This document shows positions 1-64,000 of a stretch of 64,000 nucleotides of DNA, one piece after another. The stretch is taken from assembly GCA_034439575.1 (NCBI GenBank), contig JAWXAQ010000008.1, forward strand, positions 271,359-335,358. Direction: 5' to 3'. The position numbers and the translations under genes were made by a program. The notes beneath the pieces were generated by a model. That model searched no databases and was not told the DNA's origin. It saw only the letters and a list, made by a program, of their open reading frames with translations. The DNA comes from Leptospira sp. Lineage in GTDB: Bacteria > Spirochaetota > Leptospiria > Leptospirales > Leptospiraceae. How positions within the stretch are numbered: the first letter of the stretch is position 1; every line of letters starts with the position of its first letter.

Positions 1-1
1 T

Positions 2-883
2 TATCTCATTAACGATCTGAACGAAGACATCCGTAAGGCTGTAGACAAACATCTCGACAAATTATTGAAAAAAACGGGGCTGATCGAAGAAATCAAAATG
101 GTGATGGAGCGTAGAACTCAGCTAAAACAGCTCGAGGACGCGCAGAAAGGCCTCCGTAAGGCATCTCGGAACAACATTCCTAAGCTTATGCCTCCGACAG
201 GAAAACCAAACGATGATGGACGGATTTTATTTGTGGCGGAAGGGGACTCGGCGATTGCAGGACTAAGACCAGCACGAAACCCAAAACTGCACGGTTTATT
301 TCCTCTTCGGGGCAAGCCCTTGAATTGTAAGGGAATGTCACTTGCGAAAGCTATGCAGAACGAAGAAATGAAAAACATCGTAGCGATCGTAGGTTTACCA
401 CTTGATACGAAGGTAAAATCTGTAGATGAACTCAATTATGATAAATTAAGTATTATCACGGATGCCGATTTTGACGGTTATGCGATCAGATCACTGATGT
501 TATCTTTTTTCTATGAGTATTGGCCAGAACTTTATGATTTAGGTTTTATCGCTGTATCCGCGGCTCCACTTTTTGAAGTAGATGTTAAGTGGAAAGATGG
601 CAAAAAAGAAACCGTATTTTGTATCGATGATTCCGACTATGATAAGTTAGTTGCAAAGGTCGCCAAATCAGGCTCTGAGATTACACGTAAAAAACGGAAT
701 AAAGGTCTCGGCGAAACCGGCAAAGAAGCTATGAAGTACGCAGTAGATCATTGTATGACAGTTATTACCATCGCCAATAAAAAAAGTGCCAAAAATATCC
801 AAGAACTTTGGTTTCACAAAGATTATGCGGAGAAGAGAAGAGAAGCTATCTCTGAGTATGCGATGAGTGTGATCCAAGATTAA
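2..883 (+). CDS. Type IIA DNA topoisomerase subunit B (ParE/GyrB-like), C-terminal TOPRIM part; 5' truncated by window edge
   Basis: Motifs [18 protein letters not shown] and RNKGLGE. The frame is open back to base 2 ([12 protein letters not shown]...), so the start lies upstream of the window. Confidence 0.9.
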
Positions 884-992
884 TCAGATTCATTTCGAAT
901 GTTAGACTGGATTTTTTTAAACTACAGCACCTTTCCATCAAATCTTTAAATGATTAATTCAATGATGGGAAGAAATCCTAAGTTTTCACCAG

Positions 993-1031
993 AAAAAAAA
1001 GGGATCCTTGGTTTAACTAGAATCCCTTTTT
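993..1031. terminator. Probable bidirectional intrinsic terminator between convergent genes
   Basis: A8-gggatccttg-gtttaa-ctagaatccc-T5 imperfect hairpin flanked by A and T tracts. Confidence 0.65.
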
Positions 1032-1067
1032 AAATAATTGAGTTAGCTTATGGAAAGTTAATTCGAA

Positions 1068-1376
1068 TTATTCCCCGTAAACAATCGTACAAGTACGGTG
1101 AAAGAACCAAAAATAAGATTCAATCTCGTAGTCTACCACGGATATTTTTTTAATTCCACCTTTCTCAGCGACATGCCCTACACCAGCATCACCGATCTCA
1201 TAGAGATAAAAAAATCCAGTACGACAGCCTTTTTCTTTCTTAGTTCCTATATCGTTTGAAGTTACCCAACTGTTCCCATTTGCCTTAACAATAATAGCTG
1301 GCGTAACCATAGTCGTACAATTAAAAACTGAAAAAGTCAAAGCCGCTAAGATAACAAGCTTTAAAATATTTTTCAT
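1068..1376 (-). CDS. TRL-like family lipoprotein
   Basis: Lipoprotein signal (MKNILK...SVFNC). Pattern K.KGC...GDAGV...A..GGIKKIS.VDY...CTIVYGE is typical of TRL-like proteins. Confidence 0.75.
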   Translation of the reverse strand: MKNILKLVILAALTFSVFNCTTMVTPAIIVKANGNSWVTSNDIGTKKEKGCRTGFFYLYEIGDAGVGHVAEKGGIKKISVVDYEIESYFWFFHRTCTIVYGE

Positions 1377-1380
1377 ATTT

Positions 1381-1749
1381 TTAATCTCCTGAAGCTATGA
1401 TGCAATCTTTTGAAAATAATGGAATGTACGCAGTAAAAGGAGTTTGTAAAATCCTCATCCTTTCATAAGAAACATGCTTTACTTTTGTCATAGCTCCAGA
1501 CCTCATTGCCGTTGGTAAAGAGGCATCGCCCCAAGCAAAAAGATATAGTGCTTGAGATTGGCAAGCCTCTCCTTTTTTGCCACCTAAGTCTGGAGTAATA
1601 TCCTCGGACCTAACTGTACTCGTATAAATTGCCCCTGCATTATCGTACCCATGAATCCCTTTTGTTGGTTCCAAAGAATTCAATAAGGTACCGCAATTAA
1701 CAAACTGACTTAGTGTAAAACAAATCATCAAAATTTTTACTATTTTCAT
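1381..1749 (-). CDS. TRL-like family lipoprotein (tandem paralogue)
   Basis: Likely start MKIVKIL...QFVNC (lipobox). KKGEAC...AWGDAS...A...G.MTKVKHVSY...CIIASGD. Confidence 0.75.
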   Translation of the reverse strand: MKIVKILMICFTLSQFVNCGTLLNSLEPTKGIHGYDNAGAIYTSTVRSEDITPDLGGKKGEACQSQALYLFAWGDASLPTAMRSGAMTKVKHVSYERMRILQTPFTAYIPLFSKDCIIASGD

Positions 1750-1956
1750 TTTAACCCCTGTGTGACGAACGATTAGGTGTTTGTTTAAAAAGTAAAACAT
1801 TTTTTCATATTATAATATATTGTATAATTCTGTAAGGCGGTGACCGACATTCGTTTTTGGAGAAGGTAAATCTATCGAACCATTTCTGCCCACCATAGGA
1901 TCTGTAATGCGAATGCCCAGGTAGTAGTGGTAAACTTGGTAATGATTTATAGAATT

Positions 1957-2202
1957 CTATATATATATATAAATTTCAAAGATAATTCCAAATTCAGGAT
2001 TAACCATGAGACTAATTGGAGATGGTAATCTTTGCAAGTTATATACACTTACAGCTATTTTACGGTGGAAGCCGAGTTCTCTCCCGAGTTCATTTTCATT
2101 CAATTCTTTGGCAGATTTAGGAGCCAGAAATTGTAATAATCTGCTAAAATCTTCGTAAGATTGTAAATCCTCGCCAAAATATTTGGATGATGGAGAATAT
2201 AT
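1957..2202 (-). pseudogene. Remnant of an AAA+/DUF4143-family ATP-binding protein gene
   Basis: Start-less open stretch reading EDLQSYEDFSRLLQFLAPKSAKELNENELGRELGFHRKIA...GIIFEIYI*. Resembles the winged-helix region of the intact family member at 8451-9614. Confidence 0.5.
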
Positions 2203-2270
2203 TTATTTTTGGCTCAGAATATTCTCTTCCAAATTTTGACTCTTAAATATAAAGTCAAATATCAGATTTT

Positions 2271-3593
2271 CTATGGAAAATTTTTCTTATTTCTGTAATG
2301 TGCGATATAGGTAACACCTATCAATGCACCTACGGGAACTGCAAAATAAATATGCACTTGGATTAGACCCGCGATCATACCGAGTATCCCACCTAAAAAC
2401 TGTATAACGACAAGATTCCCGCCAGTATTGTCTAAAATCATTTTTTCAAGTTCGTCAGTGTCAAGTTCCATAACTCGCTCTTCTACAAGGGCTGTAACAT
2501 TGATTTTGTGGACAAATTTTTCAATGTTCTTTTTCAGATAAACTTTTCCTTCTTCACTATTCATAAATTCAAGCACTCTTCTAATAACCCAATCCATCGC
2601 TCGTAAGAAATTTTTATCAATTTCTTCCCAGTTGTTTGGATCATCTAGATACTGCTGTAATCTTTCTATCCCTGTCGGTAAAAGGTTTTGTCTCGCGTAA
2701 TCACCGCTAGCTGATAACCAATCTGAAATTTTTGCAGTAATAAAATCTTGTGTTTCTTTTGAATTCAGACGTTCTTGCAATCTTCCCATTGCTTCATCCA
2801 TCAATCCCATAAATTGGCCAGAAGTTTCTGGATCTTGAATGAATCTTTCTAATAATTCGCGAATTGCTTCATCGTTAAAGGAAAAAATCTTTTTCACACC
2901 AATTCCAATTTTGCCTAATGTGTTGCGGCTTCTAAGATATTCTTCCAAACCTTCGTTTAACATGTTCGCCAACTTCGGCATTTCTTCTAAAAGAAGAACG
3001 CGCAATTGATTTCCAATTTCTTCGCGGTTTGTTTGTTCGGTGAGGTATTCCATAACTTTAGTGCGAGTATAGATCCAAAGTTTTTGGACTTCTTCAGGTC
3101 TTTGTGCCATCTTTTTTATGGTTTCTTCTGAAAAGTCAAAGATAACTTCTAATATTTCCGGACCACGTTCTTTTAGTAAGGTGACGATCTTTGTGACTAA
3201 AATTTCTCGTATATCATCATTATGTAAGGCTTCATCAATCTCTTTGGCAATTTTTTGAAGGCCTGATTCTACGAGATTTCGTTCATAAATATATGCGAGA
3301 ATAATGTCTGGATGTAAAAGGTTTGTCTGAATACTTTCACCTAAAGACTTTGCAATTTTTGGTTTGTTTTTGGGAACAAGTCCAGACCAACCGAGTACTT
3401 TGCCGTGTTTTGGCTGAAATAACATTTTGATCGCAAGAAAATTTGTAAAATATCCGACCACTCCTGCCATAAGAATCACAAAACAGGCATTAACCCAAAT
3501 GTTCCCTTCCCAATAAATTTGGGCGATACCAGCAATTACAGAAAATATAACAAGAAGTTTGCGGTACCAGGAATCTAATTTAGCTACATCCAT
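2271..3593 (-). CDS. DUF445 family membrane protein
   Basis: GYFTNFLAIKMLF.P...GLVPKNK..IAKSLG and C-terminal L.VIQFLGGILG.IAG. Start reassigned to MDVAKL, just after the upstream stop. Confidence 0.85.
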   Translation of the reverse strand: MDVAKLDSWYRKLLVIFSVIAGIAQIYWEGNIWVNACFVILMAGVVGYFTNFLAIKMLFQPKHGKVLGWSGLVPKNKPKIAKSLGESIQTNLLHPDIILAYIYERNLVESGLQKIAKEIDEALHNDDIREILVTKIVTLLKERGPEILEVIFDFSEETIKKMAQRPEEVQKLWIYTRTKVMEYLTEQTNREEIGNQLRVLLLEEMPKLANMLNEGLEEYLRSRNTLGKIGIGVKKIFSFNDEAIRELLERFIQDPETSGQFMGLMDEAMGRLQERLNSKETQDFITAKISDWLSASGDYARQNLLPTGIERLQQYLDDPNNWEEIDKNFLRAMDWVIRRVLEFMNSEEGKVYLKKNIEKFVHKINVTALVEERVMELDTDELEKMILDNTGGNLVVIQFLGGILGMIAGLIQVHIYFAVPVGALIGVTYIAHYRNKKNFP

Positions 3594-3594
3594 T

Positions 3595-4368
3595 TTATTT
3601 TCCGTCTGTATCCATAAACTTGCCTGCACCTTTTCGAATCCAAGACCTTGGCAATAATCCAGCAAGGCCCACAACACCTTGATTAACTGCCCCCGTAATG
3701 CAAACGGCTTGGTTATAACGTAAGCCACGTAGTGATTCAGAAACAACTTCGGCGGCGGTTTGCCACATAAATCCTGGGTATTTTGATTTTTCTATCCCTG
3801 CACGTTGGTGAAAGTCGGAATGGGTAAGACCTGGGCATAATGCCTGTACGTTGATTCCATACGGCAATGCCTCTTCGTGAATGGCTTCCGTAAATGATTT
3901 TACATAAGCTTTAGTCGCCGCATAAGTCGCGCTACCTGGTGCGGGTAAAAACCCAGCAATCGATGCTACATTTATGATAAATCCTCTTTTTCTTTTTTTG
4001 AATTCACGAAGTGCTGTGTGGGAAAGTGTGACAAGTGCTTTTACATTCAAATTTATCTGATCTAATTCTTTTTCCAGATCAAGATTTGCGAATTCACCCA
4101 CTGTACCAAATCCAGCATTGTTTACGAGGAGTTCAAAATCTTTATCTTTTGAAATTATCTCGGATAATTCTTCTTGAGATTTCTTTTTAGATAAATCAAA
4201 GGATATTGCTTTTAATATGCCTCTTGAAGTTGGTTCAAATTCTGCAATCACCTTATTCAAATCAGATAACGAACGTGAGACGAGAAACACGTTGTAGTCT
4301 TTGCATAATGCACGTACAAATTCTTTTCCAATACCTTGTGAAGCTCCAGTGACGTAAGCATTTTTCAT
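3595..4368 (-). CDS. Short-chain dehydrogenase/reductase
   Basis: TGASQGIG, NNAGFG, YAATK. Confidence 0.92.
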   Translation of the reverse strand: MKNAYVTGASQGIGKEFVRALCKDYNVFLVSRSLSDLNKVIAEFEPTSRGILKAISFDLSKKKSQEELSEIISKDKDFELLVNNAGFGTVGEFANLDLEKELDQINLNVKALVTLSHTALREFKKRKRGFIINVASIAGFLPAPGSATYAATKAYVKSFTEAIHEEALPYGINVQALCPGLTHSDFHQRAGIEKSKYPGFMWQTAAEVVSESLRGLRYNQAVCITGAVNQGVVGLAGLLPRSWIRKGAGKFMDTDGK

Positions 4369-4793
4369 GTTTGTGGTTTCCTTATCATTATGATCGCTGT
4401 TGATTTGTCGGGATAATAATTCTTGCGGGTTTCCAAAACGGTAAAACCCATTTTTTTATACAATTGAATTGCACTTTCATTAGATTCTTTTACTTCCAAA
4501 AAAAAATCTTTTTTAGGAAATGTTTCAAATAAATTTGTGAATAAGAATTGGCCAACACCTTGCCTTTGATAGGTGGGAGCAGTGGCAATTCGAAAAATTT
4601 CAACTTCCCATGGTGTTTCACAAATCAAGGCATAACCTTTCAAATCATTGTCTCTCCAAAAATATGCCGCATGAAATTCAAGATGCGTTCGTAGCATTTT
4701 TTCTGTCCAAGTTTCAGAAGGAAAACAGATTGATTCTAGCTGAATCAGTTCAGGTAAATCCGTTTCTGAAATTAACTGAAAATTAGGAGACAT
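4365..4793 (-). CDS. GNAT acetyltransferase, RimI-like
   Basis: QRQGVG motif A, LEV.ESN..AI.LY.K.GF...RKNYY. Confidence 0.85.
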   Translation of the reverse strand: MSPNFQLISETDLPELIQLESICFPSETWTEKMLRTHLEFHAAYFWRDNDLKGYALICETPWEVEIFRIATAPTYQRQGVGQFLFTNLFETFPKKDFFLEVKESNESAIQLYKKMGFTVLETRKNYYPDKSTAIIMIRKPQT

Positions 4794-4844
4794 AATCTCA
4801 TTTTTTTCTAGCCAGGCAAAAGAAAGAAACTAAATTCGAACATT

Positions 4845-5720
4845 ATGAAAAGAAAAGTAGGGCTTTTTTTGGCCTTGGTTTTTATTTCCCTTTCTTGTGA
4901 ACAAATTACCAACTTAACCAAATCTCGTTATCAAAAAAATAATCTAAACAAACCACCGAAAGAATCAGAATTAACGCATTGGGCTGAAAAACTGGCCTTA
5001 GAAGAAGCAGAAATTGAAGAAATGGATCAGAAAATCCGTAAAATGGTCCAAAAGTCAAACCAAGCGGGAGCACTTGCCTGGAAAATCGCGCGAGGCTATA
5101 TGCGTTCTGGTTCGTTTGAAATTAGCTCTCGTTATTACCAAGAGGCGATAGGCGAGGAGATGAAAAAACAAGAATACGAGCTTCATAATTTCGAATCGGC
5201 TCTACCTTATTTTGAAAAAGCTATGGCGAATGGGAAACTCGATAAACAATTGTTATATGAGTCGGCTCTCGCTTTTGCGAATGCATCGAAAGATATGGGA
5301 TGGGAACCGGAACGACGAAAAAAGGCGATTTCACTTTTCAAACAACTTGCGCGACTTGATAATAAAGATACTCGTTTTCCCTTTCAATTGGCTTTGATAT
5401 ATTTTGATTCTTCCTTGAAAGGCGAAGCTTGGGGTGGCAAGGTAAATGCGGGTTATGATGAATTGAACGATGCATTTATTCTCTTGGATCAGATTTTAAA
5501 AATAGAACCTTATAATGTGCCAGCAAGATTTGCTCGGGCAAATTTTTTATATCAGATTGGTAAGGGCAATTCCTCCATCAATGAATACATTCGTATCAAA
5601 GGGATATTGGAAGAGATGAAGGCAAATGGGGCGATCAAAGAATCATTAGAAGAAAATTCATCCTACCAAAATGCAATTAAAAATTTAAATAAGTTACGGA
5701 ACCAAACTACAGAACCTTAA
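4845..5720 (+). CDS. TPR-containing lipoprotein, hypothetical
   Basis: Lipobox FISLSC followed by helical TPR-like repeats. Confidence 0.65.
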   Translation: MKRKVGLFLALVFISLSCEQITNLTKSRYQKNNLNKPPKESELTHWAEKLALEEAEIEEMDQKIRKMVQKSNQAGALAWKIARGYMRSGSFEISSRYYQEAIGEEMKKQEYELHNFESALPYFEKAMANGKLDKQLLYESALAFANASKDMGWEPERRKKAISLFKQLARLDNKDTRFPFQLALIYFDSSLKGEAWGGKVNAGYDELNDAFILLDQILKIEPYNVPARFARANFLYQIGKGNSSINEYIRIKGILEEMKANGAIKESLEENSSYQNAIKNLNKLRNQTTEP

Positions 5721-5729
5721 ACCTTTCTT

Positions 5730-6698
5730 TTGGTGTATCCAAGAGAATATTTTTCTCATCCGAGGATTGCTTCTTTTTGCCATAGAACAAATATTTGGCG
5801 AAATGTGAGCTCTATAAATGAATTAAGTAAACTTTTGATTCAACTCATTGACAGGAAAGAAAAGAAACGATTTGAATCTGAATGTTTGATTTTGAATAAA
5901 AATCCACTTCCAGAAATGGTGGATATTTATTCAGAAGACTATCCCGAACAATTACGTGAAATTTACGATCCACCGCTAGTTCTTAGTTATTTGGGAAATA
6001 TCAAATTATTAAAAAAAAAATTGCTCGGTGTCGTAGGGACAAGAAAAGCATCGAAAATATCCCTTCTTGGAACACGTTTATTAATTCAAAAAATTAAGGA
6101 TTTTGATCCTGATATCGGCATTGTTTCAGGAATGGCGCTGGGAATTGATAGAGAAGCTTTTACGGAAGCTATGAAATTGGATCTGTCTGTGGTTGGCCTA
6201 CTTGGGACAAGTGTGACAGAGGAATACCCTCCTGGGAATCGTGATCTGTACCTGCGGATGAAGGCATCAAATAATGCTTTGTTTCTATCGGAATATATTC
6301 TTCCGACGACGCCTGCTCGTTGGACCTTTCCGAAACGCAATCGTTTGATATCTGGTCTTTCATCTGACATATACATTATGGAATCTGGAAAAAAATCTGG
6401 AACTCTCTCTACTGCAATGAGCGCCCTTTCTCAAAATCGAGATATCCATGTATTCAATCATCCGTTGCAATTGGATAATGAAGGTGGAAAAAGTTTGCTC
6501 CGTGATGGTGCGGAAGAACTTAAGTTTGAATTTATTTCACATAACAAAGGTTTTTTGGAAAAACCAGAATTCTATTCATCTCGAAAAATTTATAATGATG
6601 TAGAGTGGAAAGAGGCGCGGTTTAAAGAAATCCTTTATCAAAGATCGGGAAATAAAACGCCCCTAGGACAGGGCGTTTATTGGGTGGCTACTCCTTAA
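5730..6698 (+). CDS. dprA: DNA-processing protein DprA/Smf
   Basis: YPEQLREIYDPP, VVGTR, IVSGMALGID, FPKRNRLISGLS, SGTLSTA. Confidence 0.92.
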   Translation: MVYPREYFSHPRIASFCHRTNIWRNVSSINELSKLLIQLIDRKEKKRFESECLILNKNPLPEMVDIYSEDYPEQLREIYDPPLVLSYLGNIKLLKKKLLGVVGTRKASKISLLGTRLLIQKIKDFDPDIGIVSGMALGIDREAFTEAMKLDLSVVGLLGTSVTEEYPPGNRDLYLRMKASNNALFLSEYILPTTPARWTFPKRNRLISGLSSDIYIMESGKKSGTLSTAMSALSQNRDIHVFNHPLQLDNEGGKSLLRDGAEELKFEFISHNKGFLEKPEFYSSRKIYNDVEWKEARFKEILYQRSGNKTPLGQGVYWVATP

Positions 6699-7722
6699 AG
6701 AAATAACCAGCGGCTGTAGCGATCACATAAATGACTAATAGTAGAATCCCGATAGGTCTTTTGATTGTATCTTTGGAAAAAAAGATTCCAGCACGAAACA
6801 CGAGTAAAACGAGTATCATCGCAGGAAAATAGAATTGGAAGAAATTTTTTGGAGCAAAAAGTCCTGAGGTAGTGACCGCCGCCGCCGCGCCTGAAACAAA
6901 AAGTACATTTAATATATCAGCACCGATGATATTACCTATGGCAAGTTCGGAGTGTCCTCTTCTGGATGCTTGAACGGCCGTTACAAGCTCAGGAAGAGAT
7001 GTTCCAAAAGCTACGAGTGTTGCCCCAATGATTGAGTCAGGAATATAAAGAATGCGTGCCGTAATTTCTACAGCGGGAATTAAAACTTGGGAAGATAAAA
7101 TGACGATAGCTATCGCGATTACTAATTTAACGATAATGATCGCAAGGGATGAGTTATCAATTTCGGTTGTATCGTCAATGCCTGCCTCTGTATCTCCTGG
7201 TTTTGTTCGTGACCAACGGATACTTAAGTAAATGTACAAACCTAATAAAAATAAAAAGAATATTCCCGTGCCTTGTGTGATCCTTCCGCCATCTTTGAAA
7301 GCGGAACCAAAATCCAACCAAGGTGTTGCGGCAAATACCAAAAGGAAACCAGCACCGACTTGGATCCAACCTTGACGATTCACCAACCTTTTATCAATGC
7401 TAGGTGGTGAAATCAAAATGGCGATACCCAAAATCAATCCCGTATCACAGATGATAGAACCTACAGCGTTTCCGAGGGCAATCCCAGGATTTCCTTCCAA
7501 TGCGGAAATGACAGAAACCGAAACTTCAGGCAAGGTTGTCCCAAGGCTGACAAGTGTCGCACCGATGATCATTTTAGGAACGCCCCATCGCAAAGAAAGG
7601 GAAACTGCTTCGTCCACAAGGACATCAGCGGCTTTGCCCAAACAAAGAATGGACGCAATGATCACAAGGATCAGAAGTGGGAGAGGAAATGCTTGAAAGC
7701 TATTATGTAAAAATTCATCCAT
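6688..7722 (-). CDS. Ca2+/Na+ antiporter (YrbG/CaCA family)
   Basis: Two alpha-repeats, GTTLPE...GNAVGS and GTSLPE...GNIIGA; about 10 TM segments. Confidence 0.92.
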   Translation of the reverse strand: MDEFLHNSFQAFPLPLLILVIIASILCLGKAADVLVDEAVSLSLRWGVPKMIIGATLVSLGTTLPEVSVSVISALEGNPGIALGNAVGSIICDTGLILGIAILISPPSIDKRLVNRQGWIQVGAGFLLVFAATPWLDFGSAFKDGGRITQGTGIFFLFLLGLYIYLSIRWSRTKPGDTEAGIDDTTEIDNSSLAIIIVKLVIAIAIVILSSQVLIPAVEITARILYIPDSIIGATLVAFGTSLPELVTAVQASRRGHSELAIGNIIGADILNVLFVSGAAAAVTTSGLFAPKNFFQFYFPAMILVLLVFRAGIFFSKDTIKRPIGILLLVIYVIATAAGYFFKE

Positions 7723-7738
7723 GGATAAACGCCAATCT

Positions 7739-8362
7739 ATGATCTACCCAATTCATTATCGAGTCTTTCTTATTCTCTTCACTCTTTCTCTACCTACATT
7801 TTTATATGCGGATCCCAAATTGCCAAAGGATCCGACCCTTCCGCAAATGCCTGTAGAAGAAAAAAAAGACGAACGAGACGCTAGAGGTGAGATAAGAGAA
7901 AAACGAACCAATGTGCAAACTCTTACGTTATGTGATGGCAGAACCATTCGCGGGGAAGGGGAAGTTTTAGGAGAAGGTTTTACCCTCGTTCATACCAAAG
8001 ATGGAATCGAATACCGCAAAAAATTGAAATGGGAGGAAATCGAATCCATTAAAATAGATAGCTGGGAATTGAAACAAAAGAAGGAAGAAAAAAAAGGAAT
8101 TTCGTTTGAAGCATTCCCCAAAAAAGTCCGGATCAGAACCAGAAATGGGGAAGTCTTTTACAAGGATACTGGCCTTGCCGATTTAAAATTATTAAATTTA
8201 TCCATCAAAAATAATAACGGAAGTGCAAATGTATTTTCCTATTGGATTGATTTACGTTATACGAACGGATCTTGGTTTTCTGGACTTCCGCAAATGAAAG
8301 GCGAATCCTTAGTACGTGAGGATTGTTTTAAAGATGTAGTGCGAATGATAGAATGGGAATGA
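7739..8362 (+). CDS. Hypothetical secreted protein
   Basis: Signal-peptide-like N-terminus; start is either 7721 or 7739. Confidence 0.6.
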   Translation: MIYPIHYRVFLILFTLSLPTFLYADPKLPKDPTLPQMPVEEKKDERDARGEIREKRTNVQTLTLCDGRTIRGEGEVLGEGFTLVHTKDGIEYRKKLKWEEIESIKIDSWELKQKKEEKKGISFEAFPKKVRIRTRNGEVFYKDTGLADLKLLNLSIKNNNGSANVFSYWIDLRYTNGSWFSGLPQMKGESLVREDCFKDVVRMIEWE

Positions 8363-8450
8363 TGGATATGCGAATTGATTTCAATTTGAGGGTTTTCTCA
8401 TATATAATTTAGCTTGACTATATCCAAAAAAAGGCGGACATTTATTGGGT

Positions 8451-9614
8451 ATGTTCAAGAGGATATTGAAACCGAGTTTGACTAGGAGTTTTTTTCTTTT
8501 TGGTCCTCGATCAACGGGTAAATCAACTCTATTGAATGAGATGCTTCCCGAATCCGCCGCGCTTTGGATTGATTTACTTGATCCTGACACAGAACGCGAA
8601 TTGGCAAAATCACCGTCCCGACTAGCGACTATATTAGAAGGTGAATTGGCTTCAAATCGCAAACGAAAATGGGTTGTCATTGACGAAGTTCAAAAAGTAC
8701 CTGAACTACTAACAGTTGTTCATAAATACATTCAAAAATCAAAATTCTTTTTTGCACTTACTGGTTCCAGCGCTAGAAAATTAAAAAGAAATAATGCTGA
8801 TCTTCTTGGTGGGAGGGCTTCTTGGTTTGAACTGTCTTCACTAAGTCACATTGAACTTGGAAAAAAATTTGATCTAAATCTCGTGTTACAATGGGGTAGT
8901 TTACCCGAAATATTTGAATTATCAGATGAGGACCGTTATAGATTTTTAAAAGCATATGCTAACATCTATCTGAAAGAGGAAATTGTAGCAGAGCAATTGG
9001 TAAGAAAAGTTCAGCCTTTTCGAAACTTCCTTGAGTTAGTCGCTCTGCAGAATGCGCAGATCATTAACTATTCTAAATTCGCGAACGATTGTGGTGTTGA
9101 TATAACAACGATTCAGTCCTACTTTGAGATTTTGATTGATACTCTCATTGGATTCGAGCTACAGCCTTTTCGTTTATCGATTCGAAAGAGACAAAGAACA
9201 AATCCCAAATTTTATTTTTTTGACAATGGTGTAACACGCGCTTTATCCAATTCACTTGAAATCCCAATCCATCCAAAAACCTCTGAATATGGAAAGCAGT
9301 TTGAGCAATATATTATAACTGAAATTATTCGACTCGCAAAAGCGTATGATAAAAATTGGAAGTTTTCCTACCTATCCACTAAGGAAGGAAACGAGATTGA
9401 TTTAATCATTGAGAAGTCTCCCAAAAATATATGTGCGATCGAAATCAAGTCCAACTCAATCGTTGAAGAAATTAAAGTGCGAACTTTTGAGCGTTTAGCA
9501 AGTGATATCCCAAATGTTGAATTATTGTTCATTTCTCAAGATAAAAGTAATCTGAAGATTGGGGATGTGCACTGTCTTTATTGGCGAGATGCAATGTTAA
9601 AGATTTTTGATTAA
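8451..9614 (+). CDS. AAA+ ATPase with DUF4143 / C-terminal PD-(D/E)xK-like domain
   Basis: Walker A GPRSTGKST, Walker B VVIDEVQK, TGSS, LGGRA, KFYFFDNG, EIDLII...AIEIKS. Confidence 0.9.
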   Translation: MFKRILKPSLTRSFFLFGPRSTGKSTLLNEMLPESAALWIDLLDPDTERELAKSPSRLATILEGELASNRKRKWVVIDEVQKVPELLTVVHKYIQKSKFFFALTGSSARKLKRNNADLLGGRASWFELSSLSHIELGKKFDLNLVLQWGSLPEIFELSDEDRYRFLKAYANIYLKEEIVAEQLVRKVQPFRNFLELVALQNAQIINYSKFANDCGVDITTIQSYFEILIDTLIGFELQPFRLSIRKRQRTNPKFYFFDNGVTRALSNSLEIPIHPKTSEYGKQFEQYIITEIIRLAKAYDKNWKFSYLSTKEGNEIDLIIEKSPKNICAIEIKSNSIVEEIKVRTFERLASDIPNVELLFISQDKSNLKIGDVHCLYWRDAMLKIFD

Positions 9615-9630
9615 ACTATTTATTAAAAAT

Positions 9631-11955
9631 CTAGATTCGTTTTTTCGGTAGATATTTATAATATTCCATTTCTACTGTATTGATAAGAAACGTGTAATAC
9701 TTGACGAGTTTTTTATCAAATTTCTTTTTATTCATTTCTTCTCGGTAGAAGTCTGCGAGTTGTCCACGAAATAAGGCCGCTTTTAAATCAGTGCGATTGA
9801 TAAGTATTGTGGAAGGCATGTCTTTCACTGCAACATCATCGGGAATCTGAATCGTTGCAACTGATTGTAAGACTGCATATTCAACTGTTGATGCAACTTT
9901 GTCGTCATTTTGCTCTTTAGCGAGAGTTAGGTTGTTTCTTTTAATATTATCTAAATTTTCATAAATTCGAGATCGTAAGGACTTGGGATCCAATACTTTA
10001 TCTGTGATTTTGTTGAACCTTTTGGGAAAAACAAAATTGTCTGCCGCACGATAGATATTGGCAATTTTTTCTTCCTTTTGGCTACTAGTTCCTTCTTCAC
10101 TTGTACCAGATGACGATGAAACGGCAGGCGAAGAAGAACTTGGTTTCCCCCAATCTCCTACATTGCCAAATTTACCTGAGTTTTTAATATCTTCTCTTAT
10201 TTCTTCTGTTGTTTTTTCTCGGAAAAATAAAGCGGCCATAAATCCAGCAACAACAGAAAAAGGGACTCCAAAAAAGAGAGGCACCGCTGAACGAAGATAA
10301 TACGCCGCTGTTATAAATATCATCGTTCCCACAATAAAAGTCAATATTCCAGCTGGGACATTGAATTTGCTGCTAATATCAGCGGACTTGGCTCGTTCTG
10401 CTTCTTGCAGTTCTAATTCCCGAACGCCAGCATTCATTTTGGCAATGGCATCTGGCCTTAGTTTGTTATTTAGTTCTGGGTGTTTGGGATTGGAAAGACG
10501 ATGGTTGATTGATTTTGCGTAATCCAATTGTTTTTGTAACTCGGGGTTACCCTTACCTTCAAAAGCAAGTTTGTGAATCACTGCCGCCATATAACCATGA
10601 TCTAAAACATAATATACTGATTTACCATTGGATTGTTTTTCTTCGTAATATGAAAATTCAGAAAAAACATCGTCTTTCAAACGTTTGATGTATTCATTTG
10701 CCTTTTCTTCGGAAGTGATGCCAGCACTAGCTACTTCGTCTTCAAAATTAATCCGAAGTAGTGTATGATTGTTTTTTGTGAATTCAGGGATTTTTGTCAT
10801 TACTGTTTTTTGAACAGTTGTATATATATTATCGTCTTTTCTGTGTAAGACGGAACCTTTCTCTTCACACAATCGTTTGAGTATTTTTATGCTGGTATCA
10901 ACTGTCTCTCGAATCAATTGCGCTTGGTTACCTTTTTGCGAAGAGAATGGATAACTTTCAACAAGTGATAAAAACTTTTTTACTTGTTCCTCTGGATTCA
11001 TTTTTTCATCCACAGAGGCAAATTTTTCTTCTTGGAAATAGGAATTCATTTTTTCTACAAAAGCATCATACTTTGCTTCTTTTGCGATTCGTAATAAATG
11101 ATCCTTTGTGAAATTTTCAAGAGAATCCAAGTGAGCTAGAATTTGATTTACTACTTCGGGAAGTTTTTTAAATTTTCCGTCAGGATGAATGTCTAATTCG
11201 TCAATAACTATATGATAATCACTTAATATAGATAAGGCGAGGCCTTGTTCTTTGGCAAAATTAACAAAATCAATTAAAAAGTCAGTCATAGGAATATAGG
11301 GGACTGAGCCAAATCCTTTGCGGACCAAAGAGGAAACTTCAGATTCGAGACTGCCTAACTTTGGATACAGCCAAGGTTGACCTTCTTTGTTGTTTTGGAT
11401 GAGTAAACTTCCTGGATTTTGTTCATCCCAATTTCTGCCTTTCTTTGACCTATTGTCCAAAAGCACTTTGATGAGCTCTTGGGAATAACGAAAACAAGCT
11501 TGTCTATAGGGAATGGTATCGGTTTTGTTTTCTTTTTGTGGTGCCACTAAAGCGATTTTACTCGCGATTTTGTTTCCGTTTTTTATTAGATATGGATACG
11601 CATAAATTACTCTATTGGCGCCTCTATGATCAAGGTCGAGTAATAGACGTAAGGCGTGATGAATCGCACTTTCACTTTTACCTTGTCCACCAAGGTTATT
11701 GTATTTCCCGAGAGCTTCTGGAACTTTATCGAGTGTTAGTAAATAGGAAGGATGAATTTCTTTACTTCCGTGTTTTTCGACACGTTTATGCCAATCTTTC
11801 AATTCATCTAAAATACAACGGGCAGTAGGTGTCAAACTACCTATTGCATCAGAGAGCTGGATATAAGATTGTGAGGTAGGTGCTTGAACATCGGCAGGCG
11901 AAGGGGGTTCTTCACTCTTTCCAATATTGATGTCTAATGTATCCGAATCGTTCAT
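9631..11955 (-). CDS. Large hypothetical membrane-anchored protein
   Basis: 774-aa ORF, mostly helical, with two TM helices at about aa 535-580 followed by a Ser-rich linker. Confidence 0.7.
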   Translation of the reverse strand: MNDSDTLDINIGKSEEPPSPADVQAPTSQSYIQLSDAIGSLTPTARCILDELKDWHKRVEKHGSKEIHPSYLLTLDKVPEALGKYNNLGGQGKSESAIHHALRLLLDLDHRGANRVIYAYPYLIKNGNKIASKIALVAPQKENKTDTIPYRQACFRYSQELIKVLLDNRSKKGRNWDEQNPGSLLIQNNKEGQPWLYPKLGSLESEVSSLVRKGFGSVPYIPMTDFLIDFVNFAKEQGLALSILSDYHIVIDELDIHPDGKFKKLPEVVNQILAHLDSLENFTKDHLLRIAKEAKYDAFVEKMNSYFQEEKFASVDEKMNPEEQVKKFLSLVESYPFSSQKGNQAQLIRETVDTSIKILKRLCEEKGSVLHRKDDNIYTTVQKTVMTKIPEFTKNNHTLLRINFEDEVASAGITSEEKANEYIKRLKDDVFSEFSYYEEKQSNGKSVYYVLDHGYMAAVIHKLAFEGKGNPELQKQLDYAKSINHRLSNPKHPELNNKLRPDAIAKMNAGVRELELQEAERAKSADISSKFNVPAGILTFIVGTMIFITAAYYLRSAVPLFFGVPFSVVAGFMAALFFREKTTEEIREDIKNSGKFGNVGDWGKPSSSSPAVSSSSGTSEEGTSSQKEEKIANIYRAADNFVFPKRFNKITDKVLDPKSLRSRIYENLDNIKRNNLTLAKEQNDDKVASTVEYAVLQSVATIQIPDDVAVKDMPSTILINRTDLKAALFRGQLADFYREEMNKKKFDKKLVKYYTFLINTVEMEYYKYLPKKRI

Positions 11956-11958
11956 ATT

Positions 11959-13215
11959 TTACGCACAGTTGTGGGAGACTAATTGGGCTATAATTTTTGC
12001 CCCACGAGCTATTTCTTGTTTAGCGCGACAATATGTCAAACGTATGCATTTTTCCTTGTGGGAAAATGTTTCTGTCAGCCCTGGAAAAAAATAATGTCCT
12101 GAAACAATATACACCTGTTTCTCTTTGCAAAGTTCATATAAGTCCCTGTTCTGTATTTTTAAGTCGGGAAAATGAATCCAAAGAAAAAATCCGCCGTCTG
12201 GTAAGTGAATAGAGTAGCGAATTTTATGATTCTGAAAGATTTCTTCCAAAATCATTAGCGCATCTTTGAGTTTTTCTTCGTAGTACGGTCGTAATATGTT
12301 ATTCGAAAGTTGGACTAATGTATCGTCTTCCCAAAATATTTTTGCCATTTGAGCACCAAGGTTTCCAGAACTCAAATTGTTTGTGGCACCAAATGAAGAT
12401 AACAGACTGATCACTTCTTCATTCGCTACAACAATTCCAAAACGAACTCCTGGCAGTCCAATTTTCGAAAAACTCAAAGACAGTATCATTCCATCACTAT
12501 AAGTTATGGGTTTTTTATTGCCGATTAAGTTGGGGAAAGGATTACCATAGGCGAGATCAACGAGAAGGGGAATTTTTGTTTGTTTGGATTTTTGGTAAAG
12601 GAATTGCAATTCGTCTAAGGTGATTACATTCCCCGTAGGATTTGTGGGCCTAGAAATTGTAATTATTCCTACGTTTGAAAGATCTATATTGTTACGATCT
12701 ATTTTGTATTTAAATCTATTTTCAGAGATATTTTCTATCAGTGGTAAATGTGATTGAAAAACATCTTCATCGATTGTTTGGTCCGCATAACCAATATATT
12801 CTGGAACAATTGGCAAACAAATTTTTTTAAAACTTCCATCAGACATTCTACCAGAAAAAGCATTCAATAAAAATGAAAATGCGTTTTGACTCCCATTGAA
12901 GAATCCTATATTTTTTGCGTTTAGATTTGCGCCAAACTTTGGGCCAAGGTATTCTGCCGTTTTGTTTAGGATATCTTCATTGCCAATGGGTCCAGAATAG
13001 TCACCAAACATAGTATCAACGGTATCTCTATTTGAAACAATTTTTTGTAGAGTTTGATAGAAGATATCTTCTGCCTCTTTGATTTTGGCTGGATTGCCCC
13101 CGCCCAAAAAAGATATTTCAGATCCTTGCTCCGAGAGGGCATCGCTCAAATCTGCCATCAAACTTTGGATGCCGTTATTTTGTGAAATTTTAGCGGAAAG
13201 GCGAGATAGGAGCAT
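11959..13215 (-). CDS. avtA: Valine-pyruvate aminotransferase
   Basis: LGGGNPA, NGSQ.AF..L.N.FSG, PEYIGY, SRPTNPTGNV, D.AYG.PFP, SFSK.GLPG.R.G. Confidence 0.85.
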   Translation of the reverse strand: MLLSRLSAKISQNNGIQSLMADLSDALSEQGSEISFLGGGNPAKIKEAEDIFYQTLQKIVSNRDTVDTMFGDYSGPIGNEDILNKTAEYLGPKFGANLNAKNIGFFNGSQNAFSFLLNAFSGRMSDGSFKKICLPIVPEYIGYADQTIDEDVFQSHLPLIENISENRFKYKIDRNNIDLSNVGIITISRPTNPTGNVITLDELQFLYQKSKQTKIPLLVDLAYGNPFPNLIGNKKPITYSDGMILSLSFSKIGLPGVRFGIVVANEEVISLLSSFGATNNLSSGNLGAQMAKIFWEDDTLVQLSNNILRPYYEEKLKDALMILEEIFQNHKIRYSIHLPDGGFFLWIHFPDLKIQNRDLYELCKEKQVYIVSGHYFFPGLTETFSHKEKCIRLTYCRAKQEIARGAKIIAQLVSHNCA

Positions 13216-13369
13216 AATTTCTGCCAGTTTTCTGGTCAAATTCTCATTCAGAATTCATTTTTTGCCGTTTTTCTACTAAATTTAAAAATTATGTTCGCAT
13301 AAATGAAAAAGGAAGTGACATAATTCGGTATTGCCTATGTAAAGAGACATAATAAAGGATACCTGTTGG

Positions 13370-14464
13370 ATGAGCACGGAAACATTACAAAGACCGTTAA
13401 AAAAACAAAAAGAAATCGAATTCCATAAACCCACTCTTTCGAGAGAGGATTTAAAAGGCGTTTTAGAATGCCTTGTGGACGAACATTTATCGAGTGGCGA
13501 GATCGTTGAGAGATTTGAAAAATCTTTCTGTCATACGTTTAAATTTAAACAATCCATTTCAACCAATTCACTAACTTCCGCATACCATTTAGGTTTGCTT
13601 GGACTTGGTGTGCAATCTGGTGATCATGTAATACTTTCTAGTTTTGCACCCATTGCTGCATTGGATGCAATTTTTCTATTGAGAGCAAAACCGGTATTAG
13701 TTGATTTGGGCAAAAACTCATTTCATCCAGACATTGAATCGTTTAATAAAAAAAGAAATGAAACGCAAGCCAAGGTTGCCATTTTTGATCATACATTTGG
13801 ATCTCTTATTAATATAGCAAAATATGAATTAGGTGAAACGAAGGTAATCGAAGATTATTCAGAGGCAATTGGTGCTGTATCGGAAGTGATTCCTGTAAGT
13901 AGACAAAGTAATCTTTCTATTTGTGGCCTAAATGCTGAAAATATGATTACAACTGGGAATGGTGCGATGATCACAACCAGTGATACAAATTTAGCACAGG
14001 TCATTCGTTCTTTAAAATCTGGTGTTTCCTCTAAACGAACCTTAGGTGAACCAAAGTTTGACTATAGTTTGGTGGATTACCAAGCAGCATTGGGGATTGA
14101 GCAACTCTCAAAACTCGGTGTCATATTAGAACGCCAGAAAAAAATTGCCCTTGCTTACATGCAAGCGGTTCAAAATTCGAGGCTAGAAACTTATTTTTCA
14201 AACCCAACGGAAGATACCTTTCATAGATTTCCGATCATAATATCTAACCAAGGTTATGAGGAAGTACAAAGGTATTTTAAATCCATTCATATTGGAACCA
14301 AAAGGACCATAGAAGAACCATTGCATTCTGTATTGGAAGAAAATAAACAAGACTACCCGAATGCAGAAAGATTGTTCCAACGTGGGCATTGTATACCTGT
14401 CTATCCGAATCTAACAAAAGATAATGTCCAAAGGATTGCAACAGCGATTAGACGCATTTATTAA
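13370..14464 (+). CDS. DegT/DnrJ/EryC1/StrS-family fold protein, apparently lacking the PLP-binding lysine
   Basis: Family architecture (FE..F, GV..GD.VI, IED..EAIG, ITTG.G.M.TT, QAALG..QL, IP.YP). The SFxxxK position reads GLNAEN. Confidence 0.8.
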   Translation: MSTETLQRPLKKQKEIEFHKPTLSREDLKGVLECLVDEHLSSGEIVERFEKSFCHTFKFKQSISTNSLTSAYHLGLLGLGVQSGDHVILSSFAPIAALDAIFLLRAKPVLVDLGKNSFHPDIESFNKKRNETQAKVAIFDHTFGSLINIAKYELGETKVIEDYSEAIGAVSEVIPVSRQSNLSICGLNAENMITTGNGAMITTSDTNLAQVIRSLKSGVSSKRTLGEPKFDYSLVDYQAALGIEQLSKLGVILERQKKIALAYMQAVQNSRLETYFSNPTEDTFHRFPIIISNQGYEEVQRYFKSIHIGTKRTIEEPLHSVLEENKQDYPNAERLFQRGHCIPVYPNLTKDNVQRIATAIRRIY

Positions 14465-15645
14465 TAGGTAAGGCCACGAACTTATATTCTTTAGATCCTT
14501 TATTTGAGTATAGGTTTGTAAATCCGCCATTAACCATTGACAAACAAACATTAAGAAGGCGCTTTTCATTAGAAAAGCTCTTCTTTTTTTTAACAAAGCC
14601 TGGTGATTTGGTTCATGTCACTGAATTTCCATCAGAAGACTTTTTATCTCAATTTGACAAACTTGGATTTGCAATAGGCACTCCCTGGATAGAAGGTGAG
14701 TTCATTACAAGTGAAATGAATCTTGTGGAATGGGGTCAGTATCATGATCTAAATTCGCCTTACCTTATTCCAAATGAAGGAAAAATTGAATATTCAAAAT
14801 ATCTAAACTCAAAACTTGTCCAAAGGCAATGGAAGGAAGACTTTTCCTTAAGTCCTCTAAAAAGTAAGTTAATTTCATCCGAAGATTTGTTAATTGATTA
14901 TTTGAATGAGTGCCAAAGGCCCATTGTATTAAAAGGCGCTTATGGTATCGCCGGTCGCAATCATATCATTATTGAATCTCCTTCGCAAGGATGGAAGTTA
15001 CAGCAGATTCCCAAAAAATTATATAACTATCCTGTATTTTGTGAAGAGTGGGTTGGCAAAGATCGAATTTTTGATTTTTCTACACTTTGGGATTTTACAG
15101 AATCAGGACCTTCATTTTTAGGCATTACGGAAATGTTAGTTGAAGCGGATGGAAGTTTTCGTGGCATTCGCATGAGTGCAAATATTGAACAAAGGTTAGT
15201 TCATATATTGCCTGATTGCCTTCAAATAATGAAATCCATTTTAGATGCTTCGGAATTTAAACCGATTGGACCTGCGGCAATGGATGGCTTTCTATATAAA
15301 GTGAATCATGAACTAAGAGTTCAGAACTTTTCTGAGATTAACTTTCGCTATTCGATTGGACGAATTTTGTTTGAAATTCGAAAATATAAAAATTTAAGAA
15401 TGTTAGAATCCGGCTTATTATTTTTGCCATTAAATCAAATTAAAAAATTCAATGAAAAAGAATGGTTAAGCGTTGTTAAAAAAGAAACTGGAGCAGAAGT
15501 TTTTTTTGTCACACCAACAAAAGATGCGAAGGGAAAATACTTTCAGAATGTAGGTCTTTATTATGAGGAGAAACAAAACTCCCAACAATCAAATGAACTT
15601 GTCACTTGGTTGGGAGAGGCGTGGAGAAATTTAATAATTAATTAA
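14464..15645 (+). CDS. ATP-grasp-fold protein of unknown function
   Basis: VLKGAYGIAGR, CEEWV, GPAAMDGF, SEINFR. The frame is open from 14452 but the first NTG start is TTG at 14608; an ATA at 14464 overlaps the upstream stop. Confidence 0.65.
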   Translation: MGKATNLYSLDPLFEYRFVNPPLTIDKQTLRRRFSLEKLFFFLTKPGDLVHVTEFPSEDFLSQFDKLGFAIGTPWIEGEFITSEMNLVEWGQYHDLNSPYLIPNEGKIEYSKYLNSKLVQRQWKEDFSLSPLKSKLISSEDLLIDYLNECQRPIVLKGAYGIAGRNHIIIESPSQGWKLQQIPKKLYNYPVFCEEWVGKDRIFDFSTLWDFTESGPSFLGITEMLVEADGSFRGIRMSANIEQRLVHILPDCLQIMKSILDASEFKPIGPAAMDGFLYKVNHELRVQNFSEINFRYSIGRILFEIRKYKNLRMLESGLLFLPLNQIKKFNEKEWLSVVKKETGAEVFFVTPTKDAKGKYFQNVGLYYEEKQNSQQSNELVTWLGEAWRNLIIN

Positions 15646-16424
15646 ACTTCTTCATTATTTCGAATGAATCTATGTTTACCGTTGATTTCGATGACTGGTT
15701 CACCTGATTTACGATCTAAACGTAACTCAAGTGTATCGGTATTTGTAAGAGGTAATGTGGCTTCTAAATTTACTAAAACCTTCTCCCCTTTTTCAGTCCA
15801 AGTACATAACATACGGGCTGTATCATATCCCATTTCACAAGTACCATCATTGTGTAAGCTGATTTTTGCTATGTTTGATTCTGTTTTCCATTTTCCTATG
15901 GCCCAGGTATTTTTCGGCGGAGTGAGTATGGAGCCTGCTTGGTCAGCAAGTAACTTAACTTCGGCGATGGATGTGTCTTTGGCTAATTTTCCTTTATAAA
16001 TATCTAAAATCGTCAAGGTGACTTTTTTTGCCTTAAATTCTTTTTTGAGGCTTAATTTTTGAGCAGATAAAGCATCCTTTAGGGTGAAAATTTCTTCTTG
16101 TCCATTATCTGTTGTTAGTTTGAGTTTTTTGATTCGGTTATGATTGCCCCATTCTTTGGGATCGCCAAATCCATTGTATATGGCAAGTGTTTGGAAACTA
16201 ATATCAGATTTATAACTGATAGAAATGGATTCTCCAATCCCGTCACCTTCAGTTCCTTCCACCCAACTAGAATCCAATCTTCCATCCAAGGCATAAGCCG
16301 GAGGAAATTTTTCTTTTGAATTGGAACGAAAACTACTCGATGTTATGGTAGGTAAGTTTACGGATTGAGCCGTGATTGCCAAAAAACTAATGGCCAGAAA
16401 AGTAAAATAAAAAGATCGATTCAT
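15642..16424 (-). CDS. Secreted protein with discoidin/NADase-type glycan-binding-like domain
   Basis: Signal peptide; ALDG...SSWVEG..GDGIGESI...IYNG...NRIKKL...I.DIYKG....DTSIAEV. Confidence 0.75.
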   Translation of the reverse strand: MNRSFYFTFLAISFLAITAQSVNLPTITSSSFRSNSKEKFPPAYALDGRLDSSWVEGTEGDGIGESISISYKSDISFQTLAIYNGFGDPKEWGNHNRIKKLKLTTDNGQEEIFTLKDALSAQKLSLKKEFKAKKVTLTILDIYKGKLAKDTSIAEVKLLADQAGSILTPPKNTWAIGKWKTESNIAKISLHNDGTCEMGYDTARMLCTWTEKGEKVLVNLEATLPLTNTDTLELRLDRKSGEPVIEINGKHRFIRNNEEV

Positions 16425-16479
16425 CTTGGTAAAATGATATTCTATACGTGGAAAGAGCAAGAAAGAAAATTAAACAATT

Positions 16480-16794
16480 ATGGAAGATATCCATTTAATC
16501 TATATTACGACTAAGAATGCCGAAGAAGCTGAAAAAATTGGAACGATTTTGGTGAAAGAAAAATTGGCTGCCTGTGCGAACATCCTTCCGCAAATGCTCA
16601 GTATTTATGAATGGGAAGGAAAATTGGAAAAAGAATCCGAGGCCCTCCTTTTGCTAAAGACTAAACAAAGTTTGGTGAAAGACCTAATCCAGAGAACAAA
16701 AGAATTACATTCGTATACTGTTCCCTGCATTGTGAGTTATAAAGCAGGGGAGTCAAATGAAGTTTATCTGGATTGGATTCGGAACTCTCTATAA
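16480..16794 (+). CDS. cutA: Divalent-cation tolerance protein CutA
   Basis: LAACANI, SIYEWEG, LKT, HSY.VPCI, YL.W. Confidence 0.93.
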   Translation: MEDIHLIYITTKNAEEAEKIGTILVKEKLAACANILPQMLSIYEWEGKLEKESEALLLLKTKQSLVKDLIQRTKELHSYTVPCIVSYKAGESNEVYLDWIRNSL

Positions 16795-17501
16795 AATTCT
16801 CGGATACGTTCAAATAGAATTTCAAAGCCAAGAGAATCTCTCCATTCATGAAAATCTTTTGGAAGTGTTACCGCCTCAAACCATGCAGTTCCTGGTGCTT
16901 CTTTTGGCATAGCCAAAGCAGAAAATAATGTAGCGACCGTTAGGTCTACTCTTCCGAAACTTTTACCATTAAAGAATTTTTTTGATTTATATATCTCTTG
17001 TATTTCCGAACCCAAAGTTTTCACATTGGTCATAACCAGCTCTACATTTTTGGGATTTATTTTATAACGTTTTCTGAGTACGAGGGAAATAAGATCAAAT
17101 CGTTCTGGAGGAGGGATGATTTCTTCTTTTGTCGGCTGTCTTGTTAAAAATAATTTTCCAATGATTTCAGGGTATGCTAAAATAAAATGATATAAAATAG
17201 TTTGTAGACCTTTACCTAATTGGTCATCGATTTTTTTTTCCATTTCTCTTTCTTCTTCACTAGATGCTGCTTGGAAAGAATCAGAATCAATGAGATCTAA
17301 TATTTTTGAAGATCCTTGTATGACTCCATCTTTCATTTGTAAGACGGGGACAAAAGATTCTGTAGTGATTTCTTTTAATATTTGGATGTGTTCCCCAGGA
17401 ACCAATGTTTTTAATTCATAGTCAAATTTCGCAAGATCCAAAGCAAACCTTGCTTTTTCTGAAAAATGGGAGATGGGGAAGATGTAAAGGAGAGGGGTCA
17501 T
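16764..17501 (-). CDS. Glutathione S-transferase family protein
   Basis: ISHFSEKAR.ALD, VPVL, GS..I, F.R.DLTVA. Confidence 0.85.
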   Translation of the reverse strand: MTPLLYIFPISHFSEKARFALDLAKFDYELKTLVPGEHIQILKEITTESFVPVLQMKDGVIQGSSKILDLIDSDSFQAASSEEEREMEKKIDDQLGKGLQTILYHFILAYPEIIGKLFLTRQPTKEEIIPPPERFDLISLVLRKRYKINPKNVELVMTNVKTLGSEIQEIYKSKKFFNGKSFGRVDLTVATLFSALAMPKEAPGTAWFEAVTLPKDFHEWRDSLGFEILFERIREFYREFRIQSR

Positions 17502-17656
17502 TGATATAATAAGTAATTATTAACGATCATTTTGTCTTTAAAATATTGCATATTTAAATGAGAATCTTCGTATAAATTTGGTAAATTTCGATTTCCTATC
17601 TTTAAAATAAAATATTGATTGATTCTGTATGAATTAGGCTAATTGGCATTGTCGCG

Positions 17657-18844
17657 ATGGAAAATATCAATCGAACTCGGATTTGTAGAGATTTGTTTTT
17701 GAAAATTTTGATACTTCTATTTTGTACATTTTTCTTTAACGCTTGTTTGTTAAATCCTATCATCCGCGCTTTGTTATTCTCTGAAAAAAATAATTCTAAT
17801 CTAAATTTTCTTTTCTTAGCTGGTATGACCAATCCTACATCAGCGACTGAACTTAATGAATCCACCATTTCGTCAAATAAAGATATTACATCTTATTCGA
17901 TTCCATCATTGAACTTAACTGGAAACATTTCTGGGGATAAAATTTCATTAGTATCAGATACTTTAACCAGTATTTCTTCCTATACTGCAAATTTTACAAC
18001 CACAGGCCAAAGAGTCACCATTTCTGGAGTGGAACAAATAAGCGGTGTTACCAGCAATTTCTATACATCAAATTTGACATATACTGTAACAGCTGCAGAC
18101 GGAAGTACAAAAAATTACTATGTTTCTCTAACAGCGCCACGATCGTATGGCGGATCTTCGTTGCGCATTTGGTTAAAAGCAGATTCAATTACAGCGGGCA
18201 ACGGTTCATCGGTGGCAAGTTGGACAGACGATAGTGGTTATGGAAACCATTTTACAAATGTTAATGTTCCCGCTCAGCCAATCTATCAAACATCAAGAAT
18301 CAATGGCTTACCTGCTCTCAATTTTACACAATCTGGTGTTAGCTCACTTGGAATTACGACAGCCACTGGTCTCTATATAGACAACAGTGCCTCTTATTTT
18401 ATCGTTATGAAATTTTATACAAATGCAGGCGGAGCTCAGACTATTTTTAATATCGGAGGAACAGACGGGCGGCAATTTGATATGACCTCTTCTCCAGCTA
18501 ATGTTTGGTTAGGTAGGAATAATTCTGGATGGGATTATTTTTCGTCGTTTGTTTTTCCAACTGAATTTGTGGCTTTTGGGACTGTTCAAAATCTCCAGGT
18601 AAGCAAAAATGAAATCTGGAACGGCGATTTGAAAGCGGAATTAAACCCTGCGAGTACAATCGATTCAATGTATGCTGGAAATCCAGTTAATGCGTTTCTA
18701 TCAAGTGGTAATAGCGATATGGAAGTGGCAGAATTTTTATATTTTAATACATTTTTGTCCCAGACGGAAGTGAACAAAGTATTTTGTTATTTAAATACAA
18801 AATATAATTTATCTTCAACAACTATCAATTGTAATAACATTTGA
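17657..18844 (+). CDS. Surface lipoprotein with Ig/cadherin-like domain plus LamG-like domain
   Basis: Lipobox-like FFNAC. KDITSY...QISGVT.N...TYTVTAADGST..Y module, then LRIWLKAD...W.D.SG.GNH...EFLYFN..LS..E...V..YL..KY. Start uncertain. Confidence 0.7.
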   Translation: MENINRTRICRDLFLKILILLFCTFFFNACLLNPIIRALLFSEKNNSNLNFLFLAGMTNPTSATELNESTISSNKDITSYSIPSLNLTGNISGDKISLVSDTLTSISSYTANFTTTGQRVTISGVEQISGVTSNFYTSNLTYTVTAADGSTKNYYVSLTAPRSYGGSSLRIWLKADSITAGNGSSVASWTDDSGYGNHFTNVNVPAQPIYQTSRINGLPALNFTQSGVSSLGITTATGLYIDNSASYFIVMKFYTNAGGAQTIFNIGGTDGRQFDMTSSPANVWLGRNNSGWDYFSSFVFPTEFVAFGTVQNLQVSKNEIWNGDLKAELNPASTIDSMYAGNPVNAFLSSGNSDMEVAEFLYFNTFLSQTEVNKVFCYLNTKYNLSSTTINCNNI

Positions 18845-19031
18845 TAGTTGTAAAAAAAATTCTTAAAAATTCTGGTCTATAAAAGTTTTTTATCCCAATG
18901 GGAATGAATATACGCCTTTTGTTAGCTTAAGTTTTTTATTTCCGAACATATTGAACTATAAATTGAAGTTTGTAACTAAATATTTGTTTTTGATTGACAA
19001 TATATTTTTAAATTTGATTTAACTACTGATT

Positions 19032-19907
19032 ATGAAGTCAATATTCAAATTTTTGGGAATCGGATTTGGAATCCTTTTTTCTATCATCTTACTCTTTGGT
19101 TTATTTGTTTATATAAACAGTTCTTCTCGAATGAATCAAACTTTTAAGTTAGTTGATCATGGTTTAACTTTACCATCAAATACGAATGATCTGAAGGAAG
19201 GGAAACGTTTATTTATTTCCCGAGGTTGTGTGGATTGTCATGGAGAAAATCTGTCTGGTGCGACTTTCATTGATGATCCTGCGATAGGAAAATATACCGG
19301 AAAAAACTTAACTAGTGGGAAGGGTGGATTTAGTAAAGATAGAGATTTTACATCTTTCTCGAACGCCGTAAGACACGGAGTTGGTGAAGATGGAAAACCA
19401 CTCTTGTTTATGCCTTCCTCAGATTTTCATGGGATGACCGATGTTGAATTAGGAACTATCTTTCAATATGTTCGTTCTGTTCCTCCAGTCGATAAACCGT
19501 ATGAACCTCAACAAGTAGGCCCGCTTGCTCGTGTTTTATTTGTATTGGGAAAGATGCCACTACTTGTAACCGCGGAAAAAATTGACCATGAAATGCAAAG
19601 TGAAAAACAACAAACTGTTGAAGTATCCGTTGCTTACGGAAAATACCTCGCAGCGGGTTGCACAGGATGTCATGGAGAAAAATTGACTGGTGGACCAATT
19701 GCCGGTGCTCCACCTGAATGGCCAGAGGCACAAAACATTACCAAGGTGGGGATCGAAAAGTATTCGGAGGCTCAATTTTTGAATGCGATCCGTACGGGTA
19801 AACGTCCTGATGGTTCTGTGATGAAGCCACCTATGCCTTGGCAAAATATGGCTCATATGACCGATACGGAATTAAAATCCATTCGTTTGTATCTATTAAC
19901 TTTATAG
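19032..19907 (+). CDS. Membrane-anchored dihaem cytochrome c
   Basis: N-terminal TM; CVDCH and CTGCH, each followed by an MP axial-ligand motif. Confidence 0.9.
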   Translation: MKSIFKFLGIGFGILFSIILLFGLFVYINSSSRMNQTFKLVDHGLTLPSNTNDLKEGKRLFISRGCVDCHGENLSGATFIDDPAIGKYTGKNLTSGKGGFSKDRDFTSFSNAVRHGVGEDGKPLLFMPSSDFHGMTDVELGTIFQYVRSVPPVDKPYEPQQVGPLARVLFVLGKMPLLVTAEKIDHEMQSEKQQTVEVSVAYGKYLAAGCTGCHGEKLTGGPIAGAPPEWPEAQNITKVGIEKYSEAQFLNAIRTGKRPDGSVMKPPMPWQNMAHMTDTELKSIRLYLLTL

Positions 19908-19926
19908 ATTATTAAATTCAAAAATT

Positions 19927-19986
19927 AAATCACATAATTCATGTTATTTGTTAACAGACAAATTACAAATGGATTATGTGATTTTT
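19927..19986. terminator. Long AT-rich hairpin between convergent genes (probable terminator)
   Basis: aaatcacataattcat...atggattatgtgattt with inner arms atttgt/acaaat. Confidence 0.55.
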
Positions 19987-20023
19987 TCGAATCGAATATC
20001 GGATAAAATTTTTCTTCTTAAAT

Positions 20024-21148
20024 CTAAGCTTTGATCGCTTCTTTGATGGGAAATTCTACATAAATTGACCACGCGTTTGTACTGTTTCCGATTTTTACTG
20101 GTACAAAAATATGTGCTGTGTTTTCTTTATCAATATATTGAAAATTTCTACCTTCCATAATGGCAATGGTTGCTTCATTGGAAATCTCTTCTGCTTTTTT
20201 GCCGAGTTGATTTGTATCAGGACTTGCAGCATACACTGATTCATTTGAAAGAAGACAAGTTTTTCCCAATCCAAAAACTTTTTTAATCGAAATATTTGAT
20301 TGTAGTTGCTCTAAAGAAAAATCAGCACCCATGATCCCTGAAAATTTTCCATGGATAAAAAGATTTGTCATAAGACTCGTCATACGCACCTGTTTGCCGT
20401 TAATCGGATATATATAAGGTTCCATCATGACATCTTTACCAAGAGCTCTGGGTAATTCATACCAATCGTTTTCGCCTTCAACATCATAACCTTGTAAAGG
20501 TTCTATGGCGATTTGACCAGTATGACGATTGCAGTAGGGAACAAATCGACCATTTTTGTCGTGACCCATTTCGCCCATATAATCCTTGTCATTTGGATCA
20601 ACTACATTTGATTCAAAACAACAGGCATAAGCGAGTTGTTGAGGATTTTGATCTAGATACTCTTTGAGTAAAATTAATATTTGAGAACGAGTGAGCCCAC
20701 TTTCAGATTGGATCATACTTTGGATAAGAAATTTTAATCCGTAAAGTGATGTTGCCATAATATAGAACTTTGCTTCTAATTCGGAAGCGACTTGCGATGC
20801 CCAAAGTTTGGCAAATTCTATGACTGCTTCCATTTCAAAATGTTCAACTTCAGAGGAAGCTGACATCGTTTCATGATTGATACGTTGTAAAATATCAGAG
20901 ATTTTTTTTGTGGCTTCGGAGGTGCGATACGAAAGTTTTGAGACTTCATTGGCGACAACCTCAAAACCTTTTCCATATTCACCAGCACGAGCAGCCTCTA
21001 TCGCGGCGTTAAGTGCCAAGAGATTTGTTTGTTTGGCTACTTGTTGAATGGCTGAGGCGACGGTCCCGATTTCTTTGGACCTTTCACCAAAGGCATTGAT
21101 CATATGCCTCAGACGTTTCATACTATTATTGGAATAATTTTCTTCCAT
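20024..21148 (-). CDS. Soluble chemoreceptor with N-terminal MCP signalling hairpin and C-terminal dCache-like sensor
   Basis: [32 protein letters not shown] at aa 40-73. GRFVPY...WY..P...EPY.Y.I.G..V.MTS...G.F.GI.G.D in the C-terminal half. No TM helix evident. Confidence 0.85.
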
Positions 21149-21240
21149 AGTTATATTATCGAAACATACTAAAGCACATTTTAATAAAGATTCAAGCTAA
21201 TAAATGAATCCTTAATTTCTTTTATCAATAGGTATTTATA

Positions 21241-22686
21241 TTAAACACCCCCGATCATAATATGTTTTGTGATCAAATAGTCTCCGACTGATTCTTGGGA
21301 AAGATCTTTCCCAAATCCTGATTGTTTAAAACCACCGTGTGGTGCCTCTGATGCTAAAGGCAAATGATCATTGACCCAAACGGTTCCAAATTCCAGTTTC
21401 TTTGCTACTCGCATAGCACGTGCTATGTCGTTTGTCCAAATAGATGATGCTAATCCGTAATTGACATCATTGGCTAATTGTATCGCTTCTTCTTCAGTAG
21501 AAAAAGGTAAAATAGTTAGAACAGGTCCAAAGATTTCATTTTGAACAACTTCTGACTTCTGATTGATCTCACTGATAACAGTAGGTTCAATAAAATATCC
21601 TTTTTCTAAACCTTTGGGAATGCTACCGCCAGTTAATATTTTGCCGCCTTCATTTTTGGCCCTTTGGATAAATCCGAGGATATTATCTCTCTGTTTTCCC
21701 GAAACGATAGAACCCATTTCAGTGAGATCGTCAAATGGCATCCCCACTTTAACATTTTTCATCGCTTCTACAAGTTGATCTGTTGCTTTTTTCAATAGAT
21801 CTTTGTGAACATAGACGCGTGTGGCGGCGGTACAATCTTGACCAGAATTGCAAGTCGCACCAAACATGGCTTTTGCGGCAAATAAGTCTAAGTCTGCATC
21901 ATCGAATACAAGTAAAGGAGCCTTTCCACCTAACTCTAAATGCACGCGTTTGAGTGAATCAGCGGCACTCTTCATAATTTTTTTGCCTGTACCTGTGGAT
22001 CCTGTTAGTGAAACCATGCGAATCTTTGTATGATCTACGAGAGCCTGGCCTGCATCGTTGCCACCGGCCACAACATTGAACACGCCGTCAGGAATACCAG
22101 CTTCTTTACTCAATTCAGCTAACATGAGAGTGGTGAGAGGAGTATTGGGAGCAGGTTTTAAAACGACTGTGCATCCTGCCGCTAGTGCAGGTGCAAATTT
22201 CCAAACAGCCATAAGAATGGGATAATTCCAAGGAGTGATTTGACCGACGACTCCCACAGGTTCTCGTCTAAATAGGGAAGTGTATCCGGGGGCAAATTCC
22301 CCAGACTTAGATCCATGAATATCTCTTGCGGCACTCGCAAAAAATCTTAAATTATCAACTGCAAATGGGATATCTCCCGCCAAACTTAAGTTTTTGTAAG
22401 GTTTTCCCACATTCTCAGACTCGACTTTTGCAAATTCTTCTGTTTTGGATGCCAATAAATCTGCCAATCGAAATAAAGCTATAGAACGCTCGCTAGGTGT
22501 TAATTGGGACCAGCGCCCATCAGACCATGCATTATCCGCTACCGTCACCGCATAATCTATATCGCTCGCATCTCCTAAACTAACTTCGGCAAAGTATTCA
22601 CCATTAGCCGGATTTTCTATTTTTGAATATAACTTTGATTTTGATTCTACCCACTTTCCGTCTATCCAATGATTGTATTTTTTCAT
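21241..22686 (-). CDS. patD: Gamma-aminobutyraldehyde dehydrogenase (PatD/YdcW-like)
   Basis: ALDH motifs PWNYP, LELGGKAP, GQDCTAATR, EIFGPV, EAPHGGFKQSG.GKDLS; adjacent to gabT/gabD and polyamine ABC genes. Confidence 0.85.
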   Translation of the reverse strand: MKKYNHWIDGKWVESKSKLYSKIENPANGEYFAEVSLGDASDIDYAVTVADNAWSDGRWSQLTPSERSIALFRLADLLASKTEEFAKVESENVGKPYKNLSLAGDIPFAVDNLRFFASAARDIHGSKSGEFAPGYTSLFRREPVGVVGQITPWNYPILMAVWKFAPALAAGCTVVLKPAPNTPLTTLMLAELSKEAGIPDGVFNVVAGGNDAGQALVDHTKIRMVSLTGSTGTGKKIMKSAADSLKRVHLELGGKAPLLVFDDADLDLFAAKAMFGATCNSGQDCTAATRVYVHKDLLKKATDQLVEAMKNVKVGMPFDDLTEMGSIVSGKQRDNILGFIQRAKNEGGKILTGGSIPKGLEKGYFIEPTVISEINQKSEVVQNEIFGPVLTILPFSTEEEAIQLANDVNYGLASSIWTNDIARAMRVAKKLEFGTVWVNDHLPLASEAPHGGFKQSGFGKDLSQESVGDYLITKHIMIGGV

Positions 22687-22688
22687 AA

Positions 22689-23984
22689 TTAGCCTTTAAT
22701 TTCCTTGAGCGATTTTTCTATTATTAGCAAACCTTCGTTTAATATATGTTCTTCTGCAGTGATAGGAACTAGAATCCGGATAACGTTTCCATAAACTCCG
22801 CAAGATAATAAAACCAATCCATTTTCAAGAGCTTTAGAAGTTAATTTTTTTGCCAAATCTGCGGAAGGTTTTTCTGCATTTCCATTCTCAACTAATTCAA
22901 ATGCCACCATTCCACCAAGCCCTCTAATCTCACCGATGGAATTAAATTGTTTTTTCATCTCATATAATTTAGAAACTAAATGTGCACCGAGATTCTTTGA
23001 TTTATCTAAAATATTTTCTTCTTCAATTAAATCCATTATGGCAATTGCCGCCGTGCATGCCACTGGATTCCCAGCATAGGTTCCACCAAGTCCACCAGGT
23101 TCTACAGAGTCCATTATGGATGCTTTTCCTATCACGGCTGATAGGGGCATGCCACCTGCCAGAGATTTGGCGGTTGTGATCAGATCAGGGTGAATACCGC
23201 TATGTTCAATCGCAAAGAGTTTTCCTGTCCTTGCAAATCCAGACTGTACTTCATCGGCGATAAGTAAAATACCGTGTTCATCACAAATAGCTCTAAGTCT
23301 TGTTAAAAAAGAAGCTGAGGCAATATAAAAACCTCCTTCACCTTGTACAGGTTCAATGGCGATCGCGGCAATTTTTGAAGGATCAATATCTGCTTTAAAA
23401 AGATTTAACAATGCTTTGATGGAATCATCTTCTGTGACACCATGGTAATCCATTGGAAAAGGTATGTGATAAACATCCCCTGGGAAGGGACCAAATCCTT
23501 TTTTGTATGGTACAACTTTTCCAGTCAGTGCTAAAGCCATCATGGTTCGACCATGGAAACCACCAATAAATGAAATGAAACCGCTACGTCCCGTGGCGAC
23601 CCGAGCAATTTTTACCGCATTTTCGAGTGCCTCGGCGCCGGAAGAAAAGAGGATCGTTTTTTTGGGACCAGCGATAGGTGCTTTTTGATTTAATTTCTCA
23701 CATAACTTTACATAAGGTTCATATGGCATGATTTGGAAAGCTGTATGTAAATACACATCGACTTGTTTATGTATGGCGGCAATGACTTTGGGATGGCAAT
23801 GTCCTGTGTTCATCACACCGATCCCACCACCGAAATCAATAAACCGATTTCCTTCCACATCCCAAATTTCTGCATTTTTTGCTCTTTCGGCAAAGATTGG
23901 ATAGGCGGTGGTCACGCCTCTTGGAACATTTGCCACTCTTCTTTCCCAAAGAGATTTATTTGTTAACGTTTCACCTATTGTCAT
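22689..23984 (-). CDS. gabT: 4-aminobutyrate:2-oxoglutarate aminotransferase
   Basis: DF.GGIGV.N.GH, SGAEA.ENAVK, FHGRT, EPVQGEGG, DEVQSG, AKSLAGG, GGTY.GNP. GGAGG RBS and ATGA overlap with the gabD stop. Confidence 0.92.
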   Translation of the reverse strand: MTIGETLTNKSLWERRVANVPRGVTTAYPIFAERAKNAEIWDVEGNRFIDFGGGIGVMNTGHCHPKVIAAIHKQVDVYLHTAFQIMPYEPYVKLCEKLNQKAPIAGPKKTILFSSGAEALENAVKIARVATGRSGFISFIGGFHGRTMMALALTGKVVPYKKGFGPFPGDVYHIPFPMDYHGVTEDDSIKALLNLFKADIDPSKIAAIAIEPVQGEGGFYIASASFLTRLRAICDEHGILLIADEVQSGFARTGKLFAIEHSGIHPDLITTAKSLAGGMPLSAVIGKASIMDSVEPGGLGGTYAGNPVACTAAIAIMDLIEEENILDKSKNLGAHLVSKLYEMKKQFNSIGEIRGLGGMVAFELVENGNAEKPSADLAKKLTSKALENGLVLLSCGVYGNVIRILVPITAEEHILNEGLLIIEKSLKEIKG

Positions 23985-25438
23985 GTGATTCCTCCAAGAC
24001 ATAAATACTTGGTAACTATATAATCATCGATACCATACTTAGAGCCCTCACGGCCCATTCCAGAGAATTTAACTCCACCAAACGGTACTTGTTCGGAGGA
24101 AATTAGACCTTCATTGATTCCCACCATTCCGTATTCTAAACTCTCTGCAACTCGGAAAAGTTTGGCGATATCTTTGGTATAAAGATAGGATGCCAAACCA
24201 AAATCTGTATCGTTTGCCAGATGTATTGCTTCTTCCTCGGTTCTAAAGGTTTGTATAGAGGATACTGGACCGAAAGTCTCTTCTTGACAGACTAACATTT
24301 GATTGTTGACGGGGAATAATACAGTCGGCTCAAAAAATGTACCACCAAGGCTGTGTTTCTTTCCACCTGTCAATACTTTGGCACCTTTGTCTTTCGCATC
24401 CTTTATATGGAGTTCTACTTTTTCCAAAGCCGCTTCGTTTATCAAAGGCCCTTGTTGGACTTCCGTATTTAGTCCATCACCTACCTTTAGTTTGGAGGCA
24501 AGGTCTGACAATCTGTTTGCAAATTCCGAGGCAATGGATTCTTCAACTATAAAACGATTTACGCAAACACAAGTTTGACCTGTGTTGCGATATTTCGAAA
24601 GCATGGCACCTTTCAGAGCTTCATCCAAATCAGCATCTTTAAAAACGATAAAGGGAGCATTGCCACCTAACTCTAGTGAAAGTTTTTTTAAAGTTTTGGC
24701 CGATCTTTCCATTAAATACATTCCTGTGCGAGTGGACCCAGTAAAACTTAATTTCCGTACATCTTTTGCATTTAAAATTTCTTCACCAATTGCGATATGA
24801 TCTCCTGTGACAAGATTCCACACACCCTTTGGTAATCCGGCTCGTTCAGCAAGCACTGCGAGCGCAAAAGCAGAGTAAGGTGTCAATTCACTGGGTTTGG
24901 AAACAACAGTACAACCAGCGGCAAGAGCTGGCGCAACTTTTCTTGCAAGCATGGCCGATGGAAAATTCCAAGGGGTGATGGTTGCGACGACTCCAATTGG
25001 CTCTTTTAAAACAAAAATCCGTGTGTCTTTTCTATGAGAAGGAATAATGTCACCATACACACGTTTGGCTTCTTCTGAAAACCATTCAATATATGATGCA
25101 GCATAGGTTATTTCCCCTTTGGCCTCGGCTAAAGGTTTGCCTTGTTCCATCGTTAATATTTTTGCTAGCTCATCTGCATTTTCCAGGATGAGATGGAACC
25201 ATTTCCGTAAAATAATTGCACGTTCTTTGGCAGGAGTTTTTTTCCATTCTGGAAAGGCTAATTTTGCTGCTTGGATGGCTTTTTCTGTTTCCGCTTTGCC
25301 AGAATTCGGAATTGTACCGATCTTTTTATTTGTCGCGGGATTGGTGACATCCAAGGTTTGGCCAGAACTTGCACCGATCCAAGTTCCAGAGATATAGTTT
25401 AAGTCCCGAAAGAGGGACAGTTCTTTCATCTCGTTCAT
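23981..25438 (-). CDS. gabD: NAD(P)-dependent succinate-semialdehyde dehydrogenase
   Basis: EQGKPLAEAKGE, TPWNFP, LELGGNAP, RNTGQTCVC, EETFGP, PFGGVK.SG.GREGSKYG. Confidence 0.93.
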   Translation of the reverse strand: MNEMKELSLFRDLNYISGTWIGASSGQTLDVTNPATNKKIGTIPNSGKAETEKAIQAAKLAFPEWKKTPAKERAIILRKWFHLILENADELAKILTMEQGKPLAEAKGEITYAASYIEWFSEEAKRVYGDIIPSHRKDTRIFVLKEPIGVVATITPWNFPSAMLARKVAPALAAGCTVVSKPSELTPYSAFALAVLAERAGLPKGVWNLVTGDHIAIGEEILNAKDVRKLSFTGSTRTGMYLMERSAKTLKKLSLELGGNAPFIVFKDADLDEALKGAMLSKYRNTGQTCVCVNRFIVEESIASEFANRLSDLASKLKVGDGLNTEVQQGPLINEAALEKVELHIKDAKDKGAKVLTGGKKHSLGGTFFEPTVLFPVNNQMLVCQEETFGPVSSIQTFRTEEEAIHLANDTDFGLASYLYTKDIAKLFRVAESLEYGMVGINEGLISSEQVPFGGVKFSGMGREGSKYGIDDYIVTKYLCLGGIT

Positions 25439-25574
25439 TTCTAATGCTTGTATAAATTCTTGAAATAAAAATCCCACCATTTTTTAAAATTCTGTGTAAA
25501 TGCTTGCCATGAGTTTTCTATTTATTATGTTTTTGCATTGAAACGGATCAATTCCGAGAGGAGTACACAATCAA

Positions 25575-26744
25575 ATGACAAAATCGTTTTTGAAAAAGCT
25601 CATGGCGATAGCGATTATCATTGCCATCGCACTTGTAACTGCATGCGGTAAGAAAGAACAAAAACTAACAACAATTGGGCAAACAGAAGGCGAAGTTTCT
25701 ATCGTCGCTTGGCCTGGTTATATCGAAAGAGGTGAAACAGATAAGGCTTACGATTGGGTAAGCGAATTTGAAAAATCTAGCGGTTGTAAAGTGAACATTA
25801 AAACTGCAGCGACTTCGGATGAAATGGTTGCATTAATGAACGAGGGAGGCTTTGATCTTGTCACGGCTTCTGGTGATGCTTCCTTACGTTTGATTGCCGG
25901 TGGAAAAGTCCAAGAAGTTAACATTGATTTAGTCCCAAGCTGGAAAAATGTAGATTCAAGACTTCAAAATGCCGCATGGCACACAGTAGACGGAAAACAT
26001 TATGGTGTTCCTTACCAGTGGGGTCCAAATGTTCTTATGTACAATACAAAAGTATTTAAGTCTGCACCTACATCCTGGAGTGTCGTTTTTGAAGAACAAA
26101 ACCTTCCGGATGGAAAATCCAACAAAGGTCGTGTGCAAGCGTTTGATGGTCCAATTTATATTGCAGATGCGGCACTTTACTTAAAATCCGCAAAACCAGA
26201 GTTAGGCATCAATGATCCTTACGAATTGGATGAAAAACAATACGCTGCGGCTATTGAGATTTTAAAAAAACAAAGACAATTAGTTCCAAAGTATTGGCAT
26301 GATGCAATGGTACAAGTGGATGACTTTAAAAAAGAAGGTTTAGTCGCATCCTCTACATGGCCGTTTCAAGTAAACTTGTTACTTAGCGAAAAACAAGCAG
26401 TAGGTTCTGTGGTTCCAAAAGAAGGAGCTACGGGTTGGGCAGATACGACTATGCTTCACAAAGATTCAAAACATGTAAATTGCGCCTACAAATGGTTAGA
26501 GCATTCTATCCAACCAAAAGTACAAGGTGATCTCGCTTCTTGGTTTGGTTCTGTTCCATCAGTACCTGCGGCATGTAAAGGCAATGCATTACTTACTGAT
26601 TCAGGTTGTGCTACGAATGGTTTTAACAATTTCGAAAAAATATCTTTTTGGAGAACACCAGTTGAAAATTGTTCTGGTGGAAGAAAATGTGTTCCTTACA
26701 AAAAGTGGGCTGAAGATTACATAGCTATCATTGGTAGCAAATAA
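25575..26744 (+). CDS. Polyamine-type ABC transporter substrate-binding lipoprotein (YdcS-like)
   Basis: Lipobox LVTAC. IVAWPGYIERG.TDK.YDWV..FEK..GC.V, SGDASLRLI, PYQWGPN, PKEG.TGWADTTM. Confidence 0.9.
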   Translation: MTKSFLKKLMAIAIIIAIALVTACGKKEQKLTTIGQTEGEVSIVAWPGYIERGETDKAYDWVSEFEKSSGCKVNIKTAATSDEMVALMNEGGFDLVTASGDASLRLIAGGKVQEVNIDLVPSWKNVDSRLQNAAWHTVDGKHYGVPYQWGPNVLMYNTKVFKSAPTSWSVVFEEQNLPDGKSNKGRVQAFDGPIYIADAALYLKSAKPELGINDPYELDEKQYAAAIEILKKQRQLVPKYWHDAMVQVDDFKKEGLVASSTWPFQVNLLLSEKQAVGSVVPKEGATGWADTTMLHKDSKHVNCAYKWLEHSIQPKVQGDLASWFGSVPSVPAACKGNALLTDSGCATNGFNNFEKISFWRTPVENCSGGRKCVPYKKWAEDYIAIIGSK

Positions 26745-26766
26745 GTTTTAAATTCGGAGGGATTCA

Positions 26767-27783
26767 TTGGGCGAATTATACGACGTAGAATTAAAAAATG
26801 TTACAAAAAGATTTGGTGATTTTATCGCCGTCGACAATGTTTCCTTTGGAATTTTAAAAGGTGAGTTTTTTTCTATGCTTGGACCTTCGGGTTCAGGCAA
26901 AACTACCTGCCTCCGTATGGTGGCAGGTTTTTACGATCCAAGTTCGGGCTCAGTATTGTTAGGTGGCTCTGATGTCTCGGGAGTCCCACCTTACAAAAGA
27001 AATGTGAATACGGTGTTTCAGGATTATGCCTTATTTCCACATATGACCATTGCTGAAAATATTGGTTACGGCCTGATGGTGAAAAACGTTCCGAAAAAAG
27101 AGATATTAGCGCGCGTTTCCTCTATGTTGGAACTCGTTCGATTGCCAAATGTAGGTCATAGAAAACCATCTGAACTTTCTGGTGGACAAAGACAAAGAAT
27201 CGCTCTTGCACGAGCGCTCATTAACCAACCACAAATTTTATTGTTAGATGAACCTCTAGGTGCACTGGATCTCAAACTTAGAGAAGAGATGCAAATTGAA
27301 CTGAAAAGCATTCAGAAAAAAATCGGCATCACATTTATATTTGTCACTCATGACCAAGAAGAAGCCTTGTCTATGTCAGATCGTATAGCTGTTTTTAACA
27401 AAGGTAAGGTGGAACAAATTGGCACTCCCAATGAGATTTATGAGCACCCAAATACTGAATTCGTTGCCAATTTCGTCGGCAATTCAAATATCTTTGAAGC
27501 AGATATAGCAAGTAAATTGACTGGTAAATCGCAAAAAATAATGGTACGACCAGAAAAAATGAAAATCCTCTCAAAAGGAGAATCAACGGAAGGTTATCTA
27601 AGTTTAGAAGCAAATTTACAAAATTTTGTTTATTCAGGAGCCACTTCAAAAATTTTACTCCAATCAAAAACGGGACAACGAATCATCGTCGCCAAACAAA
27701 ATCAAAATGAGAGTCTGCTAACTCCTTCACAAGATGTGGTGGTCGTTTGGAAAGAGTCAGATATGCACGTTATCTCAAAATAA
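26767..27783 (+). CDS. Polyamine ABC transporter ATP-binding protein (PotA/YdcT-like)
   Basis: GPSGSGKTT, LSGGQRQR, LLLDEPLGALD; TTG start after GGAGG. Confidence 0.93.
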   Translation: MGELYDVELKNVTKRFGDFIAVDNVSFGILKGEFFSMLGPSGSGKTTCLRMVAGFYDPSSGSVLLGGSDVSGVPPYKRNVNTVFQDYALFPHMTIAENIGYGLMVKNVPKKEILARVSSMLELVRLPNVGHRKPSELSGGQRQRIALARALINQPQILLLDEPLGALDLKLREEMQIELKSIQKKIGITFIFVTHDQEEALSMSDRIAVFNKGKVEQIGTPNEIYEHPNTEFVANFVGNSNIFEADIASKLTGKSQKIMVRPEKMKILSKGESTEGYLSLEANLQNFVYSGATSKILLQSKTGQRIIVAKQNQNESLLTPSQDVVVVWKESDMHVISK

Positions 27784-27787
27784 ATTT

Positions 27788-28705
27788 ATGACTACTACCT
27801 TTGACAAACTGATTACATTTTTATTTTATAGAAAAAGTTTAGCAATTTTTCTATTACTCACACCCCTGATCATTTGGTTAGGTGTCATATATATTGGTTC
27901 TTTATTCACTCTATTGATTCAGAGTTTTTTTTCTATCGATTCTTTTTCTGGGGTGATCAAACACGAGTTTACATTCGATACATATATTGATCTATTTCGC
28001 CAACCTACAAATTGGGATATCTTTTTAAGAACTTCGGGTATGGCGGGAACTGTAACTTTTGTTAGTGCTATTTTGGCATTTCCCGTTGCTTATTATATGG
28101 CAATGTATGCTGGACCTAAGTTAAAGCCTGTATTGTATTTAGGGATCATGTTACCACTTTGGTCTAGTTATCTTGTAAAAGTATATGCATGGAAATTGTT
28201 AATGGCCAAAGAAGGAATCATTACTTGGTCTTTGGATCAAATCGGGCTTACTCATTTACTCGATGTTATATTGTCCATTCCTGTGATAGGTGGAACCTCT
28301 CTGTCTTTTTCTTATATTGGGATGTTTCTTGTTTTCCTCTACCTTTGGTTGCCATTTATGATCCTACCTATCCAGGCATCCTTGGAAAGAATCCCTAAGT
28401 CACTTTTAGAAGCATCATCCGATTTAGGAGCTGGGCCATCCGTCACATTTCGCAAAGTGATTTTACCTTTAGCGTTTCCAGGTGTTGTCGCAGGTTCCAT
28501 TTTTACATTTTCATTGACACTTGGTGATTATATCATTCCCACCATCATTGGAAATTCTAGTTATTTTATCGGTATGGCAGTTTATACTCACCAAGGAACA
28601 GCGGGTAACATCCCTTTGGCGGCAGCCTTTTCTGTGATCCCTATCATTATTATGATGGTCTATCTTATGATCGCCAAACGATTAGGAGCTTTCGATGCTC
28701 TCTAA
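27788..28705 (+). CDS. Polyamine ABC transporter permease (PotB/YdcU-like)
   Basis: EAA loop [18 protein letters not shown]; multiple TMs. Confidence 0.9.
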
Positions 28706-29498
28706 ATTCCTACCAAAAAACATAGGTCTTAAATTCGCCACACTCTTGGTATTTTTATTCATTCATATACCTATTGTTTTTATCATCCTATATGCGTTTT
28801 CCACGGATGAAAAAACATTCCAGTTCCCGATTCCTGGCTTCACCTTGAAATGGTTTGGTGTGGCTTGGGAGAGAAAGGATATATGGGATGCGATATGGTT
28901 ATCAGTCCAAGTTGCAAGTATCTCTACTTTGCTCGCACTTATCCTTGGAACACTTGCCACACTCGGTGTTTATCGAAGCCAATTTTTTGGCAAAGAAGTG
29001 ATTTCATTTTTGGTGATACTACCCATTGCACTTCCAGGTATTGTCACTGGAATTTCTCTACGTTCGGCGATGAATTTATTTGGCATTCCATTTAGTACAT
29101 GGACAATTGTTATCGCACATGCGACCTTTTGTATAGTAACAGTTTACAACAATGTATTAGCAAGGCTTCGGCGGAGTTCGCATTCACTTGTCGAAGCATC
29201 TATGGATTTAGGAGCCACACCTTTCCAAACCTTTAGGTATGTGATTTTACCAAATATCGCCACGGCTTTGTTAGCTGGAGGGATGTTATCTTTTGCCTTG
29301 TCCTTTGATGAAGTCATAGTCACAACATTTACAGCAGGTCAACAATCCACAGTGCCTATTTGGATGTTAACAGAATTTATACGACCAAGGCAGAGGCCTG
29401 TCACAAATGTTGTGGCTGTTTTTGTGATCCTTGTGACGACATTACCGATTTTGGCCGCATACTTTTTAACTAAAGAATCAGAGACAGAGAAAAAATAA
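28695..29498 (+). CDS. Polyamine ABC transporter permease (PotC/YdcV-like)
   Basis: [24 protein letters not shown]. Confidence 0.9.
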
Positions 29499-29548
29499 AA
29501 ATCACATAGATTTTCAGAAAAAAGGTATATGTTTACAATTTGCCTTTT

Positions 29549-30487
29549 TTATTTTTGAATTTTGATCATCGTTTCTGGTGCAATGCGGTCGATGTCACAT
29601 GTGAAGGCTAATGGCAAAGATTCATTGCCAGAAAAATCTTTCGCTTTAAACTCAATACGAATCGTTTTTTCATAAGGAAAAAGTTTTTCGATTTCAAATA
29701 TTCTTTCCGTTAGGTTCCAATTATCCATTCCAGACTTTCTCCAATATAAATCCTTTGCTTCAGAAAAATTATCTTTTGCTGTGATTTCCAATTTGGTGTT
29801 ACGAGCACAAATGGATTTGTCATTGGAAGTCATCAGTTTTGGTAAACTATTGATACTGAGGGAAGGGGGTGTGGAATCTACAACCCAAGACAATTCGATT
29901 CGTTTAGAAATGTTTTTTACATTGTCATAGGCAAATGCACTGATATAATGTTTGCCTTCTTCTTTGGTAGTCATTGTCCAATCTTTGCCTGTTTCGATCG
30001 AATTTTCAATTCCTCCATCAAGGGAAACATACAAATTGCGCACTCCACTTTCATCATCTAATGCGCGTAATGTTAATTCATTATTTGCCTGAACCATAAA
30101 TTGGTCATTCCATGTTTTTGGTAAATTGCGCCAAATAATATTGATTTTTGGAGATGTGCGGTCAACGTATAGATTTAACTTTTGTTCGGATTCGCGATTT
30201 TCTAGAACATCTTCAGCATAGTAGTGCAATTCATTCCAGCCTGCATTGGGCGGATAAACTGGTTCAGAAAATTTTGACCAAGTTTCGTCATTCCACCTGA
30301 AAAAATAAGAAGCGTTCGCTTCGCCCTTTTCCCAATTCAGTTTATAATATTCATTTACGAATAGTGTGGCATCTGCAGAGAGATAAGTTTCTGGCGTGGT
30401 AATTTTTTGATAAAGGCTTGTTACTTGTTCAGCAGAGAAAATCGCAAAAGAGATGAGGGCAGTGACGACATAGAAAAATAGTTTCAT
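29549..30487 (-). CDS. Secreted protein with tandem Ig-like (OmpL47-type) repeats
   Basis: Signal peptide; three repeats ending Y.A.D...N...VD.T.P. Confidence 0.65.
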   Translation of the reverse strand: MKLFFYVVTALISFAIFSAEQVTSLYQKITTPETYLSADATLFVNEYYKLNWEKGEANASYFFRWNDETWSKFSEPVYPPNAGWNELHYYAEDVLENRESEQKLNLYVDRTSPKINIIWRNLPKTWNDQFMVQANNELTLRALDDESGVRNLYVSLDGGIENSIETGKDWTMTTKEEGKHYISAFAYDNVKNISKRIELSWVVDSTPPSLSINSLPKLMTSNDKSICARNTKLEITAKDNFSEAKDLYWRKSGMDNWNLTERIFEIEKLFPYEKTIRIEFKAKDFSGNESLPLAFTCDIDRIAPETMIKIQK

Positions 30488-30658
30488 TATTTTAAATTTG
30501 GCAATGGCTAATTAGTCTGCAAGTGATTCTTTCGCTAACTTTCTTCTCTCTGAGAATCCTAAATGAGTCAAGGATCTGTATGTTTTTGGAAGCTTAGACA
30601 AAGCCTTAAGCAAATCTGACTCGACCAAATTGGCCAAAGTATGAAACTCGTGAGAACG

Positions 30659-31042
30659 ATGATCTCCGTAGGTAATGACATTGTCGAAAATGAACGCATC
30701 AGAGACCTGCTAGAAAAACATGGGGATCGTTTTCTAAAGCGTGTTTTTACAGACGAAGAAGTTTCCTATTGCCATACGCATAAAGACCCAGTTCCATATC
30801 TGGCTGGCCGATTTGCTTGCAAAGAGGCAATGATCAAGGCTATGGCCTTGGCACCTGGTGAAGTTTTGGATATGAAAGAGATAGAATTAGCTGGCACGGG
30901 ATTTGGTAAAAAAACGCTCGTCATCCACGGGAAAACTGAAAAATTTTTCAAAGAAAAAGGATTCACTGGAAGTTCGGTTTCGATCAGTCATGCTGATCAT
31001 TATTCGACTGCGGTTGTTATATTGTATAAGGAGAAACTATGA
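30659..31042 (+). CDS. acpS: Holo-[acyl-carrier-protein] synthase
   Basis: GNDIVE..RI, RVFT..E, LAGRFA.KEA..KA, SISH. Confidence 0.93.
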   Translation: MISVGNDIVENERIRDLLEKHGDRFLKRVFTDEEVSYCHTHKDPVPYLAGRFACKEAMIKAMALAPGEVLDMKEIELAGTGFGKKTLVIHGKTEKFFKEKGFTGSSVSISHADHYSTAVVILYKEKL

Positions 31043-31263
31043 TTGTATCAGAGAAGATGACTCAAGTATTGGCACTGTATAACCAAGGATTGGCATTGTA
31101 CAAAGATAGAAAGTTCAAAGAAGCAAAGGAATGTTTTCTGAAAGGATTACAAATTGAACCAAACGATGGACCATCGAAATTATATGTAGAAAGATGTGAT
31201 GATTATATTGCTGAGCCTCCTCCTGAAGATTGGGATGGCGTTTACAATATGAAAACAAAATAG
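31039..31263 (+). CDS. Small TPR-like protein resembling the C-terminal tail of class III nucleotide cyclases
   Basis: Y.QGL.LY..RKF.EA...F...L...P.DGPS..Y.ERC..Y...PPP.DWDGV...TK. Confidence 0.75.
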   Translation: MIVSEKMTQVLALYNQGLALYKDRKFKEAKECFLKGLQIEPNDGPSKLYVERCDDYIAEPPPEDWDGVYNMKTK

Positions 31264-31269
31264 AGAACT

Positions 31270-31638
31270 ATGACAAAAAAAAATAACCAACCTATCGTAA
31301 CAGAACACGGTGTAATTGCCACTATTTTTGGAAAAGAAACTGCATTTAACGGAACTTTGGTGTTCAAAAAGCCATTACAGATATCGGGAGATTTCGTAGG
31401 CGAAATTATTTCTGACGGTTATTTGGTTGTGAGCGAAGGCGCGCGCGTCAAAGCAAATATTAAAGCAGGAACTGTTGTAGTTGGCGGAACCATCATCGGA
31501 AATGTGACAGCTACGCAAAGATTGGAAATGCTTGCCTCTGGTAAAGTACAAGGAAATATTCGCACAGCCAAATTACAAATTGCTGATGGAGTTGTATTTG
31601 ATGGCAATTGCGAAATGATTCAAAGCGAAGAAACTTAG
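31270..31638 (+). CDS. Bactofilin (polymer-forming cytoskeletal protein)
   Basis: Beta-helical repeats F.G.L...L.I.G.F.GEI...V.A.I.A..VVVGG...GNV.A...GKV.GNI....L.I..G..F.G.C.M. Confidence 0.92.
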   Translation: MTKKNNQPIVTEHGVIATIFGKETAFNGTLVFKKPLQISGDFVGEIISDGYLVVSEGARVKANIKAGTVVVGGTIIGNVTATQRLEMLASGKVQGNIRTAKLQIADGVVFDGNCEMIQSEET

Positions 31639-31640
31639 TT

Positions 31641-33419
31641 TTGTGGCAGTTCCATCCCTATAGTTTATTACTTGGGTTTACATTTTGTCTCAATCTTTTT
31701 TTGGGACTTTTTTTATTACGCTCCATTCGCCTAAATATTGCTAAGTACTTACTGGTTATGGTATTTGGATGTCTGCTTTGGAGCGGATTCTATTCCATAG
31801 ATTTTATTTTCATAAACCAAGATTGGCATAAGATATTTATATCTTTTATACATATTGGAGTTATGATCGCCTGTGTTGGAGCCGTTTTATCAGGAATAGA
31901 ATTTACGCAAAACCAACATCTTCTAACAAGAAATATATGGTTATTGTTAATATTACTTCCTTTGCTTATTATCATTACCGCAATCCTTGATCCACTTTTT
32001 CATACATTATTAAATGATACATATATCAATACGATCAATGGCCGAATACAATGGGTTCAAGAAGTTAGCCTATTGACTTACTTCGTGGAGTATGGCGGTT
32101 CTTCTCTTTGGTCTATTTTTATATTGAAATTGGTTTATCAATCGGCAAAATCTGAGATGCCAACACAGAGAGCAAAATACTATATATTTTTATTTCCATA
32201 TATAGTTGTTTGGACTGTTTCTGTATCGCATATACTGGGGCTTAGGCCACTCCCTGGCTTAAACCTAACTCCTGTATCTTTGTCGTTTCATGTTCTATGG
32301 ATTTTTTTATCGATCGGTTATTATAGAATGTATGATTTGATTCCTCTGGTTCGGGGAGAAATCGTAGATGAATTGGATGAGCCTGTGGTAATTATTGATT
32401 CAAGAGACAGAGTAGTGGATTGGAATATTGCCGCTGAGCATATGTTTGTTGGCGATAGAAAATATTTAGCATTAACTTCCATTGATAAATTTTTTATTAC
32501 AAACCCCGATTTAGCTTTAAAAATTAAAAATCTTCCAGAAAAGAGAACCGATAACAAATGGCTATGGGACTCTAAATCTCCTCCCAGAAACTGGGAAGTT
32601 AAAGCAAAAAGAATCAGAGATAAAAATAGAACCAATATTGGTTTGGTTTTGGTTTTTCGCGATATCACAGAACAAAAATTATTAGAGTTTAAAATGGGAG
32701 AAGCGAATCGAGCTCTTCAAATTGGTAATTCCACAAAAGATAGATTTCTTTCAATCATTTCACATGACTTGCGTGGCCCATTAACGGGCATTAAGACGTT
32801 GTTGAAAATATTAAATGAAAAAATAACTTCAAAAGATAAGGAAATTTCAGAAATGACTCAGTCATTAGTAGACGCAACTGAATCTATTTTTTCCTTACTC
32901 GAAAATTTATTAGAATGGTCCAAATTGCAAAGAGGACAAGAAGAATTTAGTCCCACAAACTTTTCTCTCAGCTCAATAGTAAATGAGGCAGTAAATTTAT
33001 TTTCTTTAAATTCAGAAAATAAGAATATTAACTTTATTTTAAATGTTCCTACATTTGCATTTGTATATGCTGATGAACGAATGATATTTACTGTGATTCG
33101 AAATCTAATATCAAATGCGATAAAATTTAGCCACCAAGGTTCAAAGATTGAAATCTCTGTAAAAGATTTAGGAGCTAAATGGTCACTTGATATAAAAGAC
33201 TCTGGAGTTGGTATGTCCGAATCGACAATCAGTAAACTCTTTCAAGTTGGAGAAGTAGTCAAGTCAATCGGGACGCAAGGTGAGAATGGCAATGGAGTTG
33301 GTCTATTGCTTTCTAAAGAATTTATTGATAAAAATGAAGGGGAGATAATGGCAAAATCGGACGGTTTGAACGGATCTATTTTTTCCATTAGACTTCCTAA
33401 AGCAAAATCTGAAAATTGA
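31641..33419 (+). CDS. Sensor histidine kinase with N-terminal 7TM domain and PAS
   Basis: Hydrophobic N-terminus, PAS (VVIID...VVDWN.AAE), H-box SHDLRGP, NLISNAIKF, D.GVG, G.G.GL. TTG start just after the bactofilin stop. Confidence 0.88.
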   Translation: MWQFHPYSLLLGFTFCLNLFLGLFLLRSIRLNIAKYLLVMVFGCLLWSGFYSIDFIFINQDWHKIFISFIHIGVMIACVGAVLSGIEFTQNQHLLTRNIWLLLILLPLLIIITAILDPLFHTLLNDTYINTINGRIQWVQEVSLLTYFVEYGGSSLWSIFILKLVYQSAKSEMPTQRAKYYIFLFPYIVVWTVSVSHILGLRPLPGLNLTPVSLSFHVLWIFLSIGYYRMYDLIPLVRGEIVDELDEPVVIIDSRDRVVDWNIAAEHMFVGDRKYLALTSIDKFFITNPDLALKIKNLPEKRTDNKWLWDSKSPPRNWEVKAKRIRDKNRTNIGLVLVFRDITEQKLLEFKMGEANRALQIGNSTKDRFLSIISHDLRGPLTGIKTLLKILNEKITSKDKEISEMTQSLVDATESIFSLLENLLEWSKLQRGQEEFSPTNFSLSSIVNEAVNLFSLNSENKNINFILNVPTFAFVYADERMIFTVIRNLISNAIKFSHQGSKIEISVKDLGAKWSLDIKDSGVGMSESTISKLFQVGEVVKSIGTQGENGNGVGLLLSKEFIDKNEGEIMAKSDGLNGSIFSIRLPKAKSEN

Positions 33420-33434
33420 TAGTCTGAGGGAAAT

Positions 33435-34286
33435 ATGAAAGATCAAGTCATTGTCATTACTGGTGCGACGGATGGAATTGGAAAAGTTGCCGCAAGAGAA
33501 TTGTCCAAAAAAGGGTATGCAACAGTACTTGTCGGAAGAAATATTCGTAAATTAGAAAGTACGAAAGAAGAATTTTTAAAACTAAATCCACAAGCCTTGA
33601 TCACAATATTTCAAGCTGACCTTTCTTTGTTGAAAGAAACAAAAAGGGTAGGCAAAGAAATTTTAAATAAATTCCCGAAAATTTATTGTTTATTAAATAA
33701 TGCGGGAGCCTTTTTTGCTGATCGTACATTGACTACTGAAGGATTAGAATCCACATTTGCACTGAACCATATGAATTATTTTATTTTGAGTCATGAGTTA
33801 CTTCCCGCCTTACAGAATCATGGTAAAGCTAGGATTGTGAATGTTGCTTCGGGAGCACACGTTGGAGTAACATTGGATAAAGAAGATTTGTTAGCTGAGA
33901 AAAATTATTCTGGCTGGAAACAATACCAAAGATCCAAACTGATGAATATTTATTTCACACAAAGTTTGAGTGAAAAAGTAAAAACAAAAGGTATCACAGT
34001 AAATTGTTTGCATCCTGGTTTTGTAAAAACAAAATTTGGGCACAATAACGAAGGTTTAGCGAAAACTCTAGTCGCCATTGGGCAAAATCTATTTGCCATC
34101 AATGAGGACAAAGGGGCTGCGACATCAATTTATTTGGCTGATTCGAAAGATATTGAAGCTGTGACTGGAAAATACTTTGTTAAATCAAAAGAATCCAAAA
34201 GCTCCAAACAATCCCACATTGCAGCAGATCGCGAATATTTGTGGGATTATTCTGAAAAAATTGCAAAATCTATATTAGGCAATTAG
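33435..34286 (+). CDS. Short-chain dehydrogenase/reductase (retinol dehydrogenase-like)
   Basis: TGATDGIG, NNAG, YQRSK, HPG.V.T. Confidence 0.92.
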   Translation: MKDQVIVITGATDGIGKVAARELSKKGYATVLVGRNIRKLESTKEEFLKLNPQALITIFQADLSLLKETKRVGKEILNKFPKIYCLLNNAGAFFADRTLTTEGLESTFALNHMNYFILSHELLPALQNHGKARIVNVASGAHVGVTLDKEDLLAEKNYSGWKQYQRSKLMNIYFTQSLSEKVKTKGITVNCLHPGFVKTKFGHNNEGLAKTLVAIGQNLFAINEDKGAATSIYLADSKDIEAVTGKYFVKSKESKSSKQSHIAADREYLWDYSEKIAKSILGN

Positions 34287-34287
34287 A

Positions 34288-36078
34288 ATGTTCAACAAAG
34301 ATTTTTTGAAGTCTATCACGATCCGACTTGAGTTAATCACTTATGTTGTGGTCGTTCCATTTGTATGTTTATTTGTTATATTCGTCAATGGTTTCGATTT
34401 AATTCAATCTGGCTTTTTTATGGTCGGTGCTTTAATTGCAAGTACTGTAACACTTTTTATTTTTCCTAGCATTCGGTGGTTTCATTTAAGTAAAATGGTG
34501 CAACCGTTAAATGATTCTTCTTTTATTCAGAATCCGGAAAAAATGGGTGCCTTAAAATCAAAATTACTCAGATTTCCTGTGATAGAAAATATTTATGTTA
34601 ATTTTCAATGGGGAATTGGTGTTCCTATCGCCGCGATAATAGGTAGTTATTTTATAGGGTATGGATTTTGGCATTATTTTAGTTACCTAATCGCTTTTTT
34701 GATGATTAGTTTTATCAATGTGGTTACACATTTTTTCACTTGTGAAATTCTGATCGGAAATGAGCTAGAACATAAAATTTGGGAAAATGTAAATGCCACA
34801 AATATTAAAATAGTTTCATTGCGTCGTCGCATATTTTTCTCAGTTCTATCAGTTGTTTGGCTATGTTTTTTGATGTTTGGTTATATGATTTTACTTGAGA
34901 ATCAAAAAATCATTCACCTAGAAAATATTTTTTATTTTATACCAGTCCTAGGATTACAGCTATTAGTTGTCGTTGGGCTTGTGACGTATTTATTTTCTTA
35001 TTCGACAACAAAGAATAGTAGGGATTTGATTAAAAATCTTATTAAACTTTCGGAAGGCCAAATAGGAACGAATGCACCTATGATAAGTTCTGATGAAATC
35101 GGTGCGGTCAAAAATTCTTTAAACCATTTTAATCTTCGGCTCAGAAAAATTGTATTGGATATTGGGAAAGAGTCAGATAGATTATTACAATTTTCAAATA
35201 CTCTAAATTCGCGATCTCGCCAAACAACCGAAAAGTTAATAGAACAAGCAACATCAACCGAAGAAATGTCGGCAGCTAGCAAAGGATTGATTCAAAGTGC
35301 GGAATTGATTTTGCACAAAACCGATGATCAAATGAAACAAATGGTTCAGTCAAATGAATCACTTAAATCATTAGGATCAAAAATTTCAGAAATAGAAGTC
35401 ACGAGTAAAGAAGCAGGTTTACAATCAGAAACAATGGAATCACTCGCGCACATGGGTAGTGAGAGAATTCAAATTAGCATTGGTCACATGAATGATATAA
35501 GAGAGATCACTCTTAAAATTCAAGGTATCTCGTCACTTGTGTCAGAGATTGCTGATCGCGTTGGATTGTTATCATTAAATGCATCGATAGAAGCAGCGAG
35601 AGCAGGTGAAGCGGGAAGAGGTTTTGCTGTGGTGGCTCAAGAAATATCAAAGTTAGGTGAATCGACTCAAAAGAGTTCTAAAGAAATTGATGGCCTAGTG
35701 ACTCAAGCTGTCAAAATGGTTAACTTTGGAACGAGTTCTATGAATGATTTAAACCAAGCAATGAATACGATACTAACGAGTGTGGAAGAAGCCATTTCTA
35801 ATATTAAAAAGATACAAAATATTAGCCAAGACCAAGCTGAATTAAGCGGCGTGGTCGCAAAACACGCACAAGCTTTATTCGATTTTACAGAAGATATTGT
35901 CATAGAAAACAAAGAACAAGCAAGAATTCTTAATCAAATTTCAAATGCGGTAGAAAAGGTAGCTGAGAATACAAATTATTTGGTCACTGCGGCAGAAGAA
36001 AATCAAAATGTAGCTACCGATTTGCAAGACCAATCGACCAAATTAAACAAGACCCTCAGTTTCTTTCAGGTAAATTGA
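34288..36078 (+). CDS. Methyl-accepting chemotaxis protein (multi-TM, HAMP)
   Basis: About 6 TMs, HAMP (DEIG), [28 protein letters not shown]. Confidence 0.92.
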   Translation: MFNKDFLKSITIRLELITYVVVVPFVCLFVIFVNGFDLIQSGFFMVGALIASTVTLFIFPSIRWFHLSKMVQPLNDSSFIQNPEKMGALKSKLLRFPVIENIYVNFQWGIGVPIAAIIGSYFIGYGFWHYFSYLIAFLMISFINVVTHFFTCEILIGNELEHKIWENVNATNIKIVSLRRRIFFSVLSVVWLCFLMFGYMILLENQKIIHLENIFYFIPVLGLQLLVVVGLVTYLFSYSTTKNSRDLIKNLIKLSEGQIGTNAPMISSDEIGAVKNSLNHFNLRLRKIVLDIGKESDRLLQFSNTLNSRSRQTTEKLIEQATSTEEMSAASKGLIQSAELILHKTDDQMKQMVQSNESLKSLGSKISEIEVTSKEAGLQSETMESLAHMGSERIQISIGHMNDIREITLKIQGISSLVSEIADRVGLLSLNASIEAARAGEAGRGFAVVAQEISKLGESTQKSSKEIDGLVTQAVKMVNFGTSSMNDLNQAMNTILTSVEEAISNIKKIQNISQDQAELSGVVAKHAQALFDFTEDIVIENKEQARILNQISNAVEKVAENTNYLVTAAEENQNVATDLQDQSTKLNKTLSFFQVN

Positions 36079-36083
36079 TTTAT

Positions 36084-36446
36084 ATGACTTATATTCATCA
36101 AAAGAATCCTATTTCCATCCCTGTTCCTGGCGGGAAAACCATTGATGAACATTTTGGAATCCCTTCAACTTCAAACGATGATATTTCTATTGCGCATATG
36201 ATTGCTCCTCCTGGATGGGGTGAACCTTTTCAAACGCCTAACTTTGATGAATATACACTTATGATTCGTGGCAGGAAACAAATTGAAATAAATGGTGAAG
36301 TCATTGTTTTGCGGGCTGGGGAATCTTTGCAAATTCTAAAAGGTACTAAGGTTAGATACTCCAATCCGTTTCAAGAAGAAGCAGAATATTGGTCCGTTTG
36401 TAAACCGGCATTTTCACTCTCGGAAGTCAACCGAGAAGACAATTAA
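36084..36446 (+). CDS. Cupin domain protein (EutQ-like)
   Basis: SIAHM.APPGW.EPFQTP.FDE, L.AGE, VRYSNP, C.PAFS. Confidence 0.85.
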   Translation: MTYIHQKNPISIPVPGGKTIDEHFGIPSTSNDDISIAHMIAPPGWGEPFQTPNFDEYTLMIRGRKQIEINGEVIVLRAGESLQILKGTKVRYSNPFQEEAEYWSVCKPAFSLSEVNREDN

Positions 36447-36586
36447 CCTCGATAAGATTGTAAATTATAAAATAAATTTTTTCTTACCATTTCTCAAAAT
36501 TTGATAATAAATTGACCTTCGATTGTTTAATTTGACAATGCGATTCAATTGAAATTTCCCAAATGGGATACATATTATCAAAATTT

Positions 36587-37933
36587 ATGCAAAAAAGAAT
36601 ATTTCTCATGATTCTTATTTCACTCACCTTAGAATCATGTAATCTCATACTCGACAATCCTGGTGCATTAGGTGATAAATCAAATATTGCCACCCAAATT
36701 CTGCGATGTCTGCTCGGTGAGAATCGCATTTGTCAAAGTTCTTCCGCTGTGTCTTCAAATCCCCCCACAGATTTGACTTATCCCAATTCCATTATTTTTA
36801 AGAATGATATTCCAAATAGTATTTCTCCCAACATCACCGGCTCACCAGTTACCTACACCATCGAACCTGGTTTGCCCTCAGGAATTGCAATAGATACAAA
36901 TACAGGAAGCATATATGGGAACTACACCTCCTTTAATGGTTCCTCATCAAATTATACAGTAAAAGCGACAAACATTCATGGATCGACATCTGTTTCTATA
37001 AAAATTATATCTTTTGGAAAAGAGCCTCTAATAACAGGTCAAATCAATTGCCGCGATAATCTTGGAAACATCATGGCTTGCACAGGAACAGGCCAGGATG
37101 CTGAATATCAAAAGGGCAGTAGCACTTTATTAACGGACAATGCAGATGGATCGGTAAAAGACAATATAACGGGTCTACTATGGAAAAAGTGTGAATTGGG
37201 TGGAACATACACTGTGGGATCAAATTCCTGTACAGTGGCAGGTACACTTGGAAATTTTACTGCCTCATCTACTGGGTGCTCTGCAATAACAGGATACCGC
37301 CTTCCTTCCCTCTTTGAAATACGCTCCATTTCAAAAATGGATAATAACACAGGTTTTTTCTCCCCATTTGCCATTGAAAATGGAAGTTATTGGACTTCGA
37401 ATGTATCACCGGTCGGGCATTTCATTTTGATCAACACAACTGTAAACATTGGAGAATCATTGGATGGAAATAGTGGGATCACAAAATGCGTGTCAGGTTC
37501 TAGTATTTCTTCGAAAAATATGTTTGTTGATAATTTAGATGGATCAATTTTAGATATATCGACAGGCCTGCTCTGGCAAAAATGTCCGATTGGACAAACC
37601 TATGGAGGAGGTACTTGTACAGGAACGATAACCATTCCTATGTGGGACATCGCACTTACAAATTGCACGGCTTCCACTTTTCTCGGTAAAACCTGGAGAC
37701 CTCCAAATATCAATGAATTGGCAAGTTTATTTGATCCAAGTTTTTCCAATTATATCAATCCAACTTTTTTTCCGACAGTCGGAAATAGTGCAGGCTCGTA
37801 TGGGTTTTGGTCCTCCACAGGAATAACGACTACAGGTAAAACAGTATTCTTTAGTTCTACTTCTCCTTCCATATCGAGTGCCCCAAAAACTACTGTGAAT
37901 GTTTATGCTTCTCTTTGTGTTAGTGGGCCCTAA
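36587..37933 (+). CDS. Lipoprotein with putative Ig domain and two DUF1566 (Lcl-type) domains
   Basis: Lipobox LESC; P.LP.G..ID..TG.I.G Ig motif; two DN.DGS..D..TGLLW.KC ... R.P...E...YW/FW(T/S)S...CVSG repeats. Confidence 0.85.
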   Translation: MQKRIFLMILISLTLESCNLILDNPGALGDKSNIATQILRCLLGENRICQSSSAVSSNPPTDLTYPNSIIFKNDIPNSISPNITGSPVTYTIEPGLPSGIAIDTNTGSIYGNYTSFNGSSSNYTVKATNIHGSTSVSIKIISFGKEPLITGQINCRDNLGNIMACTGTGQDAEYQKGSSTLLTDNADGSVKDNITGLLWKKCELGGTYTVGSNSCTVAGTLGNFTASSTGCSAITGYRLPSLFEIRSISKMDNNTGFFSPFAIENGSYWTSNVSPVGHFILINTTVNIGESLDGNSGITKCVSGSSISSKNMFVDNLDGSILDISTGLLWQKCPIGQTYGGGTCTGTITIPMWDIALTNCTASTFLGKTWRPPNINELASLFDPSFSNYINPTFFPTVGNSAGSYGFWSSTGITTTGKTVFFSSTSPSISSAPKTTVNVYASLCVSGP

Positions 37934-38020
37934 TGATCTTTGGATCTATCTTAATTATATTTAAGCGGACACTTTTCTCATTGATATAATTCAAATTTCA
38001 TTCAGAGTTTAATTCAAAAT

Positions 38021-38899
38021 ATGAAACTTTTCATCACATACATTTTATTTATATTAAATTTAATCTGGCTCATTCCGATTTTATATCCCTTTCTTTTGTT
38101 GAAACTTTTACCATACAAATCATGTAAATCGCTAGCGAATAAAGTATTGATATCCTTAGCAGAATCTTGGATTGCCAATAATTATAGGCTGTCAGTCCTT
38201 ATGTATGGTATCAAATTTGAAGTGGAAGGATTGGAGAATCCAGAAATTTCGAATAATAAAAGTTATTTGATAATAAGCAACCATCAATCATGGGCTGATA
38301 TTTATGTGATCCAATCTATATTAAATAGAAAGGTTCCCTTCATTCGTTTTTTTATAAAAAATTCACTTAAATGGATTCCGATTTTAGGTCAGGCTTGGGT
38401 TGGACTAGATTTTCCTTTTGTTCGTCGAAGTAAAAGAGAAGATATCCAAAAAAATCCAGAACTAGCAAATCGCGATTTGCAAAATGTAAGAGATGTTTGT
38501 TCTAAATTTCGTGGGATTCCTTTTTGTATTTTGAATTTCGTAGAAGGACATAGACGAACACCGGAAAGAATGAAAAAAATTCTCAAAAAAAATCCGTATC
38601 AATATTTACTTAGAGCGCATAGCGGAGGAATTTCTGTCGTTGCGACAGAATTAAAAGATGAACTGCATGGTATCATTGATTTAACTTTAATTTATCCTGA
38701 TGATAAATCTACTTTTTATGATTTAATGAAAGGAGATGTTCGTGCAATCAAAGTTAAAATTGAATTTATTCCGATTACAGATGTACCTATCGAGGATAAC
38801 CCACAGTATGCTGCCATGTCAAAGAAAATGAAACGTTGGATCGATGAAAGGTGGGAACAAAAAGATAAAACTCTTCGCGAGTTGTTGCCATCCATTTAG
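38021..38899 (+). CDS. PlsC-family acyltransferase (YihG-like)
   Basis: NHQSWADI, FFIK..L.W.P..G, F.EG.R. Confidence 0.88.
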   Translation: MKLFITYILFILNLIWLIPILYPFLLLKLLPYKSCKSLANKVLISLAESWIANNYRLSVLMYGIKFEVEGLENPEISNNKSYLIISNHQSWADIYVIQSILNRKVPFIRFFIKNSLKWIPILGQAWVGLDFPFVRRSKREDIQKNPELANRDLQNVRDVCSKFRGIPFCILNFVEGHRRTPERMKKILKKNPYQYLLRAHSGGISVVATELKDELHGIIDLTLIYPDDKSTFYDLMKGDVRAIKVKIEFIPITDVPIEDNPQYAAMSKKMKRWIDERWEQKDKTLRELLPSI

Positions 38900-38904
38900 T
38901 TTCT

Positions 38905-39531
38905 ATGATGAATTTTTCTTACTTTATCGAGTTAGGTGGTATAATGGTTTTTGCAATTTCTGGTGCCCTAGCTGCCCTAGAAAAAAAAGAACATCATCAT
39001 GATTTTTTTAGCGTTTTTTTCACTGGATTTATTACGGCAATTGGTGGAGGGACTCTTCGTGACATGACACTCGGAAACTATCCAGTTTCGTGGGTAAGAG
39101 ATGAGAATGTGTTGTGGTCGATTTTTATTGGGTTTTTGATCGTTTCTCTATTTACAAAATTTTTATTGAACTTACGAAAAGAGCTTTTTATTTTTGATAC
39201 CATTGGAATCGGGATTTATACTGTTATAGGAACAAAAATTTCATTGGCAAATGGAGTTAATCCATTTGCGGCTGTTATACTTGGAATGGTTTCTGCGATT
39301 TTTGGTGGGGTGATTCGAGACACATTGATGAACCAGGTCCCCTTTATATTTAGAAAAGAAATATATGCGACGGCTTGTATCACAGGAGCCCTTGCTTATA
39401 TATTCTTTTCCAAAATGGGACTTCCTGAGAATTGGAATACTTCCCTATCTACTTTAATCGTTGTTGCCATTCGTATAGCGGCAGTTAGATATAATTTAAG
39501 TCTCCCCAAAATCAATCTACCCAAAATATAA
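38905..39531 (+). CDS. Trimeric intracellular cation channel family protein (UPF0126/YadS)
   Basis: FAISGA, TAIGGGT.RD, FGGVIRD, EIYAT. Confidence 0.92.
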   Translation: MMNFSYFIELGGIMVFAISGALAALEKKEHHHDFFSVFFTGFITAIGGGTLRDMTLGNYPVSWVRDENVLWSIFIGFLIVSLFTKFLLNLRKELFIFDTIGIGIYTVIGTKISLANGVNPFAAVILGMVSAIFGGVIRDTLMNQVPFIFRKEIYATACITGALAYIFFSKMGLPENWNTSLSTLIVVAIRIAAVRYNLSLPKINLPKI

Positions 39532-39735
39532 ACTTTCAATATATAGAAAAGGGGTATTCACTACAACTTTTCGTATTTATCCTAATTATGTGTTTCGGAA
39601 TTGTTCTAATCAGATCGAAAGATTAGTTTAAATACTTACATGGGTTAGATTAAAATTATCTTATTGTCGGAAAGTTATTTACTCTATTTTAGGATTAGAA
39701 ATCTACTCTTAAGTGTATATTTTAGGAGTTAGGAT

Positions 39736-41256
39736 ATGTCCCAAGCGAAACCCATGCAATTGGAATTTAGAGAACAGTTAGGACTTCACGCTAATATTCC
39801 CGATATCAATCATCCTATCCAAGAAAACCAACCATTCCATTTTAAATTTTTCAATATAAATGATAATATTGAAAATACCTTATACCAAACATTAGATCGA
39901 TTTTTACTACAGATGGATGTTCTATCCATCCGTGAATCTGTCATTGCCGCTGTGAAAGAGATGGTGACAAATGCCGTGCGTGCCAATGTCAAAAGGGTAT
40001 ATTTTCATTCCCAACAAGCCAATATTCAAAGTGAAGAAGATTATTCAGATAAGATGAATGATTTCAAAAAAGATTATTTAGAAAATAGAACCGAATTTGA
40101 AGAAGGTCTTTTGAAACACAATTATGGAGTATATGTTTCATTTATACATAACAAGAGTTTGATGCGGATTCGAATTATGAACAACATTGAACTGACTCCC
40201 GAAGAAATCGAAAGAATTAAATTCAGGATTGAGCGTGCTAAAACATACAATGACCTAGCTGAAGCATTTATGGATGCATCTAACGAACAAGAAGGTGCTG
40301 GTCTAGGATTGATTATGACTTTGATGATGTTAAAGAATGATGGATTGGGAGATTCTGCATTTAAATTTGAAAGTTCAGGCAATAAAACTATTTTTACTAT
40401 AGATGTTCCGGCTCAAATTTCAAAAGAGTCACCAAATGAATCAAAAATTGATCGTCTTGTGGATGAAGTCGATAATTTGCCTACTTTTCCTAAAACCATA
40501 CAAGATATCCAAACCGCAATAGACAAACCAAATTCGAGTATTGGTCAAATCGCAGAAATGATCAAAAAAGATATTTCACTATCTGCAAATATTCTAAAAC
40601 TCTCAAATTCGGCGGCATTTCGTCGTGGTGCTAAAGTTGAATCACTTGATCGAGCGATTCAACTGATCGGATTAAAAGAATTGCAGGCATTACTTTATTC
40701 ACTCGGAACAAAACAAATTTTGGAAGATAAATTTCCCGTTTTCAATGCTATCTGGGAAAAGTCAAATGAATCTGCATTCTATTGCAAAGCTATTGCTCAA
40801 AAAATGGGAATGAATAAAAATGCTCAGAGTAATCTTCTCGCATCGGCTTTGTTACATGACATTGGAGAAATTTTATTACTTTCTTTTGAATCGGAAAAAA
40901 TGGGTCGCATTAAAAATTATTCGACGTCTAAAGAAATTGCATCCGCGATTTCTTTAGAAGAATCTGCCTTTGGTATCACGCATTCTAAATTAGGTGCTCT
41001 CGTAGGAAGTAAATGGAATTTTCCGGATATTTACATTCGCGCTATGGAATATCATCACAGACCTCTACTTGCGGAAGATTTTTATCAAGAAATTATCTTC
41101 CCGATTTATTTAGCAGATATGATGATTCTCATCAATCACAAAGAAGCTCGTTCTTCGGAAATTCCGGAAGAAATATTAAAATTTTGTAAATTTTCTTCCA
41201 AGGGAGAATTTGATTCCTTTCGAACTAAAATTAAAGAACAATTTCAAATGGATTAG
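39736..41256 (+). CDS. HDOD-domain protein with N-terminal GHKL/HATPase-like region
   Basis: EMVTNAVRAN and GAGLGL in the N-half. LPTFP, D..L.A.ILKL.NSA, LLHDIG, H..LG....KW.FP, HH.P in the C-half. Confidence 0.85.
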   Translation: MSQAKPMQLEFREQLGLHANIPDINHPIQENQPFHFKFFNINDNIENTLYQTLDRFLLQMDVLSIRESVIAAVKEMVTNAVRANVKRVYFHSQQANIQSEEDYSDKMNDFKKDYLENRTEFEEGLLKHNYGVYVSFIHNKSLMRIRIMNNIELTPEEIERIKFRIERAKTYNDLAEAFMDASNEQEGAGLGLIMTLMMLKNDGLGDSAFKFESSGNKTIFTIDVPAQISKESPNESKIDRLVDEVDNLPTFPKTIQDIQTAIDKPNSSIGQIAEMIKKDISLSANILKLSNSAAFRRGAKVESLDRAIQLIGLKELQALLYSLGTKQILEDKFPVFNAIWEKSNESAFYCKAIAQKMGMNKNAQSNLLASALLHDIGEILLLSFESEKMGRIKNYSTSKEIASAISLEESAFGITHSKLGALVGSKWNFPDIYIRAMEYHHRPLLAEDFYQEIIFPIYLADMMILINHKEARSSEIPEEILKFCKFSSKGEFDSFRTKIKEQFQMD

Positions 41257-41903
41257 TGTTTTAATTTACCTTTGTAAGTTTGTCGGAACAATTGATACCT
41301 CGGTATTGATACATTGACAACATAAGATTGGTTAGGATTTTTTTTGATAAAATCTTGGTGATATGATTCGGCTTGATAAAAAGCTTCCAATTTTTTAATT
41401 TCCGTCACTATAGGACTTGGAAAGCGCTTTTCCGATTCATAATTTCTTTTGATTTCGTAAGCGATATTTTTTTCTTCTTCTGTTAGATAAAACAAAATGG
41501 AGCGATACGAATTTCCAGAATCTGGACCTTGTCTATCTAAGGTAGTCGGATCGTGCGAATCAAAAAACACACGGCAAAGTTCTTTGTAAGAAATAATTTT
41601 CGGATCATAAATAACATAGACAGTTTCGGCATGTCCCGTAGTTTCCGTGTTAACGCTATCGTATGTTGGGTCAGCTGTATGACCGCCCGCGTAACCAGAA
41701 ATAACTTCTTCTACTCCTAGCACAGATTCAAAAATATGCTCACTGCACCAAAAACATCCTTCGGCAAACGCTGCAATTGCTTTTCCTTTTTCAGGCGTGA
41801 GCGGTAGTTTTGTGATACTACCATCCTTTTCAGGAAAAATGTGACATTGTAAAAAATATGTACTAATTAGGAAAAAAACAATTGAACAACGAATTTTTTT
41901 CAT
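41253..41903 (-). CDS. msrA: Peptide-methionine (S)-S-oxide reductase, lipoprotein-type
   Basis: GCFWC, SGYAGG, TGHAE, HDPT...RQG.D.G..YRS, AE.YHQ; lipobox FLQC. Confidence 0.95.
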   Translation of the reverse strand: MKKIRCSIVFFLISTYFLQCHIFPEKDGSITKLPLTPEKGKAIAAFAEGCFWCSEHIFESVLGVEEVISGYAGGHTADPTYDSVNTETTGHAETVYVIYDPKIISYKELCRVFFDSHDPTTLDRQGPDSGNSYRSILFYLTEEEKNIAYEIKRNYESEKRFPSPIVTEIKKLEAFYQAESYHQDFIKKNPNQSYVVNVSIPRYQLFRQTYKGKLKH

Positions 41904-42122
41904 TTTTTATAAATAATCCTTTTATATTTCTAGTTTCAATAATGATTTCGTTTTAAGAAGAAAAAAGTTACAAAATAAATTAATTTTTCACACTATCGTA
42001 GTATTTAAAAATACTCTAAAATTAGAATATTGATTGCCTTTCGTATGAGCATTGTTATGATTACCTCTGCACTTTTATAAATATTATGTTTTTTATTTGG
42101 ATTTGATTAGTAAAGGTACTAT

Positions 42123-44279
42123 ATGATAGCTACATTTGGAAAATCTATTTTACTAGTTGAAGATGATGCTATTTTGGCTCTTCTGGAAAAAAAACAATTA
42201 CTCGAAGAAGGATACCGTGTAAGCCATGTAACGAGTGGGGAAAAAGCACTAGATTTGGTTTTCGGAAAACGGGAAATTTTTGATCTCATATTGTTGGATA
42301 TTGATCTTGGAAATGGGATCGATGGTACAGAAACCGCCACTCAAATTTTAAAACAGTTAGAAGTACCAATATTATTTTTATCCTCTCATACTGAACGTGC
42401 AGTTGTAAGAAAAACAGAAACGATCACATCTTATGGTTATGTGGTGAAAAATTCTGGGTTCACGGTACTTGATGCGAGTATTAAGATGGCGTTTAAATTA
42501 TTTGATGCTCACGAAAATATCAAAAATAAAAAAGAACATTTGGAGACAGTATTGCATTCGATAGGTGATGCTGTGATAGCGACAGATAAAGAAGGAATCG
42601 TTGTTAAAATGAATCCAGTTGCAGAATATTTGACAGGTTGGAAATTTGATGAAGGACAAGGTAAAAAGCTAAAAGAGATTTTTAAAATAATTAATGCAAA
42701 AACTAGATTAGAAGTAGAAAATCCAGTAGATATAGTATTAAAAACAGATAAAATCGTAGGACTTGCAAATCACACAGTTCTGATTTCTAAAAATAATAAT
42801 GAATTTCAAATAGCCGATTCAGGATCTCCCATTAAAGATTTAAATGGAGAAACTAAAGGTGTTGTACTGGTATTTCGTGATGTCTCAAAAGAATATCAAA
42901 TTCAGAAACACATCGCAGAACAAGCAAATATGCTAAACCATGTAATGGATGCAATCATTGCTACAGATGCTTTCTTAAATATAACTTATTGGAATCAGGC
43001 CGCCAATTATATGTATGGTTGGAGTGAAGAAGAAGTGATTGGTAAAAATTCCAAGGAAGTTTTAAAAACAGAATTTTTAAATATTTCACGCGAAGAGATT
43101 ATTGATCGACTAAATAATTCTGGCATTGTTCGCACAGAGGCCAAACAGATTCGAAAAGACAATACTTATATCGAAATAGAAGCTAATACAATATTATTAA
43201 AAGATGATGATGGTCAAAAAATAGGTTATCTTTCCGTAAATAGGGACATCACAGAAAAAAACTTCGCAAAACAACAACTCATAGCTTCCCAAGAACGATT
43301 TATGGAAATCATTGAATCTGCGATGGATGCTATTATTAGTATAGATAAAAATAAAAACATTATATTATTTAACGATGCCGCCGAACGTATGTTCGGATAT
43401 TCATCTTCTGAAATGATAGGTTCACCCCTGGATAAATTAATTCCTCTAGAGTTTAGACCAAATCATGACAAACATATTGATAATTTTGGCAATACGGGCG
43501 TTAGTCGAAGAGCGATGGGTGAACTTGGACAAATTCATGGGATGAGATCTAATGGTGAAATTTTTCCTATTGAGGCCTCGATTTCTCAAATCAGGCTAAC
43601 AAATGAAAAAATTTATACAGTTATTTTAAGGGATGTGACTCTCAGAAACAATAGTGAAGAAAAAATTAAAAAATTACTCAAAGAAAAAGAGAATATACTC
43701 AAAGAAATCCATCATAGAGTAAAAAATAATATGAGTGCGATTTATACTTTGTTAACTCTCCAATCTCGGGCACAAAGTGATTCTGGTGTTAAAACCATTC
43801 TATTAGAAGCTGCAAGTCGTGTGAAGAGTATGATTGTTCTCTATGACAAACTCTATCATTCATCAACAGATAACAGTGTTTCATTGAAGGAATATTTTCC
43901 AGATATATTTAAAGAAATATTGGATATTTTTCCAAATGAAATTTTATTAAATTTGGAAATACCAGATGAAGATTTTGAATTAAGCCCTAAATTACTTTCA
44001 CCTCTTGGTATTATAATTAATGAACTAATTACAAATAGTATGAAGCATGCATTTCCGCCAGCTTCAAAAGGAAATATTCATTTTGGAATAAGTCGAGAGA
44101 ACCAAAAAATCCAAATAATATACAAAGACAATGGTTTAGGTATCCCAAAAAATCTTACTTTTGAAAATAGTACAGGCTTTGGTCTACAACTTATATCCTT
44201 GTTAGTTTCTCAAATAAATGGAACAATTACTATGGAGAACGATTCAGGTACAAAATTTATTATTATTTTTGAGGTTTAA
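42123..44279 (+). CDS. Cytoplasmic sensor kinase: REC-PAS-PAS-PAS-HisKA_2-HATPase
   Basis: LLVEDD...LLDIDL receiver, three PAS/PAC repeats, EIHHRVKNN, NELITN..KHAF, DNG.G, GFGL. Confidence 0.92.
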   Translation: MIATFGKSILLVEDDAILALLEKKQLLEEGYRVSHVTSGEKALDLVFGKREIFDLILLDIDLGNGIDGTETATQILKQLEVPILFLSSHTERAVVRKTETITSYGYVVKNSGFTVLDASIKMAFKLFDAHENIKNKKEHLETVLHSIGDAVIATDKEGIVVKMNPVAEYLTGWKFDEGQGKKLKEIFKIINAKTRLEVENPVDIVLKTDKIVGLANHTVLISKNNNEFQIADSGSPIKDLNGETKGVVLVFRDVSKEYQIQKHIAEQANMLNHVMDAIIATDAFLNITYWNQAANYMYGWSEEEVIGKNSKEVLKTEFLNISREEIIDRLNNSGIVRTEAKQIRKDNTYIEIEANTILLKDDDGQKIGYLSVNRDITEKNFAKQQLIASQERFMEIIESAMDAIISIDKNKNIILFNDAAERMFGYSSSEMIGSPLDKLIPLEFRPNHDKHIDNFGNTGVSRRAMGELGQIHGMRSNGEIFPIEASISQIRLTNEKIYTVILRDVTLRNNSEEKIKKLLKEKENILKEIHHRVKNNMSAIYTLLTLQSRAQSDSGVKTILLEAASRVKSMIVLYDKLYHSSTDNSVSLKEYFPDIFKEILDIFPNEILLNLEIPDEDFELSPKLLSPLGIIINELITNSMKHAFPPASKGNIHFGISRENQKIQIIYKDNGLGIPKNLTFENSTGFGLQLISLLVSQINGTITMENDSGTKFIIIFEV

Positions 44280-44359
44280 AATTTGAAATTCTTTCTATTC
44301 CAGATTTGAAATTCATGACAATTAATGTATGTGAATCTTTGAAAAATTAGGAAATTAGA

Positions 44360-45118
44360 ATGAATTCTTTGTTAATTTGGAAAGACTTTGCAGTGTATGC
44401 GGGTCCATCTTTTTCCACTCACCGTCATAGCCATTTTTTTCATCAAATTTGTTTAGGCATTGATGGACCTTTTCAGCTTAAAGGAAAAGATGAAAAATTG
44501 TATTCTTATCAGAGCGCATATATTCCATCGGGAACTAGCCACGAAACGATTGGAACTGATACAAATTTTATAATTCTACTTGTTGATCCATTATCTTTTG
44601 GACTCAATTTATTTTCTGAAGTTTCCGTAATAGATGGAGAGCCTGCCTGTGATGTATCGCTATTTTTCACGCATTCAGAAATAGATAAATATTATAATAT
44701 ATATTTAAATGAACCTGAATATTTTCGTTCCAAGCTAATCACGCAATTAAGCAAGATAGGATTGGGTAATGATTTTTCTACAGATAAAAGAATTTTAGAT
44801 AGTATTGAAAAGCTTTATCTTTCTTCTGATCGACTAACGCTAACCGAACTTGCTAAAAGAGCAAATATATCCACAAGCCGATTCCGTCATCTTTTTAAAG
44901 AGCAAATAGGAATTCCTTTATCTGCGTATCAACTTTGGTTAAAAACTAGAAAGGCCATTTTATATCTCGTGGAGAATCAAAAATTAATAGAAGCCGCATA
45001 CGAAGGGGGTTTTTCTGATCAGGCGCATTTTAGTCGAATATTTCGCAGGTCTTTCGGATTAAATCCGAGCGAGTTCCAAAAAAATAAATCTTTCACGATT
45101 AAAATTTTTAAGGAATAG
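44360..45118 (+). CDS. AraC-family transcriptional regulator
   Basis: H.H.H..Q cupin-like N-terminus; S.SRF.HLFK..IG, AY.GGFSDQAHFSR.FRR.FG..P. Confidence 0.92.
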   Translation: MNSLLIWKDFAVYAGPSFSTHRHSHFFHQICLGIDGPFQLKGKDEKLYSYQSAYIPSGTSHETIGTDTNFIILLVDPLSFGLNLFSEVSVIDGEPACDVSLFFTHSEIDKYYNIYLNEPEYFRSKLITQLSKIGLGNDFSTDKRILDSIEKLYLSSDRLTLTELAKRANISTSRFRHLFKEQIGIPLSAYQLWLKTRKAILYLVENQKLIEAAYEGGFSDQAHFSRIFRRSFGLNPSEFQKNKSFTIKIFKE

Positions 45119-45163
45119 CCTTTTCCTTCAAGAACTGTATTTAAATTTTTGCTATGATGGATC

Positions 45164-46204
45164 ATGAGTAAATCCAAGAATCCATATTGTATTAAAGCAA
45201 TATTCAAAAAAATATTTTTAGGTTTCAGTCTATCTATCGTTATTTGCTTTTTTTTACTCGGTGTTTATTATTTTGTTCATAAAAACAAATTAGAATTAGT
45301 TGAGAAAGAGTGGAATTTGCGAAAAATTCCAATTCCTTTACATATAGGAACAACAGAGACTCTATCAATATTACCTCTCATCAATTGGCATAGTTTTAAT
45401 TCGAATTTGAAAACGGAATTGGGAGTTTCATATTTAATTAAAATAGATAATCACAATATACTTTTTGATTTAGGTCAGAACAGATTAGAAGAAGATCCGT
45501 CCCCTCTTGAACATAATATGAATTTACTTAACATCGATTACAATGATATAGATTCAATATTTATATCACACGGACATTTTGATCATGTAGGCGGAAGAAA
45601 ATGGGAGAAGGCTCATACATTTTCTTTTGGAAATCTGCAAAGAGACTTAAGTAGAAAATTGATTTTTGCTTCATCTGCGCTTCAATACCCAGGTGCTGTC
45701 GTGAAAGAAATTCTTGAACCTTCACTGTTATTTGAGGGTGTCGCAAGTCTTGGACCTATTCCAAGAAAACTATTTATTGGAAGAATCGATGAGCAGGCGT
45801 TAGTTATCAATGTAAAGAATAAAGGCCTCGTAATCATCTCTGGATGTGGTCACCAAACACTACTGAAAATTTTGCAAAGGGTAAAAGAATCCTTCTCTGA
45901 ACCTATATATGGAATCATTGGGGACTTACATTACCCTGTACCAAATGGAAGGTTGAATATCCTTGGCCTAAATGCCCAACTTTTATTTGCTTCCGGAACA
46001 GATCCATTTCAACCTATATCATCAGAAGAAATTGAATCAGAAATCAACTCACTGAAAGAATTAAATTTGGGGGCGATTGGTCTAGGCGGTCATGATAGCA
46101 GTGATGAAGTGATTTCCAAATTCAAGGAAACCTTTGGACATAAATTTCATAGGATACTTGTCGGAAAATGGATACATATAGCCCAATCATTCAAGACTAA
46201 ATGA
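45164..46204 (+). CDS. Membrane-anchored metallo-beta-lactamase-fold hydrolase
   Basis: N-terminal TM, LFDLG, SHGHFDHVGG, SGCGH, G..H. Confidence 0.85.
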   Translation: MSKSKNPYCIKAIFKKIFLGFSLSIVICFFLLGVYYFVHKNKLELVEKEWNLRKIPIPLHIGTTETLSILPLINWHSFNSNLKTELGVSYLIKIDNHNILFDLGQNRLEEDPSPLEHNMNLLNIDYNDIDSIFISHGHFDHVGGRKWEKAHTFSFGNLQRDLSRKLIFASSALQYPGAVVKEILEPSLLFEGVASLGPIPRKLFIGRIDEQALVINVKNKGLVIISGCGHQTLLKILQRVKESFSEPIYGIIGDLHYPVPNGRLNILGLNAQLLFASGTDPFQPISSEEIESEINSLKELNLGAIGLGGHDSSDEVISKFKETFGHKFHRILVGKWIHIAQSFKTK

Positions 46205-46262
46205 AAGTATCACTTATACTATTATAATTAATTTAAAAATAACTAAGAAAGAGGAGATTCGT

Positions 46263-46667
46263 ATGAATTTTAAAATGCCATCAAATTTCAAAAAGGCTTA
46301 TTTTGTAGAACTAGATAAATACAAAACTGCGTTAATAGAAAATCGTAAACAGGATGCATGGCTTTATTTAGAAAGAGCGCATATTATCGGTCAATACCAT
46401 CCGGTACCTCATACGGGTATTCATTTTCGTATGTTAGTTTTTGCTCTGAAAAATTGGGATACAAATGAAATTGTAGGTCAAACGTTGCGACTGTTAGTTG
46501 GATGGTTTGGAAGCCTTCTGAATCGTGTTCCAATAGGGAATACTGGTAGCGCCAATATGCCAATCCTTGCACGGAGAGCCATTCCAGAAGATCTAACGGG
46601 ATTACTAGCAAATGCAGATACAAGTATTTCAGGTTTAGCGGGGCTGAAGAAAAATTCTCAAAGTTAG
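46263..46667 (+). CDS. DUF3703-like protein
   Basis: LERAHI.GQ.....HT..H..ML...E..GQ..RL...P.GNTG.A....IPEDL. Confidence 0.8.
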   Translation: MNFKMPSNFKKAYFVELDKYKTALIENRKQDAWLYLERAHIIGQYHPVPHTGIHFRMLVFALKNWDTNEIVGQTLRLLVGWFGSLLNRVPIGNTGSANMPILARRAIPEDLTGLLANADTSISGLAGLKKNSQS

Positions 46668-46674
46668 TTGGAAT

Positions 46675-47682
46675 ATGATCTTTTTTAAAAACCTAATATT
46701 ATTAAGTCCTGGGATCGGGTTTTGTCTTTTTATCGCTTGGGTAGCAAATATAATTTATAATCTGACTGGAAATAATATACCTGCTATGACATTGGCAATA
46801 TTGATCGGTATCATTTTTGGAAATACTATCAAAATTCCGAATATTATGCAAGCAGGGATACTCTTTTCACTTAGAAATATCCTTCGTCTAGCTGTTATAT
46901 TTTTAGGATTTAGGATTACCTTTCAAGAAATTATCGAAATTGGTTTAGCTGGAATCGTCATTGATTTGTTAGTTGTCATACTTACTTTTTTTTTCGCGAT
47001 GTGGTTGTCATTAAAAGTTTTTAAATTAGAACGCGAATTGGCTTATTTGATTGCTGCGGGTTCTGCTATATGTGGCGCATCCGCCATTCTCGCCACGGCT
47101 CCAATTTTAAAATCTCAGAATCATAATAATACAATAGCGGTGGCTCTCGTGACGGTTTTTGGGACAATATCCATGTTTTCCTATCCACTTCTATTTCAAT
47201 TTGGATTCCTACCTGGATTTGATGAGATCAGCTTGGGCATATTTGTGGGCGCTTCGATTCATGAAATAGGACAAGTGATATCGGCAGGATTTGCCGTTTC
47301 GGCAATTTCAGGAAATACTGCCTTGTTAGTAAAATTAGCAAGAGTTATGTTACTTGCTCCGTTTTTATTTATATTAAGTTTTTATATAGCAAAAAAATCA
47401 GAATATAAATTGAACCAAACAGAACAAATTAAAATTCCATGGTTTGTTTTGTTTTTTATTGGGATCGCTGCCATAAATTCTTTTTACCAAATACCAACTA
47501 ACATAAATACTGGTTTAAGTCAAATCGGTATGAATTTGATGTCAGTATCAATGGCCGCACTAGGATTGGAAACTAACTTTAAAAAAATACTTCAAGTAGG
47601 TGTTAAACCTTTGTATGTCGGATTTTTGTTGACGCTGTTCTTGTTTAGCATCGGATTCATTTTAACTACTGTTATCTATTAA
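46675..47682 (+). CDS. YeiH / putative sulfate exporter family membrane protein
   Basis: AILIG...GN, LR.AV..LG, ICGASAI.A, G.SIHE..QV, VKL.RV..L, MAALGL. Confidence 0.9.
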   Translation: MIFFKNLILLSPGIGFCLFIAWVANIIYNLTGNNIPAMTLAILIGIIFGNTIKIPNIMQAGILFSLRNILRLAVIFLGFRITFQEIIEIGLAGIVIDLLVVILTFFFAMWLSLKVFKLERELAYLIAAGSAICGASAILATAPILKSQNHNNTIAVALVTVFGTISMFSYPLLFQFGFLPGFDEISLGIFVGASIHEIGQVISAGFAVSAISGNTALLVKLARVMLLAPFLFILSFYIAKKSEYKLNQTEQIKIPWFVLFFIGIAAINSFYQIPTNINTGLSQIGMNLMSVSMAALGLETNFKKILQVGVKPLYVGFLLTLFLFSIGFILTTVIY

Positions 47683-47703
47683 TTTAAGAAATGTAAAATT
47701 ACA

Positions 47704-47907
47704 ATGATTAAAATATTTACTATCATGTTTTCACTTCTATCCGTCTCATTATTTGCAGAAAATGAAGATTTAATATTTGGAAATTAATTTCTTCCTGAAA
47801 AAGATCAAGTTATAGAGCTTTATCTATGTGATGGAAACTCAAATATGCTGGCAAAAAATAAACAAACAAGTTTAGACTTTGATATGTGGCAATGTATAAA
47901 AAAGTAG
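47704..47907 (+). pseudogene. Disrupted secreted-protein gene, DUF2147-like
   Basis: MIKIFTIMFSLLSVSLFAENEDLIFGN*(TAA 47785-47787)FLPEKDQVIELYLCDG...; the frame continues past the stop. Confidence 0.5.
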
Positions 47908-47932
47908 ATTTGTTTATACATTGAATTTTTCC

Positions 47933-48071
47933 TGCGCCAGGAATCGAAGCGGAAATCCCTCCAAGGAGAAATGGATTAAGGTGGAATCCCCAGATTTTTC
48001 AGGAGGATTGTAGCGGAGAGTCCGGTCGGTGACAGTAAAAAATGGGAAAATTGAAAAAGATCCGAGGCGCC
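47933..48071 (+). ncRNA. Structured intergenic element, Flavo-1 RNA motif-like (copy 1)
   Basis: gcgcc...ggcgc closing stem; core atcgaagcggaaatcc-[variable]-ggattgtagcggagag; shares blocks and covarying pairs with 61301-61396. Confidence 0.7.
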
Positions 48072-48118
48072 CAAGGATTTAATAAAATCTAAATTTGTTA
48101 GAAAAATTAAGTAAGCGC

Positions 48119-48147
48119 TTGACAAGGAAACGTATGTATAGTATTTT
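48119..48147 (+). promoter_or_regulatory. Sigma70-type promoter
   Basis: TTGACA (48119-48124), 17-bp spacer, TATTTT (48142-48147). Confidence 0.65.
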
Positions 48148-48174
48148 GAACTCGGGCTTTCCAACCATTTGATC

Positions 48175-48218
48175 GGGGGCTTTAGGCAAAATTTATTCCC
48201 TATAGCCCCCCTTTTTTT
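48175..48218 (+). terminator. Intrinsic terminator
   Basis: gggggctttagg-loop-cctatagccccc followed by cTTTTTTT. Confidence 0.8.
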
Positions 48219-48278
48219 CCCTGTCAGAACCTACCTTTAGGCTAGCTTTTTTTTAGATTTGTTTATGATGATGTGCAT

Positions 48279-49430
48279 ATGAAATGGCGCATGTTTCAAA
48301 TCTCCCTTCTCCTTTTGTTCATTTTTCATTTTCCTGTCACCCTATTTGCCGATGCGAAAAAGGCTGAATCTTTATACCAGGCGATTCTTAAAAATGGTTG
48401 GTTGGAAGAAAAAAAAGAATTGGGCCGTCGCTTAGGGGGTATGGGTGCACCAGCTGAAAGTTATATTTTAAAACTTTTGAATCATGATAGTTATTGGGAA
48501 CGTCATGCTGGTATTGAAGCCTGTTTGAAATTCAATTCACCTCCAGTTAACAAGAAGTTGGTGAATTTGTATTTGGAAGATCATATGACTGATTCTGAGG
48601 CAGAAAGAGTTTTAAAAGAAAATGTAAATCGGTATATGCCAATACTCATTTTGGAATGGGAGTCTTCCCGAAAAAAAGTAGATCGTGAAAGAATACTAAC
48701 AATTATTGGTGAGTCAAATTCTGATTCGGCGGTAAAAATCATTCGTGATGAAATAGAAGACAAAACATCTCCCTTTCGCATCAAAGCATTCCAAATATTG
48801 GCAAGTAAAAAATCAAATAATGAAAATGAATACATCAGGTCAAAGTTAGGTGACAAAGATCTGAAATCTATGGTATTGAAGTATATATTAGAAACGGGCA
48901 ATAAAGCAGATAAGGATTTGATGCTCGAAGTATTAAAAGATCCGAAAACAGGTGATCAGGAATTGATTTGGGCATTAGGAGGGATCAAAAAATGGGGGAC
49001 GTATCTAGAACAAGAAACGGAATACGCGAAAACCTTAGAAAGTCGCACATTAGGTGAAAGTTCCAAAGAATATGCGATGATATTATTTAAAGAATTTCGA
49101 AATGAATCCATCAGAGGTTCAATATGTGAACTTGCTAAAAAAGCAAAAGTGCAAGAAACAAGAATGACAGCGGCAGAAAATTTAATCCCTTTTCAAGATA
49201 TAAAGAATATAACATGCATTCAACGGATGGCTGATGAGGCTTATATTCAAGGTCAATCTCATTATGGTGCGATTGATATTTTTGCAACATTTATCACTTT
49301 AGGTTTTTCCAATGTGATGAAAGGGATCCAAGAAAATAAATCCAGGGCCAATTTTTCTGCAAGACAAGCTGAGATTAAAAAACATCTTCAATTCTTAGAG
49401 TTAAAAGCAAAGGATGCTACAGACAAATGA
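48279..49430 (+). CDS. Secreted HEAT/ARM-like helical repeat protein
   Basis: Signal peptide (LFA-D); repeated R..A...L HEAT-like helices. Confidence 0.6.
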   Translation: MKWRMFQISLLLLFIFHFPVTLFADAKKAESLYQAILKNGWLEEKKELGRRLGGMGAPAESYILKLLNHDSYWERHAGIEACLKFNSPPVNKKLVNLYLEDHMTDSEAERVLKENVNRYMPILILEWESSRKKVDRERILTIIGESNSDSAVKIIRDEIEDKTSPFRIKAFQILASKKSNNENEYIRSKLGDKDLKSMVLKYILETGNKADKDLMLEVLKDPKTGDQELIWALGGIKKWGTYLEQETEYAKTLESRTLGESSKEYAMILFKEFRNESIRGSICELAKKAKVQETRMTAAENLIPFQDIKNITCIQRMADEAYIQGQSHYGAIDIFATFITLGFSNVMKGIQENKSRANFSARQAEIKKHLQFLELKAKDATDK

Positions 49431-49810
49431 ATATGGATAAATCAGAAAATGTATTTGGAGAAAAATTATTACCCTGCTCTGAAAATCCCTTAACAGGATT
49501 CTTTCGAGATTCTTGTTGCAATACTTCCGATGAAGATTTCGGCTCTCACACCGTTTGCATCGAGGCAAACGAATCATTTTTATTGTCTCAGAAAGAATCT
49601 GGAAATGACCTTATGACACCTAGACCAGAATACAATTTTCTGGGTGTCAAACCAGGGGAGAGATGGTGTTTATGCGCGAGTCGATGGCTTGAGGCGTATC
49701 GAAATGGTGTGGCTCCGAGAGTATTTTTAGAATCCACCCACAAACGCGCGCTAGAGATCATTCCATTGGAGACTCTAGAGCGATTTGCAGCGGAGACAGA
49801 ATCTTACTAA
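49427..49810 (+). CDS. DUF2237 family protein
   Basis: NV.G..L.PCS..P.TGFFRD.CC.T...D.G.HTVC, GNDL.TPRPE..F.G.KPG.RWCLCA.RW. Confidence 0.92.
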   Translation: MNMDKSENVFGEKLLPCSENPLTGFFRDSCCNTSDEDFGSHTVCIEANESFLLSQKESGNDLMTPRPEYNFLGVKPGERWCLCASRWLEAYRNGVAPRVFLESTHKRALEIIPLETLERFAAETESY

Positions 49811-51075
49811 CGAGTATTCAGACCATCTAAATAAGCTCTGGTGAAAATAGAAGTTTTTGTGAGTAACTTCGCAAGAGTATGGTGTATTGGGTGGTCTGGT
49901 TCATATAATTTTTCATATTTTGGTATACCCAAATGTTCCAATTCCATATCCGCTTCGATTGCAGTATCAAATGCTTGTTTGGTGACGAGACTTCTGATCG
50001 AATCATAATCCATTTTGATAGTCTCAGTGGGAAGTGAAGAAGTTTGCAATGCTTTGAAAACTAAGTGGTCTTTCGCATTTGATTTAATCAGATCTTTGAT
50101 TAGATAGTATTGATATTCTTCGATCATGGTATGTCTAGCCGTTACATAATCGACCATTTCTTCTTTCGATTTTGAAAATCCGATTTTTGCAAGTATTTCG
50201 ACTCTTAATAATTTTCCTACACCTATTCTTGGTAATACGGAAGAATGATAAGGCTGAGTTAAGTCTTGTAAATAATGTAAGGCCCAACCTGCAAATCTGT
50301 AACCCCAATATGGATGACCTGTTTTAAATGCAAATTCTGAGAGTTTTGTAAATTGGTAATAACGAAATTCTGGATAGGTTCGTTTTAAAAAACCTGCTAA
50401 GGTAAAAACGATTCCCGATTCATGATAAAATCCCATATGAAATGGTGCTTGTGAAGAATATTCATAGGCAGGATTACCAAACGATTGTTCTCCGAATCCA
50501 TAGATTTTTCCTACCTCCGAATTATTGTCTTCAAACAAATACAAATCAAGATCATAATCTGGTTCGTCGACCGCTGTTACTAAAATCTCAAGTGGTGAGA
50601 CCGAACTGCCTTCTGTCAAAGGGAGAAATGATTCAAGTGGAAGTTTTCCTTTTTCATTTAAAGTTGTGATACTATCCAATATCGGCGATGGTTTTTTCGC
50701 AATGGTTTGTACGGCTTGGGTGTAGAGGAATGCTTTATGGTTTGGGTTGACACGAAGCGCTCGATAGAAAGTCAACTCGGCATTTTTTTTATCAATGGAT
50801 GTGGGATCAAAGATAAGTTCTGCTTTTGGTTTTTGAAAGTGAGGTAATTTAGTTTCGATAAAAGTATCTATTTCACTTAAGACTATGGGAAGTTTGTCTT
50901 TTTCTTTTGCGATAAAACTAGATAATGATTCGGCTTTGACTTTAGTCGGGGAATTTGTCTTCCAATAATCTTTTAATATTATGTAAGTTAAACCAGCGTG
51001 GTTGTTCCAACCATTGATTGGAGCTATAAGTAATAAGGAGATACTAATCAGAAATATTGATTTAAGTGTTTTCAT
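49807..51075 (-). CDS. Secreted zinc-dependent phospholipase C/P1 nuclease-fold protein
   Basis: Mature N-terminal W..H, DEPD, FH, LHYLQDLTQPYH, H...E. Confidence 0.75.
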   Translation of the reverse strand: MKTLKSIFLISISLLLIAPINGWNNHAGLTYIILKDYWKTNSPTKVKAESLSSFIAKEKDKLPIVLSEIDTFIETKLPHFQKPKAELIFDPTSIDKKNAELTFYRALRVNPNHKAFLYTQAVQTIAKKPSPILDSITTLNEKGKLPLESFLPLTEGSSVSPLEILVTAVDEPDYDLDLYLFEDNNSEVGKIYGFGEQSFGNPAYEYSSQAPFHMGFYHESGIVFTLAGFLKRTYPEFRYYQFTKLSEFAFKTGHPYWGYRFAGWALHYLQDLTQPYHSSVLPRIGVGKLLRVEILAKIGFSKSKEEMVDYVTARHTMIEEYQYYLIKDLIKSNAKDHLVFKALQTSSLPTETIKMDYDSIRSLVTKQAFDTAIEADMELEHLGIPKYEKLYEPDHPIHHTLAKLLTKTSIFTRAYLDGLNTR

Positions 51076-51905
51076 TTTTTGTCCATGAATGTTTTTCCAT
51101 TCCATTTGCGTTTGTAAACTGAGTATTCATTGATTGAGGTATCTTCCACATCATAAGTACGAGTAATCTCTATCACGGTGTTGGGTTCTCCGACATACTT
51201 TTTTCTTTTAATTTCTTTATCTTCCGCAAGAGTATCGTTTGGAAAAAGTAGCCAAGTATCTCCGCAAGAAGGGGGATCACAACCGCCAGGATGCCATGAA
51301 TAAAAATTGGCAATTTTACCATCCTCTGTTAGGCTAAGAATCGTTTCCTCCGAATAACCATATTCGATTTCAGAAAATACCAAATACTTAAATCCGATCA
51401 ATGTACCTGGACTTGGTGTGAACGGTTTACTATCGTAAATTTTGAATTCCCAATTTTCATTGGAAACGGGACCATCTGCTATGTTCAGTTTGGAAATAAT
51501 TTTATTTTCTTTAATAACTTTGATTTCCAGTTTTCTCGCATTCACACCAGGGTTTCGAACAAGTATAGTATGTCCCTTAACCGCAGTATACCCATCAGCA
51601 AGCAAAGATCCCCATACATATCCTTGTTTGTCATTGAACTGGATCAAATACCAAAATTCTTTTGTTTTGCCCTGAGTTAAAAGTTCGTTTGTCTTTTTAA
51701 CAATAGTGACTTCATCACCAGGTTGTAATTTAGTTATGACTTCTGATTTAGTATCTGTGCTTTTGCGAACATTTACATTTTCACCAAACACAAAATAATT
51801 TTGTCCCTCCGTTTTTTCAGGAATTACATCGTCCCAATGGCCTTCGGAAAAAATTACAGAGTTCCCAATGAAGAACTGTATAAGGATTAAAACTATCCAT
51901 TTCAT
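51072..51905 (-). CDS. Secreted SH3b-domain protein
   Basis: Signal peptide; NVNVRK...S.VI.KL..G..V...WY.I....QGYVWG.LL. Confidence 0.8.
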   Translation of the reverse strand: MKWIVLILIQFFIGNSVIFSEGHWDDVIPEKTEGQNYFVFGENVNVRKSTDTKSEVITKLQPGDEVTIVKKTNELLTQGKTKEFWYLIQFNDKQGYVWGSLLADGYTAVKGHTILVRNPGVNARKLEIKVIKENKIISKLNIADGPVSNENWEFKIYDSKPFTPSPGTLIGFKYLVFSEIEYGYSEETILSLTEDGKIANFYSWHPGGCDPPSCGDTWLLFPNDTLAEDKEIKRKKYVGEPNTVIEITRTYDVEDTSINEYSVYKRKWNGKTFMDKK

Positions 51906-52033
51906 ACCTGAACTTCAATGGAAAGAAGCACTCGGTCAATCAAATATAGTTCAATTAAAAATTAGGACTGTGCAAATCGGTTTTTTTTTCTTCCCTTCGT
52001 GTCCGAAAATAGTAATATAGAACTAGGTTCCCA

Positions 52034-53227
52034 ATGGCATTTGTATATAAAGAATTAAAAGCGTTTTCCCCAAAAGATAATTTGCGTGTCGATGAGACGT
52101 TTAAACTAGAAGGTGCCGTAACTAAAACAGATGACACTCTCGCCGAATTAGAAAGTGCATCACATGATCCGAAAATGGCACCAGGAACTGGTTTTCTTAA
52201 TTTTAGAACCAAGGCACATATCACAGCGGGTCTAGTTCCTATCAAATCACCTGACGGCTCCGATTTTTTACTCGTGGTGAATCATAAAGGGGAAATGATA
52301 TTACTCCAATTATTGGAGGATAAAGTGTCCGCAGTTTGGAATATCACAATTCCAGGAACTATTTATAGGACACCTGTAATCATAGGAGATAATGCTTTTA
52401 TTGTCACCAAGCAAGGGTTAATTGCTGCGGTATCGATTAAATTTGATGAGAAAGGGAAAGCTATTCCTGGGACCATCATTTGGCAACGTAATATCGGTTT
52501 AACGGTATTTTCGAAACTTATCACTACAGGACGTATAGTCATTGTTGCCACTATCAATGGCATTCATGCTTACGATTGTTATTTTTCAGGCGAAGGTGAA
52601 ACGGGAACTTTTGGCAAACGAGTATGGGAACATCGATTGGAAGGAATTGTTTCTTCGCCATCCATAGATGGAAGTATATTGTTTATCGGAAGTGAAGACA
52701 AACACCTGTATGCTTTGCGTTACGGTGGAGAAGGGGCAAGCACACTTTGGTCTTATAAAACGGAAGGTCCAGTTAGAAGCAAACCTTGTGTTTCTCAAAA
52801 AGGTAATTTTGTGTTAGTTGGCTCTCTTGATGGATTTGTATATTGTTTTGATAGAGTCAATGGAACTATGGTTTGGTCCTTTCCTGCAAGAAGTGCCGTT
52901 CATTCTGATATCGTTTCTTATGTTTTAGGTAATGATGAATTTTTTCTATTTGGTAATGATGATGGTACATTCTTTTGCCTCAATGTGTATGGAAAACAAC
53001 AATGGACCTTTAAGACTAATGGTCGCATTCGTAGTGAAGCTTTAGTAGAAGGGGATGTTGTTTACTTTGGTTCGGAAGACAATCATCTTTATGGATTAAA
53101 AATTGTGACAGGTCAACTGTATTTGAAATACAATACAGATGGCAATTTGAACGGCAAGCCAGCGATATGCGGTAATCGACTTTATATTGGTTCAACAGAT
53201 TCGTTTGTGCATGGTATATATATTTAA
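52034..53227 (+). CDS. PQQ-type (BamB-like) beta-propeller repeat protein, no signal peptide
   Basis: About 7-8 repeats of W....G.V.S.P......(F/Y).GS.D..(L/V)Y.(L/F). Confidence 0.88.
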   Translation: MAFVYKELKAFSPKDNLRVDETFKLEGAVTKTDDTLAELESASHDPKMAPGTGFLNFRTKAHITAGLVPIKSPDGSDFLLVVNHKGEMILLQLLEDKVSAVWNITIPGTIYRTPVIIGDNAFIVTKQGLIAAVSIKFDEKGKAIPGTIIWQRNIGLTVFSKLITTGRIVIVATINGIHAYDCYFSGEGETGTFGKRVWEHRLEGIVSSPSIDGSILFIGSEDKHLYALRYGGEGASTLWSYKTEGPVRSKPCVSQKGNFVLVGSLDGFVYCFDRVNGTMVWSFPARSAVHSDIVSYVLGNDEFFLFGNDDGTFFCLNVYGKQQWTFKTNGRIRSEALVEGDVVYFGSEDNHLYGLKIVTGQLYLKYNTDGNLNGKPAICGNRLYIGSTDSFVHGIYI

Positions 53228-54147
53228 TGGAGTCATTTATGTTTTTTGCCCAATTAGTAAACCCGTATTCAATAGAACAGATCAAAGCTCTAGAAGATAA
53301 AGTAAACTCATATGAGACATGGGTATTTTTTATGGTTTTTGTTTCGGCAGGATTGGCTTTAGCCGTCATCTTGCAAAGGTTAGCTATCAATAAACTGAGA
53401 GCCAAAGACCCAACAGACATAAAATATTATCACAAAAATATCAAACCCAAAGAAGAAAAAGAAAAATCTCCAAGTAAAGATGAAACCAATCTTCCTGATG
53501 TGAATACGATTACACAAACGACTCCTACTCATATAAATGACAATCTTCCAAAATCAAAAGATTTACCAGACCCAGGATTGATTTTTAAATATGTGATCTC
53601 CGGTGAACCCGCAGAAAAAATCATTACCATCGGTCAAAGAGAAGGAACTATCAAAACCTATTCTACTGAAATCATCGATCATCATTTAACGATAATGATA
53701 CGAGCTTTAGATGCATCCAGAGGACAAGATATCTATAACCTTCCCGATCGCATCATGGAAACCTATGTCCTTGACTTTCGTCGTGAAGGAAAGGCTCTTA
53801 TCGTACTTCCAAATTCTAAAGAAGTAAAAGAAATGGGTTCACGTGAGAGAATTTATATTCAAGAAGCGGCAGATGAAGCGGGCGATGCAAATTACCCTAC
53901 TTTAGAACAAAACCAACCGATACGCTTTCGGTTAGGTGATAGATTGAGCCAAGAAGGAAAATTTAGGGCTGGTTATTTTGAATTTCATTTGTATACGAAA
54001 GATGTAGAGACAAAAACAAAAGCAGGGATTGTAAAAATTGAAAAACAATTTTTCTTGCGTTTGTTTAAGATATATCCTGGTTATGACACCGCAAAACAAA
54101 CCGCTGATGGTCTTTTCCCAATGATTGATCCATTCGCAAAGGCTTAA
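53227..54147 (+). CDS. Single-pass membrane protein with low-complexity linker and beta-rich C-terminal domain (possibly degenerate FHA-like)
   Basis: TM at about aa 31-50, K/E/P/T-rich linker, IITIGQ...IIDHHLTI; TAATG overlap with the upstream gene. Confidence 0.7.
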   Translation: MESFMFFAQLVNPYSIEQIKALEDKVNSYETWVFFMVFVSAGLALAVILQRLAINKLRAKDPTDIKYYHKNIKPKEEKEKSPSKDETNLPDVNTITQTTPTHINDNLPKSKDLPDPGLIFKYVISGEPAEKIITIGQREGTIKTYSTEIIDHHLTIMIRALDASRGQDIYNLPDRIMETYVLDFRREGKALIVLPNSKEVKEMGSRERIYIQEAADEAGDANYPTLEQNQPIRFRLGDRLSQEGKFRAGYFEFHLYTKDVETKTKAGIVKIEKQFFLRLFKIYPGYDTAKQTADGLFPMIDPFAKA

Positions 54148-54154
54148 TTTTAAT

Positions 54155-57100
54155 ATGGCAAATATTCAAACATCAATCCAAAGAGTACTGTCTGGCGATA
54201 AACCAGCTGTTCGTAAATCACTCATCATCGGTGTGGGTGGATCTGGAATGAAAGGTGTACTTTCCGTAAAAAAATGGATGGAATCTAGTTTGCCAAATGA
54301 AGCATTTAGATACCTGAGATACATTGGTATAGATACAACTGATATTGAAACAAGCATTGAAGCAAAAGGCGCAAAATATAGATTTCCTTCCAATCAATTC
54401 TTTCAAGAAGAAAGTCGGATGTTGTACATTCCTGCTCCTACGCCAGCAGAACTATCGTTAGATTTTTTACGTGATAAATACAAAAACGATCCAGCCTTCA
54501 AATGGTTACCCAATCCAGATGTTTACGATATTTCCACGAGAGCCGGGCAAGGAGCCAATCAAACTAGACCACTTGGTAGGTTAGCATTTTTTTATAATGA
54601 AAGTATCATTCGTGAAACATTAATTAAAGAAAGAGATCGTTTAGCTAGTTTTTCTACGAATCCAAAATATTTCCAATTACTCGATGTCAAAGAGGAAGAT
54701 CGTAAAGAAGAAGAGATCAGTTTTGAGATCAAAAAAGGTGTTGGTAAGTATTATTTTAAAGATAAAATCGCTCCTGGTCGTCAGTTTATTTCTCTTGATC
54801 CAGATTCTACCGCTAGAGCGATTCTTGCCCCGCAATCTGACAAACCTTTAACGATCGATTCGTTTCCGTTAGATGAGAATGGATATTATTTCCAAGTTAA
54901 CCCTGCCCATTTTGTGGGACAAACTTTTAAGTTTAAAACTTCGCATATGCGTAGTTCGGCGCAAATTTCTATATTTATTACCTGTTCGATTGTAGGTGGT
55001 ACTGGCAATGGTATGATATTGGATTTAGCGGCTATGGTGAAAGACATCTTTAAAGATTTTTGGCCAACGCCAAGAATTTATGGAATTCTTATCCTACCCG
55101 CTGCGTTTCAAAAAGTTGTGTATAACCGAAACGCTCGTGGGAATGCTTATGCTGCTCTAAAGGAAATCGATTATTTTATGAGCGGCAATTCCTTTAAGGC
55201 TACGTATCCGGGCGGGAGAGAAGTCATTGTCAATGATCAGATATTTGATAATGGTATGCTTTACCTTTTAGATATAGAGAATATGGCTTCCAATTCTTTG
55301 CAAGGAAGAGACCAAGTCCAAGAATTAACAGGACAATTTATTTCAACCTTTGTCGCATCCACGGTGGGAGGAGCCATCGAAGAACGAATGGTAAACGATT
55401 CGACGCGAGTTTCTGTTTATTTACCTAAGGATGAAACATCAAAACGTAAGGCTTGTTATAATTCCTTTGGAATTTCACGCGTAGTTTATCCTGTCGATAA
55501 AATGGCGCAACTGGGTTATAAAATAACCGCAGTTAAGCTAATCGAAAATTTCGTCAAAGATATCACTCCAAAATTGTTACTTGAAACAATTGGCGATCTT
55601 AATCGTGGACTTGTTCGTGCAATTCGTTTGAATTGTCTTTCTTTCTTTGAAAGATTACATCCTGATTATGAATTGGATATGGGAGTTGAGTTTAAATCAT
55701 ACAAAACTAGGCTTGATGGCTTGCTCGAAAAAAAAGATGCCAGAGGAGCAGTTGCTCTTTTAGAAATGCTCGGGCGTGATTATGGTCCCGAAGAGCAAGA
55801 AAAGATAAAAAATAATTTCTTATCTCGAATCAGTAAACGATCAGGGCTCGAAAATGAAAAACTAAAAAACATCATCACTGGTGAGATACATAAATATATC
55901 AATGATCCTATGCGCGGATTTTTATTCGCTGAGTCTGTAATCACTCTGATATTGGATAAATTAGAGCTTTATCAAAAAAAATACTATAACGAGAAAGTCG
56001 CATTATCACGTTATTCGGTAGAAGATTTTTCAAAATGTATAGAAGCCTGTGAAAAACAAGGGCTTGCGAATCCTGAAATTTTTCAACAATTTATAACCAT
56101 GCAAGATTTTAACTATCGTCAGTTAGTTTATGAATCTATGTTAACTGCGGCGGAAAATTTTGTTCGAGATTTGAAAGCATCTCTATTTGAAATTAAAAAT
56201 AATGAAATTGTAATATTAAAAGAAAAATTATTTGAATTAAAAAAGAATTTAGAAACAGAAATTCAAGATGGTAAATTCGAAATTCTAGAAAAGAAAAATC
56301 CACTCTTTTTCTATCTAATAAATCCTGATGAAATTGATTTGTTTTTAAAGAAATACTTCTATGCAAGACTGTCTATCGAAGACCTTTCCAATGAAATTAA
56401 TTTTCTCAAAATGGACAGAGAGGATGATGCGGTCCAGATACTCACCACTCATTTAATCGCAACTCGCGGTCTTAAGATTCTTGAAAAAAAACAAGATGAG
56501 ATTATGGATATTCTTAAATCCACTTATTCACATCTTTTAGGGAAAAATGCTGCAGAAGTGAAAGAAGCACTGGCATCTGAAGCACAAGACGATGAAGACA
56601 AACTGGAAGTTTCTGATGCCACACAAACAAAAATTGAGATTGAAAATATTCGATCAAAACTTTTCCAAATCATCTATTCAAAGTTACAAGGGTTTAATTT
56701 TGAGTCAATCTCCATTAAACAAGTATTAGAAGAGAAAAAAATTACTTTGAAAAAACTTCTAGAAAAACTGGATGTTTATTCTAGGCCGTACATTAAAATA
56801 GATTCGAATGGCACGGATGCTATGGAGTATTATCGGACAGTTACAAATTTTCCGCTAAATACATATGAGGAAGGGGATAAAGTAGAAGATTCACAAGCGA
56901 ATGATTTGCCTACTAGAATGGATCATTATACAAAAAGATCCAATGCCAGTCCTGATATAAGTGTAGAAACTTTTGAAGCACCTACTGTGTGTAAGCCGTA
57001 TGAAATGATATCGATTGGTATATTACTCGGATATCCCATTTTTAAAATCAGTAGCCTTTCTTCTTCTGTAAATGATTATCATGCGTTAATGGCGGAAAGA

Positions 57101-57976
57101 AGTCATCCTCTTCATTGTTTTAACCATCCTTTAGAAGACGCCAAATATTTTCCCGATCCAATGAGAACATTGAATTATCTAAATCCGGCAAGATTATGGA
57201 ATGGGCTTGTCGCATATGGGATTTTGGTGCCAGGTGACAACGGTTATGCGTATGAAGACAATCTATCTCTGAAATTAAAAGAGATGCAGGCTAAGGAAAA
57301 TTATAAAGGGAATATTCTCGAAATTGAAAAACTCATTCTAGCCGAAGGCGGGTATGAAAAGATTTCCCCTAAAACTTTTGTCCAAGCTATTCACACTTTC
57401 GCCATGCTTTCCAAATCAAAATCTGGAAAAATCTGTTTTAGAAAGGATGTCGCCAATGTTATTGCTGATATTCTGGATGGTGAAGAAACGGATGCGAAAG
57501 CGAAAGAGATGGGGATGAATCGAGATGAATATTTAACCACGCATCTCGCTAAACCAGAGTTTGATGGCATGGAGGATTTAAGCAAATTTCTCTTCAAAGG
57601 TGATGTTAAGGTAAAAACTTTTCTTATTAATGAAATTCAGAATATCATCAAACGCACCAAAGGAAATGAAGAAGCAGGCGCTGCTATCTCTTTACCTAAA
57701 TCAAAAATTCAATCTGTGACACTTCCCACATTTAAAGATCAATATAAATTTTATGAGTATTTTGAAAAATTTGGTTCACTCGAATGGCAAAATATTCTAA
57801 AGAACGAAATTGTAAGTAAATTGGCCGCAAAACTTTCTTCATACGAATTCCGAATGGATTACGATCCTACGTTACTTGATCGATCAAAAATCCAAGCATT
57901 CCTTGAAAAAGAAAAAGTAAATTTACCAGAAGTAACTGTTTGGGAAACAGCAATCGAAAATAAAATCATTAAGTAA
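54155..57976 (+). CDS. Large divergent tubulin/FtsZ-like protein (Tubulin_2 / FtsZl1-type)
   Basis: LIIGVGGSG, IGIDT, GAN..R..GRLAF, SIVGGTGNG..LD, NAYAALKE.D, SFG...V.YP; long helical C-terminal region. Confidence 0.88.
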   Translation: MANIQTSIQRVLSGDKPAVRKSLIIGVGGSGMKGVLSVKKWMESSLPNEAFRYLRYIGIDTTDIETSIEAKGAKYRFPSNQFFQEESRMLYIPAPTPAELSLDFLRDKYKNDPAFKWLPNPDVYDISTRAGQGANQTRPLGRLAFFYNESIIRETLIKERDRLASFSTNPKYFQLLDVKEEDRKEEEISFEIKKGVGKYYFKDKIAPGRQFISLDPDSTARAILAPQSDKPLTIDSFPLDENGYYFQVNPAHFVGQTFKFKTSHMRSSAQISIFITCSIVGGTGNGMILDLAAMVKDIFKDFWPTPRIYGILILPAAFQKVVYNRNARGNAYAALKEIDYFMSGNSFKATYPGGREVIVNDQIFDNGMLYLLDIENMASNSLQGRDQVQELTGQFISTFVASTVGGAIEERMVNDSTRVSVYLPKDETSKRKACYNSFGISRVVYPVDKMAQLGYKITAVKLIENFVKDITPKLLLETIGDLNRGLVRAIRLNCLSFFERLHPDYELDMGVEFKSYKTRLDGLLEKKDARGAVALLEMLGRDYGPEEQEKIKNNFLSRISKRSGLENEKLKNIITGEIHKYINDPMRGFLFAESVITLILDKLELYQKKYYNEKVALSRYSVEDFSKCIEACEKQGLANPEIFQQFITMQDFNYRQLVYESMLTAAENFVRDLKASLFEIKNNEIVILKEKLFELKKNLETEIQDGKFEILEKKNPLFFYLINPDEIDLFLKKYFYARLSIEDLSNEINFLKMDREDDAVQILTTHLIATRGLKILEKKQDEIMDILKSTYSHLLGKNAAEVKEALASEAQDDEDKLEVSDATQTKIEIENIRSKLFQIIYSKLQGFNFESISIKQVLEEKKITLKKLLEKLDVYSRPYIKIDSNGTDAMEYYRTVTNFPLNTYEEGDKVEDSQANDLPTRMDHYTKRSNASPDISVETFEAPTVCKPYEMISIGILLGYPIFKISSLSSSVNDYHALMAERSHPLHCFNHPLEDAKYFPDPMRTLNYLNPARLWNGLVAYGILVPGDNGYAYEDNLSLKLKEMQAKENYKGNILEIEKLILAEGGYEKISPKTFVQAIHTFAMLSKSKSGKICFRKDVANVIADILDGEETDAKAKEMGMNRDEYLTTHLAKPEFDGMEDLSKFLFKGDVKVKTFLINEIQNIIKRTKGNEEAGAAISLPKSKIQSVTLPTFKDQYKFYEYFEKFGSLEWQNILKNEIVSKLAAKLSSYEFRMDYDPTLLDRSKIQAFLEKEKVNLPEVTVWETAIENKIIK

Positions 57977-58021
57977 TAGCATTTTATTTGTAAGAAATTG
58001 AAAAAACGACAAGACTACGGA

Positions 58022-58049
58022 TTGACAAATTCGAAATCTAATTTAGTTT
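58022..58049 (+). promoter_or_regulatory. Possible sigma70 promoter for 58059 (near-leaderless)
   Basis: TTGACA at 58022-58027, 16-bp spacer, TAGTTT at 58044-58049. Confidence 0.4.
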
Positions 58050-58058
58050 TCCTTTGTT

Positions 58059-58334
58059 ATGAATAGATACTTTCTTTTAACGATTTTTTCACTTGTGTGG
58101 TCTTTTTCGATTGGTTCGGAAACAGTAGATCAGAAGTGTGCGGAAGTTTGCCGTAACAAAGGATATCAATACCATTACTGCGAAAATAAGTGCCAAGGCA
58201 ATAAATCGCAAATCGAAAAAGATAGAGACACAAGTCATGCACCTCTTGAGAATGAAATGGATATAAAATGTATGAATGTCTGTATAAAAGAAAAAAATTC
58301 GTATAACAAATGTGAAGCTAAATGTCGATTCTAA
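58059..58334 (+). CDS. Small secreted Cys-rich protein with two Cx3Cx9Cx3C repeats
   Basis: Signal peptide; CAEVCRNKGYQYHYCENKC and CMNVCIKEKNSYNKCEAKC. Confidence 0.75.
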   Translation: MNRYFLLTIFSLVWSFSIGSETVDQKCAEVCRNKGYQYHYCENKCQGNKSQIEKDRDTSHAPLENEMDIKCMNVCIKEKNSYNKCEAKCRF

Positions 58335-58786
58335 AAAATTATAATCTAAGAGTTATTGCAGGTTTAATTCTTTTTTCAATGAATTACCTATCAGCTAAAG
58401 ATATCACCACATATCACAAAAATAATTTTGGAGAAGTATCTTATAATAAATATGGCCTCGCTTCGATAGTGACCGAAGATGGTTGGGTCGTAATCGATAA
58501 AAAGAAAAAGGTCTTACATAAAGTATTTATGTTTGATAATGGCCCTGATTATGTAAGCGATGGAATGTATAGAATCATCGAAAATGGAAAAATGGGTTTT
58601 GCCAACGAAAAAGGAAAAGTTGTGATTCCGCCTAAATACGATTTCGTTTGGCCTTTCGAAAAAGGGTCAGCTAAATTTTGTAATGGTTGTACATTTAAGA
58701 AAGAAGGTGAACACACAAGAATTGTTGAAGACAATGCTGTCACAGGTTTTATCAATCGAGCTGGAAAAGAAATTTCAAAAAAATAA
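58322..58786 (+). CDS. WG (KWG) repeat protein
   Basis: FDNGPD...G..RI..NGKMGFANEKG.VVIPPKYDF..PF..G.A, GFINRAG. Confidence 0.85.
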   Translation: MSILKNYNLRVIAGLILFSMNYLSAKDITTYHKNNFGEVSYNKYGLASIVTEDGWVVIDKKKKVLHKVFMFDNGPDYVSDGMYRIIENGKMGFANEKGKVVIPPKYDFVWPFEKGSAKFCNGCTFKKEGEHTRIVEDNAVTGFINRAGKEISKK

Positions 58787-58814
58787 ATATTAAAAGCGGC
58801 ATAGGTTATCAGGA

Positions 58815-59486
58815 ATGAAATTATTTAAAAATATCATAATATACCAAAAATGGAATGTAGTATTATTTTCTATTCTAATGTTCACTTTTTCTATCCAAGC
58901 GATAGGCGATTATGAGCCAGGAGAAAAACTTTTCACCCTTAGTGAGAAAGGTTTAAATCTTAGAGATAAACCAAATGCAAATGGTAAAAAAGTGACATTG
59001 ATTCCATTTGCATCCGAACTTACCATCATATCAAAAAACAAAGCTAATCAATATTCCTCGGACGGTATTACTGGACATTGGGTAGAAGTGAAATATAAAA
59101 AATTCACTGGTTTTGTATTTGATGGATATTTAACTCATAAAATACCACCGGCTCTTTCTTGTAAAAATTTTAAAGAATTTCTTAGAAAGAGTATCGGAGA
59201 AGGAAAAGCAGAAACAATTGCGGCGGGTGATTACGAAGGCCAATCTGCGATACGATTTGGAAAAAATATATTATATATGACAGAAGGCGGAGATACCTTT
59301 TCTATTTATTTTCCTGGAATTTCTATGGAAGAACTTTTTCTAATCGGAAGGATTTGTAAAGAGATCTCAGCAAAAACATTGTTATTGGATGCAAATGGAT
59401 CTTTTGGAGAAATATTTAACAATAATTTTACCAATCAATTGTATAAAGATGAGAATGGTGTTACCATGTTTCGACGAAGTATTTGA
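58815..59486 (+). CDS. Secreted SH3b-domain protein
   Basis: GLNLR.KP...G.....IP....L...G.WV.V.Y....GFVFDGYL. Confidence 0.82.
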   Translation: MKLFKNIIIYQKWNVVLFSILMFTFSIQAIGDYEPGEKLFTLSEKGLNLRDKPNANGKKVTLIPFASELTIISKNKANQYSSDGITGHWVEVKYKKFTGFVFDGYLTHKIPPALSCKNFKEFLRKSIGEGKAETIAAGDYEGQSAIRFGKNILYMTEGGDTFSIYFPGISMEELFLIGRICKEISAKTLLLDANGSFGEIFNNNFTNQLYKDENGVTMFRRSI

Positions 59487-59529
59487 TTATCGATAAAAAG
59501 TATTTTAATAATATTTTTTTCTTTTAAAT

Positions 59530-61191
59530 TCATTCTTTAACAAATTCTACAATTTCACCTTCTTTCAAAGGGCGATCATTTAATATCATTGTTTGATTTT
59601 TCCATTTTCTTTGTGCTTTGAATAAAAATGGTAAACTAACCCAGTTTTCATCGTTTAAACAAAAATGTAAATGTGACTCTCGCGACATACCGCTGTTACC
59701 TGACCTACCAATGACATCACCTCTTTTTATTTTCGCACCAATTGAGAAGGGAATTGAGTATTGTTTTGTATGTGCATAAAAGGAAGAATATCCTTTATGT
59801 TGGATCGTAATATAATTTCCATTATAGGCAATTTGTCCAGGCTCATTATCAGGTTCTGTATTTAAGAGATCAATCACTTCTCCGTCATCGATTGCAAGTA
59901 AGGATTGATCAAAATTTAAATAATCTAAATTTGATTTTCCCGAAGTATTTTCTTTTATGAATTCTCCCTTTTCATTCACTGCCATAAAATCATAACAATA
60001 TTTTGCTAACCCGTTGTGTGTCATCGCTGTTCCACCAAATTCAGATAATACGAAATATTTTCCTTGTAACGGATGAGAAATTTGTGTTAAAGATTTCCGG
60101 TTTGGAAATTCTTTTTCATAAAGTTCTATCGCCTTACGGCGTAATTTGATCGCCCTCTCGCGGTCCTCTTTCGTAACGAAATTTTCTTTTTTTGATTTAA
60201 TTGTATAATAAGAAAATCCAAAATTGTCATACGCATCTGGATCATTTGGAAAAAGTTGGATCAATTTCTGATATGTATCTTCATGATATTTGACATCTGA
60301 TATATGGTTTATCCCTTTAACGATAATATTCTGATAATAATATTGGTTTCGGAAATTCTTTTTTTTATCCAATAATGATATGGTCTTACTGATTTCTGAT
60401 TTGATATTATTGAATGGTGGGAGTTCAGTAATCAACATTTCTTTAAATCTAAGAAATCTAGTATATGGATAAGTTTCCATGATGAATTTATTCTCAGGAA
60501 ATTTAATTTGCCCTTTTTCCAATAACTCCAAAGCAAGTGTATATTTTTTTTGTTCACGGTATGCTACAGCCAATTGATATAAGATAAAATCTTTTTCTAG
60601 TATTGAATAAGCGGAACTCAAATATTTTTCGGCTTCAATGAATTGTTTTCGATTTAAAAATTCCATTCCATATTCAAAATAACAATAGGCTAAATTGTTT
60701 TGGATTTGATCATTCGTCGGAAATTTACTTTTTCCTTCTTCTAATACTTCGATAGATTTTTGAAAATACTTGTTTTGTTTTAGCACTGTACCATACCAAA
60801 TCGTACTTACTTCTGATTGAGTGAGTTCATATGATTCTTTGCAAAGTTCTAAAGCTTGCACCAGAGTCTCTTGTGTTGATAATAATTTACTGCATTGAAT
60901 GCTTAATGATAAAGATAATGATTCCTTTATTGGTTTAGAGTTTGGGAATATGGATAATGCTTTTCTACCAAAATCGATGGCTTCTGTGTCCTTGGATTGA
61001 GAATTAAACACGTACAACAAAGATGAATATAACCATTCAGTATTTGGACTATCTTTAATTGCTTTTTTTAATTCCAGTTCTGCTTTGATCCATTCTTTTT
61101 GATTCAATAATTTTTCAATGTTAGTTCCATCATAAGAATATAATTGATTACAGATCAGAAATAGGTAAAAAATAAATTTAATCTTTTTCAT
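59530..61191 (-). CDS. TPR-repeat protein with C-terminal M23 peptidase domain
   Basis: Signal peptide, multiple TPRs, H...YCYDF, GN.I.I.H....S.YAH, G..IG.SGNSG.S..SHLHF. Confidence 0.88.
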   Translation of the reverse strand: MKKIKFIFYLFLICNQLYSYDGTNIEKLLNQKEWIKAELELKKAIKDSPNTEWLYSSLLYVFNSQSKDTEAIDFGRKALSIFPNSKPIKESLSLSLSIQCSKLLSTQETLVQALELCKESYELTQSEVSTIWYGTVLKQNKYFQKSIEVLEEGKSKFPTNDQIQNNLAYCYFEYGMEFLNRKQFIEAEKYLSSAYSILEKDFILYQLAVAYREQKKYTLALELLEKGQIKFPENKFIMETYPYTRFLRFKEMLITELPPFNNIKSEISKTISLLDKKKNFRNQYYYQNIIVKGINHISDVKYHEDTYQKLIQLFPNDPDAYDNFGFSYYTIKSKKENFVTKEDRERAIKLRRKAIELYEKEFPNRKSLTQISHPLQGKYFVLSEFGGTAMTHNGLAKYCYDFMAVNEKGEFIKENTSGKSNLDYLNFDQSLLAIDDGEVIDLLNTEPDNEPGQIAYNGNYITIQHKGYSSFYAHTKQYSIPFSIGAKIKRGDVIGRSGNSGMSRESHLHFCLNDENWVSLPFLFKAQRKWKNQTMILNDRPLKEGEIVEFVKE

Positions 61192-61300
61192 TTAATTATT
61201 AATCCCAAAGTAATGTTTATGATTAATATTTTCGCATTCGCAATCATAAAAATTATTAAAATAGAAGGATTGTTACAATTTAATGTATAAAATAATTCTA

Positions 61301-61396
61301 TGCGCCACCGATTGTAGTGGAAATCCGAAGGATTGAAACGAAAAGCGGGGTCGTGTATTTGATAGTATCATGCTATTGGTCAGATGCGAGGCGCCA
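61301..61396 (+). ncRNA. Structured intergenic element, Flavo-1 RNA motif-like (copy 2)
   Basis: gcgcc-a-ccg-attgtagtggaaatcc-gaa-ggattgaaacgaaaag-cgg-gg-tcg...cga-ggcgcc. Confidence 0.7.
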
Positions 61397-61471
61397 AAGT
61401 AATAGCGAGAATTTTTATCTTTACAATATATTTTAAAAGTATAATATTCGAGAATGTAACACGGAGTAAAT

Positions 61472-61867
61472 ATGTTTCAAAAATCTAAAATAGTTTTTCT
61501 TATTTCCATTTGTTTATTTTATTTCTCTCTAGAGGCACAAAAAGGTGCTGATATGGAAGCTCGACCTGCAGGTGGATTTTCCAAAAATATCGCGGGTACT
61601 TGGAAATGTGGCGAACTAGGAACTATGGTTCTCAAACAAAACGGAAATCAAATTTCTGGAACTTACGCAACAAATGGCGGTAAGGTGAAAGGTGTTTCCA
61701 ATGGAAATTCTGTAACCGGAACTTGGACTGAGAAAGATGGTTCGAAGGGAGATTTTGAATGGGAAATTTCGTTTGAAAGGATGACTCCAAAACCTACTCA
61801 TTTGCGTGGTCATTGGAAAAACGAAGATGTTAGTGATTGGGAAGATGAGTGGGTTTGCACTAGATAA
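61472..61867 (+). CDS. Small secreted beta-rich hypothetical protein
   Basis: Signal peptide; repeated G(T/H)(W/Y) strands (IAGTW, ISGTY, VTGTW, LRGHW). Confidence 0.7.
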   Translation: MFQKSKIVFLISICLFYFSLEAQKGADMEARPAGGFSKNIAGTWKCGELGTMVLKQNGNQISGTYATNGGKVKGVSNGNSVTGTWTEKDGSKGDFEWEISFERMTPKPTHLRGHWKNEDVSDWEDEWVCTR

Positions 61868-61986
61868 TCAACATTATATTTTATTTACAATTAACTTTCG
61901 AATTTAGTTTTAACTAAATAGATCTGGATAAGATTTATGATTAATTATGGAAAAAGACTATTATAATTAAATAAAATGAATTTATT

Positions 61987-62736
61987 ATGAAAATATTTGA
62001 TTCACACTTTCATATTATTAATTCAAAGTTTCCTCTCGTTGAAAACAACGGGTACCTTCCACCTGAATTTACAGTAGCAAACTATCTTAATACTACTAAA
62101 GATTATAATATCATTGGTGGCACAATTGTATCTGGGTCTTTTCAAGCATTTGACCAAGAATATTTAATTGATGCTTTGAATATTCTAGGAAAAAATTTCT
62201 ATGCTGTTGCCAATATCCCCATTGGCATCTCTGTCACTGAATTAGATCGATTAAATCAAGCGAATGTTGTAGCAGTTCGATTTAATTTAAAAAGGGGAGG
62301 TTCAGAAAAAATTCAATACATTATTAGATTATCAAATTTTCTTTATGAAAAATATAATTGGCATACTGAATTATATATTGATAGCAAAGACTTAAGCAGT
62401 TTAAAATCCGTTTTATTACAAATACCTAAATTCTCTATCGATCATTTAGGTTTATCTAAGGAAGGCTTAGATGATATTTATTATTGGGTTGAAAACGGAA
62501 TCAAAATTAAAGCTACTGGTTTTGGAAGAATAGACTTTGACCCAATGTTAGCTATGAAAAAAATCTATCAAATTAATCCAAATGCATTAATGTTTGGCAC
62601 TGATTTACCATCAACGCGTGCAAATATTCCTTTTACAAATAATGACGTGCTTTTAATTGAAGAAAATTTTAATACAAATGAACTTGAAAATATATTTTTC
62701 AAAAATGCATTAGAATGGTATTCGAATAAAAATTGA
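61987..62736 (+). CDS. Amidohydrolase-2 family protein (2-pyrone-4,6-dicarboxylate lactonase-like)
   Basis: DSHFHI, RFN, IDHLG, K.TGFGR, FGTDLP. Confidence 0.85.
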   Translation: MKIFDSHFHIINSKFPLVENNGYLPPEFTVANYLNTTKDYNIIGGTIVSGSFQAFDQEYLIDALNILGKNFYAVANIPIGISVTELDRLNQANVVAVRFNLKRGGSEKIQYIIRLSNFLYEKYNWHTELYIDSKDLSSLKSVLLQIPKFSIDHLGLSKEGLDDIYYWVENGIKIKATGFGRIDFDPMLAMKKIYQINPNALMFGTDLPSTRANIPFTNNDVLLIEENFNTNELENIFFKNALEWYSNKN

Positions 62737-62993
62737 AATATTTACATTGGAAGATTTATGTATAAAGCTATTGTTGTTTAGTCGATTTTTGCGAAAAAGG
62801 ATTTAATATCCTATATTGGAATCTTAGTCAGATTTGTGTGCTTGTAGTCTCGCATGTTAGTTTGTGTTTTTTCAATTCGCTTATTAGATTGCAAGTGAGA
62901 TTCTTATATTTTGTCTATAATTTTTGACGTTTCTTGACTTGTAGAGAATTATAAACATACATAAATATTTTTAATAAGTAAGGAATAGATTTA

Positions 62994-63719
62994 ATGAGTA
63001 CTAAAGAACATTACAACAATCATTTGGGTAATTTTTATTCTTGGATGTTGGGTAATTGGATTGAGAAGACAGATGAATTTTATAATTTTCTAAAAGAAAA
63101 TTCATTGGTTCCCGGAAAGAATGCTTTAGCCATTGATTTAGGAGCAGGTAACGGATTGCAAACTATCGCATTAGCTAAGTTAGGATATTCTGTGACTGCC
63201 ATTGATTTTAATCCTCAATTGTTAGATGAATTAAAGAAAAATACATCCGAATTCGAAGTGAAGGTTATAGAAGCTGATATCCGTGAATATGATAAATATA
63301 TAAATAGTAAACCTAGTTTGATAGTATGTTGTGGGGATACAATTTCTCATCTTGAATCCAAGGAAGAGATTCGGAAAATAATAATTCAATTTCATGAATC
63401 ATTAGATTTGTCTGGAAAAATTATATTATCTTTTCGTGATTATTCAAATACATTAGAAGGGGACAGCCGGTTTATCCCTGTTAAGTCTGAGGAAACTCAA
63501 ATTCATACTTGCATATTGGATTATGAGATCGACAGAGTTCGGGTAACCGATCAATTATACCAAAAAATTAATTCAAATTGGGTGATGAAAATAAGTTCTT
63601 ATTTTAAAGTGCGTCTTATTGAATCTGAGATATTATCGTTTGTGAAAGACGGTGGTTTTAAAGTAATCTTACAAAAAAAATTTCAGAACATGATCATTGT
63701 TGTTGCTGAAAGGGAATAA
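62994..63719 (+). CDS. Class I SAM-dependent methyltransferase
   Basis: DLGAGNG, VTAIDF, C.GDT..HL. Confidence 0.9.
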   Translation: MSTKEHYNNHLGNFYSWMLGNWIEKTDEFYNFLKENSLVPGKNALAIDLGAGNGLQTIALAKLGYSVTAIDFNPQLLDELKKNTSEFEVKVIEADIREYDKYINSKPSLIVCCGDTISHLESKEEIRKIIIQFHESLDLSGKIILSFRDYSNTLEGDSRFIPVKSEETQIHTCILDYEIDRVRVTDQLYQKINSNWVMKISSYFKVRLIESEILSFVKDGGFKVILQKKFQNMIIVVAERE

Positions 63720-63958
63720 ATTTTAGTCTTTATTTTAAAACTGTTTTAAATATGTTATCTTGTTTTTAGATTTCTATTGAAAGTTTTTGTGATAATAAAA
63801 ATCAAAATTTAGAAATTCATATAATCTAAATGTATCTCTGAAAAAGTAGCTTCAACAGAAATTATAAATTTTCTTAAATACAGTTATAAGACCGAAGGCA
63901 TGTATTCGCGCGCAAGACTGAAATGTAAAATACGCACCAAATTTGCAACTATCAATAT

Positions 63959-64000
63959 TTAATCAATTTTGTCCCATTCTATTTGGATTTCATAGTTCGC
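63959..64000 (-). CDS. Possible 3' end of a gene entering from beyond the window
   Basis: Minus-strand frame reads ANYEIQIEWDKID*; too short to assign. Confidence 0.3.
   Translation of the reverse strand, partial: ANYEIQIEWDKID

Follow-up and report, generated by a model that had tools for sequence, protein, structure and literature searches.

At positions 20024..21148 on the (-) strand of the window, that is, of the whole 64,000-nucleotide stretch of Leptospira sp. DNA that was analysed, lies a gene with an ATG start that encodes a chemoreceptor-like protein of 374 amino acids ('the receptor'), as indicated by the list of open reading frames, Pfam matches, full-length orthologues and dN/dS values of 0.02-0.06. 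Upstream and co-oriented with it, an amine-catabolic gene run occupies 21241..25480 (-) and consists, by Pfam and NCBIfam, of gabD (23981-25480), gabT (22689-24002) and a gene for a patD-like aminobutyraldehyde dehydrogenase (21241-22686). All three products scored above the NCBIfam cut-offs (aminobutyraldehyde dehydrogenase NF010000, 662.7 bits against 615; GABA transaminase TIGR00700, 581.1 against 506.65; succinate semialdehyde dehydrogenase TIGR01780, 688.8 against 646.35). A divergent ydcSTUV-like ABC importer with a binding protein, an ATPase and two permeases follows at 25575..29498 (+) (Pfam, NCBIfam), and its YdcS-like binding protein, which reached 645.8 bits under a cut-off of 725, has a counterpart in each of the 41 genomes searched within the genus.

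As originally predicted, the receptor gene is co-oriented with gabD-gabT-patD and starts 92 bp downstream of it, with the patD-like stop at 21241 and the receptor start at 21148 on the (-) strand. In the spacer between them (21149..21240, (-)), which has a fold z-score of -2.42, a 10-bp stem-loop occupies about 21185-21214, and 21184..21155 weakly resembles a promoter. Just past the receptor stop, a long hairpin with a T-run (19927..19984, (-); -20.6 kcal/mol, z-score -2.77) looks like a terminator shared with a convergent cytochrome c gene. The promoter and terminator scan did not rise above shuffled sequences (18 found, 15.8 expected), and an Rfam search over 15000-30000 returned no family at threshold. 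A look-up of RNA data for 19950-22700 listed none. Parts of the receptor gene and of patD were found in four wastewater metagenome runs of one study labelled 'RNA-Seq' (contigs of 92-266 nt, 97-99% identity); these contigs are marked 'probably DNA', and none spans the patD-receptor spacer.

An MCP hairpin tip joined to a soluble dCache sensor

From the N- to the C-terminus, the receptor consists of an MCP signalling hairpin and a full dCache domain, and the Pfam scan gave no HAMP match. MCPsignal (PF00015) matched residues 7-105 (100.2 bits, cut-off 34.6) and covered profile positions 15-113 of 172, and MCP-like_PDC_1 (PF22673) matched residues 160-283 with 40.2 bits against 27. The dCache_1 profile (PF02743) aligned with residues 220-364 (profile positions 91-239 of 240) at 28 bits, under its cut-off of 45; despite this sub-threshold score, the sensor has a strong PDC_1 match, strong alignments to PDB entries and a strong fold match. 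Pfam also returned no CZB match. No transmembrane segment was predicted in the receptor, for which the highest mean Kyte-Doolittle hydropathy over 19 residues was 1.23. The same maximum was 0.94-1.53 in 43 of 44 other family rows, and the remaining row peaks at 1.98 within a conserved beta-strand, as compared with 2.13-2.96 in seven canonical relatives. In addition, none of the 45 family rows has a hydrophobic segment or a hydrophobic signal-like stretch at the N-terminus. The layout read at first sight, in which a lone N-terminal MCP tip is followed by a dCache without any transmembrane or HAMP region, was thus borne out by Pfam and hydropathy, and the motifs quoted for it are all in the translation (GRFVPY 200-205, WYELP 229-233, EPYIY 243-247, MTS 256-258 and GAD 274-276).

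The hairpin covers residues 7-105 (20834..21130, (-)), as assigned from PF00015 and the superposition of AF2 models. It is composed of an N-arm (about 7-55), a U-turn near G56-E57-Y58-G59 and a C-arm (about 61-105), with about seven heptads per arm. When the AF2 model of residues 1-150 was compared with chain E of 6S1K, a 102-residue receptor fragment in the E. coli core signalling unit, 98 columns superposed with an rmsd of 1.1 Å (TMt 0.91, 37% identity), and the receptor hairpin covers essentially the same piece. The model also superposes on the MCP tips 3g67, 1qu7 and 2ch7, and over the solved tips as a whole the rmsd was 0.6-1.7 Å for 97-106 columns, with a sequence identity of 37-40% to the Tsr and T. 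maritima tips. In the tip, where MCPs contact the kinase and CheW, seven residues (N47, E51, G56, G59, G61, F62 and E68) are invariant in the alignment of 42 family members, and R54 and V69 are kept in 41 of the 42. DSSP assigned one helix over 3-147 and 8-149 in the two AF2 models, which suggested a straight unbroken helix in place of a hairpin; this was rejected on the superposition of about 1 Å on hairpins.

Residues 21-89 of the receptor align to Tsr 355-423, so that the hairpin in full is equivalent to roughly Tsr 335-441. Tsr carries this fragment at the far end of a considerably longer bundle with HAMP and methylation sites, whereas in the receptor only the sensor stands above the tip. 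Helices for adaptation by methylation are missing beside the tip, where only positions 15-113 of the PF00015 profile are present, and the methylation sites of Tsr presumably lie outside the range matched by the hairpin. A methylation-site consensus pattern gave no site in five family members; this pattern is insensitive and also misses the canonical receptor P0125. The architecture confirms the reversed connectivity that had been read from the sequence, and it leaves no room for methylation helices, for which little room had been predicted.

Continuous with the C-arm, residues 106-147 (20708..20833, (-)) form a helix that matches the extended stalk helix with which dCache domains begin, as assigned from DSSP, HMMER and dimer contacts. 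In canonical receptors, this stalk helix extends from TM1. Here, the HMMER alignments to 3LI8 and 3LIB begin at receptor residues 97-104, within the C-arm. A homodimer was modelled with an ipSAE of 0.57 against 0.00 for the best control, a mark that was reached by 20 of 30 solved homomers and by 1 of 23 solved monomers. At least 89% of contacts are shared between the dimer runs, and the partner pLDDT is 85 or higher. Contacts are heptad-patterned (a/d-type) over 9-104, for example in the pairs 27-86', 34-76' and 41-69', and also over 122-168; in the stalk they fall at 122-148, with no confident contact at 105-121. In this model the hairpin would pair into a four-helix-bundle dimer, and the pass of the model may reflect its likeness to solved MCP dimers.

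The sensor is composed of two PDC modules. The first, distal module (residues about 160-285; 20294..20671, (-)) carries the predicted ligand pocket and was assigned from PF22673 and Foldseek (TMt 0.80-0.85 to 9heh, 6pzj, 7psg and 3lib), and the second, proximal module (about 286-367; 20048..20293, (-)) was assigned from the dCache_1 profile match and secondary structure. The protein ends 7 residues past the proximal module, where canonical receptors run on into TM2. The full-length AF2 model (pLDDT 87.8) shows a double-PDC fold with a long N-terminal helix and reached a TMt of 0.85 to 9heh and 6pzj and 0.84 to 7psg. By sequence, the sensor is close to MkcA (9HEH, E 8.2e-38), the domain of a Leptospira interrogans MCP (6PZJ, E 8.1e-35) and PacA (7PSG, E 1.5e-27), and the M. 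mazei HK (3LI8/3LIB) is likewise among its nearest relatives; 9HEH is its best structural match as well.

The original prediction had likened the sensor to the polyamine-binding receptors McpU and TlpQ of Pseudomonas. These polyamine/histamine receptors, McpU from P. putida and TlpQ from P. aeruginosa, share the dCache fold and several pocket positions with the receptor, but they are canonical transmembrane receptors and distant in sequence, and members of the dCache_1AM amine class are closer by both sequence and Foldseek. The five best dCache_1AM-type entries gave E-values from 8.2e-38 to 8.6e-27, against 4.4e-16 for McpU and 5.5e-13 for TlpQ, and in Foldseek TlpQ ranked 14th (E 5.5e-18) and McpU 20th (E 1.5e-16). 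The sensor is therefore nearest to the dCache_1AM class (MkcA, PacA, M. mazei HK and PctD) and not to McpU and TlpQ, which the available text of the dCache_1AM paper treats as a separate class not yet characterised (PMC10589655). The known dCache_1AM sensors PacA (7PSG), PctD (7PRQ), McpX (6D8V), M. mazei HK (3LIB/3LI8) and MkcA (9HEH) (Cerna-Vargas et al. 2023, PMC10589655) have the same fold as the receptor sensor (Foldseek E 3e-23 to 2.5e-16, TMt 0.74-0.85; sequence E 8e-38 to 5e-13) and the Y..W..M..S..D string in common with it. However, the known domains are extracytoplasmic, lie between two transmembrane helices and signal via the C-terminal helix, whereas the receptor departs from this usual placement: it is cytoplasmic, has no transmembrane helix and joins its output via the N-terminal helix only.

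The amine motif of the receptor (Y205/W229/M256/S258/D276) was read in the motif format of Dataset S1 of PMC10589655, and its span, with Y230 and Y245 in addition, is 20321..20536 (-). The first aromatic residue was assigned as Y205 from its spacing to W229 and the PacA alignment. Among 42 members, Y205, S258 and D276 are kept in all, M256 in 40, and position 229 is W in 39, Y in two and F in one. R154 and D184 are also invariant in the 42, at the spacing expected for PctD R103 and D133; the putative equivalents of PctD R103/D133/W155 were mapped indirectly. In PacA, S159 and Q165 hold the carboxylate end of betaine, according to the available text of PMC10589655, and in the HMMER alignment they fall on G220 and E226 of the receptor. 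On the sequence evidence, the sensor is a predicted amine binder, for which a polyamine ligand is possible and unsupported.

Conservation, distribution and origin of the inverted layout

Of 32 further genomes sampled from the genus, 29 have an orthologue with the same layout (27 of 27 in one sample and 2 of 5 in another); across 13 additional genera of the family, none of 73 genomes has one. A sequence search yielded 37 full-length rows of this layout with 365-408 amino acids, from Leptospira spp., P. kuykendallii, Acidocella aromatica and Leeia; the P. kuykendallii homologue is 42% identical to the receptor over the full length. Length and start are conserved over 13 Leptospira loci and also in Proteobacteria. 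In seven pairs with dS below 1, omega was 0.026-0.053 overall, 0.008-0.060 in the hairpin and 0.026-0.066 in the sensor. The reading of the gene as a rearranged fragment whose homologues are all longer canonical MCPs, which had been named as fatal to the original prediction, does not hold, given the conservation of the layout and the purifying selection on it. A pseudogene or fragment was ruled out on the same grounds of omega (0.02-0.06) and conserved length and start. On the other hand, the receptor gene is dispensable, because it was not found in G104, G107 and G113 (99% complete) and is interrupted by an in-frame TAG in G075.

The layout of an MCP tip alone with an amine-type dCache and no membrane segment is rare and occurs in the saprophytic Leptospira-type genus to which the window belongs and in a few Proteobacteria. 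When 1.84 billion representatives were searched, it occurred in 6 of the best 150 representative clusters, and the other 144 have 540-1445 amino acids with the sensor near the N-terminus. In a tree made by quick search and rooted at the midpoint, 21 inverted rows fall on one side of a branch with an SH-aLRT of 100, nested among canonical MCPs, and Leptospira is nested inside the proteobacterial inverted members with supports of 84-85. For the Pseudomonas member, the sensor and the tip each have the same top match, the canonical receptor P0125 (rank 1 of 224). These sequence comparisons point to a single permutation of a canonical dCache_1AM chemoreceptor as the origin of the inverted layout, and the permuted layout appears to have spread between phyla.

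Dataset S1 of PMC10589655 lists two proteobacterial family members as 'MCPsignal,dCache_1' with the amine motif and gives Y..W..M..S..D for the inverted P. kuykendallii and Acidocella homologues; its five rows for L. biflexa do not include the inverted protein of this species. The available main text leaves the MCPsignal-then-dCache layout undiscussed, and the only intracellular dCache_1AM case that it names is a stand-alone actinobacterial one. Within the limited literature searched, no paper describing a soluble MCPsignal-then-dCache receptor was found.

Proposed signalling, alternatives and implications

We slightly favor the reading that the protein is a cytoplasmic, dimeric and adaptation-free mini-chemoreceptor that senses an amine, feeds CheW/CheA and derives from one permutation. 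A small cytoplasmic amine would bind in the distal module, flanked by Y205 and W229 and in contact with D276, and the resulting change would travel down the paired stalk helices and a two-helix linker of about 17 residues into the four-helix tip. The N-terminal residues up to about 105 would serve as the kinase-control hairpin only, with a descending arm that runs unbroken into the stalk helix, and the altered tip would change the control of CheW/CheA, and with it presumably swimming, without methylation-based adaptation. In favor of this reading, CheW domains occur in three CheA-size and four CheW-size proteins of the genome. Against it, no che gene is found close to the receptor gene, and a dCache dimer is bulky and, at about seven heptads over the tip, may clash with a packed receptor array.

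A more specific version, in which the receptor senses imported putrescine, another polyamine or a catabolic intermediate (for example 4-aminobutanal or GABA), is co-expressed with gabD-gabT-patD and drives transport- or metabolism-dependent taxis, seems to us unlikely. The operon link that had been proposed holds in G000, G095 and G111 (gap of 78 bp in G111), where the receptor gene directly follows patD in the same orientation, opposite the ydcSTUV-like importer, and in G107 a cytochrome c gene abuts ydcS and the entire gabD-gabT-patD-receptor block is missing at that site. Judging from the PacA alignment, the acidic E226 would also be better suited to an additional amino group than to a carboxylate, and the structure of McpU with bound putrescine remains clearly similar to the sensor (E 1.5e-16). 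However, McpU and TlpQ are more distant than the dCache_1AM members, and the adjacency to patD is limited to those three genomes. The catabolic cluster of G104, G081 and G047 has no receptor gene in it, cluster and receptor gene are 390-460 kb apart in six genomes with both on one contig, an MsbA-like ABC exporter gene precedes the receptor gene in all 10 larger-clade genomes compared, and three proteobacterial loci have unrelated neighbors with no amine genes nearby. Because the pocket residues C206, G220 and E226 are identical in both Leptospira clades, specificity is probably independent of adjacency. Polyamines are abundant constituents of the cytoplasm, which makes a high-affinity polyamine sensor there awkward. 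Since the patD link is lineage-specific, the sensing of an imported polyamine or a catabolic intermediate is unsupported beyond local adjacency, and the ligand should not be named from the apparent operon link in the window.

The protein could instead do no signalling and serve, under control by its ligand, as a decoy or as an assembly factor; its bare tip would compete for CheW/CheA or cap array edges and thereby titrate kinase activity or array size, a role to which we give somewhat less credence still. Only the protein-interaction tip is retained, the HAMP and adaptation helices are absent, and the hairpin is about as large as the part of the receptor that is visible in the structure of the core signalling unit. 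No che genes lie near the receptor gene in the source genome, and only the Rhodocyclaceae locus has CheW and MCP genes, 2.4 kb from it. Nevertheless, the sensor, stalk helix and junction are selected as strongly as the tip, and the unbroken helix from tip to sensor suggests coupling over mere tethering; moreover, a decoy needs no intact amine pocket, and the pocket is conserved in 42 members. That the reading frame is a remnant of a canonical chemoreceptor, or that its dCache part is exported and acts outside the cytoplasm, is very improbable. The nearest sensor relatives are indeed periplasmic domains of canonical MCPs of 600-700 amino acids, and the database entry P0026 (271 amino acids) has no hairpin. 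Against this stand the selection and the conserved length and start described above, as well as the lack of any hydrophobic or signal-like N-terminal segment in 45 family rows, and the cytoplasm is the only place where an MCP tip can act.

Compared with known soluble receptors, the amine-sensing mini-chemoreceptor proposed here is closest in plan to Helicobacter pylori TlpD and its kin, which are likewise soluble and dimeric and carry their sensor behind the MCP signalling domain, at the C-terminus. However, the sensor of TlpD is a zinc-binding CZB, whereas the receptor has a dCache and a hairpin of about 100 residues with about seven heptads per arm. TlpD has a long coiled-coil bundle that places its binding site more than 140 Å from the kinase interface, according to the available text of PMC12871147. 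More tentatively, and with odds that we put below even, the family may be a naturally minimised, circularly permuted receptor in which a relocated dCache is wired via its N-terminal helix onto a seven-heptad tip, so that an intracellular amine pool would be linked to CheA without HAMP, membrane or adaptation.

Cache domains are regarded as extracellular sensors. In addition, the paper that defined the superfamily describes, in its available text, the C-terminal transmembrane helix as their only signal route (PMC4822843). The receptor family breaks both rules with its pocket and kinase-docking tip intact under strong selection. If the proposed signalling is true, a dCache can signal by either terminal helix, about 100 MCP residues are enough for regulated kinase control, and the path from sensor to kinase would be the shortest natural one known among chemoreceptors. 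If the receptor signals, it would also provide a soluble protein of 374 residues in which the path from ligand binding by a dCache to the CheA interface could be followed without a membrane, and an example of the setting of taxis or bias by an internal metabolite without adaptation. The inverted layout also informs the origin of new receptor architectures.

Architecture and conservation of the receptor gene

The receptor gene (20024-21148, minus strand) is a real ORF of 374 aa, in which MCPsignal occupies residues 7-105 and covers only profile positions 15-113 of 172 (Pfam, 100.2 bits against a cut-off of 34.6), followed by MCP-like_PDC_1 at residues 160-283, above its Pfam threshold, and dCache_1 at residues 220-364, below it (28 bits against 45). 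All motifs quoted in the original prediction were found in the translation, and the description of a soluble protein with only an MCP tip at its N-terminus was confirmed. HAMP had no Pfam match in the 374 aa, and no 19-residue window reached transmembrane hydropathy, the maximum being 1.23 compared with 2.13-2.96 in seven canonical relatives. Among the 44 other family rows, 43 had maxima of 0.94-1.53, and the remaining row reached 1.98 within a conserved beta-strand.

The receptor is a conserved gene, not a fragment. The homologues are not all longer canonical MCPs, as would be expected of a rearranged piece: a word-indexed search gave 37 full-length rows of the same layout (365-408 aa), with named sources including many Leptospira species, Pseudomonas kuykendallii, Acidocella aromatica and Leeia, and the proteobacterial members are 42-45% identical to the receptor across the whole length. 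Pairwise Nei-Gojobori omega was 0.021-0.057 across 36 pairs. In the seven pairs with dS <1 it was 0.026-0.053 overall, 0.008-0.060 for codons 1-110 and 0.026-0.066 for the sensor, which indicates strong purifying selection on both halves. These rows and omega values argue against a remnant, and the reading of the ORF as a remnant or an exported protein is highly improbable.

In whole-genome searches, one copy was found in 27/27 other sampled genomes of the genus and none in the 73 genomes that represented 13 other genera of the same family. Among five further genomes of the genus, two carry the receptor; no match was obtained in G104, G107 and G113, each 99% complete. The orthologue in another genome, G075 (G075:C6:26861-27979), has one in-frame TAG and may be a pseudogene or reflect a sequencing error. 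Four wastewater metagenome runs from a single study yielded short contigs that match segments of the receptor and patD (20001-22407) at 97-99% identity, and a close relative of the organism was probably present in that wastewater.

The MCP hairpin and the amine-type sensor

DSSP printed a single helix for both AF2 models, but a straight helix was ruled out, as it could not be superposed thus on MCP tips. The model of residues 1-150 (pLDDT 90.2) fits solved MCP tips at 0.6-1.7 Å over 97-106 columns and is therefore a hairpin; the fit to 6S1K chain E, which supplies the receptor part (102 residues) of the E. coli core signalling unit, has an rmsd of 1.1 Å and a TMt of 0.91. Receptor residues 21-89 align with Tsr 355-423, so the whole hairpin corresponds to about Tsr 335-441 and the methylation region falls outside, in agreement with the little room for methylation helices noted originally; the Tsr methylation sites are presumably located outside this range. 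The tip residues are invariant throughout the family. A two-copy prediction passed with an ipSAE of 0.57 (best control 0.00), a mark attained by 20/30 solved homomers and 1/23 solved monomers, and since MCP dimers are solved structures, the pass means likeness, not binding. Contact agreement between runs was at least 89% and partner pLDDT at least 85. The predicted contacts are spaced 3-4 residues across 9-104 (among others the pairs 27-86', 34-76' and 41-69'), a pattern that in the model is that of a four-helix bundle with its turn near residue 56; they occur again across 122-168, with none confident at 105-121.

When the sequence was compared with solved structures, the closest were MkcA of Dickeya solani (9HEH, E 8.2e-38), a Leptospira interrogans MCP domain (6PZJ, 8.1e-35), M. 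mazei kinase domains (3LI8, 1.3e-31; 3LIB, 8.6e-27) and PacA (7PSG, 1.5e-27), ahead of McpU (6F9G, 4.4e-16), PctD (7PRQ, 3.2e-13), McpX (6D8V, 5e-13) and TlpQ (6FU4, 5.5e-13). Foldseek with the AF2 model (pLDDT 87.8) gave the same order, with TMt 0.80-0.85 for the top entries. PMC10589655, in which the amine-recognising dCache_1AM domain was defined, lists R103, D133, W155, F188, M215, S217 and D235 as the key PctD residues, and sets McpU and TlpQ apart as a separate polyamine class. The receptor has the amine motif Y205, W229, M256, S258 and D276, and among 42 full-length members Y205, S258 and D276 are present in all, M256 in 40 and W229 in 39 (two Y and one F otherwise). R154 and D184 are invariant among the 42 and are likely the equivalents of the PctD charged pair. 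Because of these closest solved relatives and the conserved motif, the sensor is by sequence an amine-type dCache of the PacA/PctD kind, not the McpU/TlpQ kind; the original assignment was thus right as to amine type but not as to polyamine type. In the sequence and fold features examined it agrees with dCache_1AM, but its topology does not fit that class.

Gene neighborhood and origin of the inverted layout

As originally described, a gap of 92 bp separates the start of the receptor gene from the stop of a gene for a patD-type aminobutyraldehyde dehydrogenase, which gabT and gabD precede in the same orientation; a ydcSTUV-like ABC importer is encoded divergently. As listed, gabD and gabT overlap by 22 bp (23981-24002), and the true gabD start may be farther downstream than the one listed, because the N-terminal 15-30 residues fall outside family profiles. 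The proposed link to patD/ydcSTUV holds in part. The receptor follows patD only in the window's genome and in two others of the genus, G095 (protein 74% identical) and G111 (79%); ydcS and gabD-gabT-patD occur without it in G104, G081 and G047, 390-460 kb separate the receptor from ydcS in six genomes with both on one contig, and YdcS is present in 41/41 genomes of the genus. In G107, the homologue of the cytochrome c gene found at 19032-19907 in the window adjoins ydcS (L095, G107:C5, 9517-11480) and the gabD-gabT-patD-receptor block is absent there.

In the receptor loci of the larger Leptospira clade (L003-L013, ten genomes, L013 duplicating L007), the co-oriented gene before the receptor encodes an MsbA-like ABC exporter and stops 31-60 bp short of it. 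The exporter has 600 aa in L013 (TIGR02203, E 1.1e-77, under its cut-off), and its sole match in the window is the importer ATPase at 29% identity, not a close homologue. In one species of this clade, a 142-aa ORF directly downstream of the receptor in L013 (9390-9818, plus strand; identical in L007) matches photoactive yellow protein below the cut-off (TIGR02373, E 2.3e-32, 111.7 bits against 143), with no match in the other nine loci, which cover just 1.5 kb downstream. The neighbors are an MFS efflux gene and an MBL-fold hydrolase, or TPP and patatin enzymes, in the Acidocella loci, and lipase and GNAT in the Rhodocyclaceae locus, with CheW and an MCP 2.4 kb off. Given these varied neighbors, the context offers no family-wide ligand clue, and the patD adjacency is a derived arrangement.

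Elsewhere in the window, a gene at 19032-19907 (plus strand) converges on the receptor gene and shares with it a long hairpin at about 19927-19984; its 291-aa product has two c-type cytochrome domains and a hydrophobic segment at the N-terminus. A 272-aa protein at 15642-16460 (minus strand) has an NAD glycohydrolase translocation F5/8 type C domain (PF25302, E 9e-26). A four-gene run (31270-36078, plus strand) encodes a bactofilin (31270-31638), a 7TM-PAS histidine kinase (31608-33419), a short-chain dehydrogenase and a 596-aa MCP (34288-36078) without a recognised sensor domain.

The inverted layout is rare. HMMER gave 223,107 matches among 1.84 billion cluster representatives, a number to be expected for MCPs. 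Only six clusters (374-403 aa) of the best 150 match end to end; in the other 144 (540-1445 aa) the sensor match is near the N-terminus and the tip forms a stretch of its own. A quick maximum-likelihood tree built from 97 rows of the sensor region places all 21 inverted rows together, split off by a branch with SH-aLRT 100, among canonical MCPs, and the Leptospira rows form a long-branched clade within other inverted sequences (supports 84-85). One canonical MCP, P0125, is the top match of the Pseudomonas member for both the sensor (46.5% identity) and the tip (rank 1 of 224). We infer that one canonical dCache MCP lineage underwent circular permutation a single time, for instance by way of a tandem duplicate, and the layout would then probably have spread from Proteobacteria to the Leptospira-type genus of the window. 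The layout is already in public annotation and one published dataset: Dataset S1 of PMC10589655 enters the P. kuykendallii and A. aromatica members as 'MCPsignal,dCache_1' with motifs Y..W..M..S..D and Y..Y..M..S..D, and every one of its five L. biflexa rows is a canonical receptor; the rare intracellular case given in the main-text portion is a stand-alone actinobacterial domain only. The literature searched contained neither a description of nor an experiment on this inverted layout.

Proposed signaling by the receptor

A version of the receptor reading tied to the polyamine pathway appears unlikely: patD adjoins the receptor in only three genomes, and McpU and TlpQ are not the closest relatives of the sensor. 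A decoy or assembly role is judged rather doubtful. The reading we favor, as somewhat probable, is a cytoplasmic amine sensor that acts through its stalk helix on CheW/CheA. The receptor is similar to TlpD in being a soluble chemoreceptor with a C-terminal sensor, but TlpD has a CZB domain and a long bundle, with >140 Å from binding site to kinase interface according to PMC12871147. In the favored reading of an amine sensor, the receptor would be a cytoplasmic dimer binding amine in its distal module. The N-terminal stalk helix, an uninterrupted extension of the hairpin's descending arm, would be the only covalent path to the output, because the chain has its end just past the proximal module. 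Ligand would shift the paired stalk helices (122-148), and the shift would pass through the two-helix linker (105-121) to the four-helix tip and alter CheW/CheA control. CheR/CheB are encoded in the genome; as the methylation helices are absent, this receptor would signal without response adaptation through CheR/CheB.

Follow-up and report, generated by a model that had tools for sequence, protein, structure and literature searches.

A conserved three-gene module around a divergent FtsZl1 (Tubulin_2) protein in Leptospira-like spirochaetes, with a membrane partner of predicted FHA fold

The window, i.e., the whole stretch of 64,000 nucleotides of Leptospira sp. DNA that was analysed, contains three closely spaced genes on the forward strand:

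52034..53227, + strand, gene 1, 397 aa, propeller protein (ORF list)
53227..54147, + strand, gene 2, 306 aa, bitopic membrane protein, predicted FHA fold in its cytoplasmic domain (ORF list, predicted model)
54155..57976, + strand, gene 3, 1273 aa counted from MANIQ, FtsZl1 / Tubulin_2 family protein

The start codon of gene 2 overlaps the stop codon of gene 1 (TAATG at 53225-53229), and 7 bases separate the gene 2 stop (54145-54147) from the gene 3 ATG at 54155. An upstream TTG at 54125 would extend gene 3 to 1283 aa; the start at 54155 is supported by M1, which is aligned and invariant among the orthologs. Full-length orthologs with 48-86% identity were found at 51 other loci, indicating that the three ORFs are real genes and not chance ORFs. 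The ORF coordinates, the overlap, the 7-bp gap, and the sequence motifs are all as the original prediction had described them.

The following features were assigned to gene 3:

54203..55573, + strand, tubulin/FtsZ-fold domain, residues 17-473
54641..54958, + strand, beta-rich insert in the GTPase domain, about residues 163-268, subfamily-specific, ~100 residues
54992..55012, + strand, T4 tubulin signature VGGTGNG, residues 280-286, invariant in 33 orthologs
55574..56626, + strand, middle region, residues 474-824, with many helix formers and little Gly/Pro
56627..57973, + strand, conserved C-terminal domain, residues 825-1273, ~450 residues with many invariant motifs

The best Pfam match is Tubulin_2 (PF13809; 1.2e-45, 156.8 bits versus a cut-off of 27), which was obtained again in the whole-genome scan. 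The listed Foldseek matches for the predicted N-terminal domain are all CetZ, TubZ, FtsZ, or tubulins (best E 8.4e-4, probability 1.0 for most), and the best VIA match is CetZ2 (Z 16.2, rmsd 3.1 Å over 212 aa), with the top 17 rows all belonging to the tubulin/FtsZ superfamily (Z 16.2-11.5) and the next rows scoring at most 8.8. The tubulin fold had been set beforehand as one of the points on which the prediction should stand or fall, and the listed Foldseek matches and the top VIA rows lie in this superfamily only. An hhalign comparison with a classical 1050-aa FtsZl1 protein aligns residues 24-473 with a probability of 98.4%. The CetZ, TubZ, and FtsZ structures are the closest to the model (Z 16.2-14.9), but they share only 10-22% identity with gene 3, which exceeds them three- to fourfold in length and carries the insert.

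Almost every residue of the motifs IIGVGGSG, GANQTRPLGR, and NAYAALKE and of the glycine loops VGGTGNG, GVGGSGMKG, and GQGANQTRPLGR is invariant in the 33 orthologs, and the T4 motif can be aligned with the GGGTGTG motif of the FtsZ encoded in the same genome. The GTP-binding motifs foreseen for this protein are present, VGGTGNG at the position that had been given for it, and judged by sequence, the N-terminal domain keeps intact nucleotide-binding motifs of the T1, T3, and T4 types. Gene 3 was rejected as a canonical FtsZ: the match to Tubulin (PF00091; 1.3e-4, 22.8 bits) stays under the cut-off of 33, and only the T4-T5 region aligns with the genome's own FtsZ (probability 17%). The real ftsZ adjoins ftsA on another contig.

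Because of the insert, the Pfam match falls into two parts (1-148 and 156-345); the insert does not align with the classical FtsZl1 protein and is modelled with a pLDDT of 82-90. From residue 447 on, the model is helical at low confidence. Between residues 601 and 900, the composition is 0.46-0.52 for EKRQLA and 0.02-0.05 for G+P. The hhalign comparison showed no similarity to classical FtsZl1 for the ~800 residues beyond residue 473, and homologs of the C-terminal domain (70 matches) are found only in spirochaete orthologs of ~1270 aa. All 1273 residues are conserved between families at about 49% identity. The original prediction called the protein giant; its size of ~1270 aa stands, but it is not unusual for the Tubulin_2 family, since the nearest Atlas Tubulin_2 clusters measure 1083-1109 aa and the founding FtsZl1 protein 1051 aa (PMC2875224).

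Gene 2 is composed of three regions:

53311..53391, + strand, single transmembrane helix, residues 29-55, KD19 maximum 2.40
53392..53562, + strand, Lys/Glu/Pro-rich disordered linker, residues 56-112, pLDDT 49-55, no secondary structure
53563..54081, + strand, all-beta domain of predicted FHA fold, residues 113-285, model pLDDT mostly >90

As anticipated, gene 2 encodes a single-pass membrane protein, placed here in the inner membrane; its one transmembrane segment lies in a predicted helix spanning residues 16-60 and is present in 58/58 homologs, whereas gene 3 has no such segment. The C-terminal flank of the segment is richer in K+R in 51 of the 58 homologs, which by the positive-inside rule suggests that the C-terminal domain is cytoplasmic. 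The linker sequence is variable across the alignment, and a conserved C-terminal tail runs from the FHA-fold domain to residue 306.

The best VIA-align match for this domain is the CT664 FHA domain (Z 9.4, rmsd 1.9 Å over 85 aa), and nearly all of the 50 listed rows are FHA domains (Z 9.4-6.4, rmsd about 2-2.7 Å), most of each target domain being spanned by the match. The top Foldseek match is also an FHA domain (E 0.04). By its predicted fold only, the cytoplasmic domain of gene 2 therefore has the FHA fold, a beta-sandwich type of 11 strands. At the sequence level, none of the 58 members matches the Pfam FHA family (PF00498) at E 10 or better, hhalign against a genuine FHA domain of the same genome gives a probability of 0.2%, and no Pfam, NCBIfam, or PADLOC family was matched by gene 2. 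FHA domains bind phosphothreonine through Gly-Arg, Ser-x-x-His, and Asn-Gly residues; at the usual Gly-Arg position, gene 2 has, by eye, Gly-Gln (G136-Q137). The membrane proteins YscD (4a0e), EssC (5fwh), and FhaA (3oun) also carry a cytoplasmic FHA-fold beta-sandwich, with Z scores of 6.7-8.3 to the gene 2 model, which differs in having no sequence-level FHA signature.

Gene 1 has two features:

52034..52108, + strand, conserved N-terminal peptide, residues 1-25, with F11 and L17 invariant and P13 in at least 90%
52208..53224, + strand, beta-propeller region, about residues 59-397 (Pfam stretches, alignment)

The Pfam matches are Beta-prop_ACSF4 (PF13570; 7.3e-41, 141.1 bits versus a cut-off of 133) and PQQ_2 (PF13360; 2.2e-19, 70.5 bits versus 27.6), and the protein has no N-terminal hydrophobic segment, so that the description as a signal-less PQQ-type propeller holds. 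An assignment to BamB itself was discarded, with 77.4 bits against an equivalog cut-off of 285.2 and no signal sequence. From its sequence, we regard gene 1 as a cytoplasmic protein in which a conserved N-terminal peptide is joined through an acidic linker to a PQQ/BamB-like beta-propeller.

Each of the 45 first genes whose 5' end is intact encodes the peptide, 36 being of the propeller type and 9 of a short acidic type, and F11 and L17 are invariant in the 44/44 that were aligned. A clade at ~49% identity lacks the propeller and has a short acidic tail after the ~25-residue peptide. Among the 11 propeller-less loci, 2 are cut by contig ends, and the other 9/9, for which upstream sequence is available, have a short peptide-bearing gene. 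Judging by these alignments, the constant element of gene 1 is the ~25-residue N-terminal peptide and not the propeller.

Co-conservation of the three genes was expected and is observed: the middle gene lies immediately 5' of the tubulin-like gene in 51/51 related loci, 40/51 also have the propeller gene, and where all three occur the middle gene stands between the other two (40/40). The gap between the middle and the tubulin-like gene is at most 30 nt or an overlap in 38/51 loci by our own ORF calls. The cassette spans at least 7 GTDB families, in which its flanking genes are unrelated, and the window-type loci of other families (7/7) carry all three genes in order. The usual vWA, GTPase, and kinase partners are absent, as had been noted; the window contains no vWA, Hsp70, extra GTPase, or effector-like domain, and no vWA, GTPase, or kinase gene recurs beside the cassette in the 51 loci, so that the trio is not the decayed remnant of a larger operon. 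The next commonest neighbour family occurs in at most 10/51 loci, and the recurrent flanks are GGDEF, LigA, MCP, AsnS, and similar genes, together with a small OmpA-type gene in opposite orientation (9/51). The trio is a conserved, self-contained module of Leptospira-like spirochaetes around a divergent FtsZl1 protein.

Within the genus, the cassette occupies a fixed chromosomal site, where genes 1 and 3 are gained or lost together. Its distribution is patchy (6/41 in the genus; 5/40 genus genomes have the tubulin-like gene by the Pfam model), which points to an accessory function and is also compatible with a role in biological conflict. Tubulin_2 occurs in 16/301 of the phylum sample when both Tubulin_2 types are counted. 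The middle gene is present in 24/24 same-genus genomes, only 3 of which have the tubulin-like gene, and it stands alone at the same syntenic site in the 8/8 tubulin-less loci that we inspected. In the 6 pairs of lowest dS out of 11 usable ones, dN/dS for this solitary gene is 0.11-0.24, i.e., the gene is subject to purifying selection and must have a function needing neither partner. The description of gene 2 as a membrane-tethered adaptor therefore survives for the membrane protein but not for a mere adaptor of this system.

The FtsZl1 family and its operons were predicted by Makarova & Koonin in 2010 (PMC2875224). The operons described there resemble the present locus in that gene 3 belongs to the same family, the membrane-protein partners are lineage specific, and a canonical FtsZ is also encoded in the genome. 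They differ in that no vWA, Ser/Thr kinase, extra GTPase, or OmpA gene is part of the operon here and the partners are instead an FHA-fold bitopic protein and a peptide-plus-propeller protein; gene 3 itself departs from classical FtsZl1 by its ~100-residue insert and its dissimilar C-terminal ~800 residues. In a comparison set of classical spirochaete Tubulin_2 loci, vWA was found by Pfam in 2/5. Gene 1 or gene 2 might match one of the partner families (A1-A2, B1-B9) in the supplementary lists of that paper. The background given with the original prediction agrees with the passages of PMC2875224 and PMC7159879 that were considered, and its suggestion of an undescribed system holds for a vWA-free three-gene variant but not for a new category, gene 3 being of the FtsZl1 family and the operon of the FtsZl1 kind. 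As a whole, the original reading is supported in part: the propeller is a putative scaffold, the middle protein a putative tether, and the tubulin-like protein a putative polymer, and the role may be cytoskeletal or defensive. The literature searched contained no experimental study of FtsZl1/Tubulin_2 proteins.

ZipA begins with a transmembrane helix, which a charged flexible linker connects to a globular domain at the C-terminal end, in the cytoplasm. Gene 2 shares this layout and is encoded beside a tubulin-superfamily protein, but the resemblance is one of possible working only; its globular domain has a predicted FHA fold, and no ZipA Pfam model matched. We give about even chances to a membrane-tethered tubulin-like assembly, the three products acting together in membrane organisation or remodelling. 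They would act jointly at the cytoplasmic face of the membrane, where the FHA-fold protein, by analogy with ZipA, could be the receptor or anchor and the tubulin-like protein the element that assembles in a GTP-dependent manner. The gene 1 peptide may serve as a docking motif and link the propeller, a putative protein-interaction platform, to the product of gene 2 or gene 3. In keeping with what has been proposed for FtsZl1 proteins at large, the role would lie in organisation or remodelling at the membrane, and probably not in cell division, given the canonical ftsA-ftsZ pair elsewhere in the genome.

A more far-reaching version, which we consider rather doubtful, describes the trio as a membrane cytoskeleton of free-living spirochaetes that is autonomous and independent of vWA. 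The FHA-fold anchor would be phospho-independent and serve as a genus-wide platform for docking, to which a polymerising tubulin-like protein would be recruited, and the 25-residue peptide would be the universal coupler. If true, it would provide the first defined partner-binding code and the minimal working set for the whole FtsZl1 family.

It is unlikely, in our view, that the module is a stripped-down anti-phage or anti-invader conflict system, with the tubulin-like protein assembling in a threshold-dependent manner and the propeller sensing the invader. Kaur, Burroughs, Iyer & Aravind 2020 (PMC7159879) class tubulin homologs together with TRAFAC GTPases, Hsp70, and vWA among conflict systems, and their GTPase-centric systems share with the present locus a tubulin-superfamily protein extended at the C-terminus, here by a putatively helical stretch, and membrane-associated partners. 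The classical spirochaete Tubulin_2 loci L150, L151, and L153 carry vWA and Hsp70-like genes, and the patchy distribution points in the same direction. However, the TRAFAC GTPase(s), Hsp70, vWA, and effector domains of those systems are missing here, and no effector-like, vWA, Hsp70, or extra GTPase gene recurs in the 51 loci. The PADLOC-DB 2.0 search gave no match for genes 2 and 3 and a single one for gene 1 (E 0.065), i.e., none at E 0.001 or better. The flanking genes are housekeeping or signalling genes, no relative was found among phage records or viral contigs, and the only megaplasmid Tubulin_2 genes are three distant ones with 26-27% identity over 16% of the query. The fixed chromosomal site and the identity of about 49% between families over the full length of gene 3 are also unlike fast-diversifying defence genes.

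We find it equally improbable that the tubulin-like protein does not polymerise and is a GTP-regulated switch or scaffold with its activity in the large C-terminal domain. The T6-H7-T7 elements are needed for FtsZ-type filament contacts and catalysis. They could not be mapped in gene 3 by alignment with the genome's own FtsZ, and according to Makarova & Koonin (PMC2875224), they are likewise not identifiable in the FtsZl1 family. The insert within the GTPase domain and the subfamily-restricted C-terminal ~450 residues, with many invariant polar and aromatic motifs, would also suit a switch or scaffold. On the other hand, the structural match runs nearly from end to end of the CetZ and TubZ chains (model 20-445 versus chain 1-327) and takes in the C-terminal half of the tubulin fold, the nucleotide-binding loops are invariant, and Pfam recognises no catalytic domain in the C-terminal part of gene 3.

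That the middle gene is an independent resident, with genes 1 and 3 alone forming the system and the adjacency due to history or expression convenience, would agree with its solitary occurrence in 21/24 same-genus genomes, with the shared site and purifying selection observed for the solitary gene, and with the joint gain and loss of its neighbours, but is made quite improbable by its constant position across the at least 7 families (between the partners in 40/40 loci, immediately preceding the tubulin-like gene in 51/51), by the common start/stop overlaps or few-base gaps, and by its far better conservation where the partners are present. Its identity is 73.6% with the partners, versus 58.1% for a flanking 432-aa protein, and 56.8% without them, versus 69.9% for the flanking protein, the genomes compared being related and not independent.

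The FtsZl1/Tubulin_2 proteins are widespread, and their systems are hard to dissect because the usual operons are large and variable. The spirochaete subfamily offers a fixed, minimal three-gene set with a candidate docking peptide and a membrane partner of recognisable predicted fold. Natural "controls" are provided by close relatives with the membrane gene only and by the clade that has the peptide without the propeller. Some carriers are saprophytic Leptospira relatives, which makes the role of the tubulin-like proteins directly testable.

The three open reading frames proposed to form a compact operon all lie on the forward strand, and their boundaries, junctions and nucleotide-binding motifs are as the original prediction described them.

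52034-53227, + strand: gene 1, propeller protein, 397 aa
53227-54147, + strand: gene 2, middle membrane protein, 306 aa
54155-57976, + strand: gene 3, tubulin-like protein, 1273 aa from the MANIQ start

The stop codon of gene 1 and the start codon of gene 2 share a TAATG (53225-53229), and 7 bases lie between the gene 2 stop and the ATG of gene 3. The VGGTGNG motif of gene 3 is found at 54992-55012, together with the other quoted motifs. An alternative upstream TTG at 54125 would give 10 more residues; the start at 54155 is preferred because the Met there is invariant and the orthologs align from it. A sequence scan returned 22 promoter-like sites, under the shuffle mean of 26.8, and 7 terminator-like sites, where shuffled sequence gave 4.2 ± 2.2; none of the seven is convincing.

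Gene 1 is matched by PQQ/BamB-like propeller models (PF13570, 7.3e-41; PF13360, 2.2e-19) and has no hydrophobic segment, in agreement with the predicted propeller without a signal. Gene 3, which also lacks hydrophobic segments, is a member of the FtsZl1 family (Pfam Tubulin_2, PF13809; E 1.2e-45, 156.8 bits against a cut-off of 27), with an additional sub-threshold match to the Pfam Tubulin model, and is named "tubulin-like domain-containing protein" in public records. It had been described as giant, but its size is ordinary, the nearest Atlas Tubulin_2 clusters being 1083-1109 aa long. Gene 2 has one hydrophobic segment, as expected of a single-pass membrane protein, and no match in Pfam, NCBIfam or PADLOC. 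The PDB, searched by sequence, yielded no significant match.

The structure of gene 3 residues 1-520 was predicted with AlphaFold2 from 30 orthologs (mean pLDDT 68.8), with a core from about residue 20 to about 400 mostly above 80 and low values past about 405. Foldseek matched this model to CetZ, TubZ, FtsZ and tubulins only (best E 8.4e-4, probability 1.0 for most). An independent aligner placed tubulin/FtsZ superfamily members in all of its top 17 rows (Z 16.2 to 11.5), followed after a clear gap by Rossmann-type reductases (Z of 8.8 or lower). The match covers nearly the whole CetZ chain (model 20-445, chain 1-327), and both methods support a tubulin/FtsZ fold for the modelled N-terminal domain. 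A profile of 33 gene 3 orthologs aligns residues 24-473 to a classical spirochaete FtsZl1 of 1050 aa (probability 98.4%, E 1e-14), leaving out residues ~163-268, which form a beta-rich insert (pLDDT 82-90 in the model). Because of this insert, the Pfam match of gene 3 is split into two stretches.

After residue 473, the profile comparison detected no similarity to the classical FtsZl1. A search with residues 825-1273, which scored just the 7997 candidates sharing most words, returned 70 proteins, all of the ~1270-aa type, with the shorter ones on short contigs and the named ones all from Leptospira or spirochaete assemblies. Nearly all residues of the nucleotide-binding loops are invariant among the orthologs. 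A profile comparison with the FtsZ of the same genome aligned T4-T5 alone (probability 17%), and the T6-H7-T7 elements could not be mapped by it; invariant acidic patches at ~380-390 and ~405-418 are T6/H7/T7 candidates by eye only. Makarova & Koonin, in their 2010 description of the family (PMC2875224), likewise present T6-H7-T7 as not mappable in FtsZl1 as a whole.

The gene 2 model, built from 58 homologs with a mean pLDDT of 85, consists of three parts.

Residues 16-60: long helix, with the transmembrane segment (29-55) inside
About residues 61-112: disordered linker rich in Lys, Glu and Pro
Residues 113-285: all-beta domain, mostly above pLDDT 90, with a conserved tail after it

Each of the 58 homologs has a single transmembrane segment, and in 51 of them Lys and Arg are more abundant on its C-terminal flank, so that by the positive-inside rule the beta domain would face the cytoplasm. 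The top Foldseek match is an FHA domain, albeit a weak one (E 0.04, probability 0.97), and nearly all 50 rows of the Foldseek-independent aligner are FHA domains, with Z from 9.4 down to 6.4 (best row rmsd 1.9 Å over 85 of 101 residues), including those of the bacterial membrane-associated proteins EssC, YscD and FhaA. The cytoplasmic domain is an FHA-fold domain by prediction, and the assignment is made from the fold; the sequence level gives no support: even with a limit of E 10 the Pfam FHA model matches no member among the 58, and hhalign puts the probability at 0.2% when gene 2 is compared with a genuine FHA protein encoded by this genome. The usual Gly-Arg position of FHA domains reads, by eye, Gly-Gln in gene 2. 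The ESM Atlas gave no usable match for this domain, and holds a structure for neither gene 2 nor gene 3. The FtsZ tether ZipA has a transmembrane-linker-domain layout, which gene 2 shares, but the fold differs. Gene 2 belongs to a narrow family: its profile matched just 32 of 1.84 billion representatives, 23 of them at E 1e-10 or better. All are of 367 aa or less save two (695 and 960 aa), whose matches are limited to the variable linker/transmembrane part of the profile. None of the 32 fuses gene 2 to a tubulin-like protein ("Rosetta stone").

With one genome per GTDB species and scan patterns specific to this gene 3 subfamily, the survey yielded orthologs of nearly full length (48-86% identity) in 51 loci. 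These loci come from Leptospira, Leptospirales, Leptonemataceae or otherwise spirochaete-labelled assemblies, except for one Caldithrix contig and a few labelled only "bacterium" or "metagenome". Gene 2 is directly upstream of gene 3 in 51/51 loci and the propeller gene is present in 40, which bears out the proposed co-conservation. Genes 2 and 3 overlap or are separated by no more than 30 nt in 38/51, as judged from first-start-codon ORF calls that can misplace starts. The genes stay together across unrelated flanks: clustering of the flanking ORFs gave no further family in more than 10 of the 51 loci, the commonest being GGDEF, a small OmpA-type gene on the opposite strand (9 loci), LigA, MCP and AsnS, with response regulator-SpoIIE, patatin and acyl-CoA dehydrogenase also frequent. 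Across the phylum, Tubulin_2 is found in 16 of 301 sampled genomes and the split-match type of the window in 10 of those 16. These ten include genomes of no fewer than five further GTDB families, of which four are listed as another class; the trio is complete and in order in all seven of these split-match loci that were inspected.

The 8.4-kb contig labelled Caldithrix sp. (L087) carries the trio, with a first-gene N-terminus nearly identical to that of a locus labelled Turneriella parva under the same isolate-name prefix (L100), and its label is probably a binning error. In three loci from MAGs, genes are split or shortened, namely, gene 2 in L075, the gene 3 N-terminus in L091, and the propeller and gene 3 in L097, which may be assembly errors.

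The original prediction had noted the absence of vWA and GTPase partners, for which decay of a classical locus would be one explanation. The continuous-match Tubulin_2 proteins of spirochaetes (929-1051 aa) adjoin vWA genes in L150 and L151 and Hsp70-like or MotA/ExbB-like genes in L150 and L153, the context described for classical FtsZl1 in the 2010 study (PMC2875224) and by Kaur et al. 2020 (PMC7159879). The classical context thus exists in spirochaetes too, and the trio, which does not fit the usual vWA-containing operon, is a distinct variant and not a decayed copy. The five continuous-match loci contain no homolog of the propeller or gene 2, and hhalign of gene 2 with three vWA partners of classical operons aligned transmembrane segments or nothing (probability 0.2-2.7%).

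The classical locus L150 (G307:C70, 216-9554) encodes, all on one strand, a vWA protein of 493 aa, a small transmembrane protein, a Tubulin_2 protein of 1050 aa, a protein of 273 aa with a weak N-terminal match to Tubulin_2 (E 0.0078), a 560-aa unknown protein and an Hsp70-like protein. Two contigs, L153 (G083:C56) and L154 (G154:C247), have two Tubulin_2 genes each, and in L153 an Hsp70-like protein of 1084 aa and a MotA/ExbB-like membrane protein are encoded between them.

The propeller was considered as the defining part of gene 1 and rejected, as nine loci have the conserved N-terminal peptide of about 25 residues without it. A sister clade lacks the propeller gene and has in its position a short ORF, which opens with the same peptide as the propeller protein of the window. 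This short form is found in 9/51 loci (8 from the survey and L101 on inspection), 4 of the 40 propeller genes are cut or broken, and 2 loci end short of the gene 1 position. Wherever the 5' end of the first gene is intact (45 cases), the gene starts with the peptide, followed by an acidic stretch in propeller and short forms alike. In a 44-row alignment of first genes, positions F11 and L17 of the peptide never vary and P13 is conserved in at least 90%, whereas the propeller part has just 31-41% identity in most of the distant rows. The peptide, kept everywhere while the propeller varies, is therefore the constant feature of gene 1 and may be a docking motif of the short linear kind. Complex predictions with gene 3 residues 825-1273, gene 1 residues 1-60 and the gene 2 FHA domain (108-306, the scored partner) scored 0.00 in both runs, which counts neither for nor against binding. 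In the propeller-less sister-family loci L015, L016, L018 and L019, genes of ~590-630 aa and ~300 aa precede the short first gene; their families, acyl-CoA dehydrogenase and patatin-like phospholipase as seen in the related loci L090 and L088, are shared by 5-6 of the 51 loci.

Within the genus, gene 3 is found in 3/24 genomes with the protein query and in 5/40 with the Pfam model, whereas gene 2 is present in 24/24. All eight tubulin-less loci inspected carry gene 2 at the syntenic site with neither partner, next to SH3-domain, 432-aa and DUF2237 genes, the first two of which are located in the window as follows.

49807-51105, - strand: 432-aa protein, no Pfam family, hydrophobic segment at the N-terminus
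51072-51905, - strand: SH3_3-domain protein

These two genes overlap (51072-51105), and the 432-aa protein has 53-62% identity across the genus. In L050-L057, the lone gene 2 is intact at about 8000-8880 of each locus, and in L050 it is followed by a convergent 439-aa gene, thiolase-like by eye. For the lone gene 2, dN/dS is 0.11-0.24 (the 6 lowest-dS of 11 pairs with dS below 2.5), compared with 0.04-0.07 for the flanking 432-aa gene; these figures cover tubulin-less pairs, carrier-carrier pairs being saturated. By these rates, gene 2 is under purifying selection in tubulin-less genomes. Where the partners are present, gene 2 has 73.6% identity against 58.1% for the flanking 432-aa protein; without the partners the figures are 56.8% and 69.9%, in a set of 12 genomes that are related and so not independent. 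This pattern fits a function of its own for gene 2, with an extra constraint where genes 1 and 3 are present.

The trio is a real, conserved module of a kind already known, though uncharacterised; the literature search found no paper on it or on a Leptospira tubulin-like protein, and the supplementary partner-family lists of the 2010 study may bear on it. The three products may work together at the inner membrane face, where the FHA-fold protein would be the anchor or receptor, gene 3 the GTP-dependent assembling element, and the gene 1 peptide the docking motif recruiting the propeller. A defence system, a reading kept alive by the patchy distribution, is less likely than such a structural or membrane role: neither Pfam nor PADLOC reveals an effector or a recognised defence component, the neighbouring genes are of ordinary chromosomal kinds, phage records and viral contigs contain no relative, plasmid matches are just three distant megaplasmid Tubulin_2 genes, and all 1273 gene 3 residues are conserved between families. 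A role in cell division is unlikely because the genome, which has one Tubulin_2 gene, carries a canonical ftsA-ftsZ pair on another contig. The trio offers a minimal, tractable way into FtsZl1 biology.

Predicted exported SH3_3-domain proteins are encoded on both sides of the cassette, along with a WG-repeat protein and a Cys-rich protein; genus-wide conservation extends to the upstream SH3 gene and the neighbours upstream of it, but not to the downstream set of these genes.

58059-58334, + strand: Cys-rich protein, 91 aa
58322-58786, + strand: WG-repeat protein
58815-59486, + strand: SH3_3-domain protein
59530-61191, - strand: TPR-repeat protein, Peptidase_M23 domain at the C-terminus (2.8e-13)

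The last of these genes, 1.5 kb downstream of the cassette, likely encodes a cell-wall endopeptidase.
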